From Escherichia coli (GTDB taxonomy: Bacteria; Pseudomonadota; Gammaproteobacteria; Enterobacterales; Enterobacteriaceae): a stretch of DNA of 64,000 nucleotides. Shown here one piece after another: positions 1-64,000 of the stretch; positions within the stretch are counted from its first letter, which is position 1, and each line of letters starts with the position of its first letter. Made by a program: the position numbers and the translations under genes. The stretch lies in the NCBI RefSeq assembly GCF_050920415.1, contig NZ_CP169309.1; one strand, given 5' to 3'. Under the pieces are notes generated by a model, which saw nothing but the letters and a program-made list of their open reading frames with translations, searched no databases and was not told the DNA's origin.

Positions 1-203
1 AGATGGGTTAATGCCTGTGAAGACGGGGCATCGGCGATAACGGTAAGGTAAAAAGTAAATCCGATCGTCATAAACACGCCTGCGGACATCGCCATTAAAA
101 AGACCGACACTTTGCTGCGGGCAATTTTATGGGCGGCAATCCGTTCAGCGATTGCCGCTTTTCTGGCGCTCAACTGCAAGTCGAAAGAGAGTTTGTTTCT
201 CAT
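1..203 (-). CDS. focB: Formate channel FocB, N-terminal part (gene runs off window start)
   Basis: Minus-strand translation from ATG at 201-203 gives MRNKLSFDLQLSARKAAIAERIAAHKIARSKVSVFLMAMSAGVF..., recognised as FocB N-terminus; position just downstream of hyfR as in K-12. Confidence 0.85.
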   Translation of the reverse strand, partial: MRNKLSFDLQLSARKAAIAERIAAHKIARSKVSVFLMAMSAGVFMTIGFTFYLTVIADAPSSQALTH

Positions 204-224
204 GCATACTCCTGCAAAAACAGA

Positions 225-2237
225 TTACAACACCTCGCGAACCGAGATCCCCAGCCGCTGCATTCGTGACAGCAGCGTGGTGCGCTTCATCCCTAATCGC
301 GTCGCCGCGCCACGGGGCCCGGCAACAATGCCATTGGTTTCTCGCAATACCTGAACAATGCGCTTACGTTCTTCTTCGTCATTCTCTGGCGTCGTCGGGT
401 GCAGTAACTGCGCCATTGAACTGCGAAGCGCTGAATCTTCATTTAGCGTCGGCAGTAAACGGCTTTGTCGGACATTAAGATGTAAATTCAGACTGTTACC
501 GCGAGTCAGTAGTACCGCTCGCTCAATCACGTTTTCCAGCTCGCGCACGTTGCCCGGCCAGTCCCACGACATCAACTGGCGTAGCGCTTCTGTTGGAATG
601 GCATCAATTGTGCGATTCATATGGCGAGCCATTTTTTGTGTAAAATGTTTTGCTAAAAGAGGGATATCTTCCGGACGGTCGCGTAGCGGCGGCAATTCCA
701 GTGGAAAGACGTTCAGGCGATAAAAGAGATCGCTGCGAAACTGGCGATCTTCTACCATTTGCCACAAATCACGGTTGGTGGCGGCAATGACTCTGACATT
801 CACCGGGATCGTTCTACTCCCACCGAGACGCTCAATTTCCCGCTCCTGTAATACGCGTAGCAGTTTGGGCTGAAGTTCTAACGGCAGATCGCCAATTTCA
901 TCGAGAAATAACGTGCCGCCATCGGCAATTTCAAAACGACCACGATGAGTGTTAATCGCGCCAGTAAATGCCCCTTTGTCGTGACCGAATAACTCACTTT
1001 CCAGAAGACTGGCGGGGATGGCAGCGCAGTTGATTTTGACCAGCGGCTTGTCGCGTCGTGGGCTAAGTTGATGGATCGCTCTGGCGATCACCTCTTTGCC
1101 GGTTCCGGTTTCACCACAAATCAACACCGTACTGTCGCTCTTCGCCACAATATCTACCTGCTGGAGCAAATCTTCCATTGCCTGGCTTTGATAGATAATG
1201 TCACCGACGCCCAGATTCGAAAGGAGCTGCTCGCTAAGCTGGTGGTTTTCTTGCTGCAAGCTTTCCTGCAAATCGGTCATGCTACGCCAGGCATCGGCAT
1301 TGCCAACGGCAATAGCGATGCGATCGGCAATATGTTGTAGTAGCTGGCAGTTTTCCTCCCCAAAGAGAGTGGAAGAGGTATGCGCCAGCAACAATGCACC
1401 CGGTGTATGGTTGCCAAAGGTGAGCGGTATAAGGAGCGCAGATTCGCAGCCGTTAGATGCAAGTAAGTGTAATAACGGGTCGCGTTGCCAGAGAAACAGA
1501 TCGTCTGCACGGTGCGTCAAGGTCGGTTGTCGGGTTTGTAGCGTTTGTGTCAGCAATACACTTTCGCCAGGCATACAGCGTGGCAGACTCGCACAATGTG
1601 AGGCAGAAAGATCGCTGCACCACAGGCTGAACTTCTCGTTCTTTCGATGATCGCCCAGTACCATACTGACTGAAGCCAGACCGAAAAAATGATGGATCTC
1701 ACGAGCGACGTCAGCGATCAGATCGTCGAGATCAAGATGTGACAACACTGCATTAGTGATATCCACCAGTACCCGATGATGATCGCGATCTTTCTCCAGC
1801 AAACGCAGCGCCACCTGCTGTTCTTCATCATTGAGCCATGATTGCAGAACCGGAGTGATTATGTGTGCCAGCCAGTTAAACAGTGTGCAATCCTGGGGAG
1901 TAAAACGATTGCCGTGGGTGCGAATAAAGCGTAGCTCCGCCATTCCACTACTGCCGAGAAGGACGGCGTGGCGCGAATAATCGACCATCTCGCCCTGATA
2001 CTCTGTTGTTGCCGTCACATCGCTGCCATCATCATGGTAGCGGTAATAGAAGTTGCTTTTGAGAACATGCAGTTCAATAAGTTGTACCGGGCTGAACGGC
2101 GGCGGCAGCGGGATGAAGGCGCGTAATAAAGACGCCTTGCCGTGTTTCTGCGCTAACCGCTCCGCGAGCATTCCGTTTACCGCTTCAATTGTTATTCCTT
2201 GTGGCGGGGCAAACATCGCCTCGTCTGACATAGCCAT
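225..2237 (-). CDS. hyfR: Sigma-54-dependent transcriptional activator of hyf operon
   Basis: 670-aa ORF; AAA+ sigma-54 activator motifs (GETGTGKE Walker A, GAFTGA), C-terminal HTH; FhlA-like GAF N-domain. Confidence 0.95.
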   Translation of the reverse strand: MAMSDEAMFAPPQGITIEAVNGMLAERLAQKHGKASLLRAFIPLPPPFSPVQLIELHVLKSNFYYRYHDDGSDVTATTEYQGEMVDYSRHAVLLGSSGMAELRFIRTHGNRFTPQDCTLFNWLAHIITPVLQSWLNDEEQQVALRLLEKDRDHHRVLVDITNAVLSHLDLDDLIADVAREIHHFFGLASVSMVLGDHRKNEKFSLWCSDLSASHCASLPRCMPGESVLLTQTLQTRQPTLTHRADDLFLWQRDPLLHLLASNGCESALLIPLTFGNHTPGALLLAHTSSTLFGEENCQLLQHIADRIAIAVGNADAWRSMTDLQESLQQENHQLSEQLLSNLGVGDIIYQSQAMEDLLQQVDIVAKSDSTVLICGETGTGKEVIARAIHQLSPRRDKPLVKINCAAIPASLLESELFGHDKGAFTGAINTHRGRFEIADGGTLFLDEIGDLPLELQPKLLRVLQEREIERLGGSRTIPVNVRVIAATNRDLWQMVEDRQFRSDLFYRLNVFPLELPPLRDRPEDIPLLAKHFTQKMARHMNRTIDAIPTEALRQLMSWDWPGNVRELENVIERAVLLTRGNSLNLHLNVRQSRLLPTLNEDSALRSSMAQLLHPTTPENDEEERKRIVQVLRETNGIVAGPRGAATRLGMKRTTLLSRMQRLGISVREVL

Positions 2238-2266
2238 TAACAGTCCTTATTAATGAGAAATCCTTC

Positions 2267-2680
2267 TCACGCAATTTTTCTGGCCATCAGATAGATGGCC
2301 GGTTCCTGCACAATTTCATCCAACAGATGAATGAATTGAATGCTACGCGCCTGCCACACAGACGTCGCGTCATCTGCCAGTGGCGCGAATGCCCGGGTCA
2401 ACAGGGCGGTGTGGCTGGCGTCAATAACAATCTCACCAAAGGTCATCACCCCCAGCATCTTACGTCGGGCTTGCTCCTCTTCGACCTGTGCAAGCCAATC
2501 TTCGTATTCCGTCTGTGGGCAGCGGAAGGCGACATTCAGACAATCAATCACGCCAACGTGATGACCGATAGCCAACGAGTAATACATTACCTGGGAGCTG
2601 TGTTCCGGCATCTCGTCGCTACTGGCGATAAATTTTTTTCGCAGTGTCCAGAAAACAATTTCCCCGCACTCCTCAGCCAT
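2267..2680 (-). CDS. hyfJ: Hydrogenase-4 maturation/assembly protein (HycH-like)
   Basis: 137-aa ORF at 3' end of hyf operon; length and position match HyfJ. Confidence 0.85.
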
Positions 2681-3431
2681 GTAACCCCCGGAGAACGCGA
2701 AAGAGTTGCTGAACGATACTATTGAGACGCGGATCGTCGGCTTCGCGCAACCAGGTGTTAACCCGATTTCCTGTAGGATCGTCGCTTAAATGGCGCAGGA
2801 GCCGATCGCAAATTTCTCGCCCCTGACGATAGCCCGCCAGCCGCCTCGCTTCTCGCTCAATGGCGATACGCTGTGATGGCGGGATATGCGGCCACAGCGG
2901 TTGCATGGTCACCCCGGTGGGATCGCGATAATCCACCGCGTGAATCTTCTGTTGTAGCAAACCGAGCGCCACGGCGAAACCGTGAATGGTGGCGGCCGGT
3001 GTTGGCGGGCAGCCGGGGATCCAAACATCAATGGGGACAATGGTGTCGCTGCCGCCCCAGACGCTGTAGAGATCGTGGAAAATACCGCCGCCGACACCGC
3101 ACGCGCCGTAGGAAACACAGATTTTATGATCGGGGGCAGACTCATATGCCCGAAGTGCAGGCATACGCATCGCCCGGGTGACTGCGCCAGTAAATAACAA
3201 AATATCGGCGTGACGAGGTGATGAAACAACCTTAATGCCAAAGCGTTCTGCGTCGAACACTGGCGTGATGGCGGCAAAAATTTCGATTTCACAGGCGTTG
3301 CAGCCGCCACAATCCACGCGATAAACGTAGGCCGAACGACGGATATCCTGTAGCAAATGCTGCTTCATCTTTTGCGTTTGTTCGTCCAGCGTGATGGGCT
3401 GGCTGACATGTTGCGTAAGCACTGGACTCAT
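2673..3431 (-). CDS. hyfI: Hydrogenase-4 small subunit (NuoB-like)
   Basis: 252-aa ORF; NuoB-type Fe-S cysteine motifs ([12 protein letters not shown]); overlaps hyfJ and hyfH by a few nt (coupled). Confidence 0.9.
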
Positions 3432-3973
3432 AGCTGCTCCTTAGCCACCAGCGGTTCATCTGTGTCGTCGTTGATCAGCGTCGCGCGTTGTTTGCATTCC
3501 GGGCAGACGCTCGCTTGCGCCCACAACATTTCGCGGTTTTGTGGTGCATTTTGTTGCTGTGCCAACAGTTCTGCAGCCAGTGCGACGGTTTTTTGCGGGG
3601 CAAACGGGCGTTCGCAACGGCTGCAACGTTGTAGATGGAACTTCGCGCGGGTATAGAGATCGGCTTTATTGGTGACGGTCAGTTCAAAGTTATCAGTAAG
3701 CTGAATGGCTCTGGTCGGGCACACTTCTTCACAACGTCCGCAGTAAATACAACGCCCCAGATAGAGCTGCCAGGTGCGCGTATTTTGCTGGTCGTCGGTC
3801 TGGATAGTCAGCGCATTTGCCGGACAAGCACAGGCGCAGGCACCGCAGGCAATACATTGGCTGGGCATCAGGTCCGGTTTCCCGCGAAAGCCTGGGCTGA
3901 CCTCCAGTGGCGCGAAGGGATATTTCACCGTCGCGGTTCCGGCGCGCATAATAGTTTTCAGTAACTTCAGCAT
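3428..3973 (-). CDS. hyfH: Hydrogenase-4 ferredoxin-type subunit (2x 4Fe-4S)
   Basis: 181-aa ORF with two CxxCxxCxxxCP motifs. Confidence 0.9.
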
Positions 3974-3982
3974 TTTCTGTCC

Positions 3983-5743
3983 TTACTTCAGCGGCGAACG
4001 GTTACGATCAATGCCGTAGCGTTCGATCTCTTTATACGGCACGGTTTTTGACTGGCGCTTGCGCACATCAACCAGCGTCACACGGTCGGTACAGGAGTAG
4101 CAGGGATCAAGGCTACCGATAATCAGCGGTGCGTCAGAAACGGTATTGCCGCGCAGCATGTAACGCAGCACTGGCCAGTTGGCGTAGGTGGCGGCACGAC
4201 AGCGCCAGCGGAACAATTTTTGGTTATCGCCGAGCATGCTCCAGTGCACGTCTTCACCGCGTGGCGCTTCAACAAAGCCCAGCGCGAATGCGTGAGGTTT
4301 ATAGCTAAAGCCTTCGGTCAGCAGTGGGGTATCCGGCATGTTGTCGAGGGCAAATTCCAGCATTGCCAGCGAATCAAACGTCTCTTTGACACGGACCATC
4401 ACGCGGGAGAAGACATCGCCGCCGGTAAAGGTAAACAGCGTTTTTGGAATATTGCCGTAGTCGGCGTAGGGGTGATCAAAGCGCAAATCACGGGCAAAAC
4501 CACTGCCACGGATCAGCGGCCCTACGGGGCTATAATCACGGGCGATTTGTCGGTCGAGAATGCCAATGCCCTGAGTGCGTTGTTCCATATTCGGCGTGGC
4601 AAGCAGCATCTCTACCAGCTCCGACACGTCGGCGCGCATCTCGCGCACCAGTTTCATCGTTTGCAGACGTTGCTCTTTGAGAATATCGCGGCGAACACCA
4701 CCAATCAGATTCAGACCGTAGGTTTTACGCGACCCGGTCAGCAATTCCGCCATCGTCATCGACTTTTCCCGCACGCGGAAAAATTGCATAAAACCGGTAT
4801 CAAAACCAACAAAATGGCAGGAGAGGCCAAGGTTGAGCAAATGACTATGCAGCCGTTCGACTTCCAGCAGAATCGAGCGAATAGTATGCGCTCGTTGCGG
4901 CACCTCAATCCCCAGTGCATTTTCAACCGAGTTGGTATAGGCCACACTGTGGGCAAAACCGCAAATCCCACACACGCGGTCCGACAAGAAGGTCACTTCG
5001 TTGTAGCCCATCCGCGTTTCTGCCAGTTTCTCCATGCCGCGATGGACATAAAACAGGCGGTAATCAGCATCGACAATATGCTCGCCATCCACAAACAAGC
5101 GGAAGTGACCTGGTTCATCGGAGGTGATATGCAGCGGGCCAACAGGGATCACCCGCGCATCGCTGTTGCCCTCGTTGATAAACGGATACGTTTCGGTATC
5201 AGTCGTCGGTTCAGGGCGCAGGCGATAATCCATCGCGTCTTTGCGCAGCGGATGCATATCTTCCGGCCAGTCATCGGGCAACACCAGGCGACGCTGATCC
5301 GGCAGGCCAACCGGAATCAGCCCGTACATATCGCGAATTTCTCGCTCGCCCCAGACCGCGGCAGGGACGCGCGGTGTGACTGACGGAAACTCCCGACTGT
5401 CGGCATCGACCAGTGCCTTCACCACGATCCAGCATTTTTCGGCCCCTTCCATTGAAAGGGCATAATAAACCGCGTAATGACCGTTAAGTGTCCGCTCGTC
5501 GTTGCCAAACAGGACCGGAAGCCAGCCATCATGTTGATAATAAAGATAATGTACAACGTCAGGCAGCAGATTTATTTTCACCGTAATGGTGACCTGTTCA
5601 GGCGTTTGTCGCTCTTCATCCAGCACCGCGCCGGGGAACTGCGTTTTCAGGGCGGCGAGAATCGCTTCGCCACGATTTGACGATGAATTAACGTTCACTG
5701 TGTTTCTCCGAAACAGATGCGGTGCCTGAAGGCAAAAAATCAT
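3983..5743 (-). CDS. hyfG: Hydrogenase-4 large (NiFe) subunit
   Basis: Longest ORF 586 aa; NuoD/HycE-like sequence. True start is probably an internal GTG near 5698 ([14 protein letters not shown]...). Confidence 0.9.
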
Positions 5744-7268
5744 GCCAGGTGCTACGTTGTGCAGGCAGGTCGTGCGTCCCTGAGAGGACTATAGTGGAAG
5801 CGCCCGCCAGGATCCTGATGACAGGTTGTGGAATATGCGTTCCCATCGCCAGCATCATGACCAGCAGAATCACCATTGGCGAGGTGGTCAACCAGCCAAG
5901 TTCACCCCGGTTAACGGCCTGCGGCGGTTTCGCCATTAACACCCGCGCAGCCATCCGTACCAGGCCCGCCAGCACCAGCGTTAACAGCAATAACAGCAGG
6001 ACGATAATCAACAGGTGATTACGAGCCAGTCCGGCGGTAACGGTCATAAATTCGCTAAGAAAAATGTTGAAGGGCGGCATCCCGGCCAGCGCCAGCGCAC
6101 CGCCGCCAAACAGCACGGCGGTAAATGGCATGATTTTGAGCATTCCGCAGACGACGTTGAGATCGCGCGTGCCGTACTTGAGCAGTACATTGCCGGAACC
6201 GCAGAACAGCAGCGTTTTTGCCAGACTGTGGTTTAAGGTGTGCAGCAGCGCAGCAAAAATTCCCAGCGGCCCGCCAATGCCTAGCGCCACCGCGACCAGT
6301 CCCATGTTCTCCACGCTGGAGTACGCCAGCAGACGCTTAATGTCCCGCTGTACCAGAATGAAAAATGCCGCCACGGCAACCGACAACATGCCGAAGATGA
6401 GCAACAACCGGTTGGGGAAATCGCTGCCGATGGCCTGGCAAATAATGATGTAATAGCGAATCAGCACCAACAGCGCGCAGTTCAGCAATACGGCGGAGAG
6501 CAGGGCGCTGACCGGACTCGGCGCTTCACTGTGAGCATCCGGCAGCCAGGCGTGCATGGGAAATAGCCCGGTTTTGGTGCCAAAGCCAATTAGCACAAAC
6601 ACAAAGGCCAACAGCATTAATGTTGGGTCAAGCAAGGACGATTGCTTAAGAACCTCGCTCCAGAATATCGCCATTTCTGCCTGCGGCATAACGCTGGCGG
6701 CGTTGGCGTATACCAGCACGGTACCGAACAGACCAAAAGCGACACCAACAGTACAAATAATGATGTACTTCCATGCAGCTTCCAGAGATGAACGCTGACC
6801 GTAAATGCCTACCAGAAACGCCGAGCTTAAGGTGGTGGCTTCGATTGCCGCCCACATCACAATCAGGTTATTGCTGGTAACAACCAGCAGCATGGTGAAC
6901 AAAAACAGATGGAAGAAACCGTAGTAATCGCACAGCGTAACGGGTGAAAGCTCGCCGTGAGCCACTTCATGACGCATGTAGCCAATCGAGTAAACACCGG
7001 TGAGAAAGCCAATCACACCAAGAATGGCGAGGAACAAACCGCCCAGACCATCAATATGAAGCCACAGTCCGGCGGCGAATATTTCTTCCGCATCCGCGGC
7101 GGTTTTGACCACCCAGAGTGCCAGAATCAGCAGCAGCGTGATCCCTAAGCTATGTAATACTGTCACCGTGCGAGTCGCAGAGTGTCCCCGTTTCCGGCAG
7201 GCAAAACAGAGCAGCGAAAAAAGCAGCGGCGTGAGCAGGAGTAAAGCGAACATCACAGAATAACTCAT
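5688..7268 (-). CDS. hyfF: Hydrogenase-4 membrane subunit (NuoL/M/N antiporter-like)
   Basis: 526-aa polytopic membrane ORF; operon position. Confidence 0.9.
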
Positions 7269-7272
7269 CTCA

Positions 7273-7923
7273 TTATCCCTTCAGCGCGGTCAAGTTGTTC
7301 ACGTCCAGCGTGCCGTGGGTACGCCATATTTTTCTTGCCAGCAACACCATCACAACGACGGCGAAAATGGCATCGGTAGCGATACCAATTTCCACCAGTT
7401 CCGGTGCACGCCAGGCAAGAAGTGCCAGCACCAGATGGGAGCCGTTTTCCATCAGGCAGTAACCAAAAATTTGCCGCAGGATATTGCGCTGGCTGACAAT
7501 GCACAGCAGGCCAAGCAGAAAATGACCTAACGCCACCGCCAGCGCCGGTTTCAGCCCGGTAGCCATCGGTAGCTTCACGGGCTGAACGACAAATGCGCAA
7601 AGCAGGACAATTAATGCCGCGAGCAATGCCATCATTGCCGGACCGAATAACGCTTTTTCCGGGAGGTTCTGGGGAATATTTCGTGCAGCGTAAATCATGA
7701 TTAACGGTACCATCAGTACTTTGGTGATAAAGGCGCTGGCGGACCAGATCAGCAGTTGCTCTGCGGCGAACAGGCACGAGAGGGTGGCGAAAATAGACAC
7801 CAGCACCAGCGACTGGCAGGCGTAAAATCCGCATGACAGGCGATAGCTTTTGACACTAATCACAAACAGCGATGTCAGCATCATCAGTCCCGCCAGATTA
7901 TTTACGATCATAGAACCGGTCAT
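7273..7923 (-). CDS. hyfE: Hydrogenase-4 membrane subunit
   Basis: 216-aa hydrophobic ORF; operon position. Confidence 0.9.
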
Positions 7924-7934
7924 TCATCATCTCC

Positions 7935-9374
7935 TTACTGCAACCAGGTCGCGGCGAATACGCTGGAAATCAGCGACATCACAATCAGTACAATCAACAC
8001 CAGGCGCATTGATCCTGGCAGCGGTGCGGCATCAGCGACGGCCTCGCTCGGTTTGCCAGGCACAACGCGACCAAACCAGCGAATAAACCAGGCGAAACTG
8101 GCAATCGATTCAATCATCAGCAGAATCATGGCGGGCAGCAGGATCCAGTACTCCACTGACAACGAAAAACCGGCAGCAAACAGTGGGAATTTACTGAAGA
8201 AGCCGTTGAACGGCGGCACGCCAGTAATCGCCAGCGCGGCCACGCAGAAACCCACGCCTGGCAACGGCAGGGTGTGCAATACGCCACGCAGACGCGGCAA
8301 CAAGCGCGTGCCGCAGCTGTAACTCAGCGCACCGGCTACAAGGAAAAACAGGCTTTTAGCGAACGCGTGGTTGACGATGTAGGCGATGCTGCCCTCCAGT
8401 GCCAGCCGCGAGCCGAAGATGGAGAGCGACAAGCCGAAGAACATCCAGCCAAGTTGAGTGATGGTCGACCAGGCCAGCAACCGCTTCATATCCTGCTGCG
8501 GCAAATACATCAGGAAGCCGTAAAGAATGGTGACCAGTGCCATGACCATGCCAACGCCGCCAATCACATGCGGGATATTGCCGCCGTCGATAATGGCGCG
8601 GGCAAAAATGTAAACGCCCACTTTCACCATCGATGCGGCGTGGAGATAGGCGCTGATCGGTGTTGGCGCTTCCATTGCATCCGGTAGCCACGCTTGCATC
8701 GGTAGCTGGGCCGATTTCCCCCACGCGGCAAACAGGATGCCACCATAAACCAGATAGCGTGCGTCGCCGTGTAACTCGCTCATCGCGCTAAGCGCAAACG
8801 TTCCGGTCTGCAAAAACAGCGTGGCGGCGGCAAGATACAACCCCAGCGAACCGATATGAGTGATAAGTAACGCTTTTAGTGCTGAACGTTGCGCTTTATC
8901 GCTCTGGTAATAACTGATCAACGCCCAGGAGCAGCCGCCCGTAATTTCAAAAAACAACAACTGACCGAGCAGCGTCGAGGAGAGTACCAGTCCCGCCATC
9001 GCGCCGATAAAAACCAGCAAAAATGCGTAATAACGATTCGTGCCGTTATGCGGGTGTTCGCGATTTTTATCCGTCAGATAACCCGTGGAGTAGATCGTGA
9101 CCAGCAAACCGAGGAACACCACCACAAACAGAATCAGCGTACTCACGCGATCAATGATCAGGCCAAACAACGCCACATCCCCCACGTTGACCAACGTCAA
9201 CGTGACGGCAACTTTATCGGCCTGATAAAACGCGGAGATCAGCGACAACATGCACAGCGTGGTCAGCGCGGCGAACAAAATCCCCCATTCGGCGGCCCGA
9301 CGTTGTGGCGAAAACGAAACGACCAGTGCGCCGATAAAAGGCAGCAATAACGTCGTCAGAGCAAGATTTTCCAT
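7935..9374 (-). CDS. hyfD: Hydrogenase-4 membrane subunit (NuoL/M/N antiporter-like)
   Basis: 479-aa polytopic membrane ORF. Confidence 0.9.
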   Translation of the reverse strand: MENLALTTLLLPFIGALVVSFSPQRRAAEWGILFAALTTLCMLSLISAFYQADKVAVTLTLVNVGDVALFGLIIDRVSTLILFVVVFLGLLVTIYSTGYLTDKNREHPHNGTNRYYAFLLVFIGAMAGLVLSSTLLGQLLFFEITGGCSWALISYYQSDKAQRSALKALLITHIGSLGLYLAAATLFLQTGTFALSAMSELHGDARYLVYGGILFAAWGKSAQLPMQAWLPDAMEAPTPISAYLHAASMVKVGVYIFARAIIDGGNIPHVIGGVGMVMALVTILYGFLMYLPQQDMKRLLAWSTITQLGWMFFGLSLSIFGSRLALEGSIAYIVNHAFAKSLFFLVAGALSYSCGTRLLPRLRGVLHTLPLPGVGFCVAALAITGVPPFNGFFSKFPLFAAGFSLSVEYWILLPAMILLMIESIASFAWFIRWFGRVVPGKPSEAVADAAPLPGSMRLVLIVLIVMSLISSVFAATWLQ

Positions 9375-9390
9375 ATTCCGTCAGTGCTCC

Positions 9391-10338
9391 TTACAGACCG
9401 GTTAACCAGAAGACCCAGGCAAGCGCAGCAAGGCTGAAGCCAAGCCAGGTCACATGGTGAATGAGTAAAAAACGCCCGCGTGCCAGCGTGTTTTCTGCGA
9501 TAGAGGCCAGAACAAAAATCAGCAAAACCTTGAGCAGCGTAACGACAAGTGAAGTCAGCAGGCAGGTGAGAGAAAGCTCTTGCGCGCGCCCAAAGGGCAG
9601 AAACAGGGCCACAAACAGTGCTGCCATCACGACCTGTTTCAGCCCCAGCCCCCATTTCGCCAACGCCAGCCCGGCACCGGAATATTCGGTCAGCGGGCCT
9701 TCCTGTAATTCCTGTTCTGCTTCAGCAACATCAAAGGGAATTTTTCCCATCTCAATGAAGCAGGCAAAACCACAGGCCAGTAACGCCAGTACGGTGGTTA
9801 GCGGCGAGTTCCAGCCCGTCGCCAGCGTCTTGCTGATCATCTCGATATGCGTGGAATCCGCTATCAGCGCCAATACCAGCAGTGAGAGAATGAGCATTGG
9901 TTCGACCAGAATGCCGAGCGTCAACTCGCGACTGGCACCGACACCCGCAAACGGACTTCCGGTATCCAGCCCGGAAAGAGCAAAGAAAAAACGAAACAGG
10001 GCAAGAAGATAGATAAGGGTGATCAGATCGCCGCCGCCCGCAAAAGGGGAAACAGTAATAAATAGTGGTAGGGCCATCGCCAGCACCAGCATGCTGCTGA
10101 TTAATACCCACGGCATCAGGCGGAACATCAGACCTGAAGATGTCGGCGCAACTTCCTGGCGTTTAAACAGTTTGTGGATATCGCGATAATCCTGCCAGAT
10201 CCCCGGTCCGCGACGGGAGTGCATACGCGCGCGTATCTGCCGGGAAATCCCCGTAAAAAGCGGGGTTAGCGCCAGCAGAATCACGGCCTGTGCTAACGCA
10301 AAAATGATCAGATATCCGTCGCAAAGAGTTTGTCTCAT
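9391..10338 (-). CDS. hyfC: Hydrogenase-4 membrane subunit (NuoH/HycD-like)
   Basis: ORF 322 aa; start taken at internal Met (MRQTLCDGYL...) giving 315 aa. Confidence 0.9.
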   Translation of the reverse strand: MRQTLCDGYLIIFALAQAVILLALTPLFTGISRQIRARMHSRRGPGIWQDYRDIHKLFKRQEVAPTSSGLMFRLMPWVLISSMLVLAMALPLFITVSPFAGGGDLITLIYLLALFRFFFALSGLDTGSPFAGVGASRELTLGILVEPMLILSLLVLALIADSTHIEMISKTLATGWNSPLTTVLALLACGFACFIEMGKIPFDVAEAEQELQEGPLTEYSGAGLALAKWGLGLKQVVMAALFVALFLPFGRAQELSLTCLLTSLVVTLLKVLLIFVLASIAENTLARGRFLLIHHVTWLGFSLAALAWVFWLTGL

Positions 10339-10348
10339 GGTGATTTCC

Positions 10349-12367
10349 TTAGACGGCAATAGCGATTAGCAGCACAACCAGTGCGGCGACCACATACAGG
10401 CAATAGAGACGAAAGTCGCCGCTTTGCAGATGCTGTATTTCTTTGGCCAGCCGTTGGGTGGCGCTCACGATGGGGCGGATCACCCGCTCATCCCAAAAGG
10501 GTTCTGTGCTCTGAGCCCTGGCGGTGATGTGCGCGAGACCTTTGTTCAGCCTCAGCGTAGGGTCGAGCTGTTGTCGTAGACGAAATAGCGCAGAAAAGAC
10601 CACACGCAGCGGCTGCATCACGCCATTGCCTGACGGGGCCATCGCATTTTCCCAGCCGTAGCCGCATGCCCAGGCATCTCCTGTGCGACGAAACGCTGCG
10701 CGGCGCGAACGACACCACAGCCAGTAAAGGCCAGGCAGCAAAGGCATCGCCAGTAGTAACAGCAACAGTAATGAGGGAGTGACCCGTGTATGAAACGTGC
10801 CGGGTACAAGTGCCATTCCGCTGGCGACAGTGACGGAAGGGGTATTGGTAAACGCATGGGCAATGTGCATTATCTTCGGTGCCAGCCAACTGGCACTAAG
10901 CGCAATGAATACGCAGAGTGCCGCGAGCAGTAGCATGGCGACGATCATCGTATTTGGCACTTCCTGTGCCTCTTCAGCGTGTGTACTGCGCGGCGCACCA
11001 CAGAAAGTAATGCCGTACATTTTGACGAAGCACATTACTGCCAGCCCACCAGTGACTGCCAGCATCACCATAGCAATAGGACCCGCAAGTTGTAGCGCTA
11101 CGGCTTCCACACGACTTAGTGAGAACAGCGACTGCCAGGTGTACCATTCGCTGATAAAACCATTCAGCGGAGGAATGGCTGATATCGCGAGGCAACCAAT
11201 CAGGCATGCTGCGGCTGTCCACGGCATCCGTTTTGCCAGTGCCCCCATTTTTTCCATGTCGTGGGTATGCAAACGCGAAATAATCGCACCCGCGCCGAGA
11301 AATAGCAGCCCTTTGAACAGCGCATGGTTGAGCAGATGAAACAGTGCGCCGAGCAGTCCAACCACGGTGAGCAGCGGGTCGTGCAGTGACAGACCGACCA
11401 TGGACACACCGACCGCCAGCAAAATAATGCCGACGTTTTCGACGGTACTCCAGGCCAGCAGCCGTTTGATATCCTGTTCCGCCAGCGCATACAGCACGCC
11501 CAGGAGCGCGGAGATTGCGCCGATCGCCATCACCAGAATGCCCCACCACAGCGGCAAACCCGTTTGCGCCAGCAGATCCATCGCCACTTTCAGGATGCCG
11601 AAAATACCGATTTTGACCATTACGCCAGACATCAACGCCGAAGCGTGCGATGGTGCGGCAGGGTGAGCGCGCGGCAACCAGCTGTGCAACGGCATCATCC
11701 CGGCTTTCGCGCCAAAACCGAAGAAGGCCAGCAGGAACACCGCCGACGCCAGCCCCGGAGAAAGTGAAAGCGTGCGGAAACTGGCAAAATCGAGGTTGCC
11801 GCTTTCGCGCCACATCAGCAAGAAGGCAATCATAATCAGCACCGATCCGGCGTGGGCGATAAAAAAGTAGAGCATGCCAGCGTTGATTGACGTTTTATCC
11901 TGCCTGGCAATGACCAGAAACCAGGAAGACAGCGACATCATTTCAAACAGCACGATGAACCAAAAAGCGTTGTCCATCACCAGCAGGGCAACCATCGATG
12001 CGATGAAAAGATTCATAAAGAAGCCCATCGCCGCCGCGCCTTTGCCCTCGTATTCGCGCATATAAGTCAATGAATAGAGCGAACAAACCACCACCAGCAA
12101 GGAGATAACCAGCACCATAAATGCCGAGAGGCTATCCATTCGCAGGGTTAAATCGGCAAAGTCAAAAGGCGTGGCAAAACGGGCGACTAAAGTTACGCCT
12201 GCATGTAATTGCGTAATTCCGCTGATGATGCCAATCGCGCCGCCCACCAGCGATGTGATGCCGGAAAGCTTAATAGCCAGTCTGTCCAGACCGAGTAAAA
12301 ACAGCGAAGCCAGACTGGCAAACAGATAGAGGATCAGCGACCAGGTTAATAATTGCAGGGCATCCAT
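10349..12367 (-). CDS. hyfB: Hydrogenase-4 membrane subunit (NuoL-like)
   Basis: 672-aa polytopic membrane ORF; stop overlaps hyfC start region. Confidence 0.9.
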   Translation of the reverse strand: MDALQLLTWSLILYLFASLASLFLLGLDRLAIKLSGITSLVGGAIGIISGITQLHAGVTLVARFATPFDFADLTLRMDSLSAFMVLVISLLVVVCSLYSLTYMREYEGKGAAAMGFFMNLFIASMVALLVMDNAFWFIVLFEMMSLSSWFLVIARQDKTSINAGMLYFFIAHAGSVLIMIAFLLMWRESGNLDFASFRTLSLSPGLASAVFLLAFFGFGAKAGMMPLHSWLPRAHPAAPSHASALMSGVMVKIGIFGILKVAMDLLAQTGLPLWWGILVMAIGAISALLGVLYALAEQDIKRLLAWSTVENVGIILLAVGVSMVGLSLHDPLLTVVGLLGALFHLLNHALFKGLLFLGAGAIISRLHTHDMEKMGALAKRMPWTAAACLIGCLAISAIPPLNGFISEWYTWQSLFSLSRVEAVALQLAGPIAMVMLAVTGGLAVMCFVKMYGITFCGAPRSTHAEEAQEVPNTMIVAMLLLAALCVFIALSASWLAPKIMHIAHAFTNTPSVTVASGMALVPGTFHTRVTPSLLLLLLLAMPLLPGLYWLWCRSRRAAFRRTGDAWACGYGWENAMAPSGNGVMQPLRVVFSALFRLRQQLDPTLRLNKGLAHITARAQSTEPFWDERVIRPIVSATQRLAKEIQHLQSGDFRLYCLYVVAALVVLLIAIAV

Positions 12368-12984
12368 TAGCGTTGCTCCTGAGTGAGGGAAAGGGGATCC
12401 TCCCCGCCATTGGCAAACCAGCTTGCGGCAAGGCGCTGTTTTTCTTTCATCTGACGTTGCAGGCTATCGTCGGTGATCAGCCGTAACGCATGATTCGGGC
12501 AAGCGCGAACGCAGGCCGGACCTTCTGGCAAGAAATCACACAGGTCGCATTTCACCGCGACGCTCTGGACACCCGGTTCCCAGCGCAGCAAAGCATGTTG
12601 GGTCGGCGCGTTTTCTTCGCCGTCTTTGAGTGAGCCGTCAGCCTGAAAAACATATTGCGCAGGGGCATTCACCGGACGGCTTCCTGAAGCGCTGATTGCG
12701 CCAAATGGGCAGACCACGGCGCAAAGCTTGCAGCCAATACAGAGGCTTTCGTTGAGTTGGATCGCATCATCTCTCTGGGAGATGGCATTGACCGGGCAGA
12801 CCTGCAGGCAAGGGGCTTCCTCACAGTGATGACACACGACAGGGGCAGTGAGTGTTGACGTCTTCGCCAGGGCCAGGCGCGGGTGTTGCTGTAAACCTTG
12901 CGTTTTATGCACGTCCGAACAGGCAGCGAGACAGGTATTACATCCTGTACACCACAGTGGTTCGGCCACCACAAAGCGGTTCAT
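12367..12984 (-). CDS. hyfA: Hydrogenase-4 Fe-S subunit (HycB-like, 4x 4Fe-4S)
   Basis: Start at Met of MNRFVVAEPLWCTGCNTC (205 aa) preceded by AAGGAG SD 5 nt upstream; multiple CxxCxxCxxxC motifs. Confidence 0.9.
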   Translation of the reverse strand: MNRFVVAEPLWCTGCNTCLAACSDVHKTQGLQQHPRLALAKTSTLTAPVVCHHCEEAPCLQVCPVNAISQRDDAIQLNESLCIGCKLCAVVCPFGAISASGSRPVNAPAQYVFQADGSLKDGEENAPTQHALLRWEPGVQSVAVKCDLCDFLPEGPACVRACPNHALRLITDDSLQRQMKEKQRLAASWFANGGEDPLSLTQEQR

Positions 12985-13025
12985 GTCGGCTCCTTGAAAA
13001 TGATATGAAACATTGCATTTCATAT

Positions 13026-13041
13026 TGCATAAAGGATGCCA
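13026..13041 (-). promoter_or_regulatory. Sigma-54 (-24/-12) promoter of hyf operon
   Basis: Minus-strand reads TGGCAT-CCTTT-ATGCA (consensus TGGCAC-N5-TTGCA) about 40 bp upstream of the hyfA ATG; consistent with the HyfR/FhlA-dependent hyf promoter. Confidence 0.65.
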
Positions 13042-13236
13042 GTCTGATTAATTTAATATATTCAATAAGTTATGTATTAACTGGATTCTGAACGGTACAA
13101 AAATGATGGTCATTAACGTTCAGCAATAAATGGATTCGACACCCGTGTCGCAGGGGAAAGCGAGAATGTGATCTTGATCACGAGAAGTGAGGTGTGCTGG
13201 CCGCAAGCGCAGCCAGCACTGAATGGAGCAAAGTAA

Positions 13237-13707
13237 TCAGGCGTGTTCTTTCAGCCAGTTCAGCACAACGTCGTGGTGATTGCTGGTTTTGAAATCGTCA
13301 AAGACATGTTCGATTTTGCCATCAGCGTCAATCAGGAAGCTGATGCGATGAATACCATCGTAGGTTTTGCCCATGAAGGACTTTTCACCCCAGACGCCGA
13401 ATTGTTCGCACACCTGGTGGTCCTCATCAGACAGGAGCGTAAAGTTAAGCAGCTCTTTTTCCGCAAAACGGGAGAGTTTTTCGGGTTTATCGGTGCTGAT
13501 ACCCAGCACATCAACGCCCGCTTTTTTCAATTCATCCATGTTATCGCGTAAGCCGCAGGCCTGTACGGTACAGCCGGGAGTCATGGCTTTTGGGTAAAAA
13601 TAAACCAGAACACGCTGTCCCTGGAAGTCGGTCAAATTAACTTGTTCTCCGTCTTGATCCGGCAAGCTAAATTTCGGTGCGATATCACCGGCTTTCAGTG
13701 GATTCAT
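13237..13707 (-). CDS. bcp: Thiol peroxidase / bacterioferritin comigratory protein (peroxiredoxin)
   Basis: 156-aa ORF; peroxiredoxin active-site motif PGCT. Confidence 0.95.
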   Translation of the reverse strand: MNPLKAGDIAPKFSLPDQDGEQVNLTDFQGQRVLVYFYPKAMTPGCTVQACGLRDNMDELKKAGVDVLGISTDKPEKLSRFAEKELLNFTLLSDEDHQVCEQFGVWGEKSFMGKTYDGIHRISFLIDADGKIEHVFDDFKTSNHHDVVLNWLKEHA

Positions 13708-14279
13708 TACTTAACTCCATCCTGTTCATCATGTGGGGAATAATTGACGACGTTTATACTGCCTTGTGCATTGAGTTCTGTACATAGGGCTTTAAACGCT
13801 TGCTCAATATTTGCTGCATCCGCAGAGGCGGGACTGTGGGCGGTTATCTGAATATGCAACTGTGCAGCCCGTTCATTTTCAGCAGGTTGCGTGCGCGACA
13901 CCAGCTCCGCAATGTTCATATGGTGCGCGTCGAAAAGTGCCGTGAAGCGTTCAATTAAATGCGGGGAGTCTGCCACATCGACCTGAACCCAGACAGATGC
14001 TGGCATTGGCGGACGCGGACGCGCCGTCGTGCGCTTCATCACGATTAAAAGATCCAGTTCGGCACCTTTCAACGGTAACGTTGATTCAATCAGAGTAATG
14101 GCATTCCATGAACCGGAAAGCAGCATGATAAACGTGAACTCTTCTCCCAGCATCGCCAGGCGACTGTCTTCAATATTACAGCCGCAACTACTGACATGAC
14201 GGGTGATGGTGTTCACAATTCCAGGGCGATCGGCACCCAACGCAGTGATCACCAGATAATGTTGCGATGACAGTGTCAA
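13707..14279 (-). CDS. gcvR: Glycine cleavage system transcriptional repressor
   Basis: ORF 212 aa; recognised GcvR sequence (TLSSQHYLVITALGADRPGIV...) begins at an apparent TTG start at 14279, giving 190 aa. Confidence 0.85.
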   Translation of the reverse strand: MTLSSQHYLVITALGADRPGIVNTITRHVSSCGCNIEDSRLAMLGEEFTFIMLLSGSWNAITLIESTLPLKGAELDLLIVMKRTTARPRPPMPASVWVQVDVADSPHLIERFTALFDAHHMNIAELVSRTQPAENERAAQLHIQITAHSPASADAANIEQAFKALCTELNAQGSINVVNYSPHDEQDGVK

Positions 14280-14424
14280 ACTGGTTATTCCTTTAAGGGG
14301 TGAGTTGTTCTTAAGGAAAGCATAAAAAAAACATGCATACAACAATCAGAACGGTTCTGTCTGCTTGCTTTTAATGCCTTACCAAACGTACCATTGAGAC
14401 ACTTGTTTGCACAGAGGATGGCCC

Positions 14425-15303
14425 ATGTTCACGGGAAGTATTGTCGCGATTGTTACTCCGATGGATGAAAAAGGTAATGTCTGTCGGGCTAGCTTGAAAA
14501 AACTGATTGATTATCATGTCGCCAGCGGTACTTCGGCGATCGTTTCTGTTGGCACCACTGGCGAGTCCGCTACCTTAAATCATGACGAACATGCTGATGT
14601 GGTGATGATGACGCTGGAGCTGGCTGACGGGCGCATTCCGGTAATTGCAGGGACCGGCGCTAACGCTACTGCGGAAGCCATTAGCCTGACGCAGCGCTTC
14701 AATGACAGTGGTATCGTCGGCTGTCTGACGGTAACCCCTTACTATAATCGTCCGTCGCAAGAAGGTTTGTATCAGCATTTCAAAGCCATCGCTGAACATA
14801 CTGACCTGCCACAAATTCTGTATAATGTGCCGTCCCGTACTGGTTGCGATCTGCTCCCGGAAACGGTGGGCCGTCTGGCGAAAGTAAAAAATATTATCGG
14901 AATCAAAGAGGCTACAGGGAACTTAACGCGTGTAAACCAGATCAAAGAGCTGGTTTCAGATGATTTTGTTCTGCTGAGCGGCGATGATGCGAGCGCGCTG
15001 GACTTCATGCAATTAGGCGGTCATGGGGTTATTTCCGTTACGGCTAACGTCGCAGCGCGTGATATGGCCCAGATGTGCAAACTGGCGGCAGAAGGGCATT
15101 TTGCCGAGGCACGCGTTATTAATCAGCGTCTGATGCCATTACACAACAAACTATTTGTCGAACCCAATCCAATCCCGGTGAAATGGGCATGTAAGGAATT
15201 GGGTCTTGTGGCGACCGATACGCTGCGCCTGCCAATGACTCCAATCACCGACAGTGGTCGTGAGACGGTCAGAGCGGCGCTTAAGCATGCCGGTTTGCTG
15301 TAA
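14425..15303 (+). CDS. dapA: 4-hydroxy-tetrahydrodipicolinate synthase
   Basis: Starts [17 protein letters not shown]; 292 aa; recognised DapA sequence. Confidence 0.95.
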
Positions 15304-15319
15304 AGTTTAGGGAGATTTG

Positions 15320-16354
15320 ATGGCTTACTCTGTTCAAAAGTCGCGCCTGGCAAAGGTTGCGGGTGTTTCGCTTGTTTTATTACTCGCAGCCTGTAGTTCT
15401 GACTCACGCTATAAGCGTCAGGTCAGTGGTGATGAAGCCTACCTGGAAGCGGCACCGCTTGCGGAGCTTCATGCCCCGGCTGGAATGATTTTGCCGGTGA
15501 CCTCCGGTGATTATGCAATCCCGGTGACCAACGGTAGTGGTGCTGTCGGTAAGGCGCTGGACATTCGTCCACCAGCCCAGCCGCTGGCACTGGTTTCTGG
15601 CGCGCGTACCCAGTTCACGGGCGATACCGCTTCATTGCTGGTGGAAAATGGTCGTGGCAATACTCTGTGGCCGCAGGTGGTTAGCGTGCTGCAGGCGAAA
15701 AACTACACCATCACCCAACGTGATGATGCGGGTCAGACGCTGACCACCGATTGGGTACAATGGAACCGTCTGGACGAAGACGAGCAGTATCGTGGTCGTT
15801 ATCAAATCTCTGTTAAGCCGCAGGGTTATCAGCAGGCGGTTACGGTTAAACTGCTGAACCTGGAACAGGCGGGCAAACCGGTTGCAGACGCGGCTTCCAT
15901 GCAGCGTTACAGCACGGAGATGATGAACGTTATTTCCGCCGGTCTGGATAAATCTGCCACTGACGCCGCGAACGCTGCGCAAAATCGTGCCTCCACCACT
16001 ATGGACGTACAAAGTGCAGCTGATGACACCGGTTTACCGATGCTGGTCGTACGCGGGCCGTTCAATGTGGTTTGGCAACGTCTGCCAGCGGCGCTGGAAA
16101 AAGTGGGCATGAAAGTGACCGACAGCACCCGTTCGCAGGGCAACATGGCCGTAACTTACAAGCCGCTGTCTGACAGCGACTGGCAGGAACTGGGCGCGAG
16201 CGATCCAGGCCTGGCATCCGGTGACTATAAACTGCAGGTTGGCGATTTAGATAACCGCAGCAGCCTACAGTTCATCGATCCGAAAGGTCATACTCTGACT
16301 CAGAGTCAGAACGACGCGCTGGTAGCTGTCTTCCAGGCTGCGTTTAGCAAGTAA
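15320..16354 (+). CDS. bamC: Outer-membrane protein assembly lipoprotein BamC (NlpB)
   Basis: Starts [27 protein letters not shown] (lipobox); 344 aa. Confidence 0.95.
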
Positions 16355-16362
16355 AAATACAG

Positions 16363-16388
16363 GGCTGGAGTCATCCGGCCCTTTTTTC
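16363..16388 (+). terminator. Rho-independent terminator after dapA-bamC
   Basis: Hairpin GGCTGGA-gtca-TCCGGCC followed by CTTTTTTC. Confidence 0.55.
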
Positions 16389-16397
16389 TGATATGAT

Positions 16398-16413
16398 ACG
16401 CAAACGTGTGCGT
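16398..16413. promoter_or_regulatory. PurR operator (PUR box) upstream of purC
   Basis: ACGCAAACGTGTGCGT matches the 16-bp palindromic PurR box consensus ACGCAAACGTTTGCGT. Confidence 0.7.
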
Positions 16414-16459
16414 CGGCAGAAAAATGCGATTTTGGCGGTAATTCGCACGAAATTTGTTT

Positions 16460-16500
16460 GTCGGACGTAGGGCGGATAAGGCGTTCTTGCCGCATCCGAC
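16460..16500. repeat. REP (repetitive extragenic palindromic) element
   Basis: GTCGGACGTAGGGCGGATAAGGCGTTCTTGCCGCATCCGAC, typical E. coli REP palindrome. Confidence 0.7.
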
Positions 16501-16566
16501 AAAACATCCGGCACACCAGACAGCAAAAGATTTTAAAACGTTAATTCACACCCAGGAGTGATAAAG

Positions 16567-17280
16567 ATGCAAAAGCAAGCTGAGTTGTATCGTGGTAAAG
16601 CGAAAACCGTATACAGCACGGAAAACCCGGACCTGTTGGTGCTCGAATTCCGCAATGATACGTCAGCAGGGGATGGCGCGCGCATTGAGCAGTTTGATCG
16701 CAAAGGTATGGTGAACAACAAGTTCAACTACTTCATTATGAGCAAACTGGCTGAAGCGGGTATCCCGACTCAAATGGAGCGTCTGCTCTCCGATACCGAA
16801 TGTCTGGTGAAAAAGCTGGATATGGTGCCGGTTGAGTGTGTCGTGCGTAACCGTGCTGCTGGCTCTCTGGTGAAACGTCTTGGAATCGAAGAAGGTATTG
16901 AGCTGAACCCGCCGCTGTTCGATCTGTTCCTGAAAAACGACGCCATGCACGATCCGATGGTCAACGAATCTTACTGCGAAACCTTTGGCTGGGTGAGCAA
17001 AGAGAATCTGGCGCGTATGAAAGAGCTAACCTACAAAGCGAACGACGTGCTGAAAAAACTGTTCGATGATGCTGGTCTCATTCTGGTCGACTTCAAGCTG
17101 GAGTTTGGTCTGTACAAAGGCGAAGTGGTTCTGGGCGATGAGTTCTCCCCGGACGGCAGCCGCCTGTGGGACAAAGAAACGCTGGAGAAAATGGATAAAG
17201 ACCGTTTCCGCCAGAGCCTCGGTGGCCTGATCGAAGCCTATGAAGCCGTTGCCCGCCGCCTGGGTGTACAGCTGGACTGA
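16567..17280 (+). CDS. purC: Phosphoribosylaminoimidazole-succinocarboxamide synthase
   Basis: Starts [31 protein letters not shown]; 237 aa. Confidence 0.95.
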
Positions 17281-17447
17281 TTTTTCTATTCATCATCTTG
17301 CCGTGCTGCTGGCACGGCAAGACAACCGCGCTCATAAGATGTGCATTGAACGCTCATTCCTCCGCCATTTCATTCCGCTTTCCTGTGGTAATCTTCCTCT
17401 GAACCACCTACGATCATTTCTATAATGAATATATTGTTGAGGTATCT

Positions 17448-18311
17448 ATGCGTTGGCAAGGGCGACGTGAAAGTGACAATGTTGAAGACAGGCGCAATAG
17501 CTCCGGTGGTCCGTCAATGGGCGGTCCCGGTTTCCGTCTGCCAAGCGGTAAAGGCGGGCTGATTTTACTGATAGTCGTGCTGGTTGCAGGCTACTATGGC
17601 GTTGATTTAACTGGGTTGATGACCGGACAGCCGGTTTCCCAACAGCAATCAACGCGGTCAATTAGCCCAAATGAAGACGAAGCCGCAAAATTCACCTCGG
17701 TGATTCTGGCAACCACCGAAGACACCTGGGGACAGCAGTTCGAGAAGATGGGTAAGACCTATCAGCAACCGAAGCTGGTCATGTACCGTGGAATGACGCG
17801 CACCGGCTGCGGGGCGGGCCAGTCCATTATGGGGCCGTTCTATTGCCCGGCGGATGGCACGGTTTATATCGATCTCTCCTTCTATGATGACATGAAAGAC
17901 AAACTTGGCGCGGATGGCGATTTTGCCCAGGGGTACGTTATCGCCCATGAAGTCGGTCATCATGTGCAGAAACTGTTAGGCATCGAGCCGAAAGTCCGTC
18001 AACTGCAACAAAACGCGACGCAGGCGGAAGTGAACCGCTTATCTGTACGTATGGAACTCCAGGCCGACTGTTTTGCCGGTGTCTGGGGGCATAGCATGCA
18101 GCAGCAAGGCGTTCTGGAAACCGGCGATCTGGAAGAAGCGCTGAACGCGGCGCAGGCCATCGGCGATGACCGTTTACAGCAGCAAAGTCAGGGGCGAGTC
18201 GTACCAGACAGTTTCACTCATGGCACTTCTCAGCAACGCTACAGCTGGTTTAAACGTGGTTTCGACAGCGGCGATCCGGCACAATGCAATACTTTTGGTA
18301 AAAGCATTTAA
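17448..18311 (+). CDS. ypfJ: Predicted zinc metalloprotease (neutral zinc metallopeptidase family)
   Basis: 287-aa ORF with HEVGHH zinc-binding motif and N-terminal TM segment. Confidence 0.9.
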
Positions 18312-18325
18312 CTTTCGGGGCAGGG

Positions 18326-20341
18326 ATGGCTGAACTGACTGCGCTTCACCCATTAACAGCGCAAATGAAACGTGAAGGGATCCGCCGCTTGCTGGTGTTG
18401 AGCGGGGAAGAACGTTGGTGCTTTAACCTTGCGCTTAAGTTGAGTGATGCCTTACCTGGCGACTGGTTGTGGGTTTCGCCGCAGCCAGTCGCTGAAAACC
18501 ACTGTACTCCCTCGGCGCTACAAACTTTACTTGGACGCGAATTCCGGCATGCGATATTCGACGCCCGCCAGGGCTTTGATGCCGCTGCCTTTGCTGCACT
18601 TAGCGGAACGTTGAAAGCCGGAAGCTGGCTGGTGTTGTTACTCCCTGTATGGGAAGAGTGGGAAAACCAACCTGATGCCGACTCGCTGCGCTGGAGTGAT
18701 TGCCCTGACCCTATTGCGACGCCGCATTTTGTCCGGCACCTCAAACGCGTACTTACGGCGGATCACGATGCTATCCTCTGGCGGCAAAACCAGCAGTTCA
18801 CGTTGACGCATTTTATTCCCCGTACTGACTGGCAACCCGCGACCGGCGCACCACAACCAGAACAACAGCAACTCTTACAGCAGCTACTCACCATGCCGCC
18901 GGGTGTGTCAGCGGTAACTGCTGCGCGTGGGCGCGGTAAGTCGGCGCTGGCAGGGCAACTCATTTCTCGTATTGCGGGCAGTGCGATTGTCACCGCGCCT
19001 GCAAAAGCGGCAACGGATGTACTGGCACAATTTGCGGGCGAAAAGTTTCGCTTTATTGCGCCGGATGCCTTGTTAGCCAGCGATGAGCAAGCCGACTGGC
19101 TGGTGGTCGATGAAGCCGCAGCCATACCTGCGCCGTTGTTGCATCAACTGGTATCGCGTTTTCCTCGAACGTTGTTAACCACTACGGTACAGGGCTACGA
19201 AGGTACCGGACGTGGTTTTTTGCTGAAATTTTGTGCGCGTTTCCCGCATTTACACCGTTTCGAATTGCAACAGCCGATCCGCTGGGCGCAGGGATGCCCG
19301 CTGGAAAAAATGGTCAGCGAGGCACTGGTTTTTGACGATGAAAACTTCACCCATACACCACAAGGCAATATCGTCATTTCCGCTTTTGAACAGACCTTAT
19401 GGCGAAGCGATCCGGATACACCGTTAAAGGTATATCAGCTATTGTCTGGCGCGCACTACCGGACCTCGCCGCTGGATTTACGCCGCATGATGGATGCACC
19501 TGGGCAACATTTTTTCCAGGCGGCTTGTGAAAACGAGATCGCCGGGGCGCTGTGGCTGGTGGATGAGGGCGGATTATCTCAAGAACTCAGCCAGGCGGTA
19601 TGGGCAGGTTTTCGTCGCCCGCGCGGTAATCTGGTAGCCCAGTCGCTGGCGGCGCACGGCAGCAATCCACAGGCAGCGACATTGCGCGGACGGCGGGTCA
19701 GCAGGATAGCAGTTCATCCAGCTCGTCAGCGTGAAGGCATTGGGCAACAGCTTATTGCCCGTGCTTTAAATTATACGCATGACCTCGACTATCTTTCGGT
19801 GAGTTTTGGCTACACCGCGGAGTTATGGCGTTTCTGGCAACGCTGCGGTTTTGTGCTGGTGCGAATGGGTAATCATCGTGAAGCCAGCAGCGGTTGCTAT
19901 ACGGCGATGGCACTGTTACCGATGAGTGATGCGGGTAAACAGCTGGCTGAACGTGAGCATTACCGTTTACGTCGCGATGTGCATGCTCTCACGCAGTGGA
20001 ATGGCGAAACGCTCCCCGTCGATCCACGAAATGATGCCGTCCTTTCTAAGGACGACTGGCTTGAACTGGCCGGTTTTGCTTTTGCTCATCGTCCGCTATT
20101 AACGTCGTTAGGTTGCTTAACGCGTCTGCTACAAACCAGTGAACTGGCATTACCGGCGCTGCGTGGTCGTTTACAGAAAAACGCCATTGACGCGCAGTTA
20201 TGTACCACACTTAAACTTTCAGGCCGCAAGATGTTACTGGCCCGTCAGCGAGAGGAGGCCGCGCAGGCGCTGTTCGCACTTGATAATGTTCGCACTGAGC
20301 GTCTGCGCGATCGCATAACGCAATGGCAATTTTTTCACTGA
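18326..20341 (+). CDS. tmcA: tRNA(Met) cytidine acetyltransferase
   Basis: 671-aa ORF; P-loop (GRGKS) helicase-like domain plus GNAT acetyltransferase domain. Confidence 0.9.
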   Translation: MAELTALHPLTAQMKREGIRRLLVLSGEERWCFNLALKLSDALPGDWLWVSPQPVAENHCTPSALQTLLGREFRHAIFDARQGFDAAAFAALSGTLKAGSWLVLLLPVWEEWENQPDADSLRWSDCPDPIATPHFVRHLKRVLTADHDAILWRQNQQFTLTHFIPRTDWQPATGAPQPEQQQLLQQLLTMPPGVSAVTAARGRGKSALAGQLISRIAGSAIVTAPAKAATDVLAQFAGEKFRFIAPDALLASDEQADWLVVDEAAAIPAPLLHQLVSRFPRTLLTTTVQGYEGTGRGFLLKFCARFPHLHRFELQQPIRWAQGCPLEKMVSEALVFDDENFTHTPQGNIVISAFEQTLWRSDPDTPLKVYQLLSGAHYRTSPLDLRRMMDAPGQHFFQAACENEIAGALWLVDEGGLSQELSQAVWAGFRRPRGNLVAQSLAAHGSNPQAATLRGRRVSRIAVHPARQREGIGQQLIARALNYTHDLDYLSVSFGYTAELWRFWQRCGFVLVRMGNHREASSGCYTAMALLPMSDAGKQLAEREHYRLRRDVHALTQWNGETLPVDPRNDAVLSKDDWLELAGFAFAHRPLLTSLGCLTRLLQTSELALPALRGRLQKNAIDAQLCTTLKLSGRKMLLARQREEAAQALFALDNVRTERLRDRITQWQFFH

Positions 20342-20414
20342 CTCCTTCAATTTTCTCCCATGGTCATTGTGAGTCAGCGGCGTAAAATTAATGACATCAG
20401 TTAAGGAGTTCGCC

Positions 20415-21116
20415 ATGAAACATGACCATTTTGTTGTTCAAAGCCCGGATAAACCTGCACAACAGTTGTTACTGCTTTTCCACGGTGTCGGGGATAACCC
20501 GGTAGCGATGGGTGAGATCGGCAGCTGGTTTGCGCCGCTGTTTCCTGATGCACTGGTGGTGAGCGTCGGTGGCGCGGAGCCGAGCGGTAATCCGGCGGGG
20601 CGTCAGTGGTTTTCGGTACAGGGTATTACGGAAGATAATCGCCAGGCGCGTGTGGATGCCATCATGCCGACGTTTATTGAGACGGTGCGCTACTGGCAGA
20701 AACAGAGCGGAGTAGGGGCTAACGCCACGGCGCTAATCGGTTTCTCACAAGGCGCGATTATGGCACTGGAGAGCATTAAAGCCGAACCGGGTCTTGCTTC
20801 GCGCGTCATTGCCTTTAACGGACGTTACGCCAGCTTGCCGGAAACCGCGTCTACAGCCACGACAATTCACCTGATTCATGGCGGTGAAGATCCGGTTATC
20901 GATCTGGCGCATGCGGTTGCGGCGCAGGAAGCGTTAATCAGTGCCGGTGGTGACGTGACGCTGGATATTGTGGAGGATTTAGGCCATGCAATCGACAATC
21001 GCAGTATGCAATTTGCCCTGGATCACTTGCGTTATACCATACCGAAACATTATTTCGACGAAGCGCTAAGTGGTGGCAAACCTGGCGATGATGATGTAAT
21101 TGAAATGATGCAATAA
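20415..21116 (+). CDS. ypfH: Esterase (phospholipase/carboxylesterase family)
   Basis: Starts MKHDHFVVQSPDKP; alpha/beta hydrolase GFSQG nucleophile elbow. Confidence 0.9.
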   Translation: MKHDHFVVQSPDKPAQQLLLLFHGVGDNPVAMGEIGSWFAPLFPDALVVSVGGAEPSGNPAGRQWFSVQGITEDNRQARVDAIMPTFIETVRYWQKQSGVGANATALIGFSQGAIMALESIKAEPGLASRVIAFNGRYASLPETASTATTIHLIHGGEDPVIDLAHAVAAQEALISAGGDVTLDIVEDLGHAIDNRSMQFALDHLRYTIPKHYFDEALSGGKPGDDDVIEMMQ

Positions 21117-21120
21117 TAGC

Positions 21121-21205
21121 CTGGTAGGCCTGATAAGACGCGTGAGCGTCGCATCAGGCATCGTTCACCATTGCCGGATGCGGCATTAACGCCTTATCCG
21201 GCCAC
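21121..21205. repeat. REP elements (pair)
   Basis: GCCTGATAAGACGCGTGAGCGTCGCATCAGGC and GCCGGATGCGGCATTAACGCCTTATCCGGCC palindromes between convergent ypfH and ypfN. Confidence 0.7.
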
Positions 21206-21210
21206 TTAGC

Positions 21211-21411
21211 TTACTTCTTCGGTTGATCCTTTTTCGGCCAATCGTCGTCATCGTCCCACTTATCGTTGAAATCACGATGCGGGGGAAGCTCCGGCTTGTT
21301 GGCGAGAAATTTCTTATGGTCGACGCGCTTGAGATCTTTAATCACGTTCAGCAGGACGCCAACCAAAAAGACAATCACCAGAATCCACCAATATTTAGCC
21401 AGCCAGTCCAT
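21211..21411 (-). CDS. ypfN: Small membrane protein YpfN (UPF0370)
   Basis: Starts [26 protein letters not shown]; 66 aa with one TM helix and acidic tail. Confidence 0.85.
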
Positions 21412-21438
21412 GCTTATTTCCTCTTGCAGAACCACTCA

Positions 21439-22566
21439 TCAGGCGACGAGCTGTTCCATGATACGTTGATACATACGGGCAAGTAGCTGCAGGTCGGCAG
21501 CGTTCACACATTCATTAATTTTATGAATAGTGGCATTGACCGGCCCGAGTTCCACCACCTGCGCCCCCATGCGGGCAATAAAGCGCCCGTCAGACGTTCC
21601 GCCTGTGGTCAGTAGCTGCGGTTTAATTTCATTATAGTGCTCAACCGCGTTAACGACCGCATCCACCAGTTTGCCGCGCGCGGTCAAAAATGGCTGCCCG
21701 GAAAGCCACCAATCCACCGTATAACGCAGTTGATGTTTTTCAAGCAGGGCAAGCACCTGCGCTTTGATCATCTCATCCGTCAGTTCGGTGCTAAAGCGGA
21801 AGTTAAACTGCACAAACAGTTCACCCGGAATAACGTTGTTACTGCCCGTTCCCGCCTGAATATTGGCAATCTGCATACTGGTCGCCGGGAAAAATTCATT
21901 ACCCTGATCCCACTCGATAGCCACTAGCTCATTTAGGAAAGGTGCTGCGCGATGTACCGGGTTGTCAGCCAGATGCGGGTAGGCTACATGCCCCTGCACG
22001 CCATGAATGGTGAGGTTGCAGGTTAACGATCCGCGACGACCATTTTTCACCACGTCACCAACCACTTCGATGCTCGATGGTTCGCCGACCAGGCAGTAAT
22101 CGAGACGCTCATTACGCGCCATTAACGCTTCGACGACTTTTACCGTACCGTTGTGGGCACTGGCTTCTTCATCAGAAGTGATCAGGAATGCCAGTCGACC
22201 TGTATGGTTGGGATGTTGCGCGACAAAACGTTCTGCTGCTACCACCATCGCCGCCAGTGAGCCTTTCATATCTGCCGCGCCGCGCCCGAACAACATGCCG
22301 TCACGAATGGTTGGTTCAAACGGCGGATTAATCCAACGGTCTGCGTCGCCAGGCGGTACCACGTCGGTATGTCCGGCAAAGGCTAACGTTTCGCCCTGCC
22401 CACGCCACGCCCAAAAGTTTTGCGTATCGGCAAAGTCCATGCGTTCAACGGTAAAACCGATCGCCTGCAGACGTTCGATCATGATTGCCTGACATCCCGC
22501 ATCATCAGGGCTTAAGGATGGGCGGCGAATAAGCTGCTGGGTCAGCTCAATAACCGGGCACGACAT
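21439..22566 (-). CDS. dapE: Succinyl-diaminopimelate desuccinylase
   Basis: 375-aa M20 peptidase family ORF starting [20 protein letters not shown]. Confidence 0.95.
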
Positions 22567-22569
22567 AGA

Positions 22570-22944
<375 letters not shown>

Positions 22945-23306
22945 TTATGAGAATAAATACTCATTTAAGGGTGAAAACATTTTGCCTGCAAATCATTATC
23001 AAGAAATATAACATTATCGAAGTATTCAAATTAACAACTATTAAATAATATTAAACATTTTTAACGTAAGCATTAAGAATATTCATCTTGTTATCTGCCT
23101 GTATTTTAAACAGAATTAAACCAGTACTAGATTCCGTATGAATATCTCGAAATGTTGCTGTGTATCACATACAAATCATTGCTGCAGGACCATAGTATTT
23201 ACATAAAGTTTGTCCCCCGGAGGTAGTCATCGCAGCAATCGAGTAAATTAGCTTCACCACGGTATATTGTTTCCGTAGAATACCCATAATTATAAGAGAG
23301 GTTGTT

Positions 23307-23366
23307 ATGATTGAACGTGAACTGGGGAACTGGAAAGACTTTATCGAAGTTATGCTTCGTAAGTAA
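23307..23366 (+). CDS. ypfM: Small protein YpfM (19 aa)
   Basis: ATG...TAA encodes MIERELGNWKDFIEVMLRK with GAGAGG SD 6 nt upstream; not in ORF track because it is under the length cutoff; recognised as K-12 ypfM. Confidence 0.7.
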   Translation: MIERELGNWKDFIEVMLRK

Positions 23367-23425
23367 TTCCTGAGACAAAGTACAAACAGAAAGTACCTGC
23401 TGAACAGGTTCTTTATCGGAAAGTT

Positions 23426-23458
23426 GAAAAAGGCGACACATTGGTATGTCGCCTTTTT
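23426..23458. terminator. Bidirectional rho-independent terminator (ypfM / acrD convergent)
   Basis: AAAAAGGCGACA-cattggta-TGTCGCCTTTTT: GC-rich stem flanked by A-run and T-run. Confidence 0.75.
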
Positions 23459-23464
23459 AATTGC

Positions 23465-26400
23465 TTATTCCGGGCGTGGCTTCAGCGGGAAGCGGCGGCG
23501 TACCAACACAAAGAACAGCGGCACGAAGTAAATAGCCAGAATCGTGGCCGAAATCATCCCGCCCATTACGCCAGTACCCACCGCATGCTGGCCACCGGAA
23601 CCGGCCCCTGTGCTGGTTGCCATTGGCAATACGCCGAAGATAAAGGCCAGAGAGGTCATCAGAATCGGACGTAAACGCTGACGGCAGGCGTGGAGCGTCG
23701 CTTCAAACAGGTCGTGGCCTTTTTGGTTCATCTCGTTAGCAAACTCGACGATAAGGATGGCGTTTTTCGCCGATAAACCAATCACCGTTAACAGGCCTAC
23801 CTGGAAGTAAACGTCGTTTTCCAGCCCGCGCAGCCATGTTGCCAGCAGCGCGCCGATAACGCCCAGCGGCACGACCAGCATCACCGAGAACGGCACCGAC
23901 CAGCTTTCATACAGCGCCGCCAGACACAGGAATACCACCAGCAATGAAATGGCATACAGCGCCGGAGCCTGCGCGCCGGAGAGTCGCTCCTGATACGACA
24001 TCGCCGTCCATTCCAAACCAAAGCCGCTTGGCAACTGCTTCACTAACGATTCCATAATATCCATTGCCGTACCGGTGCTGACCCCCGGCGCGGCTTCCCC
24101 GACAATCTCTACCGCTGAATAACCGTTATAGCGTTCCAGACGCGGCGAGCCTGTTTCCCAGCGTGAGGTCGCGAAAGCAGAGAAGGGGACCATGCCACCA
24201 TCTTTATTTCGTACATACCAGAGATTGATGTCATCTGGCAGCATGCGATATGGCGCAGCTGCCTGCACATAGACTTTCTTCACGCGACCGCGATCCATAA
24301 AGTCATTCACATAGCTCGAACCCCACGCGGTTTGCAGCGTGTCGTTAATATCGTCGATAGCAACGCCCAGCGCCTGAGCTTTACGCTGATCGATATCAAT
24401 CTGCAACTGCGGACTGTCGTCGAGGCCGTTATGGCGTACACGGGTTAACTCCGGATTTTCCGCCGCCAGAGCCAGCAACTGGTTACGTGCTGCCATCAGC
24501 GCATCGTGACCCGCACCAGCGTGGTCCTGCAACTCCATATCAAAACCCGCAGAACTGCCAAGGCCACTAATTGCTGGCGGGCTGCTGGCGATAACGCGAG
24601 CTTCTTTAATCTTATTAAATTCCTTCGTTGCACGTTCGATAATGGCAAACGAGGTGCCGGTCTTACTGTCGCGTTCGCTCCAGTCTTTCAGGCGGATAAA
24701 CATTCGCGCCACGTTTTGCCCGTTACCCCCAGGGCCAGAACCAACGGTGGCAAACACTGACATGATGTTGTCTTTTTCATGGGTGAAGTAATATTTCTCG
24801 ATTTGCTCAACGACTTTCAGGGTCTGTTGTTGGGTTGAACCGCTGGGCAACTGTACCGAGGTAGTAAACATGCCACGGTCTTCCAGCGGCAAGAACGACG
24901 TCGGCAAACGCAGGAACAGGAACACCATGCCGCCAAGCAGCAGGACATAAATCACAATCCAGCGCAGGCTACGGTGGAGAATTTTTGCTACCCCTTTTTC
25001 GTAGCGTTCGGCGTTGCGGTTAAACATCTGGTTAAACCAGGCAAAAAAGCCTTTTTGCCCGTGATGCTCACCTTTTTTCAGTGGCTTAAGTAGCGTGGCG
25101 CACAGAGCCGGAGTGAGGATCATCGCTACCAGTACTGACAGCACCATCGCCGCAACAATGGTAATAGAGAACTGGCGATAGATAGCTCCGGTGGTGCCGC
25201 CGAAGAAGGCCATTGGCACAAATACCGCCGACAGCACCATCGCAATCCCGACCAGTGCTCCCTGGATCTGCCCCATCGATTTACGTGTGGCTTCGCGAGG
25301 AGTGAGTCCTTCCTCACTCATAATACGTTCGACGTTTTCCACCACCACGATGGCGTCATCCACCAGCAGACCGATCGCCAGCACCATCGCGAACATGGTT
25401 AAGGTGTTGACGCTGTAACCGAAGGCGTAAAGTACGGAGAAGGTTCCCATCAACACCACCGGCACGGCGATAGTTGGTATCAGCGTGGCACGGAAGTTTT
25501 GCAAGAACAGATACATAACGAGGAAAACCAGGGCGATAGCTTCCAGCAGCGTTTTCACCACGTCTTCAATGGAGGCTTTAACAAATGAGGTGGTTTCATA
25601 TGCCACCTTGTATTCCAGTCCATGTGGGAAGTACTGCGCCAGTTCGTCGAGACGATTGAGTACCAGCTCCGCTGTTGCCATTTCGTTCGCGCCGGAGGCC
25701 AGTTTTACCCCCAGCCCGGAGGCTGGCTTACCGTTGAAGCGGCTGAGATAATCGTATTTCTCTGCCCCCATTTCGACGGTGGCGACATCGCCCAGCCTTA
25801 CTTCTGAGCCGTCCTGATTCACCCGTAAGGTGATATCGCGGAACTGTTCTGGTGTTTGCAGCAGTGACTGGGCGTTAATGGTGGCGTTGAGCGCCTGCTT
25901 ATCGACGGAAGGCGTACCACCAAGTTGCCCAACCGCAATCTGCGCGTTCTGTGACTCAATGGCATCAGTGACATCTTTAGCCGTCATCTGAAAACTGTTG
26001 AGTTTCGCCGGGTCCAGCCAGATACGCATTGAATATTGCGAACCATAGGCATCGATATCCCCGACGCCATTCACGCGGCTTAATGGGTCCTGAATATTAC
26101 TGGCAACGTAATCGGCAATATCCTGCTTATCCATCGAACCATCGGTAGAGACGAAGGCAATGGTAAGAATGTTGGTATCGCCGGTTTTACGCACCGTCAC
26201 GCCCTGATTTTGCACCGCCTGCGGCAACTTTCGCATGGCTGATTGCAGCTGGTTTTGTACTTGCTGCACTGCTTCGTCCGGATCGGTGCCCGCTTTAAAA
26301 CTTAAGGTGACAGATGCCTGACCGGTGCCACTGCTTTGAGACGACATATACATGATATTATCGAGGCCGGTCATATTTTGCTCGATAACCTGGGTCACGG

Positions 26401-26578
26401 TGTTTTCCAGCGTCTGAGCCGATGCGCCGGGGTAGTTAGCGGTTACTCGCACGTTAGGCGGTGCAAGATCCGGGTATTGTTCAACGGGCAATGAGAAAAT
26501 CGCCAGGGTTCCTGTCAGACACAACAGGATTGCCAGCACCCAGGCAAAAATGGGGCGATCAATAAAGAAATTCGCCAT
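23465..26578 (-). CDS. acrD: RND aminoglycoside/multidrug efflux pump
   Basis: 1037-aa ORF, 12-TM RND transporter, starts [19 protein letters not shown]. Confidence 0.95.
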
Positions 26579-26741
26579 TAAAAGAGGACCTCGTGTTTCT
26601 GCGTATTGTTGTTGGCATGCCTTGCTTCACTGTAGCGGCAAGGTACGGACCAATCGTGGAGAAAAAAAGGAGTTAATGTAAATTATCATGCCCTTTTATA
26701 CTGAACCTTAAGTGCAAGTATTCTTTGGTAAGTAGGTGGCA

Positions 26742-28442
26742 TTACATTAGCTGGCTTTCCTCACCCTCCGCAGAGCGAAAGCTAATACTCACTAACGTGC
26801 CGCCACCGGAAGGTTGTGAAAAAGTCAGCGTTCCACCCAGTCGTTCCGCGCGTTCGCGCATAATATTCAGACCATAGTGACCTTCGGGTTCTTTCGGTTC
26901 TCCGATGCCAATCCCGTTATCACGGATATAGACTGTGTGATTGCCGTCCGGCGCGGTGACGCAACTAACGGCTATTTCGCTGGCGTTGGCGTGCTTCATC
27001 GCATTGAGTACCGCTTCGCGAATAATTTGCAACAAATGCACCTGCATTTGCGCATCCAGCGCCAGTGTTGGCAGACGGCAGTCGAGAGTCAGTTTTGCGC
27101 TGGTTTGATTTTGTAACGTATCCAGCATTTCCCGCAACGCGGAGGGAAGATCCGCTTGCTGCAGCGTCAGGCGGAACGTGGTCAACAGCTCGCGTAACTG
27201 TCGATAAGCATCATTCAATGCCTGGGAGAAATCGGCCATGATATTTTGTGCGGTGGCGTTATCTTCCGGTATCGAACGTTTAAGTAACGTCAACTGGATA
27301 CGTAAGTAAGAAAGCACCTGGGCCAGCGAATCATGTAATTCCCGTGCGATGGTGGCACGTTCTTCCATCAACAGTAACTGCTGAAAATGCTTCTGCGCCT
27401 GATTAAAGTACAAACCGCGCCCCAGCATCGACGAAACGCTGTTAAGCAGCGGTTCTGATGATGACACGTGGCTATTTTGCCAGTGCAGTTCGCCGTAAAC
27501 CGTCTCTTGCATCGTTACCGGTAAAATCTGCATCGGCAATTCGGGGTTTGGTTTCCCTTCACTAATCCGCCAGTTTTCACCGACATTCAACTCCAGATAT
27601 TCAGCCGCTTCATTGTCGCGAACAATCTGCAAAATATGGCGGAAACAATGCACATCTATCTGGCTGGTGTTCAGCGCCTGCGAACACTGATACAACACCT
27701 CCAGGCGACGCTTGGCCTCGTGGAGATCACGGGTTTTTTCTTCTACTGAAGCTTCCAGCGAACGATACAATTTATGCAGCTCGCTCGACATCTGGTTAAA
27801 GGTTTTGGCCAACAGTCCCAGCTCATTGGGCAGACTGGTATCCAGCGGCGGCGAATCGAACTGGCCGTGTTCAATACGCTGACTGGCGGTAACCAGCTGA
27901 TTCAGCGGGGCAACCACCTGATGGCGTATGCGGCGCAGAGTAAAAAAGACCAGCGTGAAAATACCGATGCCGCCAGCCAGGGAGATCGCCACCACCAGCA
28001 GCATTTTGCGTTCGGCGTAGTGCTGTAAAGCCAGCACGAACAGGTCTATCTGATTAACATAATTATTAATATTGGCCTGATACCACGGCAAATCGCCCTT
28101 GCTGAGCCGATTATTCATCTCCAGCCAGTTGGCATTCAGATGCGCATAGCGGGTTTTTACTGCCTCTGGCACATACCAGACGTTGAGATTGGTTAACACC
28201 GGTGAGTGCAGTGCCTGTTGGAACAGCTGGCGATGCGCATTGAGTTGTGGACTGCCGCTTTGCAAGTCGTAGCCCAGGCGGTAACTCTGCATACGCAACG
28301 ATCCGGCAATATTGATAGCCTCAGCGTCGCGCAAACTGCTCGCCAGAGTTAGCAGTGCGATACCCGTGGAAAGAATCGACAGCAGCACAATGTAAAAAAA
28401 GGCCCGGGCCAGACTGGCCGAGACGGGGCGTTTAACAATCAC
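26742..28442 (-). CDS. narQ: Nitrate/nitrite sensor histidine kinase
   Basis: ORF 571 aa; recognised NarQ (566 aa) would start at GTG 28440-28442 (IVKRPVSASL...); HAMP and HisKA_3 (ELHDSLAQ) domains. Confidence 0.9.
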   Translation of the reverse strand: MIVKRPVSASLARAFFYIVLLSILSTGIALLTLASSLRDAEAINIAGSLRMQSYRLGYDLQSGSPQLNAHRQLFQQALHSPVLTNLNVWYVPEAVKTRYAHLNANWLEMNNRLSKGDLPWYQANINNYVNQIDLFVLALQHYAERKMLLVVAISLAGGIGIFTLVFFTLRRIRHQVVAPLNQLVTASQRIEHGQFDSPPLDTSLPNELGLLAKTFNQMSSELHKLYRSLEASVEEKTRDLHEAKRRLEVLYQCSQALNTSQIDVHCFRHILQIVRDNEAAEYLELNVGENWRISEGKPNPELPMQILPVTMQETVYGELHWQNSHVSSSEPLLNSVSSMLGRGLYFNQAQKHFQQLLLMEERATIARELHDSLAQVLSYLRIQLTLLKRSIPEDNATAQNIMADFSQALNDAYRQLRELLTTFRLTLQQADLPSALREMLDTLQNQTSAKLTLDCRLPTLALDAQMQVHLLQIIREAVLNAMKHANASEIAVSCVTAPDGNHTVYIRDNGIGIGEPKEPEGHYGLNIMRERAERLGGTLTFSQPSGGGTLVSISFRSAEGEESQLM

Positions 28443-28647
28443 ACGCGTCTTCTCCACATAAAATCATTAATGTTCCAGTTTGCTGAAATGCAATTTAATC
28501 AGTGATGGGATTATTTGATCTGCCACAGTTTATAGCGAAATAGTGACTTATTCTGGGCACATGAACATTGCCGATTCCCCTGTAAGTCGGGTAATAACAA
28601 CACTCATATAAAGAATAAGGTTTTTACAACCAAAAAAGAAGGTCGTT

Positions 28648-30627
28648 ATGAATCGTTTTATTATGGCCAACAGTCAGCAATGTCTGGGTTGTCATGCTTG
28701 TGAAATCGCCTGTGTCATGGCTCACAATGATGAGCAACATGTCCTGAGCCAACACCATTTTCATCCCCGAATTACGGTTATCAAACATCAGCAGCAACGT
28801 AGTGCGGTGACCTGTCACCATTGCGAAGATGCGCCCTGCGCCCGTAGTTGCCCTAATGGCGCGATCAGCCATGTTGATGACAGCATTCAGGTCAATCAGC
28901 AAAAGTGTATTGGCTGTAAATCCTGCGTGGTTGCTTGTCCATTTGGTACGATGCAAATCGTCCTGACACCCGTCGCGGCAGGCAAAGTTAAAGCCACGGC
29001 GCATAAATGCGACCTTTGTGCAGGTCGCGAAAGCGGTCCTGCCTGTGTCGAGAATTGTCCGGCGGACGCTCTGCAATTGGTCACTGACGCCGCACTCTCC
29101 GGCATAGCGAAATCTCGCCGCCTGCGCACCTCACGTCAGGAGCATCAACCGTGGCATGCCAGTACTGGGGCACCAGAAATGCCGGCGATGAGTAAAGTCG
29201 AGCAAATGCAGGCAACCCCCGCGCGAGGCGAGCCGGATAAACTGGCGATTGAAGCGCGCAAAACTGGTTTTGATGAAATTTATCTGCCATTTCGCGCCGA
29301 CCAGGCACAACGGGAAGCCTCGCGTTGCCTGAAGTGCGGCGAGCACAGCGTTTGTGAATGGACCTGCCCTCTGCATAACCACATTCCGCAGTGGATAGAG
29401 CTGGTGAAAGCCGGAAATATCGACGCCGCCGTCGAGCTTTCTCACCAGACCAACACCCTGCCAGAAATTACCGGACGTGTTTGCCCGCAAGACCGTCTGT
29501 GCGAAGGAGCCTGCACCATTCGCGATGAGCACGGAGCGGTAACTATCGGCAACATCGAACGCTACATTTCGGATCAGGCGTTGGCGAAAGGTTGGCGTCC
29601 TGACTTAAGCCATGTCATCAAAGTGGATAAGCGGGTGGCGATTATCGGTGCAGGTCCGGCAGGGCTAGCCTGTGCGGATGTTCTGATCCGCAATGGCGTG
29701 GAGGTGACGGTGTATGATCGCCATCCAGAAATCGGTGGCCTGCTCACCTTCGGCATTCCTTCTTTCAAACTGGATAAGTCCCTGCTGGCGCGTCGCCGGG
29801 AAATCTTCAGCGCGATGGGGATTCACTTCGAACTCAATTGTGAAGTGGGTAAAGATGTCACTTTGGATTCGCTTTTGGAACAATACGACGCGGTCTTCGT
29901 TGGCGTAGGCACTTACCGTTCCATGAAAGCGGGTTTACCTAATGAAGATGCGCCGGGCGTTTATGACGCGCTGCCATTCCTCATCGCCAACACTAAACAG
30001 GTGATGGGACTTGAAGAGTTACCTGAAGAGCCGTTTATCAATACCGCCGGACTCAATGTCGTGGTACTGGGCGGTGGCGACACCGCGATGGACTGTGTGC
30101 GTACCGCGCTGCGCCATGGCGCGAGTAATGTCACCTGTGCCTATCGTCGTGATGAAGCTAACATGCCTGGCTCGAAGAAGGAGGTGAAAAACGCCCGCGA
30201 AGAGGGGGCAAACTTCGAATTTAACGTCCAGCCGGTGGCGCTTGAGCTGAATGAGCAAGGTCATGTTTGCGGAATTCGTTTCCTGCGTACGCGTCTTGGC
30301 GAGCCGGATGCCCAGGGGCGTCGGCGTCCGGTGCCGGTGGAAGGCAGTGAGTTTGTGATGCCAGCCGATGCGGTGATCATGGCATTTGGTTTTAATCCTC
30401 ATGGTATGCCGTGGTTGGAGTCGCACGGTGTAACGGTGGATAAATGGGGCCGCATCGTAGCGGACGTTGAAAGCCAGTACCGTTACCAGACCACGAATCC
30501 GAAAATCTTCGCCGGTGGCGATGCCGTGCGTGGTGCGGATCTGGTGGTTACCGCAATGGCAGAAGGACGTCATGCGGCACAGGGGATCATTGACTGGCTG
30601 GGGGTAAAATCAGTCAAATCTCACTAA
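28648..30627 (+). CDS. aegA: Fe-S / FAD-NAD(P) oxidoreductase (glutamate-synthase beta-subunit-like), anaerobically expressed
   Basis: 659-aa ORF: N-terminal 4x4Fe-4S ferredoxin motifs, C-terminal GxGxxG (IIGAGPAGLACA) pyridine nucleotide-disulfide oxidoreductase domain. Confidence 0.9.
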   Translation: MNRFIMANSQQCLGCHACEIACVMAHNDEQHVLSQHHFHPRITVIKHQQQRSAVTCHHCEDAPCARSCPNGAISHVDDSIQVNQQKCIGCKSCVVACPFGTMQIVLTPVAAGKVKATAHKCDLCAGRESGPACVENCPADALQLVTDAALSGIAKSRRLRTSRQEHQPWHASTGAPEMPAMSKVEQMQATPARGEPDKLAIEARKTGFDEIYLPFRADQAQREASRCLKCGEHSVCEWTCPLHNHIPQWIELVKAGNIDAAVELSHQTNTLPEITGRVCPQDRLCEGACTIRDEHGAVTIGNIERYISDQALAKGWRPDLSHVIKVDKRVAIIGAGPAGLACADVLIRNGVEVTVYDRHPEIGGLLTFGIPSFKLDKSLLARRREIFSAMGIHFELNCEVGKDVTLDSLLEQYDAVFVGVGTYRSMKAGLPNEDAPGVYDALPFLIANTKQVMGLEELPEEPFINTAGLNVVVLGGGDTAMDCVRTALRHGASNVTCAYRRDEANMPGSKKEVKNAREEGANFEFNVQPVALELNEQGHVCGIRFLRTRLGEPDAQGRRRPVPVEGSEFVMPADAVIMAFGFNPHGMPWLESHGVTVDKWGRIVADVESQYRYQTTNPKIFAGGDAVRGADLVVTAMAEGRHAAQGIIDWLGVKSVKSH

Positions 30628-30694
30628 TAGCCTGCGCAGACAAATCCGGCTTCCCAGCGTAAGATAATTGTTCATTTCGCGCAGTGGAGTCGGT

Positions 30695-31270
30695 ATGACG
30701 CAACAAATCACCCTCATCAAAGACAAAATTCTCTCCGATAACTATTTCACCCTGCACAACATAACTTACGATCTCACGCGAAAAGATGGCGAAGTTATCC
30801 GCCATAAACGTGAAGTTTACGATCGCGGTAATGGTGCGACGATCCTCCTGTACAACGCGAAGAAAAAGACCGTCGTTCTGATTCGTCAGTTCCGCGTCGC
30901 TACCTGGGTTAATGGCAATGACAGCGGGCAGCTGATTGAAACCTGCGCCGGGCTGCTGGATAACGACGAACCGGAAGTGTGTATTCGCAAAGAAGCGATT
31001 GAAGAGACGGGGTATGAAGTTGGCGAAGTCCGCAAATTATTTGAACTGTATATGTCGCCAGGCGGTGTGACTGAGCTAATCCACTTTTTTATCGCCGAAT
31101 ACAGTGACAGCCAGCGCGCTAATGCGGGCGGTGGTGTCGAAGATGAAGATATTGAAGTGCTCGAGCTGCCGTTCAGCCAGGCGCTGGAGATGATCAAAAG
31201 CGGCGAAATACGTGACGGTAAGACGGTGTTATTGCTTAACTATTTGCAAATGTCACATTTAATGGACTGA
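30695..31270 (+). CDS. nudK: GDP-mannose pyrophosphatase (Nudix hydrolase)
   Basis: Starts [23 protein letters not shown]; Nudix box [21 protein letters not shown]; 191 aa. Confidence 0.9.
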
Positions 31271-31395
31271 AAAATAACAATAATATTTCGTTGTTTATTA
31301 TTGGCTCAATCCGATAAATCCGATTGAGCCGCGCTACCTGCGCAACGAAGATACGACTTGTGCTGTTTGTTTGAACTTCTGGGGTCGTACCGTCC

Positions 31396-32439
31396 ATGCG
31401 CTATCGCATTTTTCTTCTCTTTTTTTTCGCTTTATTGCCGACGTCTTTGGTGTGGGCGGCACCAGCGCAACGGGCATTTTCCGACTGGCAGGTCACCTGT
31501 AATAATCAAAATTTCTGTGTGGCGCGCAATACGGGCAATCATAATGGACTGGTGATGACCCTGAGCCGCAGCGCCGGGGCGCATACCGATGCCGTTTTAC
31601 GTATTGAGCGCGGCGGGTTGAAGTCGCCGGATGCGTCGGAAGGGGAGATAGCGCCACGGCTGCTGTTAGATGGCGAGCCGTTGGCGTTGAGTGGTAACAC
31701 GTGGCGGATTTCACCATGGTTATTAGTAACCGATGATACGACAACCATCACCGCGTTTTTGCAGATGATTCAGGAAGGGAAAGCGATCACCTTACGCGAC
31801 GGCGATCAGACCATTTCACTGAGTGGCTTAAAAGCAGCGTTGTTGTTTATTGATGCCCAGCAAAAGCGCCTCGGCAGTGAAACCGCGTGGATCAAGAAAG
31901 GGGACGAACCGCCGCTCAGCGTACCGCCAGCGCCTGCGCTAAAAGAGGTCGCGGTAGTGAACCCGACGCCGACCCCACTTTCTCGTGAAGAACGTAACGA
32001 TTTGCTGGATTACGGTAACTGGCGGATGAATGGTCTGCGCTGTTCGCTTGATCCGTTGCGTCGTGAAGTGAGCGTTACGGCGCTGACCGACGATAAAGCA
32101 TTAATGATGATTAGCTGTGAAGCAGGCGCGTATAACACCATTGATCTTGCGTGGATTGTGTCGCGTAAAAAGCCACTGGCTTCGCGCCCGGTACGGTTGC
32201 GTTTGCCGTTCAACAACGGTCAGGAGACCAATGAACTCGAACTGATGAACGCAACATTCGATGAAAAATCGCGTGAACTGGTGACCTTAGCGAAAGGGCG
32301 AGGATTAAGCGATTGTGGCATTCAGGCGCGCTGGCGCTTTGACGGTCAGCGTTTTCGCCTGGTGCGTTACGCTGCAGAACCCACCTGCGATAACTGGCAT
32401 GGACCAGACGCCTGGCCCACGTTGTGGATCACCCGTTAA
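31396..32439 (+). CDS. ypfG: DUF1176 family secreted protein
   Basis: 347-aa ORF with N-terminal signal peptide (MRYRIFLLFFFALLPTSLVWA). Confidence 0.85.
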   Translation: MRYRIFLLFFFALLPTSLVWAAPAQRAFSDWQVTCNNQNFCVARNTGNHNGLVMTLSRSAGAHTDAVLRIERGGLKSPDASEGEIAPRLLLDGEPLALSGNTWRISPWLLVTDDTTTITAFLQMIQEGKAITLRDGDQTISLSGLKAALLFIDAQQKRLGSETAWIKKGDEPPLSVPPAPALKEVAVVNPTPTPLSREERNDLLDYGNWRMNGLRCSLDPLRREVSVTALTDDKALMMISCEAGAYNTIDLAWIVSRKKPLASRPVRLRLPFNNGQETNELELMNATFDEKSRELVTLAKGRGLSDCGIQARWRFDGQRFRLVRYAAEPTCDNWHGPDAWPTLWITR

Positions 32440-32460
32440 ACATAATAGCGGGAACATGTC

Positions 32461-32552
32461 AGCCTGATAAGACGCGTCAGGCCGGATAAGACGCGGTAGG
32501 CCGGATAAGACGCGTCAGCGTCGCATCCGGCAATCAGCATCCGGCGATCACC
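32461..32552. repeat. REP element cluster
   Basis: Three tandem GATAAGACGCG-containing REP units followed by GCATCCGGC repeats between convergent ypfG and tktB. Confidence 0.7.
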
Positions 32553-32553
32553 A

Positions 32554-34557
32554 TCAGGCACCTTTCACTCCCAGTACCTTATGCGCTTTTGCCACAATAT
32601 TCTCGGCGGTAAAGCCAAAGAACGGGAACAGCTTATCCGCAGGAGCAGATTCCCCATAACCCGTCATCCCGACAATTGCCCCTTTCAGACCAACATATTT
32701 GTACCAGTAATCGGCGATGCCTGCTTCCACCGCCACGCGAGCCGCAACGTTAGAAGGCAACACCGACTCCCGATATTCCTCATCCTGGGCGTCGAAAATA
32801 TCGGTCGAGGGCAGGGAAACTACGCGTACATTGCGACCTTCTCCCGCTAATTTCTCCGCTGCTTGCAAGGTGATTTCCATCTCTGAACCAGTGGCAATCA
32901 AAATAATATCCGGCTTGCCGCCGCTGTCTTTCAACACATAACCACCGCGGGCAATCTCTTTTACCTGATCTGGCGTACGTTCCACCTGGGCCAGATTCTG
33001 CCTTGAGAGGATAAGCGCCGTCGGCCCGTTGTGACGCTCGACCGCCAGCTTCCAGCCCACCGCAGCTTCCACCTGATCACACGGTCGCCAGGTGCTAAAA
33101 TTCGGCGTCAAGCGCAGACTGGCCAGTTGCTCAACGGCCTGGTGGGTCGGACCATCTTCCCCTAAGCCAATTGAGTCGTGGGTATAAACCATAATCTGCC
33201 GCGCTTTCATCAGTGCCGCCATCCGCGCGGCGTTACGAGCGTATTCAACAAACATCAGGAACGTCGCGGTATACGGCACGAAGCCGCCGTGGTGCGCAAT
33301 GCCATTGGCGATAGCGGTCATACCAAATTCACGCACCCCGTAGTGAATATAATTCCCCGCCGGATCTTCCTTCAGCGACACAGAACCTTTCCAGATGGTG
33401 AGGTTGCTGGGAGCCAGATCCGCCGAACCGCCGAGCAACTCAGGCAGCATCGGCCCGTAAGCGTTAAGCGTATTTTGTGAAGCCTTACGGGTAGCGATTT
33501 TCGCCGGATTCGCCTGCAACTCATTGATATATTTCTGAGTCGTTTTCTCCCAGTCTTTTGGTAAACCACCGCTCATCCGGCGAGTAAACTCTTCTGCCAG
33601 TCGCGGATGAGCCTTTTTATACGCGGCAAACTTCTCATTCCAGCTCTGCTGTGCTTTATCGCCTTTTTCGCGGGCATCCCAGGCGTGATAAATCTCTTTG
33701 GGGATCTCAAATGGCGGATGATGCCAGCCCAGTTTCTGTCGTGCCAGCGCCACCTCTTCTTCACCCAGCGGTGCACCGTGGGCCTCTTCTTTACCCGCTT
33801 TATTGGGTGAACCAAAGCCAATCACCGTACGGCAGATAATCAACGACGGCTTATCTTTTACGCTTTGCGCTTCAAGAATCGCTTCCTTCACCGCCTGCGG
33901 ATCGTGACCGTCGATTTCATGGATCACATGCCAGTGATAGGCTTCAAAACGTTTTGCCGTATCGTCGGTAAACCAGCCTTCGGTTTCACCGTCGATGGAA
34001 ATACCATTGTGATCGTAAAAACCAATCAGCTTGCCCAGCCCCAGCGTGCCCGCCAGCGAACAGACTTCGTGAGAAATACCTTCCATCAGGCAGCCGTCGC
34101 CCATAAACACATAGGTGAAGTGATCGACAATTTCATGATCCGGCTGGTTAAACTGCGCCGCCAGTGTACGTTCTGCTATCGCCAGTCCGACCGCGTTCGC
34201 CAAACCTTGTCCAAGTGGACCGGTGGTGGTTTCAACACCAGGCGTATAGCCAATCTCCGGGTGACCAGGGGTTTTCGAATGCAACTGACGGAAGTTCTTC
34301 AGCTCTTCCAGCGGCAGGTCGTAACCGGTCAGATGAAGCAAACTGTAGAGCAGCATCGACGCGTGACCGTTGGAGAGAATAAAGCGGTCGCGATCATACC
34401 AGGTTGGATCGTTGGGGCTATGTTTAAGAAAATCGTTCCACAGCACTTCGGCAATATCGGCCATGCCCATCGGCGCGCCGGGATGACCAGAATTGGCTTT
34501 TTGCACCGCATCCATACTGAGCGCGCGAATCGCATTGGCAAGGTCTTTTCGGGACAT
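32554..34557 (-). CDS. tktB: Transketolase 2
   Basis: Starts [27 protein letters not shown]; 667 aa. Confidence 0.95.
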
Positions 34558-34576
34558 ATAACACTCCGTGGCTGGT

Positions 34577-35527
34577 TTATAGTTTGACGGCAAGAAGATC
34601 TTCCAGTTTGCGTTGATCAACGGCGAACAGGCGGATGCCTTCAGAGAGTTTTTCTACCGCCATTGCATCCTGATTGTGCTCCCAACGGAACTCCGCTTCG
34701 CTCATCGGGGCTGGGCGTGGGAACGTCTGAGAAGGCGGGATTAATTTACGCACTACTGGAGAAACTTTTTCCTGCAGCTCCTTCAGCAAATTCGGCGCAA
34801 TAGTCAGTCGATCACAGCCGGTTAAGGCGAGGATTTGTTCGGTGCGACGGAAGCTCGCGCCCATTACAATGGTTTCGTAGTGGTGTTGCTTATAGTAGTC
34901 GTAGATATTGCGCACTGACTTAACGCCCGGATCTTCTTCCACCACATACGGGTCCATCGGCTTACGCGCCTGATACCAGTCATAAATACGCCCGACAAAC
35001 GGCGAAATCAGAAAAACGCCTGCTTCTGCACAGGCCCGCGCCTGAGCAAAAGAAAACAGTAGCGTCAGGTTGCAGTTAATACCTTCTTTTTCCAGTTCTT
35101 CTGCCGCGCGAATTCCTTCCCAGGTTGAAGCCAGCTTGATCAGAATACGTGATTTCTCAACGCCTTGTTGCTGATACAGGTCCACCAAATGGCGCGCCTT
35201 CTCAATACTTTTTTCTTTATCAAAAGAGAGGCGTGCATCAACTTCTGTTGACACGCGACCGGGTACGATTTTGAGAATTTCAGTGCCGAAATTGACCGCC
35301 AGTTTGTCACATGCAGCGACCACCTGTTGTTCCTGGGTCTTGCCATTTTTTTTACCCCAGGCGATAGCATCGTCTATTAAATGCTCATATTGTGATAATC
35401 CGGCAGCCTTGAGTAACAGCGAAGGATTGGTGGTGGCATCCTGGGGATGATAATGGCGAATGGACTCAATATCACCACTGTCTGCCACGACAGTGGTGAA
35501 CTGTTTGATGCCGTCTAACTCGTTCAT
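34577..35527 (-). CDS. talA: Transaldolase A
   Basis: 316-aa ORF starting [21 protein letters not shown]. Confidence 0.95.
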
Positions 35528-35815
35528 AGGAAATACTCCTTGAAAAGTAAAGTGTTAGATGAGTGCGTTAATTCACACTTCTGAGAAATTTCGCTAAACG
35601 CATCAAAAAAGCATAGCAGACAGGCATGGTATTGCTGGATTAAGCAGGTAACATCAGTGTTATAGGATTATTACCAAAACATTATATTAATGGTGAGAGT
35701 TTGGACTTGCTCAAAGTCTGTAGACTCCGGCAAGGTAATAATGTGCGCCACGTTGTGGGCAGGGGCTGTTGCCCACACACTTTATTTGTGAACGTTACGT
35801 GAAAGGAACAACCAA

Positions 35816-38095
35816 ATGGATGACCAGTTAAAACAAAGTGCACTTGATTTCCATGAATTTCCAGTTCCAGGGAAAATCCAGGTTTCTCCAACCAAGCCTC
35901 TGGCAACGCAGCGCGATCTGGCGCTGGCCTACTCACCAGGCGTTGCCGCACCTTGTCTTGAAATCGAAAAAGACCCGTTAAAAGCCTACAAATATACCGC
36001 TCGTGGTAACCTGGTGGCGGTGATCTCTAACGGTACGGCGGTGCTGGGGTTAGGCAACATTGGCGCGCTGGCAGGCAAACCGGTGATGGAAGGCAAGGGC
36101 GTTCTGTTTAAGAAATTCGCCGGGATTGATGTATTTGACATTGAAGTTGATGAACTTGACCCGGACAAATTTATTGAAGTCGTCGCTGCGCTCGAACCGA
36201 CCTTCGGCGGCATCAACCTCGAAGACATTAAAGCGCCAGAATGTTTCTATATTGAACAGAAACTGCGCGAGCGGATGAATATTCCAGTATTCCACGACGA
36301 TCAGCACGGCACGGCAATTATCAGCACTGCAGCCATCCTCAACGGATTGCGCGTGGTGGAGAAAAACATCTCCGACGTGCGGATGGTGGTTTCCGGCGCG
36401 GGTGCAGCAGCAATTGCCTGTATGAACCTGCTGGTGGCGCTGGGGCTGCAAAAACATAACATCGTGGTTTGTGATTCAAAAGGCGTTATCTATCAGGGCC
36501 GTGAGCCAAATATGGCGGAAACCAAAGCCGCATATGCGGTGGTGGATGACGGCAAACGTACCCTCGATGATGTAATTGAAGGCGCGGATATTTTCCTGGG
36601 CTGTTCCGGCCCGAAAGTGCTGACCCAGGAAATGGTTAAGAAAATGGCTCGTGCGCCGATGATCCTGGCGCTTGCAAACCCGGAACCAGAAATTCTGCCG
36701 CCGCTGGCAAAAGAAGTGCGTCCGGATGCCATCATCTGTACCGGCCGTTCCGACTACCCGAACCAGGTTAATAACGTGCTTTGCTTCCCATTCATCTTCC
36801 GTGGCGCGTTGGACGTTGGTGCAACAGCCATCAACGAGGAAATGAAACTGGCGGCGGTACGCGCGATTGCAGAACTGGCCCATGCGGAACAGAGCGAAGT
36901 CGTTGCTTCGGCGTATGGCGATCAAGATCTGAGCTTCGGCCCGGAATACATCATTCCAAAACCGTTTGATCCGCGTTTGATCGTTAAGATCGCTCCTGCG
37001 GTCGCTAAAGCGGCGATGGAGTCGGGCGTGGCGACGCGTCCGATTGCTGATTTCGACGTCTACATCGACAAGCTGACTGAGTTCGTTTACAAAACCAACC
37101 TGTTTATGAAGCCGATTTTCTCCCAGGCCCGCAAAGCGCCGAAGCGCGTTGTTTTACCGGAAGGGGAAGAGGCACGCGTTCTGCATGCTACTCAGGAACT
37201 GGTGACTCTGGGACTGGCGAAACCGATCCTTATCGGTCGTCCGAACGTGATCGAAATGCGCATTCAAAAACTGGGCTTGCAGATCAAAGCGGGCGTTGAT
37301 TTTGAGATCGTCAATAACGAATCCGATCCGCGTTTTAAAGAATACTGGACCGAATACTTCCAGATCATGAAGCGCCGTGGTGTAACTCAGGAGCAGGCAC
37401 AGCGGGCGCTGATCAGTAACCCGACAGTGATCGGCGCGATCATGGTTCAGCGTGGCGAAGCCGATGCAATGATTTGCGGTACGGTGGGTGATTATCATGA
37501 ACACTTCAGCGTGGTGAAAAATGTCTTTGGTTATCGCGATGGCGTTCACACCGCAGGTGCAATGAACGCGCTGCTATTGCCGAGTGGTAACACTTTTATT
37601 GCCGATACCTACGTCAATGATGAGCCAGACGCAGAAGAGCTGGCGGAGATCACCTTGATGGCGGCAGAAACTGTTCGTCGTTTTGGTATTGAGCCGCGTG
37701 TGGCTCTGTTGTCGCACTCCAACTTTGGTTCTTCTGACTGCCCGTCGTCGAGCAAAATGCGTCAAGCGCTGGAACTGGTCAGAGAGCGTGCGCCAGAACT
37801 GATGATTGATGGTGAAATGCACGGCGATGCAGCGCTGGTGGAAGCGATTCGCAGCGATCGTATGCCGGACAGCCCTTTGAAAGGTTCCGCCAATATTCTG
37901 GTGATGCCGAACATGGAAGCTGCCCGTATTAGTTACAACTTACTGCGCGTTTCCAGCTCGGAAGGTGTGACTGTCGGTCCGGTGCTGATGGGTGTGGCGA
38001 AACCGGTTCACGTGTTAACACCAATCGCATCCGTACGTCGTATCGTCAACATGGTGGCGCTGGCCGTGGTTGAAGCGCAAACCCAACCGCTGTAA
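35816..38095 (+). CDS. maeB: NADP-dependent malic enzyme (malic enzyme + phosphotransacetylase-like domain)
   Basis: 759-aa ORF starting [23 protein letters not shown]. Confidence 0.95.
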
Positions 38096-38112
38096 TTCAT
38101 TCTTAACTCTCA

Positions 38113-38146
38113 CGCTTACCCTGAATATTCAGGGTAAGCGGTTTTA
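38113..38146 (+). terminator. Rho-independent terminator of maeB
   Basis: Perfect 13-bp inverted repeat CGCTTACCCTGAA-tat-TTCAGGGTAAGCG followed by GTTTT. Confidence 0.8.
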
Positions 38147-38387
38147 CTATAATATATTAGTAAAGCTTATTACTAAGTTTTCGAATAATAAAAAAAGCAG
38201 CATATAAACTATCTCGATATCATTTTATTTATATTCATGCGTTGCATATGAAAGTTTATGCATCACAGTAAATATCTCTCCATTCTTAGTGATCTACCTC
38301 ACCTTTTAAACGCGCTTGCCGAATTTTGTTATTTACTCTGACGAAAAATTGTCACGATACACGCAAGTTTTTCACAGGCGGCGACTT

Positions 38388-38723
38388 ATGGATAAAGAAC
38401 GCATCATTCAGGAATTTGTGCCCGGCAAACAGGTCACACTGGCGCATCTCATTGCGCATCCCGGCGAAGAACTGGCGAAGAAAATCGGCGTTCCGGATGC
38501 GGGCGCAATCGGCATTATGACGCTAACTCCCGGCGAAACGGCGATGATCGCCGGTGATTTAGCACTGAAAGCTGCCGATGTGCATATCGGTTTCCTCGAC
38601 CGTTTTAGCGGCGCACTAGTGATTTATGGCTCGGTGGGCGCAGTAGAAGAAGCGTTATCACAAACCGTCAGTGGTTTAGGTCGTTTATTAAATTATACGC
38701 TTTGTGAAATGACCAAAAGTTAA
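38388..38723 (+). CDS. eutS: Ethanolamine microcompartment shell protein (BMC)
   Basis: Starts [21 protein letters not shown]; 111 aa; first gene of eut operon. Confidence 0.9.
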
Positions 38724-38735
38724 TACGAGGCATTC

Positions 38736-39215
38736 ATGAAACGAATTGCGTTTGTGGGTACCGTCGGGGCAGGAAAAACAACGTTATTTAATGCGTTGCA
38801 GGGGAATTATACCCTCGCCAGAAAAACACAGGCCGTGGAATTTAATGATAAGGGTGATATTGATACGCCGGGTGAATATTTTAGCCATCCCCGCTGGTAT
38901 CACGCCTTAATTACCACGCTACAGGATGTGGACATGCTGATTTATGTCCACGGCGCGAATGACCCGGAAAGCCGATTGCCTGCCGGGTTGCTGGATATTG
39001 GTGCCAGCAAACGGCAAATCGCCGTCATCAGTAAAACGGACATGCCGGATGCTGACGTCGCAGCAACGCGAAAGTTATTGCTTGAAACTGGTTTTGAAGA
39101 GCCGATTTTCGAGCTAAACAGCCACGACCCGCAAAGCGTGCAGCAACTGGTGGATTATCTGGCATCTCTCACCGAACAGGAGGAAGCAGGTGAAAAAACT
39201 CATCACAGCGAATGA
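38736..39215 (+). CDS. eutP: Ethanolamine utilisation GTPase-like protein
   Basis: 159 aa; P-loop GTVGAGKTT. Confidence 0.9.
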   Translation: MKRIAFVGTVGAGKTTLFNALQGNYTLARKTQAVEFNDKGDIDTPGEYFSHPRWYHALITTLQDVDMLIYVHGANDPESRLPAGLLDIGASKRQIAVISKTDMPDADVAATRKLLLETGFEEPIFELNSHDPQSVQQLVDYLASLTEQEEAGEKTHHSE

Positions 39216-39891
39216 TATTCGTGAAGCACATGCGCGCGGCGAACAGGCAATGTCTGTGGTTCTGCGCGCCAGCATTATTACCCCGGAAGCCCGCGAAGTG
39301 GCGGACTTGCTGGGGTTTACCATCACCGAATGCACTGAATCGACGCCAGTAGCGGCATCTGTTCCCGTCAGCGTGCCTGCCGATAAAACTGAAAGCCAGC
39401 GTATCCGCGAAACCATCATCGCCCAGCTGCCGGAAGGCCAGTTTACCGAAAGCCTGGTCGCGCAGCTGATGGAAAAAGTGATAAAGGAAAAACAGTCGCT
39501 GGAGCAGGGTGCAATGCAGCCGAGTTTTAAATCGGTGACCGGCAAAGGCGGCATCAAAGTTATTGATGGCAGCAGCGTGAAGTTTGGTCGTTTCGATGGC
39601 GCGGAACCGCACTGCGTAGGCTTGACTGATCTCGTGACCGGAGACGACGGCAGCAGCATGGCCGCCGGTTTTATGCAGTGGGAGAACGCCTTCTTCCCGT
39701 GGACCCTGAACTACGACGAAATCGACATGGTACTGGAAGGGGAGCTTCATGTTCGCCATGAAGGCGAAACCATGATCGCTAAAGCAGGCGACGTGATGTT
39801 TATCCCGAAAGGTTCCAGCATCGAATTTGGTACGACATCCAGCGTGAAATTCCTGTATGTCGCCTGGCCGGCTAACTGGCAATCCCTATGA
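39190..39891 (+). CDS. eutQ: Ethanolamine utilisation cupin protein / acetate kinase
   Basis: 233-aa ORF overlapping eutP 3' end. Confidence 0.9.
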   Translation: MKKLITANDIREAHARGEQAMSVVLRASIITPEAREVADLLGFTITECTESTPVAASVPVSVPADKTESQRIRETIIAQLPEGQFTESLVAQLMEKVIKEKQSLEQGAMQPSFKSVTGKGGIKVIDGSSVKFGRFDGAEPHCVGLTDLVTGDDGSSMAAGFMQWENAFFPWTLNYDEIDMVLEGELHVRHEGETMIAKAGDVMFIPKGSSIEFGTTSSVKFLYVAWPANWQSL

Positions 39892-40691
39892 AAGATTTCA
39901 TCACCGAAGCATGGCTAAGAGCGAACCATACGCTCAGCGAAGGCGCAGAGATCCATCTCCCTGCGGACAGTCGCCTGACGCCCTCTGCCCGGGAGTTACT
40001 GGAAAGCCGCCATCTGCGCATCAAGTTTATTGACGAGCAGGGCCGCCTGTTTGTTGACGATGAACAGCAGCAGCTACAGCCCGTTCACGTGCTGACCAGT
40101 AGTGATGAACATCCGCAGGCGTGCTGCGAACTGTGTCACCAGCCAGTGGCGAAAAAGCCGGACACGCTGACTCACCTGTCGGCGGAAAAAATGGTCGCCA
40201 AAAGCGATCCGCGCCTGGGTTTTCGCGCTGTTCTCGACAGCACCATTGCGCTGGTAGTGTGGCTGCAAATTGAACTGACAGAACCGTGGCAGCCGTGGCT
40301 GGCGGACATCCGTTCGCGTCTTGGCAACATTATGCGTGCCGATGTGTTGGGCGAACCGCTGGGCTGCCAGGCGATTGTCGGGTTTTCTGACGAAGATCTG
40401 CATCGACTTTCTCACCAGCCACTGCGTTATCTCGACCACGATCATCTGGTGCCGGAAGCCAGCCACGGGCGCGATGCGGCGTTGCTGAATCTGCTACGCA
40501 CCAAAGTGCGGGAAACCGAAACCGTCGCGGCGCAGGTGTTTATTACCCGTAGTTTTGAAGTATTACGCCCGGACATCTTGCAGGCGCTGAACCGCCTTTC
40601 CAGCACGGTTTACGTGATGATGATTTTGAGCGTAACGAAGCAGCCGCTAACGGTGAAGCAGATCCAACAACGACTGGGGGAAACGCAATGA
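39888..40691 (+). CDS. eutT: Ethanolamine utilisation cobalamin adenosyltransferase
   Basis: 267-aa ORF; 4-nt overlaps with eutQ and eutD. Confidence 0.9.
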
Positions 40692-41704
40692 TTATTGAAC
40701 GTTGTCGTGAACTGGCGTTGCGAGCGCCCGCCAGAGTGGTTTTTCCTGATGCGTTAGACCAACGCGTGCTGAAAGCCGCGCAATATCTGTATCAACAAAG
40801 TCTGGCGACGCCCGTTCTTATCGCCAATCCGTTTGAACTTCGCCAGTTTGCGCTCAGCCACGGCGTGGCGATGGACGGGCTACTGGTGATTGATCCTCGT
40901 AGCAACCTCGCAATGCGGGAAGAATTTGCTGACCGCTGGCAGGCCCGTGCGGGAGATAAAACGCCGTCGGATGCGCTGGAAAAACTTACCGATCCACTAA
41001 TGTTCGCCGCTGCGATGGTTAGCGCTGGTAAAGCGGATGTCTGTATTGCAGGCAACCTCTCTTCAACGGCAAATGTACTACGTGCCGGATTACGCGTTAT
41101 CGGCTTGCAGCCTGGCTGTAAAACGCTCTCCTCCATTTTCCTGATGCTGCCACAGTACAGCGGTCCAGCATTGGGCTTTGCCGATTGCAGCGTAGTGCCA
41201 CAGCCGACGGCGGCGCAGTTGGCGGATATCGCGCTTGCCAGCGCCGAAACCTGGCGAGCCATCACCGGAGAAGAGCCGCGCGTGGCGATGTTGTCGTTTT
41301 CCAGTAACGGCAGCGCCCGTCACCCCTGCGTTGCCAACGTGCAGCAAGCGACAGAAATCGTCCGTGAGCGCGCACCAAAGCTGGTCGTCGATGGCGAGTT
41401 GCAGTTTGACGCCGCCTTTGTGCCGGAAGTGGCGGCGCAAAAAGCGCCAGCCAGCCCGCTACAAGGCAAAGCCAATGTGATGGTTTTTCCGTCGCTGGAG
41501 GCGGGAAATATTGGCTACAAAATCGCACAACGACTTGGCGGATATCGTGCCGTCGGGCCATTGATACAAGGACTTGCCGCGCCGATGCACGATCTCTCTC
41601 GTGGTTGTAGCGTGCAGGAAATTATCGAGCTGGCGCTGGTGGCAGCCGTGCCGCGTCAGACAAAAGTGAACCGCGAAAGCAGTTTACAAACACTGGTTGA
41701 ATGA
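40688..41704 (+). CDS. eutD: Phosphotransacetylase (ethanolamine utilisation)
   Basis: 338-aa Pta-family ORF. Confidence 0.9.
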
Positions 41705-41742
41705 ACGGTCCCGTTCTGGACCCCTATAAAGAGGAAAACACA

Positions 41743-42036
41743 ATGGAAGCATTAGGAATGATCGAAACCCGGGGCCTGGTTGCACTGATTGAGGCTTCTG
41801 ATGCGATGGTGAAAGCTGCGCGCGTCAAACTGGTTGGTGTTAAGCAGATTGGCGGCGGCCTGTGTACTGCCATGGTTCGCGGTGATGTTGCAGCCTGTAA
41901 AGCCGCGACCGATGCCGGTGCCGCAGCGGCACAGCGTATCGGTGAACTGGTATCCGTACATGTTATTCCGCGTCCGCACGGCGATCTGGAAGAGGTCTTC
42001 CCGATCGGCCTGAAAGGCGATAGCAGCAACCTGTAA
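41743..42036 (+). CDS. eutM: Microcompartment shell protein (BMC hexamer)
   Basis: Starts [26 protein letters not shown] (BMC domain); 97 aa. Confidence 0.9.
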
Positions 42037-42142
42037 TCACCCTGTGTGACGTCGATTCGGGCGTCACGCTCTCTCCTTTTTCAGTTTACCTTCCGCGGAG
42101 GGTAGGGGGAGCTTTTACCTGAAATACGCCACGGAGGCGGGT

Positions 42143-42430
42143 ATGAAACTGGCAGTCGTCACTGGACAAATTGTTTGTACCGTACGCCATCACGGACTGG
42201 CGCATGACAAATTGCTGATGGTGGAAATGATTGATCCACAAGGTAATCCTGACGGGCAATGCGCCGTCGCCATCGACAATATTGGCGCGGGAACCGGGGA
42301 GTGGGTGTTGCTGGTGAGTGGCAGTTCCGCCCGCCAGGCGCATAAAAGCGAAACGTCACCGGTCGATCTGTGCGTGATTGGCATCGTCGATGAGGTGGTC
42401 TCTGGCGGTCAGGTAATTTTCCACAAATAA
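42143..42430 (+). CDS. eutN: Microcompartment vertex protein (EutN/CcmL)
   Basis: 95-aa ORF starting MKLAVVTGQIVCTVRHHGL. Confidence 0.9.
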   Translation: MKLAVVTGQIVCTVRHHGLAHDKLLMVEMIDPQGNPDGQCAVAIDNIGAGTGEWVLLVSGSSARQAHKSETSPVDLCVIGIVDEVVSGGQVIFHK

Positions 42431-42441
42431 GGCAGAACATC

Positions 42442-43845
42442 ATGAATCAACAGGATATTGAACAGGTGGTGAAAGCGGTACTGCTGAAAATGCAAAGCAG
42501 TGACACGTCGCCCGCCGCCGTTCATGAGATGGGCGTTTTTGCTTCCCTGGATGACGCTGTTGCGGCAGCCAAAATTGCCCAGCAAGGGTTAAAAAGCGTG
42601 GCAATGCGCCAGTTAGCCATTGCTGCCATTCGTGAAGCAGGCGAAAAACACGCCAGAGATTTAGCGGAACTTGCCGTCAGTGAAACGGGTATGAGCCGCG
42701 TAGAAGATAAATTTGCCAAAAACGTCGCTCAGGCACGCGGTACGCCAGGCGTTGAGTGCCTCTCTCCACAGGTGCTGACCGGTGACAACGGCCTGACTTT
42801 AATTGAAAACGCGCCCTGGGGCGTGGTGGCTTCGGTGACGCCTTCCACTAACCCGGCGGCAACCGTAATTAATAACGCCATCAGCCTGATTGCCGCGGGC
42901 AACAGCGTCATTTTTGCCCCGCATCCGGCGGCGAAAAAAGTCTCTCAACGGGCTATTACGTTGCTCAACCAGGCGATTGTTGCCGCAGGCGGGCCGGAAA
43001 ACTTACTGGTTACTGTGGCAAATCCAGATATCGAAACCGCGCAACGTTTGTTCAAGTTCCCGGGTATCGGCCTGCTGGTGGTGACCGGCGGCGAAGCGGT
43101 AGTGGAAGCGGCGCGCAAACACACCAATAAACGTCTGATTGCCGCAGGTGCTGGCAACCCGCCGGTGGTGGTGGATGAAACCGCCGACCTCGCCCGTGCC
43201 GCTCAGTCTATCGTCAAAGGCGCTTCTTTCGATAACAACATCATTTGTGCCGATGAAAAGGTACTGATTGTTGTTGATAGCGTAGCCGATGAACTGATGC
43301 GTCTGATGGAAGGCCAGCACGCGGTGAAACTGACCGCAGAACAGGCGCAGCGACTGCAACCGGTGTTGCTGAAAAATATCGACGAGCGCGGAAAAGGCAC
43401 CGTCAGCCGTGACTGGGTGGGTCGCGATGCGGCGAAAATCGCGGCGGCAATCGGCCTGAACGTGCCGCAAGAAACGCGCTTGCTGTTTGTAGAAACCCCC
43501 GCAGAACATCCGTTTGCCGTGACCGAACTGATGATGCCAGTGCTGCCGGTCGTGCGCGTCGCCAACGTGGCGGATGCCATTGCGCTGGCGGTGAAACTGG
43601 AAGGCGGTTGCCACCACACGGCGGCAATGCACTCGCGCAATATCGAGAACATGAACCAAATGGCGAACGCCATTGATACCAGTATTTTCGTTAAGAACGG
43701 ACCGTGCATTGCCGGGCTGGGGCTGGGCGGGGAAGGCTGGACCACGATGACCATCACTACGCCAACCGGTGAAGGGGTAACCAGCGCGCGTACGTTTGTC
43801 CGTCTGCGTCGCTGTGTATTAGTCGATGCGTTTCGCATTGTTTAA
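42442..43845 (+). CDS. eutE: Acetaldehyde dehydrogenase (CoA-acetylating)
   Basis: 467-aa aldehyde dehydrogenase family ORF. Confidence 0.9.
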   Translation: MNQQDIEQVVKAVLLKMQSSDTSPAAVHEMGVFASLDDAVAAAKIAQQGLKSVAMRQLAIAAIREAGEKHARDLAELAVSETGMSRVEDKFAKNVAQARGTPGVECLSPQVLTGDNGLTLIENAPWGVVASVTPSTNPAATVINNAISLIAAGNSVIFAPHPAAKKVSQRAITLLNQAIVAAGGPENLLVTVANPDIETAQRLFKFPGIGLLVVTGGEAVVEAARKHTNKRLIAAGAGNPPVVVDETADLARAAQSIVKGASFDNNIICADEKVLIVVDSVADELMRLMEGQHAVKLTAEQAQRLQPVLLKNIDERGKGTVSRDWVGRDAAKIAAAIGLNVPQETRLLFVETPAEHPFAVTELMMPVLPVVRVANVADAIALAVKLEGGCHHTAAMHSRNIENMNQMANAIDTSIFVKNGPCIAGLGLGGEGWTTMTITTPTGEGVTSARTFVRLRRCVLVDAFRIV

Positions 43846-43855
43846 GGAGTAACCG

Positions 43856-44692
43856 ATGGCGCACGACGAACAATGGCTTACCCCGCGGCTGCAAACGGCG
43901 GCAACGCTGTGTAACCAGACGCCCGCCGCGTCGGAATCTCCGCTGTGGCTGGGGGTAGATCTGGGCACCTGCGATGTGGTGTCGATGGTTGTCGACTGCG
44001 ACGGTCAGCCGGTGGCGGTATGTCTCGACTGGGCCGATGTGGTCCGCGACGGCATCGTCTGGGATTTCTTCGGTGCTGTCACCATTGTTCGTCGCCATCT
44101 CGATACCCTTGAGCAGCAATTTGGTCGCCGTTTTAGCCATGCGGCGACCTCATTTCCTCCTGGTACGGACCCGCGTATTTCCATCAACGTGCTGGAGTCT
44201 GCCGGGCTGGAAGTGAGCCATGTGCTTGATGAGCCAACCGCAGTCGCGGATCTACTGCAACTGGACAACGCCGGTGTAGTGGATATTGGCGGCGGCACTA
44301 CCGGAATTGCCATCGTGAAAAAGGGCAAGGTGACTTATTCAGCGGATGAAGCGACCGGCGGACATCACATTTCTCTGACTCTCGCCGGAAATCGCCGTAT
44401 TTCGCTGGAAGAGGCAGAGCAGTACAAGCGCGGTCACGGTGACGAGATTTGGCCTGCGGTGAAGCCGGTGTACGAAAAAATGGCGGACATTGTTGCCCGG
44501 CATATTGAAGGGGAGGGCATTACTGATTTATGGCTGGCGGGCGGCTCTTGTATGCAACCGGGCGTGGCGGAACTGTTTCGCAAACAATTCCCGGCGTTAC
44601 AGGTGCATTTACCGCAGCACAGTTTGTTTATGACCCCGCTGGCGATCGCCAGTAGCGGGCGAGAGAAAGCGGAGGGGCTATATGCAAAATGA
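43856..44692 (+). CDS. eutJ: Ethanolamine utilisation chaperone-like protein (actin/Hsp70 fold)
   Basis: 278-aa ORF. Confidence 0.9.
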   Translation: MAHDEQWLTPRLQTAATLCNQTPAASESPLWLGVDLGTCDVVSMVVDCDGQPVAVCLDWADVVRDGIVWDFFGAVTIVRRHLDTLEQQFGRRFSHAATSFPPGTDPRISINVLESAGLEVSHVLDEPTAVADLLQLDNAGVVDIGGGTTGIAIVKKGKVTYSADEATGGHHISLTLAGNRRISLEEAEQYKRGHGDEIWPAVKPVYEKMADIVARHIEGEGITDLWLAGGSCMQPGVAELFRKQFPALQVHLPQHSLFMTPLAIASSGREKAEGLYAK

Positions 44693-45869
44693 ATTGCAGA
44701 CCGCGCTCTTTCAGGCGTTCGATACCCTGAATCTGCAACGGGTAAAAACATTTAGCGTTCCACCGGTGACGCTTTGCGGTCCGGGCGCGGTGAGCAGTTG
44801 TGGGCAGCAAGCGCAAACGCGTGGGCTGAAACATCTGTTCGTGATGGCAGACAGCTTTTTGCATCAGGCGGGGATGACCGCCGGGCTGACGCGCAGTCTG
44901 GCAGTAAAAGGCATCGCCATGACGCTCTGGCCGTGTCCGGTGGGCGAACCGTGCATCACTGACGTGTGTGCAGCCGTGGCGCAGTTGCGTGAATCAGGCT
45001 GTGATGGGGTGATCGCGTTTGGCGGTGGCTCGGTGCTGGATGCGGCAAAAGCCGTGGCGTTGCTGGTAACGAATCCCGATAGCACGCTGGCAGAAATGTC
45101 AGAAACCAGCGTTCTGCAACCGCGCCTGCCGTTGATTGCCATTCCAACTACCGCCGGAACCGGCTCTGAAACCACCAATGTAACGGTGATTATCGACGCG
45201 GTGAGCGGGCGCAAGCAGGTGTTAGCACATGCCTCGTTGATGCCGGATGTGGCGATTCTCGACGCCGCGCTGACCGAAGGTGTGCCGTCGCATGTCACGG
45301 CAATGACCGGTATCGACGCGTTAACTCATGCTATTGAAGCGTACAGCGCGCTGAACGCTACACCGTTTACAGACAGCCTGGCGATTGGCGCAATTGCGAT
45401 GATTGGTAAATCACTGCCGAAAGCAGTGGGCTACGGTCATGACCTTGCCGCGCGCGAGAGTATGTTGCTCGCATCATGCATGGCGGGAATGGCATTTTCC
45501 AGTGCCGGACTTGGGTTATGTCACGCGATGGCGCATCAGCCGGGGGCGGCGCTGCATATTCCGCACGGACTGGCGAACGCCATGCTGCTGCCCACGGTGA
45601 TGGAGTTTAACCGGATGGTCTGTCGCGAACGGTTTAGTCAGATTGGTCGGGCGCTGCGAACTAAAAAATCCGACGATCGTGATGCTATTAACGCGGTAAG
45701 TGAGCTGATTGCGGAAGTCGGGATTGGTAAACGGCTGGGCGATGTTGGCGCGACATCTGCGCATTACGGTGCATGGGCGCAGGCTGCGCAGGACGATATT
45801 TGTCTGCGTAGCAACCCGCGTACTGCCAGCCTGGAGCAGATCGTCGGCCTGTACGCGGCGGCGCAATAA
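44682..45869 (+). CDS. eutG: Iron-containing alcohol dehydrogenase
   Basis: 395-aa ORF; Fe-ADH family. Confidence 0.9.
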   Translation: MQNELQTALFQAFDTLNLQRVKTFSVPPVTLCGPGAVSSCGQQAQTRGLKHLFVMADSFLHQAGMTAGLTRSLAVKGIAMTLWPCPVGEPCITDVCAAVAQLRESGCDGVIAFGGGSVLDAAKAVALLVTNPDSTLAEMSETSVLQPRLPLIAIPTTAGTGSETTNVTVIIDAVSGRKQVLAHASLMPDVAILDAALTEGVPSHVTAMTGIDALTHAIEAYSALNATPFTDSLAIGAIAMIGKSLPKAVGYGHDLAARESMLLASCMAGMAFSSAGLGLCHAMAHQPGAALHIPHGLANAMLLPTVMEFNRMVCRERFSQIGRALRTKKSDDRDAINAVSELIAEVGIGKRLGDVGATSAHYGAWAQAAQDDICLRSNPRTASLEQIVGLYAAAQ

Positions 45870-45870
45870 A

Positions 45871-46057
<187 letters not shown>

Positions 46058-46085
46058 AAATAACAACTAACAGGGAGTAAAGGCG

Positions 46086-47312
46086 ATGGGAATTAACGAA
46101 ATCATCATGTACATCATGATGTTCTTTATGCTGATAGCTGCCGTGGACAGGATCCTGTCGCAGTTCGGCGGTTCTGCTCGTTTCCTCGGTAAGTTCGGTA
46201 AAAGTATCGAAGGATCCGGCGGCCAGTTCGAAGAAGGCTTTATGGCAATGGGCGCACTGGGCCTGGCGATGGTCGGTATGACCGCACTGGCACCAGTTCT
46301 GGCCCACGTACTTGGGCCGGTGATTATCCCGGTTTACGAAATGCTCGGTGCTAACCCATCGATGTTCGCCGGAACACTGCTGGCGTGCGACATGGGCGGC
46401 TTCTTCCTCGCGAAAGAGCTGGCGGGCGGCGATGTGGCAGCGTGGCTATACTCTGGGTTAATTCTCGGATCGATGATGGGGCCAACGATTGTGTTTTCCA
46501 TTCCGGTGGCGCTCGGCATTATCGAACCTTCTGACCGTCGTTATCTGGCGCTCGGCGTGCTGGCGGGCATTGTGACCATTCCAATTGGCTGTATCGCTGG
46601 AGGTCTGGTAGCTATGTATTCCGGTGTGCAGATCAACGGGCAGCCGGTGGAATTCACCTTTGCGCTTATCCTGATGAATATGATCCCGGTACTTATCGTC
46701 GCGGTGCTGGTGGCGCTGGGGCTGAAATTCATCCCGGAAAAAATGATCAACGGCTTCCAGATCTTCGCCAAATTCCTCGTTGCATTGATCACCCTCGGTC
46801 TTGCCGCTGCGGTAGTGAAATTCCTCCTTGGCTGGGAACTGATCCCCGGTCTGGATCCGATCTTCATGGCTCCAGGCGACAAACCCGGTGAAGTGATGCG
46901 CGCCATTGAAGTTATCGGTTCTATCTCCTGCGTTCTGTTAGGGGCGTATCCGATGGTGCTGCTGCTGACACGCTGGTTTGAAAAACCGCTGATGAGCGTC
47001 GGTAAAGTGCTGAATATGAACAATATCGCGGCAGCCGGCATGGTGGCAACGCTTGCCAACAACATCCCGATGTTTGGCATGATGAAGCAGATGGATACCC
47101 GCGGCAAAGTCATCAACTGTGCCTTCGCCGTTTCCGCTGCTTTCGCCCTGGGTGACCACTTAGGCTTCGCCGCTGCCAACATGAACGCCATGATCTTCCC
47201 GATGATTGTCGGCAAGTTGATCGGCGGCGTAACGGCGATTGGCGTGGCGATGATGCTGGTGCCAAAAGAAGACGCGACCGCGGCTAAAACCGAAGCGGAG
47301 GCACAATCGTGA
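46086..47312 (+). CDS. eutH: Ethanolamine permease
   Basis: 408-aa polytopic membrane ORF. Confidence 0.9.
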   Translation: MGINEIIMYIMMFFMLIAAVDRILSQFGGSARFLGKFGKSIEGSGGQFEEGFMAMGALGLAMVGMTALAPVLAHVLGPVIIPVYEMLGANPSMFAGTLLACDMGGFFLAKELAGGDVAAWLYSGLILGSMMGPTIVFSIPVALGIIEPSDRRYLALGVLAGIVTIPIGCIAGGLVAMYSGVQINGQPVEFTFALILMNMIPVLIVAVLVALGLKFIPEKMINGFQIFAKFLVALITLGLAAAVVKFLLGWELIPGLDPIFMAPGDKPGEVMRAIEVIGSISCVLLGAYPMVLLLTRWFEKPLMSVGKVLNMNNIAAAGMVATLANNIPMFGMMKQMDTRGKVINCAFAVSAAFALGDHLGFAAANMNAMIFPMIVGKLIGGVTAIGVAMMLVPKEDATAAKTEAEAQS

Positions 47313-48712
47313 ACACTCGCCAGCTACTGAGCGTCGGTATCGATATCGGCACTACCACCACCCAGGTGATCTTCTCCCACCTGGAGCTGGTTAACCGTGC
47401 GGCGGTGTCGCAGGTGCCGCGCTACGAATTCATCAAACGCGAAATTAGCTGGCAAAGCCCGGTGTTCTTTACCCCTGTCGATAAACAGGGCGGTTTAAAA
47501 GAAGAGGAACTGAAATCCTTAATCCTCGAGCAATATCAGGCTGCGGGCATTGCGCCGGAAAGTGTGGATTCCGGTGCCATCATCATCACCGGCGAAAGCG
47601 CGAAAACCCGCAATGCTCGCCCGGCGGTGATGACGCTCTCTCAGTCGCTGGGCGATTTTGTCGTTGCCAGCGCTGGGCCGCATCTCGAATCCGTGATCGC
47701 CGGTCACGGTGCCGGGGCGCAAACCCTTTCTGAACAACGGTTATGTCGGGTACTGAATATCGACATCGGCGGTGGCACCGCGAACTACGCTTTGTTCGAT
47801 GCCGGAAAAATCAGCGGCACTGCCTGCCTTAACGTCGGCGGCCGCCTGCTGGAAACCGACAGCCAGGGACGCGTGGTTTACGCTCATATACCGGGGCAGA
47901 TGATTGTGGATGAGTGCTTCGGTGCAGGCACTGACGCCTGTTCACTGACCGGCGCGCAGCTGGTGCAGGTTACCCGGCGGATGGCGGAACTGATTGTCGA
48001 AGTGATTGACGGAACGCTCTCGCCGCTCGCGCAGGCATTGATGCAAACCGGTTTGCTGCCCGCAGGTGTTACGCCCGAAATCATTACGCTTTCTGGCGGC
48101 GTGGGCGAATGTTATCGCCACCAGCCCGCTGACCCGTTCTGTTTTGCCGATATTGGCCCGCTTCTGGCAACGGCGCTGCATGAGCATCCTCGTCTGCGTG
48201 AGATGAACGTGCAGTTTCCAGCGCAAACCGTGCGCGCCACGGTGATTGGCGCAGGCGCACATACCCTTTCGCTCTCTGGCAGCACAATCTGGCTGGAGGG
48301 GGTACAACTGCCGCTGCGCAATTTGCCGGTGGCGATCCCAATTGATGAAACGGATCTGGTGAGTGCCTGGCAACAAGCGCTAATTCAACTGGATCTTTGC
48401 CCCAAAACTGACGCGTACGTGCTGGCGCTTCCCGCCTCGCTGCCTGTGCGTTACGCCGCGGTACTGACGGTCATCAACGCGCTGGTCGATTTCGTCGCGC
48501 GTTTTCCGAATCCGCATCCCCTGCTGGTGGTGGCCGGGCAGGACTTTGGTAAAGCTCTGGGCATGTTGTTGCGTCCACAGCTACAACAACTCCCGTTGGC
48601 AGTCATTGACGAAGTGATTGTCCGCGCGGGGGACTATATCGACATTGGTACGCCTCTTTTTGGCGGATCGGTTGTGCCGGTGACGGTGAAATCACTCGCA
48701 TTTCCTTCCTGA
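47309..48712 (+). CDS. eutA: Ethanolamine ammonia-lyase reactivase
   Basis: 467-aa ORF; 4-nt overlap with eutH. Confidence 0.9.
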   Translation: MNTRQLLSVGIDIGTTTTQVIFSHLELVNRAAVSQVPRYEFIKREISWQSPVFFTPVDKQGGLKEEELKSLILEQYQAAGIAPESVDSGAIIITGESAKTRNARPAVMTLSQSLGDFVVASAGPHLESVIAGHGAGAQTLSEQRLCRVLNIDIGGGTANYALFDAGKISGTACLNVGGRLLETDSQGRVVYAHIPGQMIVDECFGAGTDACSLTGAQLVQVTRRMAELIVEVIDGTLSPLAQALMQTGLLPAGVTPEIITLSGGVGECYRHQPADPFCFADIGPLLATALHEHPRLREMNVQFPAQTVRATVIGAGAHTLSLSGSTIWLEGVQLPLRNLPVAIPIDETDLVSAWQQALIQLDLCPKTDAYVLALPASLPVRYAAVLTVINALVDFVARFPNPHPLLVVAGQDFGKALGMLLRPQLQQLPLAVIDEVIVRAGDYIDIGTPLFGGSVVPVTVKSLAFPS

Positions 48713-48723
48713 GGGAACGACTT

Positions 48724-50085
48724 ATGAAACTAAAGACCACATTGTTCGGCAATGTATATCAGTTTAAGGATGTAAAAGAGGTGCTGGCTAAAGCCAACGA
48801 ACTGCGTTCGGGGGATGTGCTGGCGGGCGTTGCAGCGGCAAGCTCACAGGAGCGCGTGGCGGCAAAGCAGGTGTTGTCGGAAATGACCGTAGCGGACATC
48901 CGCAATAATCCGGTGATTGCCTATGAAGATGACTGCGTTACGCGGTTGATTCAGGACGACGTTAACGAAACGGCATACAACCAGATTAAAAACTGGAGCA
49001 TCAGCGAACTGCGTGAGTATGTGCTGAGTGATGAAACCAGCGTTGACGACATTGCTTTTACCCGCAAAGGGCTGACCTCGGAAGTGGTCGCGGCGGTAGC
49101 GAAGATTTGCTCTAACGCGGACCTGATCTACGGCGCGAAGAAAATGCCGGTAATCAAAAAGGCCAATACAACTATTGGTATTCCGGGCACCTTCAGCGCC
49201 CGTTTGCAGCCAAACGATACCCGCGACGACGTGCAAAGTATCGCCGCGCAAATCTACGAAGGGCTTTCTTTCGGGGTGGGCGATGCGGTGATCGGCGTTA
49301 ACCCGGTGACTGACGACGTGGAAAACTTAAGCCGCGTGCTGGATACCATCTATGGCGTGATCGACAAATTCAACATTCCGACCCAGGGCTGCGTGCTGGC
49401 GCACGTTACTACCCAGATTGAAGCGATCCGTCGCGGCGCGCCGGGCGGGCTGATTTTCCAGAGCATCTGCGGCAGCGAAAAAGGGCTGAAAGAATTTGGC
49501 GTGGAGCTGGCGATGCTCGATGAAGCACGCGCAGTGGGCGCAGAGTTTAACCGTATCGCCGGGGAAAACTGCCTCTACTTCGAAACCGGGCAGGGTTCTG
49601 CGCTATCGGCGGGCGCTAACTTCGGTGCAGATCAGGTAACGATGGAAGCGCGTAACTACGGGCTGGCACGTCATTACGATCCGTTTATCGTCAACACCGT
49701 AGTGGGCTTTATTGGGCCAGAGTATCTCTACAACGACCGGCAGATTATCCGTGCGGGCTTAGAAGATCACTTTATGGGCAAACTGAGCGGCATTTCTATG
49801 GGCTGTGACTGCTGCTACACCAACCACGCTGACGCTGACCAGAACCTCAACGAAAACCTGATGATCCTGCTCGCCACCGCAGGCTGTAACTACATCATGG
49901 GGATGCCGCTGGGTGATGACATCATGCTCAACTACCAGACTACGGCCTTCCACGACACCGCCACTGTGCGTCAGTTACTCAACCTGCGCCCGTCACCGGA
50001 GTTTGAACGCTGGCTGGAAAGCATGGGCATTATGGCAAACGGTCGCCTGACCAAACGGGCGGGCGATCCGTCACTGTTCTTCTGA
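48724..50085 (+). CDS. eutB: Ethanolamine ammonia-lyase large subunit
   Basis: 453-aa ORF starting MKLKTTLFGNVYQFKDVKEVLAKANE; only 11 bp after eutA. Confidence 0.95.
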   Translation: MKLKTTLFGNVYQFKDVKEVLAKANELRSGDVLAGVAAASSQERVAAKQVLSEMTVADIRNNPVIAYEDDCVTRLIQDDVNETAYNQIKNWSISELREYVLSDETSVDDIAFTRKGLTSEVVAAVAKICSNADLIYGAKKMPVIKKANTTIGIPGTFSARLQPNDTRDDVQSIAAQIYEGLSFGVGDAVIGVNPVTDDVENLSRVLDTIYGVIDKFNIPTQGCVLAHVTTQIEAIRRGAPGGLIFQSICGSEKGLKEFGVELAMLDEARAVGAEFNRIAGENCLYFETGQGSALSAGANFGADQVTMEARNYGLARHYDPFIVNTVVGFIGPEYLYNDRQIIRAGLEDHFMGKLSGISMGCDCCYTNHADADQNLNENLMILLATAGCNYIMGMPLGDDIMLNYQTTAFHDTATVRQLLNLRPSPEFERWLESMGIMANGRLTKRAGDPSLFF

Positions 50086-50105
50086 TGACGCGGAGATAAC
50101 ACATC

Positions 50106-50993
50106 ATGGATCAAAAACAGATTGAAGAAATTGTACGCAGCGTGATGGCGTCAATGGGACAAGCGGCCCCCGCGCCGTCAGAAGCAAAATGCGCCACTAC
50201 CACCTGTGCAGCACCGGTGACCTCGGAAAGCTGCGCGCTGGATTTAGGTTCCGCAGAAGCAAAAGCGTGGATTGGCGTTGAAAACCCGCATCGCGCAGAC
50301 GTATTAACAGAACTGCGCCGCAGCACCGTGGCTCGCGTCTGTACCGGTCGTGCCGGTCCGCGTCCGCGTACCCAGGCGTTGCTGCGTTTCCTGGCCGATC
50401 ACTCTCGTTCGAAAGACACCGTACTGAAAGAAGTGCCGGAGGAGTGGGTGAAAGCGCAGGGCTTGCTGGAAGTCCGCTCTGAAATTAGCGACAAAAATCT
50501 CTATCTGACTCGCCCGGATATGGGCCGCCGCTTGTGTGCAGAGGCTGTTGAAGCGCTGAAAGCGCAGTGTGTTGCCAATCCGGACGTACAGGTGGTTATT
50601 TCCGATGGTCTATCTACTGATGCGATCACCGTGAACTATGAAGAGATTCTGCCACCGCTGATGGCGGGCCTGAAACAGGCCGGGTTGAAAGTCGGCACAC
50701 CGTTCTTTGTGCGTTACGGTCGCGTGAAGATTGAAGATCAGATTGGCGAACTTCTTGGCGCGAAAGTGGTGATCCTGCTGGTGGGTGAACGTCCGGGGTT
50801 GGGGCAGTCAGAAAGTCTCTCCTGCTACGCCGTTTACTTGCCGCGTATGGCAACCACCGTTGAGGCCGACCGTACCTGTATCTCTAACATTCACCAGGGC
50901 GGCACGCCGCCGGTTGAAGCCGCAGCCGTCATTGTGGATTTGGCGAAACGTATGCTGGAGCAGAAAGCATCCGGCATCAACATGACCCGATAA
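50106..50993 (+). CDS. eutC: Ethanolamine ammonia-lyase small subunit
   Basis: 295-aa ORF. Confidence 0.95.
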
Positions 50994-51002
50994 GGAGGCA
51001 TC

Positions 51003-51662
51003 ATGCCAGCTTTAGATTTGATTCGACCGTCGGTAACCGCCATGCGGGTGATTGCCTCTGTTAACGCCGAATTTGCGCGTGAACTGAAATTGCCGCCGCA
51101 TATTCGTAGCCTCGGGCTGATTTCTGCTGATTCCGATGACGTCACCTACATTGCGGCTGACGAAGCGACCAAGCAGGCGATGGTTGAAGTCGTGTATGGT
51201 CGCTCGCTGTATGCGGGAGCTGCACACGGGCCGTCACCGACTGCCGGTGAAGTGCTGATTATGCTCGGGGGGCCAAACCCGGCGGAAGTGCGTGCCGGTC
51301 TGGATGCGATGGTTGCGCATATTGAAAATGGCGCTGCTTTCCAGTGGGCTAATGATGCAGAAAACACAGCCTTCCTGGCGCATGTCGTTTCGCGTACCGG
51401 CTCTTATCTCTCATCAACCGCCGGGATCACGCTTGGCGATCCGCTGGCGTATCTGGTGGCACCGCCGCTGGAAGCGACCTACGGCATTGATGCAGCGTTG
51501 AAATCTGCCGACGTGCAGCTGGTGACCTATGTCCCGCCACCGTCTGAAACCAACTACTCGGCAGCATTTTTAACCGGTAGCCAGGCCGCGTGTAAAGCAG
51601 CCTGTAACGCCTTTACCGATGCAGTGCTGGAAATCGCGCGTAATCCAATCCAGCGTGCGTAA
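51003..51662 (+). CDS. eutL: Microcompartment shell protein (tandem BMC)
   Basis: 219-aa ORF. Confidence 0.9.
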
Positions 51663-51674
51663 CGGAGGTTGCCG

Positions 51675-52175
51675 ATGATCAATGCACTGGGATTGCTGGA
51701 AGTGGACGGCATGGTCGCCGCGATAGATGCAGCTGATGCCATGCTCAAAGCAGCTAACGTTCGTCTGCTCAGTCACGAAGTGCTTGACCCTGGTCGCCTA
51801 ACGCTGGTGGTGGAAGGCGATCTGGCGGCGTGTCGTGCGGCGCTGGACGCAGGTTGTGCTGCCGCGATGCGTACCGGGCGTGTCATCAGCCGTAAGGAGA
51901 TCGGTCGGCCAGACGATGACACCCAGTGGCTGGTTACTGGCTTTAACCGCCAACCGAAGCAACCCGTAAAGGAACCCGACGCGCCAGTTATCGTCGCGGA
52001 ATCTGCTGACGAGTTGTTGGCGCTGTTAACATCAGTACGTCAGGGAATGACGGCAGGAGAAGTGGCTGCCCACTTTGGCTGGCCGCTGGAAAAAGCCAGA
52101 AATGCGCTCGAACAGCTCTTTTCTGCCGGGACGTTACGTAAACGCAGTAGTCGTTATCGTCTCAAGCCCCATTAA
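51675..52175 (+). CDS. eutK: Microcompartment shell protein
   Basis: Starts MINALGLLEVDGMVAAIDAADAMLKAA (BMC domain); 166 aa. Confidence 0.9.
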   Translation: MINALGLLEVDGMVAAIDAADAMLKAANVRLLSHEVLDPGRLTLVVEGDLAACRAALDAGCAAAMRTGRVISRKEIGRPDDDTQWLVTGFNRQPKQPVKEPDAPVIVAESADELLALLTSVRQGMTAGEVAAHFGWPLEKARNALEQLFSAGTLRKRSSRYRLKPH

Positions 52176-52220
52176 CCTGTCGGAGGTGCCGGGTGTCCTA
52201 CAACACCCGGCATTAACATC

Positions 52221-53273
52221 ATGAAAAAGACCCGTACAGCCAATTTGCACCATCTTTATCATGAACCCTTACCCGAAAACCTGAAGCTCACGCCGAAGGT
52301 CGAAGTGGATAATGTTCATCAACGACAGACAACGGATGTCTATGAACATGCTTTGACGATTACCGCCTGGCAGCAGATTTACGATCAGCTGCATCCGGGC
52401 AAGTTTCATGGTGAATTTACGGAAATTCTACTCGATGATATTCAGGTTTTTCGTGAATACACCGGTCTGGCGCTGCGTCAGTCGTGCCTGGTCTGGCCGA
52501 ACTCGTTCTGGTTTGGCATTCCGGCGACGCGCGGTGAGCAGGGATTTATCGGTTCGCAATGTCTGGGAAGCGCAGAAATTGCGACACGCCCTGGAGGAAC
52601 CGAGTTTGAATTAAGTACGCCGGACGATTACACGATCCTTGGCGTGGTGCTTTCTGAAGATGTCATCACCCGTCAGGCTAACTTTTTGCATAACCCGGAA
52701 AGGGTGCTGCATATGTTACGTAACCAGTCGGCGCTGGAAGTGAAAGAGCAGCATAAAGCCGCGCTGTGGGGCTTTGTCCAACAGGCTCTGGCGACATTTT
52801 GCGAGAACCCGGAAAATCTCCATCAGCCTGCAGTGCGAAAAGTGCTGGGGGATAATTTGCTAATGGCGATGGGGGCGATGCTGGAAGAAGCGCAGCCAAT
52901 GGTGACGGCGGAAAGTATCAGCCACCAGAGTTACCGTCGCTTGTTGACCCGCGCGCGTGAATATGTGCTGGAGAATATGTCCGAACCGGTAACCGTGCTG
53001 GATTTGTGCAATCAACTGCATGTCAGCCGCCGCACGCTACAAAACGCGTTTCACGCTCTTTTAGGCATTGGCCCAAACGCGTGGCTGAAACGCATTCGCC
53101 TGAACGCCGTGCGCCGCGAACTGATAAGCCCGTGGTCGCAAAGTACAACGGTCAAAGATGCCGCCATGCAGTGGGGATTCTGGCATCTGGGGCAATTCGC
53201 CACGGATTACCAGCAACTGTTTGCCGAGAAGCCGTCTCTGACGCTACATCAGCGGATGCAGGAACTGGAGTGA
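52221..53273 (+). CDS. eutR: AraC-family transcriptional activator of eut operon
   Basis: 350-aa ORF with C-terminal AraC-type HTH. Confidence 0.9.
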
Positions 53274-53349
53274 GGGTGAGGGCCGGATGAGGATGGTGTT
53301 TGATCCGGTCCATAGTGAAGTTACAAATTACGTTGAATTGCTATGTATT

Positions 53350-53667
53350 TTATTGCCCAACGGGATAGGCGATAAACAAACCGACAATTGTCAGAATACA
53401 CGCCAGCAGGAATACCAACATACAATTTACGCGCTTTCGCGAAATTTTAAATAAATAGCAAAATAGTGTTGTTACCACGATCACTACCGGGATAGTCATA
53501 AAATTAATAACGATGAGTGCTATCAATCCAAAACTTGCTCCTCCACCGTGGGGAATAAAAATGTGTTCTTCAAAATAAACTTCTATAGCAAATGCCAGCA
53601 CACATCCCAGAAAACTCATATCCAGATGAGGGTGCCATTTACTTTCTTTATTTGATGTGTCTGACAT
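53350..53667 (-). CDS. Hypothetical small membrane protein (3 predicted TM helices), accessory
   Basis: 105-aa ORF in markedly AT-rich DNA; GGGAG SD ~9 nt upstream of ATG; hydrophobic segments; no K-12 counterpart at this position that I recognise. Confidence 0.6.
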   Translation of the reverse strand: MSDTSNKESKWHPHLDMSFLGCVLAFAIEVYFEEHIFIPHGGGASFGLIALIVINFMTIPVVIVVTTLFCYLFKISRKRVNCMLVFLLACILTIVGLFIAYPVGQ

Positions 53668-53707
53668 TCTTAAATGCTCCCGTGAGCAAACTGGCGCAAA
53701 ATAATTT

Positions 53708-54970
53708 CTAAGATTGCTGATAAGACGTCGCTGTTGTCCGGCACTCCGGGCAGATAAACGCGTAAATTATCCCTTCGCCATATTGTTCAATATCGGCATA
53801 ATCCAGTTGCGCAAGAAACATCATTGTGTGGGAACATTGCGGACAGAGAGGATATTCCGCGTCCTGAATCCAGGTTGGATGCCCGCCAAGTTGCGAGAAA
53901 GAGACAGGTAAAAATGGGTCTGCGGCAAATAACGGTGACCTAAGGTTTCCCTGTCTCATGCTGTTTACAGGGAGTCGACGCCATTCCGATACATCATCCG
54001 GCAGCCAGGCAGGCGGGATATTTTTTGCAGACAAATGAGCGTTACCCTTTGAGTCCATGTAGCCGAAAATGGTGCTGTAGGCGGTGCAACATTCGCAAGT
54101 CACGACGCGAAAACTGCCGTTATCGCTAAGACCCGTTGCCTTCAGGTCAACGTCGAAAAGATTTGTTAGGGGCAATGCGCACTTTGGACAGGTATCGCTG
54201 CGTTCATCAACAACACGCAAAGCTTCGCAAGACCCGGTGCTTTTCATCTCCAGATGAAAACATTGAGGAAAATAGAGATTACGCCTTTGATCTTCAGCGG
54301 TTAACTCCCAACCGGCCTCATGCGCATATTCTTCTGGCGCGATGTAAAGTGAACTGCGCCACAGCGGCGGGTTATTGCGCCAGTAGGCAAAACGTTCAAC
54401 AACAACGTCATCCCCAATCCATGCCAGACATTGCAGAATACAATTTCTGTTTTCTGCATCATCCTCAACCCGTTCTAACAGCGTATCGCGAACATCCGCT
54501 GGGGCGCGGTGGAAAGGCAGAGGAGAATAAGCGTCTAAATCATCATAAGAGATCCACTCTCGTAAATATGCATCCAGATTTGCCTGGGTAAACGCCGCCA
54601 GACAAAGACAAATCTCCTGAGCGTGTTCATATTCACCAGACGCAAAGCGTTCTGTGGCGTAATCAGCCATTTGCTGCGCTTGCTCGGCGGTCAACTGTTG
54701 ATACAGGGCATCGGTGGGAACGGGGCAGGGAGTCCAGTCGATTAACGCATCGAATTTCCGCGGTTGGTGAATTAATTTAAGCATGGCAACCGGATCGCTT
54801 AACCCAGCAAACGCATTCACGATCTTTTTGTTTTTCTTGATATATTCGTCGTGCTCACGCTGCTGTTGGGCCTGCTCGCAGGGCATGCAGTATCCGTTAG
54901 TACGCGCTGCGGTTTCCGGAAGAATGGTTGATGTACAAGCGGGGCTTTTACAGGGAATACGGTGAGTCAT
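53708..54970 (-). CDS. Hypothetical cytoplasmic protein with CxxC zinc-ribbon-like motifs and C-terminal DUF1963 (YwqG-like)-type region, accessory
   Basis: 420-aa ORF with AAGGAG SD 8 nt upstream; C-terminus LGGHPTWIQDAEYPLCPQC...MMFLAQLD...GEGIIYAFICPEC resembles the DUF1963 signature as I recall it; additional CxxC pairs at the N-terminus and mid-protein; absent from K-12 at this position. Confidence 0.7.
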   Translation of the reverse strand: MTHRIPCKSPACTSTILPETAARTNGYCMPCEQAQQQREHDEYIKKNKKIVNAFAGLSDPVAMLKLIHQPRKFDALIDWTPCPVPTDALYQQLTAEQAQQMADYATERFASGEYEHAQEICLCLAAFTQANLDAYLREWISYDDLDAYSPLPFHRAPADVRDTLLERVEDDAENRNCILQCLAWIGDDVVVERFAYWRNNPPLWRSSLYIAPEEYAHEAGWELTAEDQRRNLYFPQCFHLEMKSTGSCEALRVVDERSDTCPKCALPLTNLFDVDLKATGLSDNGSFRVVTCECCTAYSTIFGYMDSKGNAHLSAKNIPPAWLPDDVSEWRRLPVNSMRQGNLRSPLFAADPFLPVSFSQLGGHPTWIQDAEYPLCPQCSHTMMFLAQLDYADIEQYGEGIIYAFICPECRTTATSYQQS

Positions 54971-55107
54971 AGAGGCGCTCCTTGCCTGAGGATATTAAGT
55001 CGAAAGAGATTATTATTAGATATTAGGGTGTCACTATGGCACACAAATTAAACAGAATTAATTTCAAGCCACAAACATAGGGTTATTTTTCTTTTATTTT
55101 CATGATA

Positions 55108-56010
<903 letters not shown>

Positions 56011-56880
56011 TTACCGCTTTCTCGAGTGTGCTTTCTGGTTGTCAAACCAGTGGAAATAACTGATCACGCCTTCGGCAATGGCTGTGGCGATTTTCTGGCG
56101 AAATGCCGCCGTGCCTAACAGCCGCTCTTCTTCCGGGTTGGTGATAAAAGAAGTTTCCACCAGCACCGAAGGAACAGATGGCGATTTCAACACTACAAAC
56201 GCGGCTTGTTCGGTATTGCGACTGTGCAGCTTATGCACCGGCTTAATCTTCTTCAGAATATGCGAGCCAAGCGTCAGGCTGTTTTTAATGGTATCGGTTT
56301 GCACCAGATCAAACAGCACTTGCTGCAATAGGTGATCCTTGTCAGTCGCTTTTTTACCGGCAACTTCATCAGCGCGGTTTTCGCGTTCAGACAGGTATTT
56401 CGCCATTGCGCTACTTGCGCCGCGGTTAGAGAGAGCAAATACCGAAGCACCGGCAGCTTTCGGGTTAGTAAAGCCGTCGGCGTGAATTGACATAAACAGG
56501 TCAGCGCCATGTTTATGGGCGATTTCAACGCGATCGTACAGCGGGATAAACGTATCGCCAGAACGCGTTAAACGCGCATCAATGCCATGATTACGCAATA
56601 TGGAACGGACGTTTTTGGCAATCGCCAGCACCACATGTTTTTCTTTCGATCCATTGCGACCAATCGCTCCGGTATCAATTCCGCCGTGGCCTGGATCGAG
56701 AACAACGACACGTTTGCCGCCGCTTTTTTTGGCTTTCGGCTTACTGTGTCCGTTACTGGTTTTTAAAGGTTCTTCTTTGGCGATGGCTTGCGACATTCCT
56801 GACAACGTCAGGGCAGCCAATCCGGCTTTCAGCACCTGGCGGCGCGAAGTGAGTGTTTTTAGTGGTTTAAAAGTGCTCAT
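56011..56880 (-). CDS. amiA: N-acetylmuramoyl-L-alanine amidase A
   Basis: 289-aa ORF with Tat signal (SRRQVLKAG); 3 bp upstream of hemF (operon). Confidence 0.95.
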   Translation of the reverse strand: MSTFKPLKTLTSRRQVLKAGLAALTLSGMSQAIAKEEPLKTSNGHSKPKAKKSGGKRVVVLDPGHGGIDTGAIGRNGSKEKHVVLAIAKNVRSILRNHGIDARLTRSGDTFIPLYDRVEIAHKHGADLFMSIHADGFTNPKAAGASVFALSNRGASSAMAKYLSERENRADEVAGKKATDKDHLLQQVLFDLVQTDTIKNSLTLGSHILKKIKPVHKLHSRNTEQAAFVVLKSPSVPSVLVETSFITNPEEERLLGTAAFRQKIATAIAEGVISYFHWFDNQKAHSRKR

Positions 56881-57093
56881 ACGGCCTGAGTTGTAATAAT
56901 AAAGTTCCAGATGTTATATCGTATCGCGTAATCCGTTACGACCGTTTGCTGTTGAGAATTGTTTTACTTTTCATTTCAATAGTTGACAACTCCCCATTAT
57001 GCCACTTTTTTAACCGATTTTCGTCAGATATTGGCTAATTCGACCGTTCACGCCATAATCAGCCTTTTAACCCGCAAAAAGGTAACGAATACC

Positions 57094-57519
57094 ATGGAGA
57101 TACGCGTATTTCGCCAGGAAGATTTCGAAGAGGTCATCACCCTTTGGGAGCGTTGCGACTTGCTGCGTCCGTGGAACGATCCGGAAATGGACATCGAGCG
57201 CAAAATGAACCATGACGTCAGTCTGTTTCTGGTCGCTGAGGTAAACGGTGAAGTGGTCGGAACGGTGATGGGCGGTTATGACGGGCATCGCGGGTCTGCT
57301 TATTATCTTGGCGTGCATCCAGAGTTTCGTGGGCGTGGGATTGCTAATGCGTTGCTTAATCGGCTGGAGAAAAAGCTGATTGCTCGCGGCTGCCCGAAAA
57401 TTCAGATCAATGTGCCGGAAGATAACGACATGGTGCTCGGAATGTATGAACGCCTTGGATATGAACACGCCGACGTGCTGAGTCTGGGCAAGCGTTTGAT
57501 TGAAGATGAAGAGTACTGA
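57094..57519 (+). CDS. ypeA: GNAT-family acetyltransferase
   Basis: Starts [19 protein letters not shown]; 141 aa; ORF-track N-terminal extension is unlikely to be real. Confidence 0.9.
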
Positions 57520-57955
57520 GTTTCATCCTGCCCATTATGATGCGCACGGACGCCTGCGTTTACCTTTTCTCTTCTGGCTTGTGCTGTTGCTTCAGGCGCG
57601 AACCTGGGTGCTGTTTGTCATTGCCGGTGCGTCGCGTGAGCAGGGTACTGCGCTGTTGAATCTGTTTTATCCCGATCACGATAATTTCTGGCTGGGGTTA
57701 ATTCCTGGCATTCCTGCGGTGCTGGCGTTTTTGTTGAGCGGTCGGCGGGCTACGTTTCCTCGCATCTGGTATGTACTCTATTTTCTGTTGCTGTTGGCGC
57801 AGCTCGTTTTGCTTTGCTGGCAACCGTGGTTGTGGCTGAACGGTGAATCCGTTAGCGGTATCGGTCTGGCGCTGGTAGTGGCGGATATTGTGGCGTTAAT
57901 CTGGCTGCTGACCAATCGACGTTTACGCGCTTGTTTTAATGAAGAAAAAGAATAA
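57506..57955 (+). CDS. yfeZ: Inner-membrane protein YfeZ
   Basis: ~149-aa hydrophobic ORF overlapping ypeA 3' end. Confidence 0.85.
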
Positions 57956-58015
57956 CGGCACTTTTTGGTGAATTTGCACTCCAAGCAACGTTATTGAATA
58001 ACCAAAGGAAGTGAC

Positions 58016-58591
58016 ATGAAATCGCTGCGTTTAATGTTATGCGCTATGCCGTTGATGCTGACCGGCTGTTCCACGATGTCGTCAGTTAACTGGTCTGCCG
58101 CTAACCCGTGGAACTGGTTTGGGTCGTCCACCAAAGTGAGCGAGCAGGGCGTTGGTGAATTAACGGCGTCCACACCACTGCAAGAACAAGCCATTGCCGA
58201 TGCGCTTGATGGCGATTATCGCCTGCGCAGCGGAATGAAAACCGCGAACGGCAACGTGGTGCGCTTTTTTGAAGTGATGAAAGGCGACAACGTGGCGATG
58301 GTGATTAACGGCGATCAGGGCACGATCAGCCGCGTTGATGTGCTGGATAGCGATATTCCAGCTGACTCCGGTGTTAAAATCGGTACACCGTTTAGCGACC
58401 TTTACAGCAAAGCATTTGGCAATTGCCAAAAAGCTGATGGTGATGATAATCGTGCCGTCGAATGTAAAGCCGAAGGCAGTCAACATATTAGCTACCAGTT
58501 CAGCGGGGAATGGAGTGGTCCTGAAGGGTTAATGCCTTCGGACGATACCCTGAAAAACTGGAAAGTCAGTAAAATTATCTGGCGGCGTTAA
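58016..58591 (+). CDS. yfeY: Lipoprotein (RpoE-regulated)
   Basis: 191-aa ORF with lipobox (LMLTGCSTM). Confidence 0.9.
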   Translation: MKSLRLMLCAMPLMLTGCSTMSSVNWSAANPWNWFGSSTKVSEQGVGELTASTPLQEQAIADALDGDYRLRSGMKTANGNVVRFFEVMKGDNVAMVINGDQGTISRVDVLDSDIPADSGVKIGTPFSDLYSKAFGNCQKADGDDNRAVECKAEGSQHISYQFSGEWSGPEGLMPSDDTLKNWKVSKIIWRR

Positions 58592-58602
58592 TTTGCGTCT
58601 GA

Positions 58603-59586
<984 letters not shown>

Positions 59587-59607
59587 GCGCTTCTGATTCG
59601 ATGATTA

Positions 59608-59642
59608 AAGGCCAGCCAGTATCACAACTGACTGGCCTTTTT
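59608..59642. terminator. Terminator hairpin between convergent yfeX and yfeW
   Basis: AAAGGCCAGCCAGT...ACTGGCCTTTTT stem-loop followed by T-run. Confidence 0.7.
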
Positions 59643-59643
59643 A

Positions 59644-60945
59644 TTACTGCTTTAACGCCGCATACACCTGATCCACCACCCAACCATAAGTTGCAATCGG
59701 TAGCTGACCGCTTTCGAACATATTGGGATTTTTGTGTGGATCGGCAACTGGTGAATGTGGCTTGTTGCTTAACATCACAATCGCCATATGATTGATAGGA
59801 TCGATAACGGTCACCGTCCCGGTCCAGCCAGTGTGACCGTAGGTTTGCGGGCTTGCCAGCGTGCCAAACGTCGGCGTCATGGTGGCATTACCATTCACGC
59901 GCCAGCCGAGGCCAAAAGTAGCATCTTCCTTAGAGCTGGTGGTGAACATCTTCACCGTTTCCGCACTGAACAGCTGCACATCGCCATAGCCGCCGCCGTT
60001 CAGCATCGTTTGCATTAACACCGCAATATCGCCGGTATTGGAAAACAAACCTGCGTGCCCGGAAACGCCGCCCATCGAATAGAATGCTTTTTCATCGTGC
60101 ACCTGACCCCAGAGAGTGGAGGTGCGGATATTCGGGAAGTGAATCACGCCATCGCGGGTATTGCCGTTCAGTTCCGTGGCGGCAATTTGCTGTGGTTTAA
60201 AGCCTTTCAGCAGCGGATTAAACACCGTATGCGTCAGGCCGAGCGGGCGATAAATCGACTCTTCAACATAGCGGTCAAGCGGCTGACCAGTAACTGACTC
60301 GACGATAAATCCAAGCAGCATATAATCGACATCGCTGTAGATATGTTTGCTGCCGGGCTGATATTCCAGGGGCGTGCGCTTGATCATTTCCAGCGTCTGG
60401 CCTTTATCCTGGGAATATAACGCGCCCGCGACGGCTTTATTTGGGTATTGCGGGTCTGCCGGGAAACCGCCGCTGTGATGCAGCAGATCAGAAATCCGCA
60501 GCGTGTTTTTGCCTTTGATGGTGTCATTTGGACTGTCGGCAAATCCCGGAATATATTTCGCAATCCGATCGTCAGGATGTAGTTTGCCTTCGCTCATTAG
60601 CTTTTGTAGGGCGAAGTTAGTGGCGTACATTTTTGTGTTTGAGGCCAGGTCATACAGCGTCTCGGTGGTTGCTTTTACTGGCTGCTTCATTAACACGCTG
60701 CCATCGTACTTTTTCGCCGCGCCCCAGGCTTTGCGATACACAATCTGATTATCTTTAATGATCAGCAGGTTAACGCCGGGATAACCGGCATCAACTTGCT
60801 GGCTAATCCAGCGATCCATCTGATTAAGCCGTTCGACGTTAAACCCTGCTTTCTCTGGCGAACTTTCTGTCAGAACAGGGTATTTTGCGGCGCTGACGCT
60901 ACAGCTGACAGCCAGCAGAGAAAAATAGAGCATTGTCCGTTTCAT
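59644..60945 (-). CDS. yfeW: Penicillin-binding protein 4B (class C beta-lactamase-like)
   Basis: 433-aa ORF with signal peptide and SxxK (SNTK) active-site motif. Confidence 0.9.
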   Translation of the reverse strand: MKRTMLYFSLLAVSCSVSAAKYPVLTESSPEKAGFNVERLNQMDRWISQQVDAGYPGVNLLIIKDNQIVYRKAWGAAKKYDGSVLMKQPVKATTETLYDLASNTKMYATNFALQKLMSEGKLHPDDRIAKYIPGFADSPNDTIKGKNTLRISDLLHHSGGFPADPQYPNKAVAGALYSQDKGQTLEMIKRTPLEYQPGSKHIYSDVDYMLLGFIVESVTGQPLDRYVEESIYRPLGLTHTVFNPLLKGFKPQQIAATELNGNTRDGVIHFPNIRTSTLWGQVHDEKAFYSMGGVSGHAGLFSNTGDIAVLMQTMLNGGGYGDVQLFSAETVKMFTTSSKEDATFGLGWRVNGNATMTPTFGTLASPQTYGHTGWTGTVTVIDPINHMAIVMLSNKPHSPVADPHKNPNMFESGQLPIATYGWVVDQVYAALKQ

Positions 60946-60947
60946 AA

Positions 60948-62372
<1,425 letters not shown>

Positions 62373-62375
62373 GGG

Positions 62376-63272
62376 TTATTCCTTGTCTAAAACCTGACGA
62401 ATAAAGCCGCCGTGTTGATCCAGGCGTTTTTTTGCTTCTGCGGCATCGAGATTTTTCAGCACCATCACAATGGCCGTTTTGCAGTTGCGCTCGCAGGCAA
62501 TTAACGCCGCTTCCGCTTGTTCGGCGTTACATCCGGTGGCGTTTTTAACGATATTGACCTGGCGCACATGCAATTTTTCGTTGGTGGCGACCACATCGAC
62601 CATCAGGTTGCCGAACACTTTGCCGGATTTAATCATCAGCCCGGTAGAAAGCATATTGAGCACCAGTTTCTGCGCTGTGCCTGCTTTCATTCGCGAAGAA
62701 CCGGTAACCACTTCGGCACCAACCACCGGAGTAATAGCAAACTCAGCGGTGGTTGAAACGGCGCTCCCCGGATTACAGGAAATGCCCACTGTGCGGCAAC
62801 CGAGTTGGCGTGCGTATTCCAGCCCGGCAATCACATACGGTGTGCGACCGCTGGCAGCAATACCAACCACCACATCCTGTGCGGTTAAGCCGATATTTTT
62901 TAGATCGTTAACACCACCTTCCCGGCTATCTTCTGCGCCTTCCACCGCGTGCTGAATGGCATATTCACCGCCAGCAATCAAACCAACCACCAGGTCCGGT
63001 TTGACGCCGTAGGTCGGCGGACATTCGCTGGCATCAAGAATACCCAGACGACCGGAAGTCCCCGCACCGATGTAAATCAGTCGACCGCCGCCGCTTACCT
63101 GGGCGTGGATAACATCGATCGCTGCGGCGATATCCGGCAGTACACGCTCAACGGCAAGTGGTACGGTTTTATCTTCATCGTTGATAATCCGGCACATTTC
63201 CAGCGTTGATACGCGGTCAATTTCAGCCGAAGCGGCGTTCGAGCCTTCGGTAATCATCTTTTCAAGTTGCAT
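62376..63272 (-). CDS. murQ: N-acetylmuramic acid 6-phosphate etherase
   Basis: 298-aa SIS-domain ORF starting [26 protein letters not shown]. Confidence 0.95.
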
Positions 63273-63435
63273 CGGTGGTGACCTTACTATTTACGATCAA
63301 ATAATTGCAGATGGATGGAATCATATATCCCGAATTGACAGACTTAAAGGAATCATTGAGTCTACACTCGCAGAGTGTGAAGAGCGTCATAAGAACTTAA
63401 GCGGAATTTTTGCTGCCAGCCCAGGAGAGTGGAAG

Positions 63436-64000
63436 ATGTTGTACCTGACGAAAATACGCAATGCAGAAAGTGAATTTACCGAGAACGAGCAAAAAATAGC
63501 TGACTTTCTGCAGGCTAAAGTGAGTGAGCTGAAATCCGTCTCTTCGCGCAAGATGGCGAAACAGCTCGGTATCAGCCAGTCGAGTATTGTGAAGTTTGCC
63601 CAGAAGCTCGGCGCGCAAGGATTTACTGAATTGCGTATGGCGTTAATTGGCGAATACAGTGCCAGCCGGGAGAAAACGAATGCCACGGCGCTGCACTTGC
63701 ACAGTTCGATTACCAGTGACGATTCGCTGGAAGTGATTGCCCGCAAACTGAATCGCGAAAAAGAGCTGGCACTGGAGCAAACCTGCGCCTTACTCGATTA
63801 CGCGCGGCTGCAAAAAATCATTGAGGTCATCAGTAAAGCGCCGTTTATCCAGATAACAGGCCTGGGCGGGTCGGCGCTGGTGGGGCGCGATCTTTCATTC
63901 AAACTGATGAAAATTGGTTATCGCGTGGCCTGTGAAGCCGACACGCACGTACAAGCTACCGTTTCCCAGGCGTTGAAAAAAGGTGATGTACAAATCGCTA
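63436..64000 (+). CDS. murR: RpiR-family transcriptional regulator MurR, 5' part (runs off window end)
   Basis: Translation from ATG 63436: [26 protein letters not shown]... with HTH and start of SIS domain; divergent from murQP. Confidence 0.85.

Follow-up and report, generated by a model that had tools for sequence, protein, structure and literature searches.

The hyf locus

The window analysed here is a stretch of 64,000 nucleotides of Escherichia coli DNA. Its positions 1-13,060 carry the hyf operon on the minus strand, as judged from the open reading frames and from the RefSeq annotation of an identical record. Positions 1-14,000 are 100% identical to the corresponding sequence of E. coli MFDS1022581, in which RefSeq annotates focB-hyfR-hyfJIHGFEDCBA. 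In the direction of transcription, the genes follow the order hyfA-B-C-D-E-F-G-H-I-J and then hyfR and focB, with focB lying only partly inside the window. The annotation of the identical record and the family models agree with the initial annotation, which had identified the locus as hyfABCDEFGHIJ-hyfR-focB, and the hyf system itself is already known. The region is very probably the chromosomal E. coli hyf operon, encoding hydrogenase 4 (Hyd-4), the hydrogenase part of formate hydrogenlyase 2 (FHL-2), with a putative sigma-54-type promoter and in the ancestral, lesion-free state. The individual features are listed in Table 1.

Table 1. Genes and sequence elements of the hyf region (positions refer to the window)
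Feature	Position	Strand	Evidence
focB, 5' part only, codons 1-67 of 282	1..203	-	RefSeq of identical record: focB = window -645..203; translation starts MRNKLSFDLQ
hyfR, sigma-54-dependent transcriptional activator, 670 aa	225..2237	-	intact ORF; 662/670 residues as in K-12
hyfJ, HycH-like maturation/assembly protein, 137 aa	2267..2680	-	NCBIfam NF011664 (HycH), 208 bits, cut-off 145; intact
hyfI, hydrogenase small subunit (NuoB-like), 252 aa	2673..3431	-	NCBIfam NF005012, 122 bits, cut-off 116; intact
hyfH, ferredoxin-like subunit, 181 aa	3428..3973	-	NCBIfam NF006076, 359 bits, cut-off 270; canonical CxxCxxCxxxCP-type motif
hyfG, [NiFe] large (catalytic) subunit, full-length 571-aa allele, GTG start	3983..5698	-	HycE alignment
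hyfG, downstream copy of 10-nt direct repeat GCCCGTGATT	4486..4495	-	window/K-12 alignment, gene positions 1204-1213
hyfG, 48-nt segment (16 codons) missing from K-12	4496..4543	-	window/K-12 nucleotide and protein alignments
hyfG, upstream copy of 10-nt direct repeat GCCCGTGATT	4534..4543	-	window/K-12 alignment, gene positions 1156-1165
hyfF, antiporter-like membrane subunit, 526 aa	5688..7268	-	NCBIfam NF005041, 1175 bits, cut-off 951; intact
hyfE, FHL-2-specific membrane subunit, 216 aa	7273..7923	-	NCBIfam NF008556, 366 bits, cut-off 136; intact
hyfD, antiporter-like membrane subunit, 479 aa	7935..9374	-	NCBIfam NF005097, 808 bits, cut-off 430
hyfC, NuoH/HycD-like membrane anchor, 315 aa	9391..10338	-	RefSeq; 309/315 residues as in K-12; NuoH similarity weak
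hyfB, antiporter-like membrane subunit, 672 aa	10349..12367	-	NCBIfam NF005086, 973 bits, cut-off 667
hyfA, ferredoxin-like electron-transfer subunit, 205 aa	12367..12984	-	RefSeq; 200/205 residues as in K-12
sigma-54-type -24/-12 promoter-like element TGGCATCCTTTATGCA (TGGCAT-N6-TGCA)	13026..13041	-	pattern match, 42 nt upstream of hyfA ATG
perfect inverted repeat CGACAC-GG-GTGTCG	13137..13150	-	sequence reading; upstream of promoter; identical in K-12

All eleven genes from hyfA to hyfJ and hyfR are open from start to stop, and their alignment to K-12 revealed neither a frameshift nor a stop, which upholds the earlier statement that the ten structural genes and the activator gene are intact. 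A complete locus at 1-13060 had also been claimed. The coordinates, the minus strand, and the eleven full genes hold, but the claim of an intact focB does not, as the left edge of the window cuts this gene so that no more than 203 nt, or 67 of the 282 codons, remain at its 5' end. An intact focB is present in the identical genome record, although the window itself does not reveal this, and full-length FocB, including the sequence beyond the window, matches Pfam Form_Nir_trans with 215 bits.

HyfB, HyfD, HyfE, HyfF, HyfH, HyfI, and HyfJ exceeded the cut-offs of their NCBIfam models, while HyfA showed HydN/AegA-type similarity under the family cut-offs. In HyfR, Pfam detected a GAF domain, a Sigma54_activat domain (251 bits), and an AAA lid domain. 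HyfE is the protein that distinguishes hyf-type complexes (bioRxiv 10.1101/563510). Eleven of the 12 proteins encoded at the locus do not differ in length from their K-12 counterparts, to which they are 97-99% identical, with HyfG as the exception. The alignment to the K-12 Hyf proteins, proposed with the initial annotation as a check, thus returned zero frameshifts and stops but exposed an in-frame length difference of 16 residues in HyfG. A check for frameshifts and stops would by itself overlook a difference of this type. K-12 is moreover an unclean yardstick, because 48 nt are deleted in frame from its own hyfG.

The gene junctions are tight or overlapping, as had been noted before, with spacers ranging from -11 to 29 nt. 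They measure -1 nt for hyfA-B, 10 nt for hyfB-C, 16 nt for hyfC-D, 11 nt for hyfD-E, 4 nt for hyfE-F, -11 nt for hyfF-G, 9 nt for hyfG-H, -4 nt for hyfH-I, -8 nt for hyfI-J, 29 nt for hyfJ-hyfR, and 21 nt for hyfR-focB. The translational coupling that these junctions had suggested can be affirmed for hyfH-hyfI, where coupling via termination-reinitiation has been experimentally demonstrated in E. coli (PMC10666635).

Within the operon we found no gene for a HycI/HyfK-type maturation protease, and the same is true for K-12. The operon would thus rely on hycI, which presumably lies at another chromosomal site beyond the window.

The promoter region

Upstream of hyfA lies a putative sigma-54-dependent promoter. 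Scanning the whole window for the sigma-54 consensus produced 55 matches compared with about 48 expected, which is not significant, so the promoter call is based on position and conservation rather than on statistics: the element is on the right strand and at the right position, and its 16-nt core is the same in K-12. The perfect inverted repeat further upstream is a candidate site for an activator (HyfR/FhlA). Overall, 246 of 252 nt of the promoter region (98%) are identical to K-12. Since the K-12 operon, with a nearly identical region, is reported to be poorly expressed, the intact operon described here could still be silent. According to the literature, native expression of hyf is poor and its E. 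coli cluster encodes no maturation protease (PMC7384014; PMC7654741).

HyfG contains a segment that is deleted in K-12

HyfG comprises 571 aa (1,716 nt) in the window and 555 aa (1,668 nt) in K-12. The two alleles differ by the 48-nt segment, whose exact placement can shift by 10 nt owing to the repeat GCCCGTGATT on its flanks; of this repeat, one copy is left in K-12 hyfG. The K-12 allele is derived from the long form by a single 48-nt deletion between the 10-nt direct repeats.

To HycE of the FHL-1 structure (7z0s_E), HyfG aligned with an E-value of 1e-292, and the sole gap is due to an internal tag of 12 residues in the solved chain. Residues C243, C246, C533, C536, E195, H286, E439, R480, D531, and R397 match functional residues of HycE with an offset of +2. 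Among them, the N- and C-terminal CxxC ligands C243/C246 and C533/C536 align to HycE C241/C244 and C531/C534, and the canopy and His-Glu-Arg residues of HycE (R478, D529, H284, E437, R395) are all matched. R539, followed by a tail of 32 residues, aligns to the R537 cleavage site of HycE, i.e., to a cleavable C-terminal assembly peptide. HycE His284, Glu437, and Arg395 belong to a proton pathway whose conservation extends from hydrogenases to complex I (PMC9474812). The counterpart of HycE Arg395, HyfG Arg397, lies inside the 16-residue segment, and this position is missing from K-12 HyfG. The Pfam Complex1_49kDa score falls from 171 bits for the long HyfG to 130 bits for the K-12 form. An AlphaFold2 model of the 571-aa protein, built on an alignment of 30 sequences, reached a mean pLDDT of 63 and stayed below 50 in segment 385-401, which is too poor for placing the segment in three dimensions.

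The long HyfG aligns to both HycE and Pyrococcus furiosus MBH-L without a gap across the segment. Among the best 120 homologues listed, 115, from many genera, keep the 16 residues, and S390, V392, G393, P394, R397, S399, and G400 are invariant in these 115; the segment is missing solely from E. coli-like sequences. These alignments indicate that the long hyfG allele is ancestral.

hyf alleles and lesions across E. coli

To the 5,426 complete E. coli genomes, the long hyfG contributes 2,179 cases and the deletion junction 2,115, while 1,132 genomes have no hyfG match. Touchon et al. list hyf among the genes that vary in presence between B2 and other strains. We sampled 24 hyf operons from strains including K-12, B, HS, and O157:H7, with strain names serving as a rough guide to phylogroup only. 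Eight operons were lesion-free and 16 contained frameshifts, stops, or in-frame deletions. As most sampled operons are damaged, an intact copy is more informative than the initial annotation implied.

The nine sampled genomes with the deletion all share one common hyfG haplotype, and the deletion appears to have arisen once. In eight of them, hyf is damaged further by frameshifts, stops, or large deletions; K-12 shows no hyf lesion besides the 48-nt deletion. Damage in other strains includes a 6-nt deletion in hyfH that alters the canonical motif (REL606 and others), a 1-nt deletion at nt 348 of hyfI, frameshifts and a 208-nt deletion in hyfD, and a common 1-nt deletion at nt 591 of hyfB. The window has none of these, and its hyfH motif is intact.

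In the eight independent lesion-free operons all 12 genes are open, DNA divergence reaches up to about 2.2-2.4%, and dN/dS is 0.10. This low ratio indicates continued purifying selection, and hence use of the operon, in those lineages. The decayed cluster has a dN/dS of 0.17 compared with 0.10 in the intact clade, and segregating nonsynonymous and synonymous changes number 137:235 in the decayed and 107:334 in the intact group (Fisher p = 1.2e-4). dN/dS tends to rise at short divergence and the decayed cluster is the younger one, so this modest nonsynonymous excess, which fits decay, may partly reflect short divergence and lends weak support to relaxed selection. The state of hyf thus varies across E. 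coli: it has been lost from some genomes, carries old shared lesions in others, and is conserved as an intact copy in still others.

The hyfG deletion and the inactivity of hydrogenase 4

The hyf operon was reportedly described in 1997, and since then E. coli hydrogenase 4 has been puzzling, as it resembles a complex-I-type, possibly proton-pumping formate hydrogenlyase. In K-12, Hyd-4 activity has never been directly shown despite promoter replacement and tail swaps (PMC7654741), and Lindenstrauss and Pinske refer to its inactivity as a long-standing mystery (bioRxiv 10.1101/563510). The window provides a view of an undamaged E. coli hyf operon and makes the K-12 deletion a testable lead on this inactivity. 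It also identifies the K-12 sequence as a poor hyf reference, which is relevant when hydrogen metabolism is deduced from genome annotation.

The deletion may be the cause of Hyd-4 inactivity in K-12. As a tentative proposal, a minority of E. coli lineages, O157:H7 among them, would have a functional FHL-2 that contains the 571-aa HyfG and possibly conserves energy. The primary event that killed hydrogenase 4 in laboratory strains would be the 48-nt deletion, which is present in K-12, B, and about half of the hyf-positive genomes. If true, more than two decades of undetected activity would be explained, and restoring the 48 nt would turn the K-12 enzyme on. No Hyd-4-derived H2 was obtained from 15 K-12 strains engineered to have strong promoters and tail swaps between HyfG and HycE, from which the authors inferred further unexplained biosynthetic problems, and the HyfG-HycE fusion was made with hyfG nt 1-1569 (PMC7654741). 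These nucleotides represent 523 codons, which is the length of the short allele after maturation. Some evidence that Hyd-4 has a role in E. coli H2 metabolism under specific conditions is cited by Finney et al. (PMC7654741); if this extends to K-12, the short allele retains function. We found no earlier report of the HyfG deletion in the literature searched; Andrews 1997, Skibinski 2002, and Self 2004 were outside this search, so these studies may have priority.

It is possible, although we would not bet on it, that the intact operon is nevertheless silent under physiological conditions or redundant, as has been reported for the K-12 operon, so that it supplies no significant natural enzyme and is decaying as in most E. 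coli lineages. Its regulatory region being 98% identical to that of K-12 fits such a state, as do the poor native expression and the cluster's lack of a protease gene (PMC7384014; PMC7654741), the 1,132 of 5,426 genomes without a hyf match, the variable presence in B2 and other strains (Touchon et al.), and the lesions in 16 of the 24 sampled hyf-positive genomes. However, the eight independent lesion-free copies that keep 12 open genes at a dN/dS of 0.10 speak against a silent operon in those lineages.

We consider it unlikely that the 48-nt difference is neutral, with the two HyfG alleles being equivalent and K-12 Hyd-4 inactive due to expression, maturation, or partner proteins. All other K-12 hyf genes are open, and the deletion is in frame and present in 2,115 genomes. 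However, it removes seven positions that are invariant in 115 homologues, including the equivalent of HycE Arg395, additional hyf lesions are found in eight of the nine sampled deletion genomes, and neither promoter replacement nor tail swaps rescued K-12 Hyd-4.

It is practically inconceivable that K-12 has the original gene and that the window gained the 48 nt by a strain-specific insertion or duplication: the bounding 10-nt repeat by itself is compatible with insertion as well as deletion, but the segment is no copy of adjacent sequence, it matches HycE, archaeal MBH, and multi-genus homologues residue by residue, and the 2,179 E. coli genomes that carry it represent many haplotypes, compared with one for the short form, so that the homologue alignments and the haplotype distribution rule out an insertion.

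Predicted working of the complex

The operon copy in the window may give rise to an active enzyme. Its mechanism can be proposed from knowledge of group 4a [NiFe] hydrogenases and from the solved FHL-1 structure. Formate dehydrogenase H would supply electrons that pass through the ferredoxin-like HyfA and HyfH to HyfI and on to the [NiFe] site of HyfG, where proton reduction would form H2. HyfC and HyfE together with the antiporter-like HyfB, HyfD, and HyfF would build a complex-I-like membrane arm, which may couple turnover to ion translocation. HyfJ is predicted to aid assembly and FocB to act as formate channel. The GAF/AAA+ activator HyfR would drive the sigma-54 promoter, with the operon being read from upstream of hyfA.

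Comparison with known hyf and hyc systems

The K-12 operon (b2481-b2492) has the same twelve genes, gene order, and junction architecture, its proteins are 97-99% identical, and it occupies the same chromosomal site, with bcp-gcvR on one side and yfgO-bepA on the other. It differs in hyfG, which has lost the 48 nt between the GCCCGTGATT repeats and with them Arg397. In the E. coli hyc system, which encodes hydrogenase 3 of FHL-1 (cryo-EM structures 7Z0S and 7Z0T), HycB, HycF, HycG, HycH, HycD, and HycC correspond to HyfA, HyfH, HyfI, HyfJ, HyfC, and HyfB, respectively. The hyf operon encodes HyfD, HyfE, and HyfF in addition, resulting in a complex-I-like membrane arm of five subunits. In contrast to hyc, it has neither hycA nor the hycI protease gene but contains its own activator gene hyfR and the channel gene focB.

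The FHL-2 complexes of Pectobacterium atrosepticum and Trabulsiella guamensis, for which H2 production has been shown (PMC7384014; bioRxiv 10.1101/563510), are likewise hyf-type group 4a enzymes with five membrane subunits. At the family level, the Pectobacterium-family large subunits in our alignment retain the 16-residue segment. Both operons encode the maturation protease HyfK, whereas a protease gene is missing from the E. coli operon; the T. guamensis operon lacks focB, whereas that of E. coli terminates in hyfR-focB.

The hyf Operon and Its Products

Of 5,426 complete E. coli genomes searched, 5,425 match window 1-14,000 at least partly, and the chromosome of strain MFDS1022581 is 100% identical to it. 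The RefSeq annotation of that record, together with our ORF list, places the hyf operon on the minus strand. The initial annotation, which reported a complete hyfABCDEFGHIJ-hyfR-focB locus, identified this known system correctly; its one error concerns focB, which crosses the left edge of the window with 67 of its 282 codons inside, the whole gene being present in the identical genome record. The tight gene junctions it described are borne out by successive spacers, from hyfA to focB, of -1, 10, 16, 11, 4, -11, 9, -4, -8, 29, and 21 nt, and a Shine-Dalgarno sequence is visible at most hyf starts. Termination-reinitiation coupling of hyfH and hyfI has been shown experimentally in E. coli (PMC10666635).

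HyfB, HyfD, HyfE, HyfF, and HyfH exceed the curated cut-offs of NCBIfam equivalog models, and HyfI and HyfJ those of subfamily models. HyfR contains GAF, sigma-54 interaction, and AAA-lid domains, full-length FocB belongs to the formate/nitrite transporter family, and HyfG aligns over its whole length with HycE from the solved FHL-1 complex (E = 1e-292). Among NCBIfam models, HyfA most resembles the N-terminal ferredoxin portion of AegA, which serves formate-dependent utilisation of uric acid and is encoded about 16 kb from hyf; this likeness is paralogy among formate-linked electron-transfer proteins.

In K-12 and the window alike, bcp and gcvR lie upstream of hyfA. The 252-nt intergenic region is identical at 246/252 positions, with TGGCATCCTTTATGCA and CGACACGGGTGTCG unchanged. 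TGGCATCCTTTATGCA, found by pattern match 42 nt upstream of the hyfA ATG, is a putative hyfA promoter, judging from its position and from K-12 reports; matches to the -24/-12 pattern in the window are not above chance. About 185 nt upstream of hyfA, the palindrome GTGATCAAGATCAC, identical in K-12, resembles TGTGA-N6-TCACA and is a candidate CRP-type site.

Elsewhere in the window, the eut (ethanolamine utilisation) operon is annotated as a single unbroken run from eutS to eutR; in K-12 it presumably carries the inserted CPZ-55 prophage. The eutR-hemF interval holds two extra genes, for a hypothetical protein and a DUF1963 protein.

Table. Features of the window, HyfG residues aligned to solved HycE, and recurrent hyf lesions (numbered relative to the window gene). 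hyf and focB genes are from the RefSeq annotation and ORF list; L020 coordinates are those of a locus that includes eut and aegA.
Feature	Position	Strand
hyfA	12367-12984	minus
hyfB	10349-12367	minus
hyfC	9391-10338	minus
hyfD	7935-9374	minus
hyfE	7273-7923	minus
hyfF	5688-7268	minus
hyfG (GTG start)	3983-5698	minus
hyfH	3428-3973	minus
hyfI	2673-3431	minus
hyfJ	2267-2680	minus
hyfR	225-2237	minus
focB (first 203 nt only)	1-203	minus
-24/-12-type element TGGCATCCTTTATGCA	13026-13041	minus
Perfect inverted repeat CGACACGGGTGTCG, read from sequence	13137-13150	
Palindrome GTGATCAAGATCAC	13168-13181	minus
aegA	28,600-30,600 (L020:14648-16627)	
eutS to eutR	~38,400-53,300 (L020:24388-39273)	
Extra eutR-hemF genes	L020:39350-40970	
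HycE C241, C244	HyfG C243, C246	
HycE H284	HyfG H286	
HycE R395	HyfG R397	
HycE E437	HyfG E439	
HycE R478	HyfG R480	
HycE D529	HyfG D531	
HycE C531, C534	HyfG C533, C536	
Lesion, hyfB	-1 at nt 591	
Lesion, hyfD	-1 at nt 89	
Lesion, hyfD	-1 at nt 434	
Lesion, hyfD	208-nt deletion, nt 758-965	
Lesion, hyfH	6-nt in-frame deletion, 12-residue motif to 10 residues	
Lesion, hyfI	-1 at nt 348	
Lesion, focB	-1 at nt 681	

K-12 HyfG Lacks a Conserved Segment

Alignment of all twelve hyf-region products to K-12 MG1655, the check called for in the initial annotation, showed eleven proteins of equal length, with no internal stop and 97-99% identity. The sole length difference is in HyfG, which has 555 aa in K-12 and 571 aa in the window. 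K-12 hyfG is without 48 nt that in the window are flanked by two copies of GCCCGTGATT, one of which is left in K-12; on the DNA alignment, this is the pattern expected of a deletion that joined short direct repeats. Window HyfG aligns without gaps across the segment to HycE and to the large subunit of the Pyrococcus furiosus membrane-bound hydrogenase (MBH). Of the top 120 homologues found in a search of 5.8 billion proteins, 115 contain the segment, with Ser390, Val392, Gly393, Pro394, Arg397, Ser399, and Gly400 invariant in all of these, and the gapped sequences are few, E. coli-like, and identical to K-12 in their flanking residues. Against Pfam Complex1_49kDa, window HyfG scores 171 bits and the K-12 form only 130 bits. 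Together, these observations indicate that K-12 hyfG is a derived, deleted allele.

In HycE, His284, Glu437, and Arg395 form a putative proton pathway towards Arg478 and Asp529, the canopy residues; FHL, MBH, soluble hydrogenases, and complex I all share this His-Glu-Arg pathway, with NDUFS2 Arg297 of complex I as the counterpart of Arg395 (PMC9474812). The solved HycE chain has a 12-residue internal tag, and HyfG numbers equal HycE numbers plus 2. Window HyfG has the full set of aligned HycE residues, whereas the K-12 set is incomplete; Arg397 sits in GPLIRGSG, within the 16 residues missing from K-12 HyfG.

A public protein collection also holds two 740-aa fusions of deletion-type HyfG with a HyfH-like ferredoxin domain (P0004 and P0005); the hyfG stop codon has apparently been lost in some E. 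coli-like genomes.

Distribution of hyfG Alleles and Decay of the Operon

A 201-nt probe found hyfG in 4,294 of the 5,426 complete genomes. The long allele was detected in 2,179 genomes using an 88-nt probe with the segment at its centre, and the deletion allele in 2,115, including K-12, B (REL606, BL21), HS, and several Shiga-toxin-producing strains, using a 62-nt probe spanning the K-12 junction; the two counts sum to exactly 4,294. The other 1,132 genomes gave no match to the 201-nt probe, consistent with Touchon et al. (2009), who include hyfABCDEFGHIJ in a list of genes whose presence varies between B2 and non-B2 strains. All nine sampled deletion genomes (9/9) share one hyfG haplotype, distinct from the nearest long alleles; the deletion therefore had a single origin.

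Every ORF was checked in 24 hyf loci, in agreement with RefSeq pseudogene flags. In this small sample, spread by similarity and not random, so that fractions are rough, 8/24 loci are lesion-free, all with long hyfG (MFDS1022581, 2013C-4282, an O157:H7 strain, PKF11, MS 69-1, CE2050, CFSAN061768, and deer strain 48), 7/24 have a decayed operon with long hyfG, and 9/24 have deletion hyfG, eight of them with further lesions. K-12 is alone among these nine in having the 48-nt deletion as its only hyf lesion. Recurrent lesions are identical in different genomes, some with either hyfG allele, as with the hyfB lesion, which accompanies short hyfG in HS, strain 114, and 2012C-4227 and long hyfG in 94-3024, O125ac:H10, L65, JNE170426, and OkiPb01677. 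This suggests that recombination within the operon carried old pseudogene alleles from one lineage to another.

The hyfH deletion occurs in eight sampled genomes (REL606, HS, 2012C-4227, ECCRA-119, 94-3024, L65, JNE170426, and OkiPb01677; REL606 hyfH, at L005:10054-10593, was compared with window hyfH at 3428-3973). The first ferredoxin motif thereby loses its CxxCxxCxxxCP spacing, whereas K-12 hyfH has the canonical motif, as in the window. In most of the eight genomes, the shortened hyfH carries no RefSeq pseudogene flag. In O145:H28 strain 12E115, IS110-family ISEc20 lies inside focB (L016:13861-16159), and hyfF is frameshifted too.

Over the concatenated operon, the window groups with 2013C-4282 (0.9% divergence); its divergence from the group of K-12, B, and O157 is 2.2-2.5%. 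The dN/dS is 0.10 both in the window's lesion-free clade (five genomes) and across the six lesion-free genomes included in this calculation, which shows that intact operons are under purifying selection. The value of 0.17 within the decayed cluster fits relaxation, a comparison confounded by that cluster's younger age. Segregating nonsynonymous to synonymous changes number 107:334 in the lesion-free clade versus 137:235 in the decayed cluster (Fisher p = 1.2e-4).

Comparison with K-12 Hydrogenase 4

As a kind of system, the hyf operon is already known. Finney et al. (2020; PMC7654741) constructed 15 strains of K-12 in which hyc or T5 promoters preceded hyfA and HyfG bore a grafted HycE assembly peptide, and obtained hydrogenase-4 H2 from 0/15. 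Their fusion used hyfG nt 1-1569, i.e., 523 codons, the mature length of deleted hyfG; for full-length hyfG the corresponding stretch would be 1,617 nt, and therefore all their strains carried the deletion. The literature searched contained no mention of the 16-residue HyfG gap; the primary papers of 1997-2004 were outside this search, and we do not claim priority. The window operon offers an undamaged comparator for E. coli hyf. The laboratory reference K-12 is without a conserved segment of the catalytic subunit, and the majority of hyf operons in E. coli carry damage, which together provide a direct, inexpensive test of why K-12 hydrogenase 4 has never been seen working.

Follow-up and report, generated by a model that had tools for sequence, protein, structure and literature searches.

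The closest described systems are the promoters of the formate regulon of Escherichia coli, which drive hycA, hypA, fdhF and hydN, and the promoter of the hydrogenase-4 operon hyf, which has FhlA, formate and RpoN as regulators in common with them. In both cases a -24/-12 core is combined with dyads of the FhlA type, G(A/T)C-N6-G(A/T)C, about 100-140 nt upstream and with an IHF-type bend between the two, the dyad and the bend site of hyf being candidates. The hyfA promoter differs from the formate-regulon promoters in that it possesses an extra CRP site and a dedicated second activator, HyfR, and its core is weaker than those of hycA and hypA (PSSM scores of 10.5 versus 12.4 and 14.1; PMC4591121). 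The dyads also differ in sequence: the classical FhlA site is of the TGTCG-N4-TGACA type, and the candidate dyad of hyfA reads CGACAC..TGTCG.

Transcription of both hyc and hyf is activated by FhlA and is dependent on RpoN (PMC7658346, citing Self 2004 and Skibinski 2002). The K-12 site ATGGCATCCTTTATGCA is OS23, a peak in ChIP-seq of sigma-54, with a FAT value of 16, and has been assigned to hyfA (Bonocora 2015, PMC4591121); the same source flags it as experimentally confirmed in EcoCyc and gives a predicted transcription start 31 nt from hyfA (PMC4591121). In genomic SELEX the bcp/hyfA spacer produced a peak of 92% with the RpoN holoenzyme alone and of 100%, the top value, when NtrC was present (Shimada 2021, PMC8743547). 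Engineered promoters give no Hyd-4 activity (PMC7654741). The promoter of hyfA, its sigma factor, its activators and its dependence on CRP are already known from work of 1997-2004 and were reconfirmed genome-wide in 2015 and 2021. The operon is reportedly essentially silent in wild-type K-12, as the title of Self 2004 puts it; Skibinski 2002 is reported to have found that HyfR binds the hyf promoter region and to have placed the transcription start, by primer extension, 30 bp upstream of hyfA. The hyfAp promoter of the K-12 hyf operon is the subject of Andrews 1997, Skibinski 2002 and Self 2004.

The present work concerns the 252-nt spacer between bcp and hyfA in a segment of an E. coli chromosome of 64,000 nucleotides, the whole of which is referred to below as the window. 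Genes were annotated from E. coli MFDS1022581, which differs from the window by 5 bases across the whole 64 kb. The minus strand carries, in order, focB (which is cut), hyfR, hyfJ to hyfB, and hyfA, so that a cognate enhancer-binding protein is present in cis, while the FhlA gene lies outside the window. The Pfam domains of HyfR are GAF, Sigma54_activat (4.7e-75), AAA_lid_14 and HTH_8, the last with a match under the Pfam gathering cut-off (20.8 versus 22 bits). For the comparison within the species, a 401-nt query around the promoter was used, which has matches in 5,424 of 5,426 complete E. coli genomes and is matched at full length in 4,297; the E. coli spacers are about 98% identical to one another. 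The genes and the elements closest to hyfA are as follows.

hyfR: 225..2237, minus strand; gene of the enhancer-binding protein, at the distal end of the hyf cluster.
hyfA coding sequence: 12367..12984, minus strand; the operon's first gene, which encodes a 4Fe-4S ferredoxin-type subunit of hydrogenase 4 with 205 aa.
Shine-Dalgarno sequence AAGGAG: 12990..12995, minus strand; separated from the ATG by 5 nt.
Perfect inverted repeat ATATGAAA-N7-TTTCATAT: 13003..13025, no strand assigned; found by a dyad search.
Predicted transcription start: 13014..13015, minus strand; from a motif-centre rule and a reported primer-extension result.
Sigma-54 -24/-12 core TGGCATCCTTTATGCA: 13026..13041, minus strand; from the motif, identity with K-12, ChIP-seq, gSELEX and conservation.
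bcp: 13237-13707; upstream of hyfA, as is gcvR.

The sequence-only reading of this DNA had proposed a sigma-54 promoter of the form TGGCAT-N5-ATGCA, situated about 40 bp upstream of the hyfA ATG and belonging to an operon activated by FhlA and HyfR. The pattern is present where it was claimed to be, at 13041..13026 on the minus strand, with its GG at 13040/13039 and its GC at 13028/13027, which gives the canonical GG-to-GC spacing of 10 bp, and the 16-mer ends 41 nt before the ATG (12984..12982) on the same strand. The stretch from TGGCAT to the ATG is identical in the window and in E. coli K-12 MG1655, and the distance from the centre of the motif to the ATG is 50 nt in both. The two sequences differ in the base directly 5' of TGGCAT, which is A in K-12 and C in the window, in two further substitutions within the upstream AT-rich stretch and in three more farther up the spacer, and none of these substitutions touches a conserved box. 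On the strength of the identity with K-12, the ChIP-seq and gSELEX results and the published statement on regulation (PMC7658346), the attribution to the FhlA/HyfR-activated operon stands, and we place at roughly 95% the probability that 13041..13026 on the minus strand is the sigma-54 promoter hyfAp, which serves the hydrogenase-4 operon hyfABCDEFGHIJ(-hyfR-focB).

The motif itself contributes little to this assignment. TGGCATCCTTTATGCA has a single mismatch to TGGCAY-N5-TTGCW, and its departures from the consensus are T for C at -22 and A for T at -15; with one mismatch allowed, the consensus has 9 matches in the window compared to 8.2 expected, and the bare motif is no better than chance. 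An RpoN matrix was built from 186 promoters (Table 2, PMC7658346), and the promoter scan that had been put forward as a check on the original proposal recovers the hyfA site with it at 12.2 of 21 bits, which ranks 8 in the window, since seven intragenic sites equal or beat it. Because the motif is not enriched in the window, its significance rests instead on position, conservation and the literature. As to position, the hyfA element is the only fully intergenic match among the 44 that reach at least 9 bits on the RpoN matrix in the 64 kb, and when the 252-nt spacer is shuffled, its hyfA strand shows an equally good match in only 0.3% of cases (P = 0.003).

Conservation was assessed with a HyfA-based scan of one genome per species, which recovered 45 loci, no Escherichia, Shigella or Salmonella locus being among them. 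Most of these loci have a -24/-12 element with a score of 12-19 bits at a distance of 38-83 nt from the hyfA ATG. The loci with the element come from at least 10 other genera, among them Citrobacter, Kosakonia, Atlantibacter, Sodalis, Dickeya, Morganella, Providencia, Pectobacterium and Photobacterium, and some of them belong to Betaproteobacteria; the loci that do not have it are mostly hycB-type genes with another gene in front. The alternative to a functional promoter would be that the -24/-12 match has arisen by chance and that read-through from bcp or some other promoter accounts for the transcription of hyfA. Matches as good as this one occur in the 64 kb at the expected frequency, and a hairpin that follows bcp has no T run, which makes some read-through conceivable. 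This alternative is nevertheless very improbable, given the direct occupancy of the identical K-12 site by sigma-54 both in vivo and in vitro, the retention of the element at a similar distance from hyfA across genera while its flanks diverge, and the outcome of a scan of 12900-13300 for sigma-70-like promoters, which found none.

Two minor observations concern other sequences that resemble sigma-54 elements. Sense-oriented motifs of this kind, scoring 12.4-13.6 bits, occur within hyfR, hyfF and hyfD on the minus strand at 400-415, 1798-1813, 6208-6223 and 8538-8553, two of them in hyfR and upstream of focB; they are not among the ChIP-seq sites in the text of PMC4591121, where hyfA is the sole hyf entry. 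There is also a direct repeat of ATGCAAT on the minus strand, at 13012-13018 and 13024-13030, with the copies 12 nt apart; the TGCA of the -12 element is in the first copy, and the second copy overlaps the start site. As a second promoter the repeat was rejected, for it has no GG partner and is probably due to chance.

The start of transcription can be placed in two ways that agree to within one nucleotide. The reported primer-extension start, 30 bp upstream of hyfA, presumably corresponds to position 13014, and the rule that transcription starts 19 nt beyond the motif centre (PMC4591121) gives by arithmetic a start at 13015, 31 nt from the ATG. The AAGGAG Shine-Dalgarno sequence that had been described for hyfA is found at 12995..12990 and is kept as (A/G)GGAG in Citrobacter and Kosakonia. 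The same reading had preferred the 205-aa start codon on the ground that the longest open reading frame would begin inside the promoter. The preference is sound, but its premise requires correction, because the first base of that frame is actually 13023, at about -8; this is past the 16-mer by 3 nt, in the interval that separates the -12 element from the predicted start site. An ATG at 13023 is upstream of the predicted transcription start and would therefore be off the mRNA. The ATG at 12984 is used by both RefSeq/PGAP and the K-12 annotation, and a start of the form ATGAACCGC/ATGAATCGC (encoding MNR) after a GGAG-type Shine-Dalgarno sequence is kept in most orthologues among the loci recovered, while the 13-codon N-terminal extension is not conserved among related hyfA loci.

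An inverted repeat had also been claimed to lie between the promoter and the start codon. The repeat exists, ATGAAA-N7-TTTCAT being present at 13023..13005, and it is longer than had been noted, with perfect 8-nt arms, ATATGAAA at 13025..13018 and TTTCATAT at 13010..13003. The part of the claim that fails is its placement, because the centre of the repeat, 13014, coincides with the predicted start at 13014-13015, so that in the transcript the repeat is not wholly between promoter and start codon. A perfect repeat with arms 8 nt long or longer turns up in 5% of cases when the spacer is dinucleotide-shuffled and in 2% when this is done with the 60 nt before the ATG; in a post hoc test on the 36 nt surrounding the start site, it turned up in 0 of 300 shuffles. 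The palindrome is thus mildly unusual. Among the loci recovered, the 25 other distinct orthologous promoters examined, Citrobacter and Kosakonia included, have no comparable dyad at the start site. The right-hand block AA(T/C)GTTT is conserved across orthologues and the left arm of the palindrome is not.

The arm length and the 7-nt spacing would suit a protein dimer, and the palindrome might accordingly be read as an operator at which a dimeric protein bound across the start blocks the open complex and contributes to the silence of hyf in E. coli. The perfect 8-nt arms are centred within 1 nt of the predicted start, the dyad is locally unusual in the 36-nt shuffles (less so, at 2-5%, for the larger regions), 4285 of 4297 E. 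coli genomes share without change the 30-mer 12996..13025, in which the palindrome lies, if its end base 13025 (A13025T) is set aside, and the holoenzyme binds the spacer strongly in vitro, as seen by gSELEX, yet the operon is reported to be silent. Several considerations weaken this reading until it must be called improbable. The dyad is absent from the same place in Citrobacter, Kosakonia and the other orthologous promoters examined, the local shuffle test was post hoc, and a comparison by eye with operator consensuses (CRP, FNR, Fur, Cra, PurR, TyrR, ArgR, OmpR, NarL and ModE) gave no match. The invariance of 12996-13025 does not discriminate between the explanations, because the same stretch is also the start site and the leader, and E. 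coli spacers are in any case about 98% identical. The more specific version, in which a repressor would hold a strongly bound sigma-54 closed complex inactive and so explain in part why hydrogenase 4 is silent in E. coli, is if anything slightly less probable still; if it were true, it would partly account for the contrast with active orthologous Hyf systems, such as that of Pectobacterium.

A second functional reading, in which the inverted repeat forms a hairpin in the hyfA leader RNA that controls translation or stability, is very unlikely. A transcript that contained the full repeat would give a 9-pair stem of -6 kcal/mol. The predicted start, however, falls in the loop at the centre of the palindrome, which leaves the 5' arm out of the mRNA, and therefore no hairpin is possible there; in its folding the leader from 13015 does not surpass shuffles (z = +1.1), and the full stem is not exceptional either (z = -0.8, with 31 of 200 shuffles folding as well). 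The z-scores for folds in the palindrome and leader region are in all +1.1, +0.55 and -0.8, and the hairpin was rejected on the ground that neither leader nor palindrome folds better than shuffles. The repeat is, in addition, not conserved across orthologues and has no Rfam match: at a permissive threshold, Rfam found no family in 12900-13300, the one hit being a PhrS fragment within bcp at the level of chance (E = 0.67). Most probably, the palindrome has no separate function and is a feature that the AT-rich melted region has acquired in this lineage.

The remainder of the spacer was examined through its conservation in other genera. Because Citrobacter and Kosakonia keep the synteny of bcp and hyfA, their spacers can be aligned with that of the window. 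Their hyfA promoters (loci L004-L009) have the same box order and spacing as the E. coli promoter and differ from it in two respects, the absence of the start-site palindrome and, in Kosakonia, a better core (TGGCAC..ATGCT, 15-17 bits). Against a diverged background, the alignment leaves as conserved blocks the bcp hairpin, the CRP box, the dyad, a box at -97, an IHF-like site, the -24/-12 element, AA(T/C)GTTT, the Shine-Dalgarno sequence and the ATG. The upstream elements of this footprint, with positions counted from a start at 13015, are listed here.

IHF-like site ATTCAATAAGTTA: 13060..13074, plus strand; 12 of 13 positions agree with the IHF consensus WATCAANNNNTTR; between the UAS region and the promoter, binding predicted.
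Box TGACCATCA(T/C)TTTTGT: 13097..13112, minus strand; 16 nt, at about -97.
Dyad CGACAC-GG-GTGTCG: 13137..13150, no strand assigned; at about -135, candidate FhlA/HyfR upstream activating sequence.
CRP-type site cGTGA-TCAAGA-TCACA: 13164..13185, no strand assigned; at about -160, 9 of 10 positions of TGTGA-N6-TCACA.
GC-rich hairpin: 13194..13219, minus strand; directly follows the bcp stop codon and bounds the hyf control region on its upstream side.

The dyad supplies a candidate for the binding site of FhlA or HyfR. Its core, CGACAC-N3-TG(T/C)CG, is kept in Escherichia, Citrobacter, Kosakonia and Atlantibacter, at -126 to -135 in several genera, and related dyads of the form CG(A/T)CA(C/T)-N3-TGNCG occur in six or more further genera at about -90 to -166; the sequences with related dyads come from Atlantibacter, Sodalis, Dickeya, Morganella, Providencia, Pectobacterium, Photobacterium, Uliginosibacterium and a Burkholderiaceae MAG. 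The E. coli dyad retains the near-invariant positions of the FhlA matrix, G2, C4, T10, G11 and C13, but scores only 4.6 bits. In a search for FhlA/HyfR upstream activating sequences, which had been suggested together with the promoter, the published FhlA matrix has no strong match in the spacer except the CRP-like palindrome; the candidate dyad comes from the comparison across genera. The best score of the FhlA matrix is 12.2 bits, inside bcp, and comparable scores occur throughout the window. Used by itself, the matrix is too weak.

The 16-nt box at -97, TGACCATCA(T/C)TTTTGT, is invariant in Escherichia, Citrobacter and Kosakonia, in each of which it is located between -96 and -98. Neither the FhlA matrix nor CRP nor IHF accounts for it. 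Compared by eye with the same operator consensuses as the palindrome, it gave one notable result, agreement with the Fur box at 14 of 19 positions in E. coli and at 12 of 19 in Citrobacter, and this apparent resemblance is unproven. In E. coli the box is flanked by a 10-nt inverted repeat, CTGAACGTTA / TACCGTTCAG (13088-13123). In the IHF-like site, the block AAC-N4-TTGA is kept in Citrobacter and Kosakonia, one species of which has a perfect IHF consensus, and the block recurs in other genera.

In 7 sequences the half-sites of the CRP box are kept although the spacer between them varies, and Citrobacter has a perfect TGTGA-N6-TCACA; the box also resembles an FNR half-site pair. According to a CRP gSELEX study, hyfA is a known CRP target that was recovered by that method (PMC3105977), and an FNR site has been predicted at hyfA but was not occupied (PMC3688515); both sets of data fit the box at 13164-13185. 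The GC-rich hairpin beyond it is probably the terminator of bcp, and different GC-rich sequences that form hairpins are found at the same place in Citrobacter and Kosakonia. A simple terminator scan of 12900-13300 called none, because the bcp hairpin has no T run. What appears to be new in this part of the analysis is that the footprint across genera yields a concrete candidate site for HyfR or FhlA (CGACAC-N3-TGYCG at about -135), together with the conserved box at -97.

These elements can be arranged into a proposed mechanism, in which two points have been shown, in the literature and for the identical K-12 sequence: sigma-54 RNA polymerase binds the -24 GG and the -12 GC as a closed complex, and RpoN and FhlA are required for the expression of hyf. 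To judge from sequence conservation and from what is known of this class of promoters, the closed complex would be unable to open the DNA unaided, and an AAA+ enhancer-binding protein, either FhlA with formate or HyfR, would be expected to open it. The activator would bind upstream, most likely at CGACAC-N3-TGTCG near -135 and possibly also at the -97 box, and bending of the DNA at the IHF-like site, near -50, may bring it to the polymerase, where its hydrolysis of ATP would melt the AT-rich stretch from -10 to +1. CRP at the site near -160 would presumably add catabolite control. The predicted transcript, from about 13014-13015, would have a leader of 30-31 nt and a strong Shine-Dalgarno sequence from which the 205-aa HyfA could be translated.

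The promoter varies within E. coli. Among the 4,297 carriers, the 30-mer 13012-13041 is exact in 3,690, has one change in 467 and has two changes in 140. A C-to-T change in the spacer is found in 56 genomes. At the -24 GG itself (13039-13040), GA is present in 87 E. coli genomes of one background, and GA combined with A13025T is present in 139 mostly O157:H7 genomes, including EDL933. Of the 4,297 complete genomes with hyf, about 5% in all carry the GG-to-GA change (loci L049, L055 and L057), and the presence of the allele in two backgrounds suggests recurrence or recombination. The RpoN matrix score falls from 12.2 bits to 2.8 bits for the GA allele, and the promoter is therefore predicted to be dead in the GA lineages. 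This -24 GG-to-GA change in about 5% of hyf-bearing E. coli, which is expected to inactivate the promoter, is apparently new, and it would fit the view that the hyf operon is decaying, or is dispensable, in E. coli.

Some strains differ on a larger scale. The hyf promoter is missing from 1,129 of the 5,426 complete E. coli genomes. In an ST131 genome (locus L052), bcp is directly followed by yfgO, and therefore the entire hyfA-focB cluster, corresponding to 1-13236 of the window, is absent there. E. coli Res13-Lact-PEB14-36 (locus L050) has a 14-bp tandem duplication, CATCCTTTATGCAA, inside the promoter, equivalent to 13025-13038; the duplication keeps one intact -24/-12 element, which is 14 bp farther from the start-site region and the ATG.

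A last observation concerns loci that were recovered by the HyfA-based scan in Pseudescherichia, Siccibacter, Serratia and one Enterobacteriaceae MAG (L026), in which the HyfA-like gene is of the hycB type and is preceded by another open reading frame. In these loci (L026, L029, L041, L028, L031, L033 and L036, at positions of about 2880-2995) there is no sigma-54 core directly upstream of the HyfA-like gene. Just before the Shine-Dalgarno sequence they have paired sites of the FhlA type, for example GTGTCGAAATGACA ... TTTCGTCAAAAATGACC, which resemble the known FhlA site in the hycA-hycB spacer of E. coli.

Follow-up and report, generated by a model that had tools for sequence, protein, structure and literature searches.

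Annotated near-cognate start codons of gcvR, narQ and hyfG in an Escherichia coli chromosome segment

The window analysed here, a stretch of 64,000 nucleotides, is a segment of the Escherichia coli chromosome with the gene order hyf–bcp–gcvR–dapA…acrD–narQ–eut. Three of its genes are considered below: gcvR, narQ and hyfG. Reading of the sequence places TTG 14279, GTG 28442 and GTG 5698 on the minus strand, as an earlier note on this DNA had stated; hyfG (5698) falls outside the span 13707–28442 given there. These codons are the RefSeq/PGAP starts in the 100%-identical record NZ_CP169399.1, and the comparison with curated K-12 MG1655 that the note had proposed returns the same starts for all three genes. 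Non-ATG starts are annotated for 5 of the 59 CDSs in the window (4 GTG, 1 TTG), eutQ and eutA, which the note had overlooked, also beginning with GTG. An enrichment of such starts in the window was considered and rejected, the E. coli background of AUG, GUG and UUG being 83, 14 and 3%, i.e. about 17% non-AUG. A text search of the TetRP supplementary files gave no mention of gcvR, narQ or hyfG.

GcvR works with GcvA as an accessory repressor, and UUG is the weakest of the canonical start codons. The features at gcvR are as follows.

13707..14279, minus strand: gcvR CDS, 190 aa, TTG start at 14279-14277 (RefSeq and K-12 annotation, profile, conservation)
14289..14294, minus strand: gcvR Shine-Dalgarno (SD) sequence AAGGAA, paired segment ending 8 nt 5' of the TTG, -5.6 kcal/mol
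14312..14332, minus strand: near-invariant block GTTTTTTTTATGCTTTCCTTA 5' of gcvR, shared by 79 Enterobacteriaceae loci

Translation from TTG 14279 gives MTLSSQHYLV... Upstream, the frame extends back to TGA 14348 with only TTG 14345 and TTG 14342 as in-frame candidates; its first ATG is residue 43 (14153), none lying upstream of TTG 14279. GcvR matches the NCBIfam model NF008612 over its full length (393.9 bits, cut-off 267), and position 1 of this equivalog falls on residue 23 of the 212-aa longest ORF, which is the TTG 14279 codon. Residue 4 of Vibrio cholerae GcvR (1U8S) aligns with residue 6 of the TTG form. Compared with E. coli K-12 gcvR (b2479), the TTG, the SD and the context from -60 to +21 are identical, and the product differs at 1 of 190 residues, with no difference relevant to the start. 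The gcvR start was reportedly the subject of a dedicated experimental study by Ghrist and Stauffer in 1998, in which N-terminal sequencing of a GcvR-LacZ fusion is said to have identified the UUG.

The TTG is kept in 85/85 Enterobacterales sequences, comprising 81/81 Enterobacteriaceae CDSs and 4/4 others (Yersiniaceae, Dickeya, Erwinia and Edwardsiella). At four-fold degenerate sites of the 81 Enterobacteriaceae CDSs, by comparison, only 2 of 45 are invariant and 36 of 45 show all four bases. An AGGAA(G/T) SD motif is retained in 79/79 Enterobacteriaceae loci and in 4 distant families. Between this motif and the block GTTTTTTTTATGCTTTCCTTA the leader of the 79 loci is variable, with indels; the block is a probable promoter element, as its conservation suggests. 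A simple scan for sigma-70 promoters and terminators found no match in the gcvR leader, nor in that of narQ. The frame upstream of the gcvR start is unconserved among genera, with a stop at 8 to >49 codons, and in Erwinia the frame is closed by a TGA 7 codons before the TTG. Residues 7-42, on the other hand, are nearly invariant among orthologues. Public GcvR gene calls from other genera carry spurious N-terminal extensions in 28 of 114 cluster representatives. These extended forms of 201-215 aa (Salmonella, 212 aa; K. oxytoca, 211 aa; Kluyvera, Kosakonia, Serratia and others) read the SD as (K)G(R)TG and have Leu at the TTG.

At narQ, the start codon is part of a composite motif.

26742..28442, minus strand: narQ CDS, 566 aa, GTG start at 28442-28440, the 3' GUG of GUGUGA (annotation, profile)
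28439..28444, minus strand: GUGUGA motif, with an out-of-frame 5' GUG (28444) and then UGA (28441-28439), overlapping the narQ start codon
28452..28455, minus strand: narQ SD sequence GGAG, -6.4 kcal/mol, 8-nt spacing to GTG 28442

Translation from GTG 28442 gives MIVKRPVSASL... Upstream, the reading frame extends back to TGA 28466 and contains one candidate start, GTG 28457, which overlaps the GGAG and lacks a separate SD (-3.3 kcal/mol at 15 nt). No in-frame ATG precedes GTG 28442, the first being at residue 51 (28292). NarQ scores 930 bits over its full length against NF008184 (cut-off 553), whose position 2 falls on residue 7 of the 571-aa longest ORF, placing the onset of homology at residue 6-7. 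The crystal construct PDB 5IJI likewise starts with MIVKRPVSASL, although recombinant structures start at the annotated residue by design and are no proof of the native N-terminus. Orthologues align exactly with the GTG 28442 start, and 7/7 sequences begin with GTG or TTG, toggling among families; this comparison is small. The NarQ homologue search yielded mostly fragmentary proteins. In two lineages among the 7 sequences an in-frame TGA stands immediately 5' of the start.

The GUGUGA of narQ, in which two GUGs overlap and the 5' start is immediately before UGA, has been published as a site of ambiguous initiation, start-stop and reinitiation that depends on A4 (NAR 2022;51:271, PMC9841429). 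In reporters with the K-12 sequence both GUGs initiate, A4-to-G cuts expression about 5-fold, and a single unambiguous GUG in place of the GUGUGA context raises output 7-8-fold (PMC9841429). Both the GGAGAAGACGCGTGTGATT block of the K-12 site and the 20-nt RBS of that reporter are identical in the window. The motif is invariant in 5 E. coli alleles, and GUGUG is absent from 5/5 non-Escherichia narQ orthologues examined. In comparison to the K-12 leader, the window carries a rare allele in which T-to-A creates ATG 28459 (TTG in K-12). This ATG opens a 6-codon ORF, MWRRRV*, out of the narQ frame, which ends on the UGA of GUGUGA.

The third start, that of hyfG, overlaps the preceding gene hyfF.

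3983..5698, minus strand: hyfG CDS, 571 aa, long allele, GTG start at 5698-5696 (annotation, homology, conservation)
5706..5709, minus strand: hyfG SD sequence GGAG, inside the hyfF coding sequence, -6.6 kcal/mol, 6-nt spacing
5741..5743, minus strand: non-start ATG in frame with hyfG, upstream of its GTG, formed by hyfF codons CAT-GAT (His-Asp)

The hyfF stop lies at 5690-5688, and hyfG, from its GTG, shares 11 nt with the end of hyfF (GTGAACGTTAA), as in K-12 hyfG (b2487), where the same GTG stands 11 nt before the hyfF stop. With the start overlapping the hyfF stop and the SD inside hyfF, the layout is that of a coupled overlapping pair, which suggests that hyfF and hyfG may be translationally coupled. 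The tail of HyfF (...TWHDF...) supplies the His-Asp codons that create ATG 5743, 15 codons upstream of the GTG; initiation there would give 586 aa, with an SD of -1.5 kcal/mol and no usable spacing. The first downstream in-frame ATG is residue 83 (5452). Among the 12 sequences compared, a small set, the start is GTG in 12/12, including 11/11 loci from other genera, and GGAGA-N7-GTG is conserved in 11 loci. In 10 of the 11 other-genus loci the frame holds no ATG before the GTG, and Citrobacter has ACG or GTG at the position of ATG 5743. In 7 of the 11 a stop closes the frame upstream, and no ATG occurs from there to the GTG. At the protein level, homology to the paralogue HycE, the formate hydrogenlyase large subunit, sets in at residue 7 of the protein read from the GTG, aligned with HycE residue 4 (7Z0S_E). 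No HyfG/HycE-specific NCBIfam model scored above its cut-off, so the profile comparison covers gcvR and narQ only.

The K-12 HyfG has 555 aa, compared with the 571 aa of the ancestral allele in the window. A different start was considered as the source of this difference and rejected; K-12 HyfG is shorter because of an internal 16-codon deletion (a 48-nt indel). The window hyfG retains 16 conserved codons that are missing from the K-12-type gene.

The annotated and rival in-frame starts were further compared by duplex energy with the anti-SD at the 16S 3' end and by spacing. At the annotated starts the duplex reaches -5.6 (gcvR), -6.4 (narQ) and -6.6 kcal/mol (hyfG) with a spacing of 6-8 nt, a single SD being modest evidence, as -5 to -6 kcal/mol is reached by 8-15% of random 22-mers. 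Rival starts reach at best -3.3 kcal/mol or have poor spacing, and every rival in gcvR gives -1.6 kcal/mol or weaker. In each gene the annotated codon alone has a properly spaced SD. The layout does not differ from generic bacterial GUG/UUG initiation, in which a near-cognate codon lies 6-8 nt 3' of a GGAG/AAGGA SD. The codon at the homology boundary, its SD, its conservation in orthologues and the exclusion of longer forms in some lineages all conform to canonical SD-led initiation.

Could translation begin further upstream, at gcvR TTG 14345 (212 aa), narQ GTG 28457 (571 aa) and hyfG ATG 5743 (586 aa)? All three codons are in frame, and some public pipelines do call the extended GcvR of Salmonella and K. 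oxytoca. We regard this as very improbable: no SD accompanies any of the upstream codons, and the N-terminal residues that they would add match no profile, structure or paralogue. The gcvR upstream frame is broken or variable in length among genera, its extensions merely translating the SD and the TTG, while the TGA immediately 5' of the start in narQ orthologues rules against a longer form, and the hyfG ATG, which arises incidentally from the hyfF His-Asp codons, is missing from 10/11 other loci. Starts at the first downstream ATGs, i.e. GcvR Met43, NarQ Met51 and HyfG Met83, can be practically dismissed. These in-frame ATGs exist (14153, 28292 and 5452), but their SD scores are poor (-1.5, -3.3 and -2.4 kcal/mol, respectively), and their use would delete the nearly invariant residues 7-42 of GcvR, the first transmembrane helix of NarQ, which is present in crystal constructs, and the segment of HyfG homologous to HycE residues 4-80.

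A different doubt concerns meaning rather than position: the sites may be right, with the non-ATG identity a product of neutral drift that has no regulatory significance. Non-AUG starts occur in about 17% of E. coli genes, the narQ start switches between GTG and TTG among families, and start-codon selection is described as generally weak in PMC5622118. The same paper describes this general selection as favouring a change to AUG, which speaks against drift, as do the invariance of the gcvR TTG in 85 sequences despite saturated neutral sites (36/45 four-fold sites with all four bases) and the 7-8-fold gain in reporter output when the narQ GUGUGA context gives way to a single GUG (PMC9841429). 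Drift alone thus appears rather unlikely.

We conclude with high confidence (probability roughly 0.93) that gcvR, narQ and hyfG use ordinary, already-annotated SD-directed initiation at near-cognate start codons. The basis in this analysis is codon identity, SD placement, homology boundaries, conservation and the exclusion of longer forms. The GUG and UUG starts would be read as Met by fMet-tRNA. For gcvR, initiation would occur at UUG 14279, with the AAGGAA SD pairing to a point 8 nt upstream. For narQ, it would occur at the 3' GUG of GUGUGA, downstream of the GGAG SD; ribosomes may likewise enter at the out-of-frame 5' GUG, hit the UGA directly and re-initiate on the narQ GUG, an arrangement that would hold NarQ sensor-kinase output low. 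For hyfG, initiation at GUG 5698 from an SD within hyfF would follow the typical translational-coupling layout of operons. In the literature sought, neither proteomics of native N-termini nor ribosome profiling of initiation sites was found for the three genes.

The N-termini recognised in the earlier note, namely those at TTG and GTG codons, therefore agree with annotation, SD energetics, homology boundaries, cross-genus conservation and the narQ reporter study. Its statement that the longest ATG-initiated ORF exceeds the protein is true of hyfG (ATG 5743, 586 aa) and incorrect for gcvR and narQ; these have no upstream in-frame ATG, and ATG-only calling would therefore shorten rather than lengthen both. 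The concern about mis-annotation is unfounded for this genome, in which PGAP gives all three genes their correct starts, but it is borne out by the extended gcvR calls in public records of other genera.

The non-ATG starts of gcvR, narQ and hyfG are real, correctly read and already known. They carry little biological weight, being present in curated K-12 and in the PGAP annotation of this genome, with dedicated experimental literature on the narQ start. Their practical use is as a sanity check, as ATG-only ORF calling truncates gcvR and narQ and over-extends hyfG, and gcvR orthologues are annotated inconsistently across public databases. The order-wide conservation of the gcvR TTG (85/85) is what this analysis adds to the known K-12 UUG start. 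Strict retention of UUG across Enterobacterales argues for selection for low GcvR synthesis, and more generally conservation suggests that low expression may be the selective reason for the weak starts. We lean towards the view that the gcvR UUG and its AGGAAG SD are under purifying selection throughout the order as an expression-limiting set-point of GcvR:GcvA, with the corollary that about a quarter of public GcvR calls would be 5'-extended mis-annotations. Conserved weak starts of this kind may serve as small examples of how start-codon choice sets the expression of low-abundance regulators.

The earlier note had placed the starts of three minus-strand genes, gcvR, narQ and hyfG, at codons other than ATG. 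All three are identical to the starts annotated by RefSeq, and comparison to curated K-12 MG1655 yields the same starts in identical contexts, so that coordinates and codons are right. The non-ATG starts are thus a real feature, correctly interpreted and already known.

Start codons of gcvR, narQ and hyfG, with Shine-Dalgarno (SD) duplex energy and spacing
14279, minus strand: TTG start of gcvR, ...taaAGGAAtaaccagtTTGACACTGTCATCGCAACATTATCTGGTG; translation MTLSSQHYLV; ΔG -5.6 kcal/mol, spacing 8 nt
28442, minus strand: GTG start of narQ, ...tatgtGGAGaagacgcgtGTGATTGTTAAACGC; translation MIVKRP; ΔG -6.4 kcal/mol, spacing 8 nt
5698, minus strand: GTG start of hyfG, ...tttcGGAGaaacacaGTGAACGTTAATTCA; translation MNVNSS; ΔG -6.6 kcal/mol, spacing 6 nt

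It had further been claimed that in each gene the longest ATG-initiated reading frame exceeds the recognised protein. By frame walk this applies to hyfG, where an in-frame ATG (5743) is located 15 codons upstream of GTG 5698, and to neither of the others. In gcvR the frame begins behind TGA 14348, with TTG 14345 and TTG 14342 as the only upstream candidates; in narQ it begins behind TGA 28466, with GTG 28457 as the only one. The first in-frame ATG encodes residue 43 in gcvR and residue 51 in narQ, downstream of the start, so that gene calling restricted to ATG would shorten both proteins and not lengthen them. Mis-annotation is of no concern in this genome; the concern is justified for public GcvR entries from other organisms, some of which carry N-terminal extensions. 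As a pattern, the non-ATG starts are no more than chance: the 59 annotated coding sequences of the window use 54 ATG, 4 GTG (hyfG, narQ, eutQ, eutA) and 1 TTG (gcvR), a non-ATG frequency below that of the start usage quoted for E. coli in the literature (83/14/3%). The annotated GTG starts of eutQ (39190) and eutA (47309) were absent from the earlier list. Also absent from it were hyfA (12984), ypfH (20415) and eutM (41743), whose annotated ATG starts lie inside longer ATG reading frames, with the further ATG located 13, 8 and 14 codons upstream, respectively; the K-12 annotation of ypfH is 1 codon shorter (699 nt vs 702 nt).

For every in-frame candidate start the duplex energy with the 16S 3′ end was computed. 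Other candidates in the three genes display energies of +1.5 to -3.3 kcal/mol or an impossible spacing. Since 8-15% of random 22-mers reach energies like those of the three starts, this line is supportive and not decisive. Homology boundaries were obtained with the longest reading frames as queries. Profile positions 1-189 of the GcvR equivalog in NCBIfam match residues 23-211, and TTG 14279 is residue 23; position 2 of the NarQ equivalog falls on residue 7. Residue 4 of V. cholerae GcvR (1U8S) pairs with residue 6 of the TTG form, and residue 4 of HycE, the HyfG paralogue and large subunit of formate hydrogenlyase (7Z0S_E, cryo-EM), pairs with residue 7 of HyfG in its GTG form; for the 15 residues added by the ATG form of HyfG, no aligned counterpart was found. 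NarQ crystal constructs begin with MIVKRPVSASL.

The gene order (RefSeq annotation) is focB-hyfRJIHGFEDCBA-bcp-gcvR / dapA-bamC-purC-ypfJ-tmcA-ypfH / ypfN-dapE-yffB / acrD-narQ / aegA-nudK-ypfG, then tkt-tal-maeB-eut. Searched against complete E. coli genomes, the 16.5 kb that surround the finding have a match in 5,425 of 5,426, with 100% identity to NZ_CP169399.1 (in its RefSeq annotation, coordinates equal window + 1). Region 13000-29500 (16.5 kb) reaches at least 99% identity in only 4 of 5,429 matching E. coli records and 95-99% in 5,423; the lineage or allele set to which the window belongs is therefore a sparsely sampled one. Between eutR and hemF (53350-54970) lie two minus-strand genes, annotated as "hypothetical protein" (318 nt) and "DUF1963 domain-containing protein" (1,263 nt).

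The arrangement GGAGA-N7-GTG is kept in 11/11 syntenic hyfG loci (Citrobacter, Phytobacter, Kosakonia, Enterobacter sp. and a metagenome-assembled genome), seven of which have an upstream in-frame stop and no ATG between this stop and the GTG. The E. coli ATG 5743 consists of the hyfF codons CAT-GAT (His-Asp) in another frame, and is lost where His is encoded by CAC. The hyfG SD is located within hyfF, and the hyfG start overlaps the hyfF stop by 11 nt, the classical geometry of translational coupling; judged by this anatomy, the two genes would be coupled. The HyfG N-terminus of E. coli (5687-5698, MNVN...) is 4 codons shorter than in Citrobacter, Kosakonia and Phytobacter (M-N/S-Y-S/L-D/E/A-S-V/I-N/S...; loci L011-L034, retrieved for comparison), with GTG and SD unchanged.

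HyfG comprises 555 aa in K-12 vs 571 aa in the window. A start-site difference is ruled out by an internal 16-codon indel behind the same GTG: 48 nt at 4496-4543 (minus strand), encoding HyfG residues 386-401, are missing from K-12 MG1655, and the deletion is flanked by two 10-nt direct repeats, GCCCGTGATT. The long form is present in 11/11 HyfG proteins of other genera and also in HycE, and the 571-aa allele is the ancestral one. In a set of 5,426 E. coli genomes, the long allele occurs in 2,179 and the short one in about 2,115, and 1,132 gave no match; the short allele is carried by K-12 and by about one half of the E. coli that possess hyf. The deleted segment holds a GPxxRxSG motif conserved in HycE, Pyrococcus MBH and the 49-kDa/NuoD subunits of complex I, the mitochondrial 49-kDa subunit included. 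In the work of Finney et al. 2020 (PMC7654741), extensive engineering of K-12, with 15 strains built, did not yield Hyd-4 activity. The hyfG deletion is a candidate cause of this absence, an explanation of which we found no mention in that paper or in other searchable literature.

The N-termini of NarQ orthologues align residue for residue (M-[ITL]-VKR-[PS]-V-[ST]). Hafnia and Serratia start with TTG; the window, K-12, Paramixta and two metagenome/sequencing-run orthologues (amino-acid identities of 90% and 63%) start with GTG. Two lineages have a TGA in frame immediately before the start codon. The narQ start is treated in NAR 2022;51:271 (PMC9841429), with the 3′ GUG of GUGUGA as the annotated start codon. 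According to this study, the GGAG SD allows both overlapping GUGs to reach the P site, and both are used in luciferase fusions; replacing A4 by G abolishes the UGA that follows the 5′ GUG and reduces expression about 5-fold, and a single unambiguous GUG raises it 7-8-fold. Its authors proposed start-stop termination-reinitiation. The window shares GUGUGA and the 20-nt ribosome binding site with the K-12 gene studied there. Five E. coli alleles (94-100% leader identity) all carry this block unchanged; it is absent from the five non-Escherichia orthologues. The narQ leader of the window is a rare allele, with at least 99% identity over 141 nt in only 8 of 5,356 genomes. A T-to-A change creates ATG 28459 (TTG in K-12, 55989 and O157:H7) and with it a putative 6-codon out-of-frame ORF, MWRRRV* (28439-28459, minus strand), which spans the narQ SD, has no SD of its own and ends at UGA 28441-28439, the very UGA of the published GUG-UGA start-stop. 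A frameshifted narQ copy is annotated on NZ_CP019906.1, a 29-kb record labelled E. coli MDR_56 plasmid, which may be a mis-assigned chromosomal fragment.

Between gcvR and dapA, the block GTTTTTTTTATGCTTTCCTTA (14312-14332, minus strand) is near-invariant in 79 Enterobacteriaceae loci, and the 20-30 nt separating it from the gcvR SD are variable, with indels. TATGCT within the block is a plausible candidate for the -10 promoter element of gcvR; scanning with a simple sigma-70 consensus gave no match.

Among the best 120 public GcvR cluster representatives (P0088-P0207), 114 carry the HYLVITALG-type N-terminal motif H[YHF][LF]V[IV]TA[LV]G by which the start was placed. It is at the E. coli position in 81 of these 114; another 28 have an unconserved extension of 6-25 residues, with Leu at the position of E. 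coli Met1 and the SD translated as (K)G(R)TG. The 28 extended entries are probably 5′-extended mis-annotations of a TTG-start gene. Examples come from Salmonella, K. oxytoca, Kluyvera, Kosakonia, Serratia and Edwardsiella, and in mis-annotated orthologues the intergenic block is read as MLYAGFFYAF.

The UUG start of gcvR was reportedly determined by Ghrist and Stauffer in 1998 through N-terminal sequencing of a GcvR-LacZ fusion. Their paper (PMC107093) is cited in the reference list of PMC2615304. A genome scan yielded 80 loci from ~30 enterobacterial genera; TTG stands at the E. coli start position in 79/79 loci (81/81 coding sequences counting the window), preceded by the conserved SD AGGAA(G/T)AAC. 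Codons 2-5 drift and the upstream region contains indels; the nearest in-frame stop lies 8, 11, 12, 23, 26, 28 or more codons upstream depending on genus, so gcvR has no conserved upstream reading frame. TTG is also found in four more distant groups (Yersiniaceae, Dickeya, Erwinia, Edwardsiella), and in Erwinia a TGA 7 codons upstream leaves no alternative start between. Of the 45 four-fold sites in this alignment, just 2 are invariant and 36 display all four bases. With neutral sites thus saturated, an unvarying first T is evidence that UUG specifically is selected for. Selection on start codons generally favours AUG (PMC5622118), and retention of UUG in gcvR thus opposes the usual trend.

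All three genes share SD-led initiation, with near-cognate codons decoded by initiator tRNA, which is established knowledge; in the reporter of Hecht et al., initiation from GUG and UUG amounts to 10-100% of that from AUG. For narQ, the GUGUGA arrangement would throttle output further, as reporters with the K-12 sequence show. A weak UUG would suit GcvR as a low-level accessory repressor, and based on the order-wide conservation we infer that the weakness of this start is itself selected.

Follow-up and report, generated by a model that had tools for sequence, protein, structure and literature searches.

The 64,000-nucleotide stretch of Escherichia coli DNA analysed here (the window) carries a 16 bp near-palindrome in the spacer between bamC and purC, and the question that it raises is whether this sequence is the operator of purC, and if so at which step of transcription it would act. 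PurR is the LacI-family purine repressor, and purC with its PUR box has been a textbook member of the pur regulon since 1990; the original footprinting and fusion papers are said to be those of He et al. and Tiedeman et al. in 1990, with the 1990 studies of He and of Meng reportedly the primary fusion studies. The 16-mer is almost certainly the operator by which PurR, with hypoxanthine or guanine as corepressor, represses purC, probably at initiation. The purC operator is already known, and it is found here in a strain in which it is identical to that of K-12. Its value is that of a positive control, in which a true regulatory site could be recognised and placed from sequence alone, and the additions made by the present work are descriptive: the -6 to +10 geometry, a terminator in the -35 space, a box that is frozen across genera, and a REP insertion in the leader.

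The PUR box between bamC and purC

The list of open reading frames gives the gene order dapA-bamC-purC-ypfJ-tmcA in the window, which is also that of K-12 MG1655, and a 501-nt query around the box finds a match in 5425 of the 5426 complete E. coli genomes, with bamC and purC annotated (Table 1). The purR gene lies outside the 64-kb window; since the window is E. coli, the genome of this strain presumably carries it, and in K-12 it is about 0.86 Mb from purC, going by the coordinates that Cho et al. 2011 (PMC3159470) tabulate in their Table 1.

The sequence ACGCAAACGTGTGCGT at 16398-16413 matches the ideal PUR-box palindrome ACGCAAACGTTTGCGT at 15 of 16 positions. The sole deviation is at box position 11 (16408), where a G stands for T, and the central CpG is kept at box positions 8-9 (16405-16406). 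The initial annotation had placed a 15/16 match at exactly these coordinates and described it as lying upstream of purC, and both particulars are borne out, the box ending 154 nt before the purC ATG. No other site within three mismatches of the palindrome turned up when the whole 64 kb was scanned.

A PurR weight matrix was trained leave-one-out on the 27 ChIP-supported motifs other than that of purC which Cho et al. 2011 tabulate (their Table 1). Read on either strand, the purC box outscores every other site in the window (18.6 and 17.0 bits, with a runner-up of 13.7 bits), so that the matrix scan suggested in the initial annotation does rank it first, and its 18.6 bits fall between the lowest and highest scores of the 27 training sites (11.3-25.0 bits). 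The exact p value of this score, computed by dynamic programming, is 2.9e-7, which amounts to E=0.037 over the whole window, and a site scoring as high turns up in 5.3% of 300 dinucleotide shuffles. The matrix score on its own is therefore suggestive and modestly significant across the window, and to this extent it leaves room for a chance resemblance to the PUR box that has no regulatory role. Against such a resemblance, none of 100 dinucleotide-preserving shuffles of the window contains a match to the palindrome at one mismatch or fewer, and the box lies in the 213-bp bamC-purC spacer directly before a purine-biosynthesis gene, within which the expectation for its matrix score falls to about 1e-4. 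The near-perfect palindrome taken together with its position makes a chance origin untenable, and we regard that explanation as exceedingly improbable; the in vivo occupancy of the identical K-12 sequence and its invariance across genera, both described below, weigh against it as well.

The next matrix matches in the window are at 8792-8807 on the minus strand (ACCGGAACGTTTGCGC, 13.7 bits) and at 1899-1914 on the plus strand (AGTAAAACGATTGCCG, 13.1 bits). Neither is retained as a further PurR site, as scores of this size are at chance level for 64 kb (E of about 0.9).

Table 1. Features of the bamC-purC region, in window coordinates.
Feature	Position	Strand	Basis
bamC CDS, gene preceding purC, with its terminator next to the purC promoter	15320..16354	+	ORF list, RefSeq annotation
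bamC intrinsic terminator, hairpin (16361-16382) and T-run behind it	16361..16388	+	terminator scan
Probable extended -10 of purC, TG-a-TATGAT, -15 to -7	16389..16397	+	sequence, spacing to published TSS
PUR box, assigned as PurR operator of purC, ACGCAAACGTGTGCGT	16398..16413	.	palindrome, PWM, K-12 identity, conservation
purC +1 (an A), seventh base of the box	16404	+	K-12 TSS carried over by identical sequence
purC 5' untranslated leader, 163 nt	16404..16566	+	published TSS, ATG position
Leader insertion, 103-nt period, REP-containing	16436..16551	+	repeat search, alignment
purC ribosome-binding site, AGGAG	16554..16558	+	sequence; GGAGT invariant in alignment
purC CDS (SAICAR synthetase), regulated gene	16567..17280	+	ORF list, RefSeq annotation

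The K-12 operator and the geometry of the promoter

Alignment to K-12 MG1655 shows an identical 16-mer at the same distance of 154 nt from the purC ATG. The bamC-purC spacer as a whole is 97% identical to K-12 over 256 columns, and nothing differs in the operator, in the -10 or in the distance from operator to ATG. The differences are at scattered leader positions (for example 16370, 16415 and several bases of the REP element), and the terminator is identical save for one loop base (G/A at 16370).

Published data for K-12 bear directly on this sequence. Table 1 of Cho et al. 2011 (PMC3159470) gives the purC PurR ChIP-chip motif as ACGCACACGTTTGCGT at 2,595,794-2,595,809 of U00096.2, which is the reverse complement of the 16-mer in the window and lies 154 nt from the K-12 purC ATG (2,595,640); in NC_000913.3 the site has the coordinates 2,597,772-2,597,787. 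The log2 enrichment of the purC peak is 2.08 in the presence of adenine and 1.52 in its absence, which is at the top of the scale in that study, in which the genes of the IMP pathway are reported to be repressed by PurR. Freddolino et al. 2021 (PMC8282354), who use the purC promoter as the illustrative example of their paper (Fig 1C), report IPOD-HR occupancy on the annotated purC PurR site in rich medium; this occupancy is gone in delta-purR and in minimal medium, and the RNA polymerase signal at purC is higher in delta-purR. The earlier statement that the box agrees with the known PurR regulation of purC thus holds, with the same 16-mer in K-12 lying under a ChIP-chip peak and showing purR-dependent occupancy. 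The comparison with mapped PurR sites that had been proposed likewise leads to this 16-mer and not to another position. Carried over from K-12 by sequence identity, the functional assignment would apply equally to the present strain.

The start point of purC transcription falls within the box. Kim et al. 2012 (PMC3415461, Table S1) list a K-12 purC start at 2,595,803 (-) with 24 reads and a 5'UTR of 163 nt, and their '-50 + TSS' string for purC ends ...CTGATATGATACGCAAA. With the corresponding base of the window as +1, the operator spans -6 to +10. The -10 hexamer (16392-16397, -12 to -7) abuts the operator directly; its designation as the purC -10 follows from its spacing to the start point and is probable, and in the alignment many genera keep the TG and a -10-like hexamer, either in the same columns or in neighbouring ones.

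The space in which a -35 element would be expected is taken by the bamC terminator, whose hairpin is conserved across genera with compensating changes, and the match to TTGACA there is at most 3/6. A generic promoter scan of 16250-16650, which requires at least 4/6 in both hexamers, returned no sigma-70 promoter. The scan misses the purC promoter because its -35 is poor and its -10 is extended, and the promoter call accordingly rests on the published start point and the extended -10, on which the promoter appears to rely.

A plausible scenario for repression can be drawn from this geometry. A PurR dimer carrying hypoxanthine or guanine as corepressor would bind the near-palindrome and, occupying -6 to +10 and touching the extended -10, would cover DNA that RNA polymerase must melt and enter. 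Bound PurR would then exclude the polymerase or stop open-complex formation, and initiation would be blocked. When purines are scarce PurR would leave, and purC would be transcribed from 16404 with its 163-nt leader. Steric exclusion at initiation is suggested by the geometry, and it fits the higher polymerase signal at purC in delta-purR.

Like the boxes of purF, purMN, purL, purHD, purEK and purT, which are bound by PurR in vivo and repressive (Cho et al. 2011, PMC3159470), the purC box is a member of the 16-bp palindromic family ACGNAAACGTTTGCNT, which has a CpG at its centre. At the symmetric 6/11 position it has C/G (ACGCACACG... when read on the other strand), and of the 28 motifs listed only that of gadX has this too. 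Cho et al. place PurR sites in general between -35 and -10, whereas the purC box overlaps +1, although repression would still be at initiation. The same authors describe PurR sites of purB and purR that are within the open reading frame and block elongation. The purC operator resembles these roadblock operators in protein and motif and in lying partly in transcribed DNA; unlike them, it sits on the start point and abuts the -10, and it is expected to act at initiation.

Conservation of the box across Enterobacterales

Within E. coli the region is nearly invariant. Of the 5416 E. coli records that match, 5361 show no difference in the 40 nt over the T-run, the -10 and the box; counted against all genomes, at least 5361 of 5426 share these 40 nt unchanged. 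Only one of the rare E. coli variants was inspected, that of strain MEW (L122, NZ_CM192120.1 2009369-2009641), in which an IS200C-family insertion lies directly upstream of TTCTGATATGAT. The insertion replaces the terminator and the -35 side of the purC promoter and leaves the -10 and the PUR box intact.

A broader view is given by 120 Enterobacterales purC loci from GTDB species genomes, which were chosen by a degenerate 10-residue coding motif and not by the box, and in which the 450 nt upstream of each purC start were scanned with the PurR matrix. A site of at least 17 bits is present in 89 of the 116 analysable loci, where about 0.1 would be expected by chance. Upstream of purC, 66 of the 120 loci have the exact 16-mer, 65 of them in the same orientation and one inverted. 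These loci represent about 20 named genera, including Citrobacter, Salmonella, Klebsiella, Raoultella, Enterobacter, Kluyvera, Kosakonia, Buttiauxella, Trabulsiella, Pluralibacter and Siccibacter. All 16 bases are thus invariant, whereas the flanks vary, being only about 60% conserved over 12 columns on each side and dropping to about 40-55% in the columns directly beside the box on both sides.

A different arrangement is seen in 24 Erwiniaceae-type loci (Pantoea, Erwinia, Tatumella, Rosenbergiella and Mixta; L011, L012, L015, L027, L031, L032, L034, L040, L044, L049, L051, L054, L056, L060, L061, L066, L072, L075, L097, L100, L107, L114, L115 and L117). These carry a different and stronger PUR box, A[AG]GTAAACGATTGCGT and close variants, which scores 22-24.5 bits and lies 42-66 nt from the inferred start. 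Two of the 24 (L066 and L117) are labelled Enterobacter, have the Pantoea-type arrangement and may be mislabelled.

These comparisons bear on a second explanation, in which the 16-mer is kept mainly for its part in the core promoter and in the first transcribed bases (-6 to +10), or as a target of some other regulator, and in which binding by PurR is incidental or secondary. The start point does lie inside the box, and the G at position 11 (+6), although off consensus, varies no more than the consensus positions do and is not obviously needed for PurR alone. The conserved block nevertheless coincides with the 16-bp PurR palindrome and ends where the palindrome ends. The Erwiniaceae have another sequence at the same position, and it is a better PUR box; one good PUR box has been replaced by another at the same place, which argues for selection on PurR binding and not on a particular transcribed sequence. 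Occupancy of the site, moreover, depends on purR. An explanation in which PurR is incidental is therefore very unlikely, and conservation of the 16-mer as a PurR operator is the preferred interpretation.

The G at box position 11 merits separate comment. It is invariant in all 66 loci that have this box, and the perfect palindrome is a single substitution away. One idea is that it reflects a second constraint on the operator, such as a sub-maximal affinity for PurR that sets the derepression threshold, or a need of the initial transcribed sequence (the A-start ACGUGUGCGU) in start-site choice or promoter escape; we offer this as a speculation that is unlikely to be correct.

In Pectobacterium, Brenneria, Winslowiella and Symbiopectobacterium (L013, L017, L028, L055, L071, L082, L083, L086, L096, L103 and L109), and in Mangrovibacter and relatives (L010, L019 and L062), no site above about 8-12 bits, and no PUR box above about 10 bits, is present in the 450 nt upstream of purC. 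Several of these low-scoring loci share an element, CGCAAAACGATGCG[CT]T, located 148-261 nt upstream, which resembles a PUR box with displaced half-sites.

The REP-containing insertion in the purC leader

The distance from box to ATG is 45-52 nt in most genera and 152-154 nt in E. coli and E. albertii. The alignment attributes this to an insertion in the leader. E. coli and E. albertii carry it, and it is missing from Citrobacter, K. oxytoca, Raoultella, Enterobacter, Kluyvera and others; in Salmonella arizonae this point is occupied by a different insert. The insertion is bracketed by a 13-nt imperfect direct repeat, with CGGTAATTCGCAC at 16436-16448 and CGTTAATTCACAC at 16539-16551, the two copies being 103 nt apart, and within it is a REP-type palindrome whose arms are at 16457-16465 and 16495-16503. 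It triples the purC 5'UTR, from about 55-60 nt to 163 nt. Because it is placed between the operator and the ribosome-binding site, the insertion lengthens the 5'UTR and leaves PurR control undisturbed.

An Rfam screen of the leader for a riboswitch or other known RNA gave only sub-threshold matches, to naRNA4 and to suhB (E=0.89). The naRNA4 match, which is REP-derived, is at 16470-16514 and scores 27.2 bits, below the gathering score of 59.5. The REP core words CGGATAAGGCG and CCGCATCCG also occur elsewhere in the window, at 21173-21200, 45927-45955 and 46027-46055. The copies near 45.9-46.05 kb form a tandem pair 100 nt apart, and all of these are ordinary E. coli REP/BIME elements.

Follow-up and report, generated by a model that had tools for sequence, protein, structure and literature searches.

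What does a perfect and strong hairpin do directly after the stop codon of purC in E. coli, when no U-run follows it? The question is raised by a stem-loop in the spacer between purC and ypfJ, in a stretch of E. coli DNA of 64,000 nucleotides (contig NZ_CP169309.1) that is referred to here as the window. The initial annotation, which was made from the letters of this DNA, offered three readings of the stem-loop: an mRNA-stabilising 3′ hairpin, the start of the ypfJ leader, or a degenerate terminator.

The purC-ypfJ locus

The gene order in the window is dapA-bamC-purC-ypfJ-tmcA on the plus strand, as given by the open reading frame list and by the RefSeq annotation of identical loci. The window is 100% identical over the query to E. 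coli strain MFDS1022581, and the region is found in 5,425 of 5,426 complete E. coli genomes. Window positions were mapped to MG1655 by anchoring on the 3′ end of the bamC terminator (NC_000913.3 position 2597798 = window 16387); on this map the start and stop of purC land on 2597618 and 2596905, and there are no indels relative to K-12 in the region. The purC transcription start site at 2597781 (Yan et al., 2018) corresponds to window position 16404. The features on both sides of purC are as follows.

16361–16387, plus strand: bamC intrinsic terminator, hairpin and T6, from the terminator scan; directly upstream of the purC promoter
16398–16413, plus strand: PurR box ACGCAAACGTGTGCGT, with 1 mismatch to the consensus ACGCAAACGTTTGCGT; overlaps the purC start site at 16404
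16567–17280, plus strand: purC coding sequence, 237 aa, TGA stop included in the coordinates (open reading frame list and RefSeq; MG1655 2597618–2596905)
17421–17426, plus strand: TATAAT, candidate −10 hexamer of ypfJ, from the sequence only
17448–18311, plus strand: ypfJ coding sequence (open reading frame list and annotation)

The spacer from the purC stop to the ypfJ start consists of 167 untranslated nt, and its last part before ypfJ, at 17416–17440, is AU-rich. We also note that the purC promoter is tightly packed against the bamC terminator, with the T-run ending at 16387, the PurR box at 16398–16413 and the start site at 16404. The 5′ UTR of purC is furthermore about 100 nt longer in Escherichia, with the PurR box at −169 versus about −67 in other genera, and a REP-like palindrome within this additional sequence, at about 16462–16502, gives a weak, sub-threshold match to the Rfam naRNA4 model (E = 0.017).

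A stable stem-loop that lacks a U-tract

The hairpin at 17297–17321 reads CTTGCCGTGC-tgctg-GCACGGCAAG and begins at the 17th nt past the TGA stop (17278–17280). It has 10 perfect pairs, 7 of which are G-C, and can be extended by an 11th pair, T17296·A17322; within the loop a U17307·G17311 pair is possible, which would leave a loop of 3 nt.

17281–17285, plus strand: T5 run that abuts the purC stop, 5′ of the hairpin; kept in both E. coli alleles
17297–17306, plus strand: left arm CTTGCCGTGC, from sequence and folding; invariant in all 11 E. coli sequences read
17307–17311, plus strand: loop TGCTG, polymorphic, being AGCTG in K-12 and TGCTA in strain CUWW06
17312–17321, plus strand: right arm GCACGGCAAG, from sequence, folding and alignment

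The folding energy calculation that the initial annotation had suggested gives −18.1 kcal/mol for the 25-nt hairpin and −20.0 kcal/mol for the 27-nt form. The hairpin is retained in both the MFE and the centroid structures of the 81-nt and the 267-nt contexts, and the fold of the 81-nt context has a z of −3.17, being equalled by 2 of 200 shuffles. Sequence and folding thus confirm the 10-bp stem and its distance from the stop codon exactly as they were first described. Perfect hairpins of at least 10 bp with a loop of 3–8 nt occur at five loci in the window, as compared to 0.23 ± 0.42 in 30 dinucleotide-preserving shuffles, and therefore the purC hairpin is not a product of chance. As to the four other such hairpins, the one at 23427–23458 is flanked by A5 and T5, as a bidirectional terminator would be, and corresponds to a 3′ end at 2590726 in Adams et al. 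(2021), the one at 38113–38140 is followed by GTTTTACT, and those at 35472–35499 and 52187–52212 are, like the purC hairpin, without a U-run.

With 10–11 bp and −18 to −20 kcal/mol the hairpin has the GC-rich stem-loop of a canonical terminator. The plus-strand tail past the stem is CAACCGCGC, with 0 U in 9 nt, and the sequence 5′ of the hairpin, TTTTTCTATTCATCAT, is not A-rich. The T-run, TTTTT at 17281–17285, lies as first pointed out 5′ and not 3′ of the hairpin. The terminator scan flagged the bamC terminator at 16361–16382 and did not flag the purC hairpin, and the earlier judgement against a canonical intrinsic terminator is borne out by the tail. The minus-strand tail, AUGAUGAAUAG..., has no U-run either, and there is no convergent gene, which led us to reject a minus-strand terminator. 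We likewise rejected a small open reading frame of 34 aa with a TTG start at 17298–17402, which lies within an allele-swapped segment and has no ribosome-binding site that could be seen upstream. The covariance models of Rfam 15 gave no match overlapping 17297–17321 at E ≤ 10.

Published transcript 3′ ends

A 3′ end of purC at the hairpin is already catalogued in a public dataset, where it is listed without discussion. This is the SMRT-Cappable-seq study of K-12 by Yan et al. (2018), in which one TTS row reads 'NC_000913.3 2596861 2597781 reverse 88 58 19 8 1077 novelTTS NA NA b2476'.

17324, plus strand: 3′ end of the purC-only primary transcript ('novelTTS', NC_000913.3 2596861; Yan et al., 2018), 3 nt past the stem

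When this row is mapped onto the window, the purC-only transcript spans 16404 to 17324 and starts inside the PurR box. Transcript 3′ ends thus do map to the hairpin, and the absence of such ends, which the initial annotation had named as refuting it, does not hold in these data. To be called a TTS by Yan et al. (2018), an end needed 10 reads or more and had to exceed random ends 200-fold. As poly(A) was trimmed and ends within 5 bp of each other were collapsed onto the one lying furthest 3′, the end at 17324 is accurate to about ±2 nt. SMRT-Cappable-seq retains any 5′-triphosphate fragment, however its 3′ end arose, and for this end it cannot separate termination from processing.

We read columns 6 and 7 of these rows as the numbers of reads that end and that read through, a column meaning that we infer; applied to the row of the bamC terminator it gives 197/(255 + 197) = 44%, which equals the value stated for M9 medium in the preprint. 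If the columns are read in this way, the counts for the purC hairpin are 58 ending and 19 passing reads, corresponding to about 25% read-through into ypfJ with a mean extension of 1077 nt, which reaches just beyond ypfJ, and the share of primary transcripts from the purC promoter that end at the hairpin is about 66–75%. Yan et al. (2018) also name a 'dapA-ypfJ operon', and polymerase therefore does pass the purC hairpin. We accordingly delimit purC as a transcription unit that runs from 16404 to about 17324 and is partly read through into ypfJ, which mostly tidies the annotation.

The bamC terminator is seen by both methods, with Term-seq 3′ ends at NC_000913.3 2597798/9 and a SMRT-Cappable-seq TTS of the 'terminator' type at 2597797. 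For purC the two differ, and the 3′-end mapping to which the initial annotation had looked thus gives an end at 17324 by SMRT-Cappable-seq and lacks one in the Term-seq data of Adams et al. (2021). Their curated ends, a sparse list, include none between 2590726 and 2597798 on the same strand in three conditions, one of which is M63 glucose; expression of purC is expected in M63 glucose, yet there is no end at the hairpin, which is a discrepancy with Yan et al. (2018). Adams et al. (2021) list no region of Rho termination within 2590726–2597798 either, including the part near 2,596,700–2,596,899, in ±bicyclomycin data from LB, a medium in which purC is repressed. The supplements of Adams 2021, TERMITe 2025, the 3′-stem-loop preprint and RhoTermPredict have no entry for purC or ypfJ, and a literature search for purC with terminator, Rho or bicyclomycin found nothing relevant.

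Variation within E. coli

In E. coli the spacer between purC and ypfJ exists in two forms. Among 5,426 genomes, 3,805 have the hairpin allele, while 1,619 have an allele in which about 820 bp with the vapBC toxin-antitoxin (L002 667–1496) replaces the 67-nt segment 17289–17355. This vapBC allele has another hairpin at the same place after purC, TTTAGCCGGAG-ggta-CTCCGGCTAAA. A mobile-element origin of the 67-nt segment was rejected, as no plasmid or phage relatives were found and two 'plasmid' matches were mislabelled chromosomes of 4.9 Mb. Membership of REP/BIME or of another repeat family was rejected as well, since the hairpin occurs in exactly one place per genome in the 3,805 genomes and has no relatives in plasmids or phages.

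As far as the sequences tell, variation across the 3,805 genomes is seen in the loop and the flanks and not in the stem. One of two 39-mers, with the loop as their sole difference, is present in 3,718 of them: the K-12 39-mer (loop AGCTG) is exact in 2,067 genomes, and the 39-mer of the window (loop TGCTG) is found in 1,651 at 99% identity or more, a count in which not all matches are full-length and some miss the last base. In the remaining 87 genomes, the single member examined has the loop TGCTA. When 10 E. coli sequences picked to span the identity classes were compared, none of the 20 stem columns varied as opposed to 13 of 46 neighbouring columns (p = 0.006); set against the whole purC-ypfJ spacer (17 of 147 columns) the difference was not significant (p = 0.23). 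In E. albertii, C17306 is changed to T, and the RNA of the plus strand retains a U·G pair. As a separate matter, polymorphic sites cluster at 17327–17344 just 3′ of the hairpin, where E. coli strains differ by as much as about 8% over 83 nt; between these strains purC and the ypfJ-proximal part of the spacer are nearly identical.

Hairpins after purC in related genera

We find that each of 25 further purC-ypfJ loci from related genera has a strong hairpin 8–24 nt past the purC stop. The 9-nt tails of these hairpins contain 1–7 U, so that they range from a canonical hairpin with a U-run to U-poor forms, and Escherichia is the poorest in U. In the 60 nt that follow them there are on average 17 C and 8 G. 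The hairpins of Enterobacter, Leclercia, Pseudocitrobacter and Pluralibacter form an alignable family in which 6 of 11 pairs show compensatory two-sided changes, and 88% of the cells are paired as compared to 40–52% when the partners are slid; this covariation was measured on the sister-clade, Enterobacter-type family, the Escherichia hairpin being unalignable outside Escherichia.

17356–17366, plus strand: ATTCCTCCGCC, an orphan arm that aligns to the right arm of the Pseudescherichia purC hairpin; right boundary of the segment swapped with vapBC
17386–17415, plus strand: block TGGTAATC...AACCACCTACGATC upstream of ypfJ, from alignment; nearly invariant in 16 genera

The alignment of ATTCCTCCGCC to the Pseudescherichia arm is collinear with the block upstream of ypfJ, and the vapBC allele keeps a GCCGGAG/CTCCGGC hairpin that resembles the one of Pseudescherichia. 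On account of this orphan arm and of the Pseudescherichia-like hairpin in the vapBC allele, the hairpin of the window appears, as judged from the alignments, to have taken the place of an older hairpin in this one lineage and not to reflect a loss. The hairpin sequence has been replaced several times, giving the Escherichia type, the vapBC-allele or Pseudescherichia type and the Enterobacter type. A hairpin and a C-rich spacer are always kept while the sequence is not, which is the pattern expected if selection sees structure.

The block upstream of ypfJ, which can also be written TGGTAATC...AACCRCCTACGATC, has the form TGGTAATC-N8-AACC(A/G)CCTACGATC across 16 Enterobacteriaceae genera, and in the alignment of these genera the purC hairpin is an Escherichia-specific insertion upstream of 17386–17415. 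Conservation of the block goes far beyond that of a typical sigma-70 promoter. A role of the palindrome as a transcription-factor operator for ypfJ was rejected, as the block is invariant in 16 genera and the palindrome is confined to Escherichia.

A 3′-end-defining stem-loop as the best explanation

Downstream of the hairpin the untranslated spacer has a composition of its own.

17323–17420, plus strand: C-rich, G-poor, weakly structured, untranslated stretch (rut-like), from composition and folding

The 78 nt from 17322 contain 26 C and 12 G, which is the 98.2nd percentile of all 78-nt windows on both strands, and the best 78-nt window for C over G starts at 17344 and reaches the 99.7th percentile. 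The spacer 3′ of the hairpin folds with −11.9 kcal/mol (z = −0.21) and is essentially unstructured. The C-rich stretch overlaps the conserved block upstream of ypfJ, and its C-richness could have other causes.

We favor, with moderate confidence, the explanation that a monocistronic purC mRNA has its 3′ end set and protected by the stem-loop, probably after Rho-dependent termination downstream of the latter. Transcription from the PurR-controlled purC promoter would run past the stop codon and the hairpin, where RNA polymerase would stay on, as the absence of a U-tract would give no release. Most transcripts would then terminate in the untranslated, C-rich, G-poor and unstructured spacer or in early ypfJ, with Rho as the most likely terminating agent, and 3′-to-5′ exonucleases would trim them back to the stem of about −20 kcal/mol, leaving a sharp end about 3 nt past it. 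A minority of the purC transcripts, perhaps a quarter, would escape and continue through ypfJ. Of the three readings offered at the outset, the mRNA-stabilising 3′ hairpin is thus the one that fits best, by its end 3 nt past the stem and by flanks that resemble a Rho-type gene end. The degenerate terminator holds in an evolutionary sense only, in that the hairpins of the relatives extend from canonical terminators with a U-run to U-poor ones.

Other explanations

The main alternative, possible but unlikely, is that no termination occurs in the spacer, and that purC and ypfJ are co-transcribed and then cut by an endonuclease, e.g., RNase E, in the AU-rich region at 17416–17440, after which exonucleases trim back to the hairpin. 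The hairpin would in this case be an intercistronic stabiliser that makes the purC mRNA longer-lived than that of ypfJ. Read-through transcripts and a named 'dapA-ypfJ operon' do exist, SMRT-Cappable-seq keeps 5′-triphosphate fragments whatever made their 3′ end, and the evidence for an exonuclease barrier fits equally. Cleavage would, however, have to be very efficient for about 66–75% of the primary transcripts to end at one site, and the strong excess of C over G in the unstructured sequence after the hairpin would be left unexplained.

The mapped end itself, within about 3 nt of the stem for most reads from the purC promoter, could also be taken to mean that release of RNA polymerase needs the hairpin alone, perhaps with NusA or NusG, and no U-tract; at the same position other genera have canonical terminators. 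We consider such a non-canonical intrinsic terminator doubtful. Intrinsic termination in E. coli releases the transcript 7–9 nt past the stem, within the U-tract, while the purC end lies at +3, to about ±2 nt, and its 9-nt tail has 0 U; the tail ACAACCGCG is G+C-rich and would therefore give a stable RNA:DNA hybrid. Classical intrinsic termination is unlikely because of the missing U-tract and the end at +3. Still less probable is a terminator that is genuinely independent of a U-tract and releases two-thirds to three-quarters of the purC-promoter transcripts about 3 nt past the stem, perhaps aided by a factor or by the ribosome terminating 17 nt upstream, and the evidence of this analysis argues against it.

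We give only a very slight chance to a palindrome that acts in the DNA without a role in RNA, either as a protein-binding site or as a scar of the rearrangement that produced the vapBC allele. The symmetry is perfect, the flanks are unusually polymorphic, and the palindrome sits in the 67-nt segment 17289–17355, which is exchanged whole from one E. coli allele to the other. On the other hand, it is single-copy without plasmid or phage relatives, its sequence is not conserved beyond Escherichia, unlike the neighbouring ypfJ block, and in other lineages the place is taken by hairpins of unrelated sequence that show compensatory changes. A transcript end has been mapped at the palindrome, and the E. 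albertii substitution breaks the DNA symmetry while retaining the RNA pairing. Finally, the initial annotation's start of the ypfJ leader, or any part in ypfJ regulation, is scarcely credible, for although the hairpin, 127 nt ahead of the ypfJ start codon, is included in read-through transcripts, the sequence that genera share ahead of ypfJ starts only about 65 nt past the hairpin, and the Escherichia-specific hairpin is absent from other genera and swapped out in 30% of E. coli genomes with the ypfJ upstream block intact.

PurR boxes after purC in other Enterobacterales

Independently of the hairpin in E. coli, many Enterobacterales have a good PurR box that begins exactly 2 nt past the purC stop, before the terminator hairpin, and reads ACGCAATCGTTTACGT or ACGCAAACGATTACGT. 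It is found at about positions 2217–2232 of the loci L021, L024, L025, L029, L030, L037, L040, L043, L044, L047, L050, L052, L057, L058 and L065, a box with 4 mismatches is present in L045, L032 and L034, and in Rahnella (L042 and L073) the box is at +25 and +26. The genera include Cedecea, Mangrovibacter, Pectobacterium, Brenneria, Photorhabdus, Yersinia, Budvicia and Proteus. The chance expectation for such boxes is about 0.02 across all loci.

Among the loci with a post-stop box whose upstream region was examined, no PurR box was found within 240 nt upstream of purC (the best had at least 5 mismatches), and the species with the upstream box (Escherichia, Citrobacter, Enterobacter, Erwinia) are without the post-stop box. 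Both occur only in Shimwellia (L032), with 2 mismatches in the upstream and 4 in the post-stop box. LacI is known as a roadblock at the end of lacI. By analogy, it is an idea that PurR at the post-stop box could act as a roadblock at the 3′ end and give rise to a non-stop or unprotected purC mRNA. The post-stop box is potentially more interesting than the purC hairpin itself.

Comparison with known systems

One comparison is with the bamC terminator 930 nt upstream, which is likewise a GC-rich stem-loop a few nt past a stop codon, with −16.4 versus −20 kcal/mol. In bamC, T6 follows right after the stem and the 3′ end lies in the U-run, whereas in purC the 9 nt after the stem contain 0 U and the end is at +3. 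REP/BIME elements act as intercistronic stabilisers that block 3′ exonucleases, e.g., between malE and malF, and belong to a multi-copy family with a consensus. They are similar to the purC hairpin as we read it, in that a stem-loop that blocks exonucleases stabilises the upstream cistron of a read-through transcript, but the purC hairpin is single-copy and of unrelated sequence. At trp t/trp t′ of the E. coli trp operon the mature mRNA end is reportedly found at a hairpin, with Rho-dependent termination further downstream followed by 3′ trimming. The scheme proposed here for purC has the same elements, an end at the hairpin, Rho termination downstream and exonucleolytic trimming, with the difference that trp t is said to be followed by some U and the purC hairpin by none.

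The closest likeness is to the Rho-dependent transcripts described by Dar and Sorek (2018), which have sharp steady-state ends right after stable stem-loops, reduced U, no upstream A-tract and an excess of C over G downstream, and whose stems protect from PNPase and RNase II. At purC, too, a stable stem-loop just past the stop codon lies immediately upstream of the steady-state 3′ end, the U content after the stem is reduced, no A-tract precedes it, and C exceeds G downstream, a skew that is shared by the 25 related loci. The likeness of purC to the class of Dar and Sorek (2018) is one of sequence anatomy and of the mapped end, and a dependence on Rho and exonucleases is presumed for purC. A strong hairpin without a U-tract just past a stop codon is hence better read as a protector of the 3′ end than as a failed terminator, and the purC hairpin looks like an ordinary stem-loop of this known class at a probable Rho-type gene end.

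Follow-up and report, generated by a model that had tools for sequence, protein, structure and literature searches.

The 19-codon reading frame between yffB and acrD of Escherichia coli is the small-protein gene ypfM, whose product is probably a single amphipathic helix

How much can be made of an open reading frame of only 19 codons is the question raised by the spacer between yffB and acrD in the stretch of Escherichia coli DNA analysed here (64,000 nucleotides of contig NZ_CP169309.1, referred to below as the window). An ATG at 23307 opens a frame on the + strand that closes with a TAA at 23364-23366, and the product of 23307..23366 is MIERELGNWKDFIEVMLRK. The original prediction, made from the letters of the window, had described this ATG-to-TAA frame in the yffB/acrD spacer and had blamed a length cutoff for its absence from the list of open reading frames. 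The frame translates as described, and the list has a minimum of 20 aa, which 19 codons do not reach. The features on which the following considerations draw, in order along the window, are these:

22570..22926, - strand: yffB, encoding an ArsC-family reductase, the divergent neighbour (ORF list, RefSeq).
23155..23196, + strand: candidate distal promoter module, with TTGC-N6-TCACA at 23155-23169 and the -10-like hexamer CATAGT at 23191-23196.
23253..23281, + strand: proximal sigma-70-type promoter, TTCACC at 23253-23258, a 17-nt spacer, and TAGAAT at 23276-23281.
23282..23306, + strand: 5' leader with the Shine-Dalgarno (SD) motif GAGAGG at 23296-23301 and a 5-nt spacer to the ATG.
23307..23366, + strand: ypfM coding sequence (CDS), 19 codons plus TAA (translation, K-12 identity, NF033843, selection).
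23367..23426, + strand: ypfM 3' UTR containing a small hairpin (23395-23409); differs between genera and within E. coli.
23427..23458, both strands: bidirectional intrinsic terminator, GGCGACA/TGTCGCC core with A5 and T5 flanks, for ypfM (+) and acrD (-).
23465..26578, - strand: acrD, encoding an RND efflux permease, the convergent neighbour (ORF list, RefSeq, tblastn synteny); its stop codon is at 23465-23467.

The identity of the frame is straightforward. In K-12 MG1655, ypfM (b4606, YP_001165325.1, 2590807-2590866) is likewise flanked by acrD and yffB, and it has the same 60-nt CDS and the same 19-aa peptide as the window. The two DNAs are 100% identical from upstream of the -35 hexamer to 23 nt beyond the stop codon, the sole difference between the two genes being five SNPs in the 3' UTR, grouped about the small hairpin. 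For a strain that shares all 601 queried nt with the window, RefSeq lists 'protein YpfM' (WP_001386977.1) at the position of this frame. The NCBIfam equivalog NF033843 (small_YpfM) matches over profile positions 1-19 of 19 with 59.2 bits (E 2.4e-16) against a cutoff of 33 bits, the query having been padded with one N-terminal residue (V, the in-frame upstream codon). Database searches with the padded peptide or with longer orthologues returned no Pfam family and no PDB relative. The recognition of K-12 YpfM in the original prediction, and the comparison with the K-12 annotation that it had suggested, are thus borne out; the frame in the window is confirmed as the known E. coli small-protein gene ypfM, an already known and ordinary feature.

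The 601-nt stretch around the frame was matched in 5425 of 5426 complete E. coli genomes; 4787 of 5424 E. coli records (88%) have the 60-nt CDS without a single change. One complete genome had no match to the locus at all, and the 5444 matching places include a single plasmid record. The window also holds a second small-protein gene, ypfN, at 21211-21411 (-), just downstream of dapE (66 aa from an internal position), which in the matching strain carries the RefSeq name 'YpfN family protein'.

Whether the frame is to be counted as a gene on its own evidence is a separate matter. There are 407 ATG-initiated frames of 15-30 codons in the window, and an SD-like motif stands at a suitable distance in 14 of them; because such frames are this common, a short frame plus SD does not in itself rise above chance, and we had to consider a fortuitous reading frame within a non-coding sRNA or a spacer. 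It is the comparative data, conservation and frame-specific selection, and not the presence of a frame and an SD, for which we count ypfM as a gene. We sampled 80 loci from different species anchored on YffB, so that the sampling was independent of the conservation of ypfM itself. In 71 of these 80 loci a ypfM-like frame is found upstream of yffB and pointing away from it, the carriers being all sampled genera of Enterobacteriaceae together with Dickeya, Hafnia, and some Erwinia and Yersinia. Within the set of 72 sequences made up of these 71 loci and the window, the product is exactly 19 aa long in 68; residues M1, E5, W9, K10, F12, I13, M16 and L17 never vary, positions 4 and 15 are hypervariable, and the entropy at the three codon positions is 0.28, 0.28 and 0.77. 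At L6, all six synonymous Leu codons are found across the orthologues. The pooled Nei-Gojobori ratio pN/pS is 0.18 in the ypfM frame as against 1.67 and 1.84 in the other + strand frames, while synonymous sites vary freely (pS 0.53). The peptide is therefore under frame-specific purifying selection. With this selection, with length, start, SD and stop conserved across 71 species, and with direct detection of the product by mass spectrometry (MS; PMC12529367), a chance frame can be dismissed for practical purposes, common as SD-bearing short frames are.

An 80-aa ATG frame on the opposite strand (23199..23441, -), which lies antisense across the whole of ypfM, was also considered and is taken to be a chance frame, as it is broken in 16 of 50 orthologous CDS versions and is unannotated.

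Some orthologues depart from the common length. Those of 20-25 aa (e.g. MIDVELGTWKAFIEAMLARAYLAEK) come from the Yersinia, Erwinia and Hafnia loci L066, L067, L077 and L079, and their scores of 28.8-32.5 bits fall just below the NF033843 cutoff of 33, so that such divergent orthologues may escape automatic naming. One of the four that were tested was found in the protein collection, as 'protein YpfM [Yersinia enterocolitica]'. The Dickeya versions (L074 and L076) have 19 aa, and their genes lie between cspE and yffB, without acrD.

How the constraint is distributed along the locus indicates what the gene consists of. Mean identity to the window over the 72 sequences is 0.46 upstream, 0.58 in the promoter hexamers, 0.77 in the leader and 0.89 in the CDS, falls to 0.20-0.32 in the 3' UTR, and is 0.66 in the terminator. 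The GAGAGG that had been proposed as the SD is indeed located 5 nt ahead of the ATG; across the 72 sequences the ypfM SD AAGAGAGG is near-invariant together with its spacing, and the same can be said across genera of the leader element ATAAGAGAGG and its spacing. Further upstream, TTCACC-17-TAGAAT was the only sigma-70-type match in a consensus scan, with a predicted start near 23288, and its -10 hexamer reads TAGAAT, TAAAAT or TATAAT in the different genera. The same pair of hexamers has been given as the constitutive RpoD promoter of ypfM by Shimada et al. (PMC3946193). The yffB/ypfM spacer beyond it, at ~22900-23150, has a GC content of 22-29% in 100-nt windows, and a composition so rich in AT agrees with the report of H-NS in this spacer (PMC3946193). 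In Salmonella, a MarA ChIP peak lies in the yffB/ypfM spacer (PMC10268841).

At the other end, the strong bidirectional terminator that had been placed at 23426..23458 holds up as a hairpin at 23427..23458 with a 12-bp stem, A5/T5 flanks included. The folding energies are -18.9 kcal/mol (+ strand, z -5.3) and -18.4 kcal/mol (- strand, z -5.7), and none of 200 shuffles folds as well; we call it bidirectional because a T-run follows the GC core on both strands. Of the 72 loci, 71 have a terminator-like hairpin behind the ypfM frame; its stem comes in 40 distinct versions and covaries, with compensatory changes in an alignment of eight genera. A partial Rfam match to CsrC (22.9 bits; gathering score 61) is confined to the hairpin at 23427-23458, and we put it down to terminator resemblance.

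The 3' UTR lying between stop codon and hairpin behaves quite differently. The distance from stop codon to terminator stem ranges from 27 to 178 nt (median 62) over the 72 loci, and the segment is polymorphic even within E. coli: the 60 nt adjacent to the CDS share 80-95% identity with the window in every E. coli record but 18, the window's allele being a rare one that is found at at least 99% identity in only 18 of 5426 complete genomes. The window and K-12 alleles both appear hairpin-capable around 23395-23409, each with a different mismatch, as judged by eye with the window allele alone having been folded. Read from these patterns, the constrained unit is promoter, SD, reading frame and terminator, which together make a self-contained monocistronic small gene.

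That the gene is translated is supported here by the selection on its frame and, for the peptide itself, by published MS work on E. coli (PMC12529367). In that study, top-down MS covered 100% of YpfM with the N-formyl-Met retained, the peptide was also detected by DIA and PRM, with PRM reproducible in M63 medium low in Mn, and YpfM is described as commonly identified in proteomics, an intact peptide that accumulates (PMC12529367). The transcript has been seen in Salmonella, where the ypfM orthologue was recovered as STnc250 in the Hfq co-immunoprecipitation (co-IP) of Sittka et al. (24 reads against 6, or 4-fold; PMC2515195). A Northern blot showed a stable RNA of ~220 nt whose level depended on growth phase, and the authors reclassified STnc250 as the small ypfM mRNA (PMC2515195). 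In S. Typhi RNA-seq, ypfM RNA was the most abundant of the mapped RNAs of the Hfq set (PMC2704369). The literature that we found mentioning ypfM gives no function, phenotype or partner for the product, and a paper of 2025 still lists it as "of unknown function".

The length of the Salmonella RNA raises the possibility of another start. From the proximal promoter, the predicted Salmonella ypfM RNA would be ~150 nt, as against the ~220 nt seen (PMC2515195); because this prediction is too short, the real start may be at a module farther upstream. There, ~100 nt upstream of ypfM, the pattern TTGC-N6-TCACA is exactly present in 53 of the 72 loci. In 47 of these 53, the best -10-like candidate within the interval searched proved to be CATAGT (42 loci) or CATATT (5 loci), and in these the 3' end of the hexamer lies 34-35 nt from the centre of the TTGC-N6-TCACA site. 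A start near 23203 would place that centre at about -41.5, the class II position of activators of the CRP/FNR family, and the RNA predicted from the distal start would be ~264 nt in E. coli and ~235 nt in Salmonella, the latter nearer to the ~220 nt of the Northern blot. A class II CRP/FNR site was taken to be a 2-fold symmetric TGTGA-N6-TCACA or TTGAT-N4-ATCAA with its centre near -41.5 relative to a mapped start. The right half-site TCACA is a perfect CRP half, while the left half is the non-consensus TTGC in all 53 loci, which leaves it uncertain whether CRP or FNR would be the activator; over the core positions the site agrees with CRP at 7 of 10 and with FNR at 6-8 of 10. The pattern alone is not rare (2 occurrences in the window against 0.94 expected), and because it is common by chance its weight comes only from its conservation and fixed spacing. 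Taken together, the distal TTGC-N6-TCACA and CATAGT look like a second, activator-type promoter, which we offer as a lead rather than a result. The conserved upstream block was also considered as the core promoter of yffB, and this was rejected: a Salmonella yffB reporter fusion starts at -97 from the AUG, which places the yffB start near 23023 of the window.

The Hfq data bring in the possibility that the ypfM transcript (STnc250) both encodes YpfM and acts through Hfq-dependent base-pairing, as AzuCR or SgrS does. Rfam RF01409 (STnc250, Hfq-binding RNA) matches 23346..23465 over the full model (1-94, E 1.4e-5), the Salmonella RNA was enriched 4-fold in the Hfq co-IP (PMC2515195), the transcript is closed by a U-tailed terminator, the kind of module to which Hfq usually binds, and AzuCR, a 164-nt RNA that encodes a 28-aa amphipathic protein, is a precedent (PMC8915982). 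However, the RF01409 score of 39.4 bits is below the Rfam gathering score of 42, even though the region is clearly orthologous; the shortfall is due to the 3' UTR, which differs in both length and sequence between E. coli and Salmonella. STnc250 comes from the ypfM locus and corresponds to the 3' part of the ypfM transcript, from the end of the CDS to the terminator, and is equated with the ypfM mRNA by its authors, so that we regard it as a piece of that mRNA and not as an independent non-coding RNA. Over the CDS and 3' UTR of the 72 loci we found no RNA segment constrained beyond coding that might serve as a seed region: no seed-like stretch is conserved apart from the CDS, SD and terminator, the 3' UTR has the low identity, variable length and E. 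coli polymorphism described above, and the free variation of synonymous sites argues against an additional RNA-level constraint within the CDS. The enrichment with Hfq is weak and may come from nothing more than the U-tailed terminator, its authors themselves having called STnc250 a small mRNA (PMC2515195). For these reasons we consider a second, base-pairing function unlikely.

The shortness of the frame also invites the thought of a cis-acting leader or arrest peptide, for which the act of translating would matter and not the free product. The invariant W-K-x-F-I core is loosely reminiscent of arrest peptides, and the leader peptides TnaC and MgtL are likewise detectable by MS (PMC12529367). 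Against such a role speaks that nothing co-oriented lies downstream of ypfM: in E. coli the terminator is followed by the convergent acrD, and across the loci the conserved terminator (71 of 72) comes 27-178 nt after the stop codon. In addition, intact YpfM accumulates and is commonly identified in proteomics (PMC12529367). A leader-peptide role is, in our opinion, very unlikely.

The ypfM gene is divergent from yffB and convergent with acrD, with which it has the terminator in common, and acrD adjoins ypfM in this convergent orientation in 66 of the 80 species loci. This arrangement suggests that YpfM might be a dedicated accessory of the AcrD efflux pump, a functional analogue of AcrZ, the 49-aa accessory of the RND pump AcrB. 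The tail-to-tail position with a common terminator in 66 of the 80 loci, and the survival of acrD adjacency where 1-3 kb have been inserted between ypfM and yffB (L048, L052, L066, L067), are in favour of this idea. The linkage is, however, universal on neither side: two Dickeya loci have the order cspE-ypfM/yffB without an RND gene, one Yersinia locus has ypfM with neither acrD nor another RND gene, and two Erwinia loci have acrD but lack ypfM. Neither AcrD nor YffB is thus an obligatory neighbour of ypfM across species. Moreover, the convergent arrangement makes no operon, and the co-occurrence of the two genes is confounded by shared ancestry. The likeness to AcrZ is that of a small protein, tied to an RND pump in the case of YpfM by gene position only; AcrZ is a transmembrane helix, whereas YpfM has no transmembrane helix and is charged and of a soluble type, with a gene convergent to acrD and not universally linked to it. 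AcrZ is co-regulated with acrAB. Because neither neighbour linkage is universal, we keep an AcrD-specific role as a rival of low probability, improbable though not as far-fetched as the leader peptide.

The absence of a membrane-spanning segment follows from composition. Four acidic and four basic residues leave YpfM with a net charge of ~0 while making 8 of its 19 residues charged, and the mean Eisenberg hydrophobicity is -0.12; by the hydrophobicity test used for small membrane proteins and type I toxins, no hydrophobic transmembrane segment was found. From this charge and hydrophobicity we infer a peptide that would not span the membrane.

A helix seems the likely fold. The hydrophobic moment of YpfM peaks at 100 degrees per residue with a value of 0.546, a height that 2.7% of shuffles reach, so that the test is only moderately significant (p ~0.03). 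Residues I2, E5, L6, W9, I13 and M16 fall within +/-60 degrees of the direction of the moment, with F12 and L17 at the edges of the face, and the four most variable positions (15, 4, 8 and 11) all point at least 115 degrees away from it. When YpfM was fused to YffB through a linker and modelled by AF2 with species-paired rows, peptide residues 2-18 formed one helix, with pLDDT values of >90 for YffB and, in this artificial construct, ~57-72 for the peptide and <50 for its first residues. The model supports a helical peptide. The fusion, which provides no interface readout, gave no sign of confident docking of YpfM on YffB, and with the peptide at pLDDT ~57-72 the run gave YffB no support as a partner. 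We infer that YpfM is probably a single amphipathic alpha-helix with its invariant residues on one face.

Because the invariant hydrophobic residues all lie on one helical face, binding to a partner suggests itself. Docking onto a larger protein is the mode of action of most characterised bacterial microproteins, and we propose the same for YpfM, putting the chance that its conserved face docks onto and modulates a larger protein at about evens. The closest working analogue is perhaps AzuC, also a tiny amphipathic-helix protein made from a short stand-alone transcript with an intrinsic terminator, which binds GlpD (PMC8915982) and was detected, as YpfM was, in M63 low in Mn by the MS study cited above (PMC12529367). 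This is an analogy of working principle only, as the two have no sequence relationship. They also differ in that both a base-pairing function and a partner have been demonstrated for AzuCR, and neither for ypfM, which has no conserved non-coding segment.

The best explanation of these findings, to which we assign a probability of roughly 0.85, is that ypfM is a free-standing monocistronic small-protein gene. It comprises a match to a sigma-70-type promoter (TTCACC-17-TAGAAT), a ~20-nt leader and its strong conserved SD, the 19-codon frame under frame-specific selection, ~60 nt of non-conserved 3' UTR, and the bidirectional terminator common to ypfM and the convergent acrD. Published work on K-12 and Salmonella has shown the short mRNA to be stable and the intact formyl-Met peptide to accumulate in cells. 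There, the peptide would adopt a non-membrane amphipathic helix, with hypervariable positions 4 and 15 on the side opposite the invariant face, and this face may dock on a larger protein partner and thereby modulate it. One may go further and imagine that the face docks on one specific, conserved partner, for which gene position makes AcrD the first candidate, so that YpfM would be a soluble-type RND-pump regulator; and/or that the transcript has a second role as an Hfq-bound RNA; with expression from an apparently undescribed, conserved class II CRP/FNR-type promoter ~100 nt upstream. We hold this extended version to be unlikely.

As a discovery the feature carries little weight, since the K-12 annotation has included ypfM for years, the NCBI pipeline assigns the name automatically, and the product has direct MS support. 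Its correct recovery from sequence, in spite of the length cutoff that hid it, is rather a useful sanity check on the scan. Few proteins that are consistently detected in E. coli are nevertheless as short as YpfM, and its conservation reaches through the Enterobacteriaceae and past them. A search for the partner and the regulator of this small protein could start from several comparative results: one conserved face of the helix, a 3' UTR that can be dispensed with, a linkage to acrD and to yffB that is imperfect, and, upstream, a conserved promoter module of activator type.
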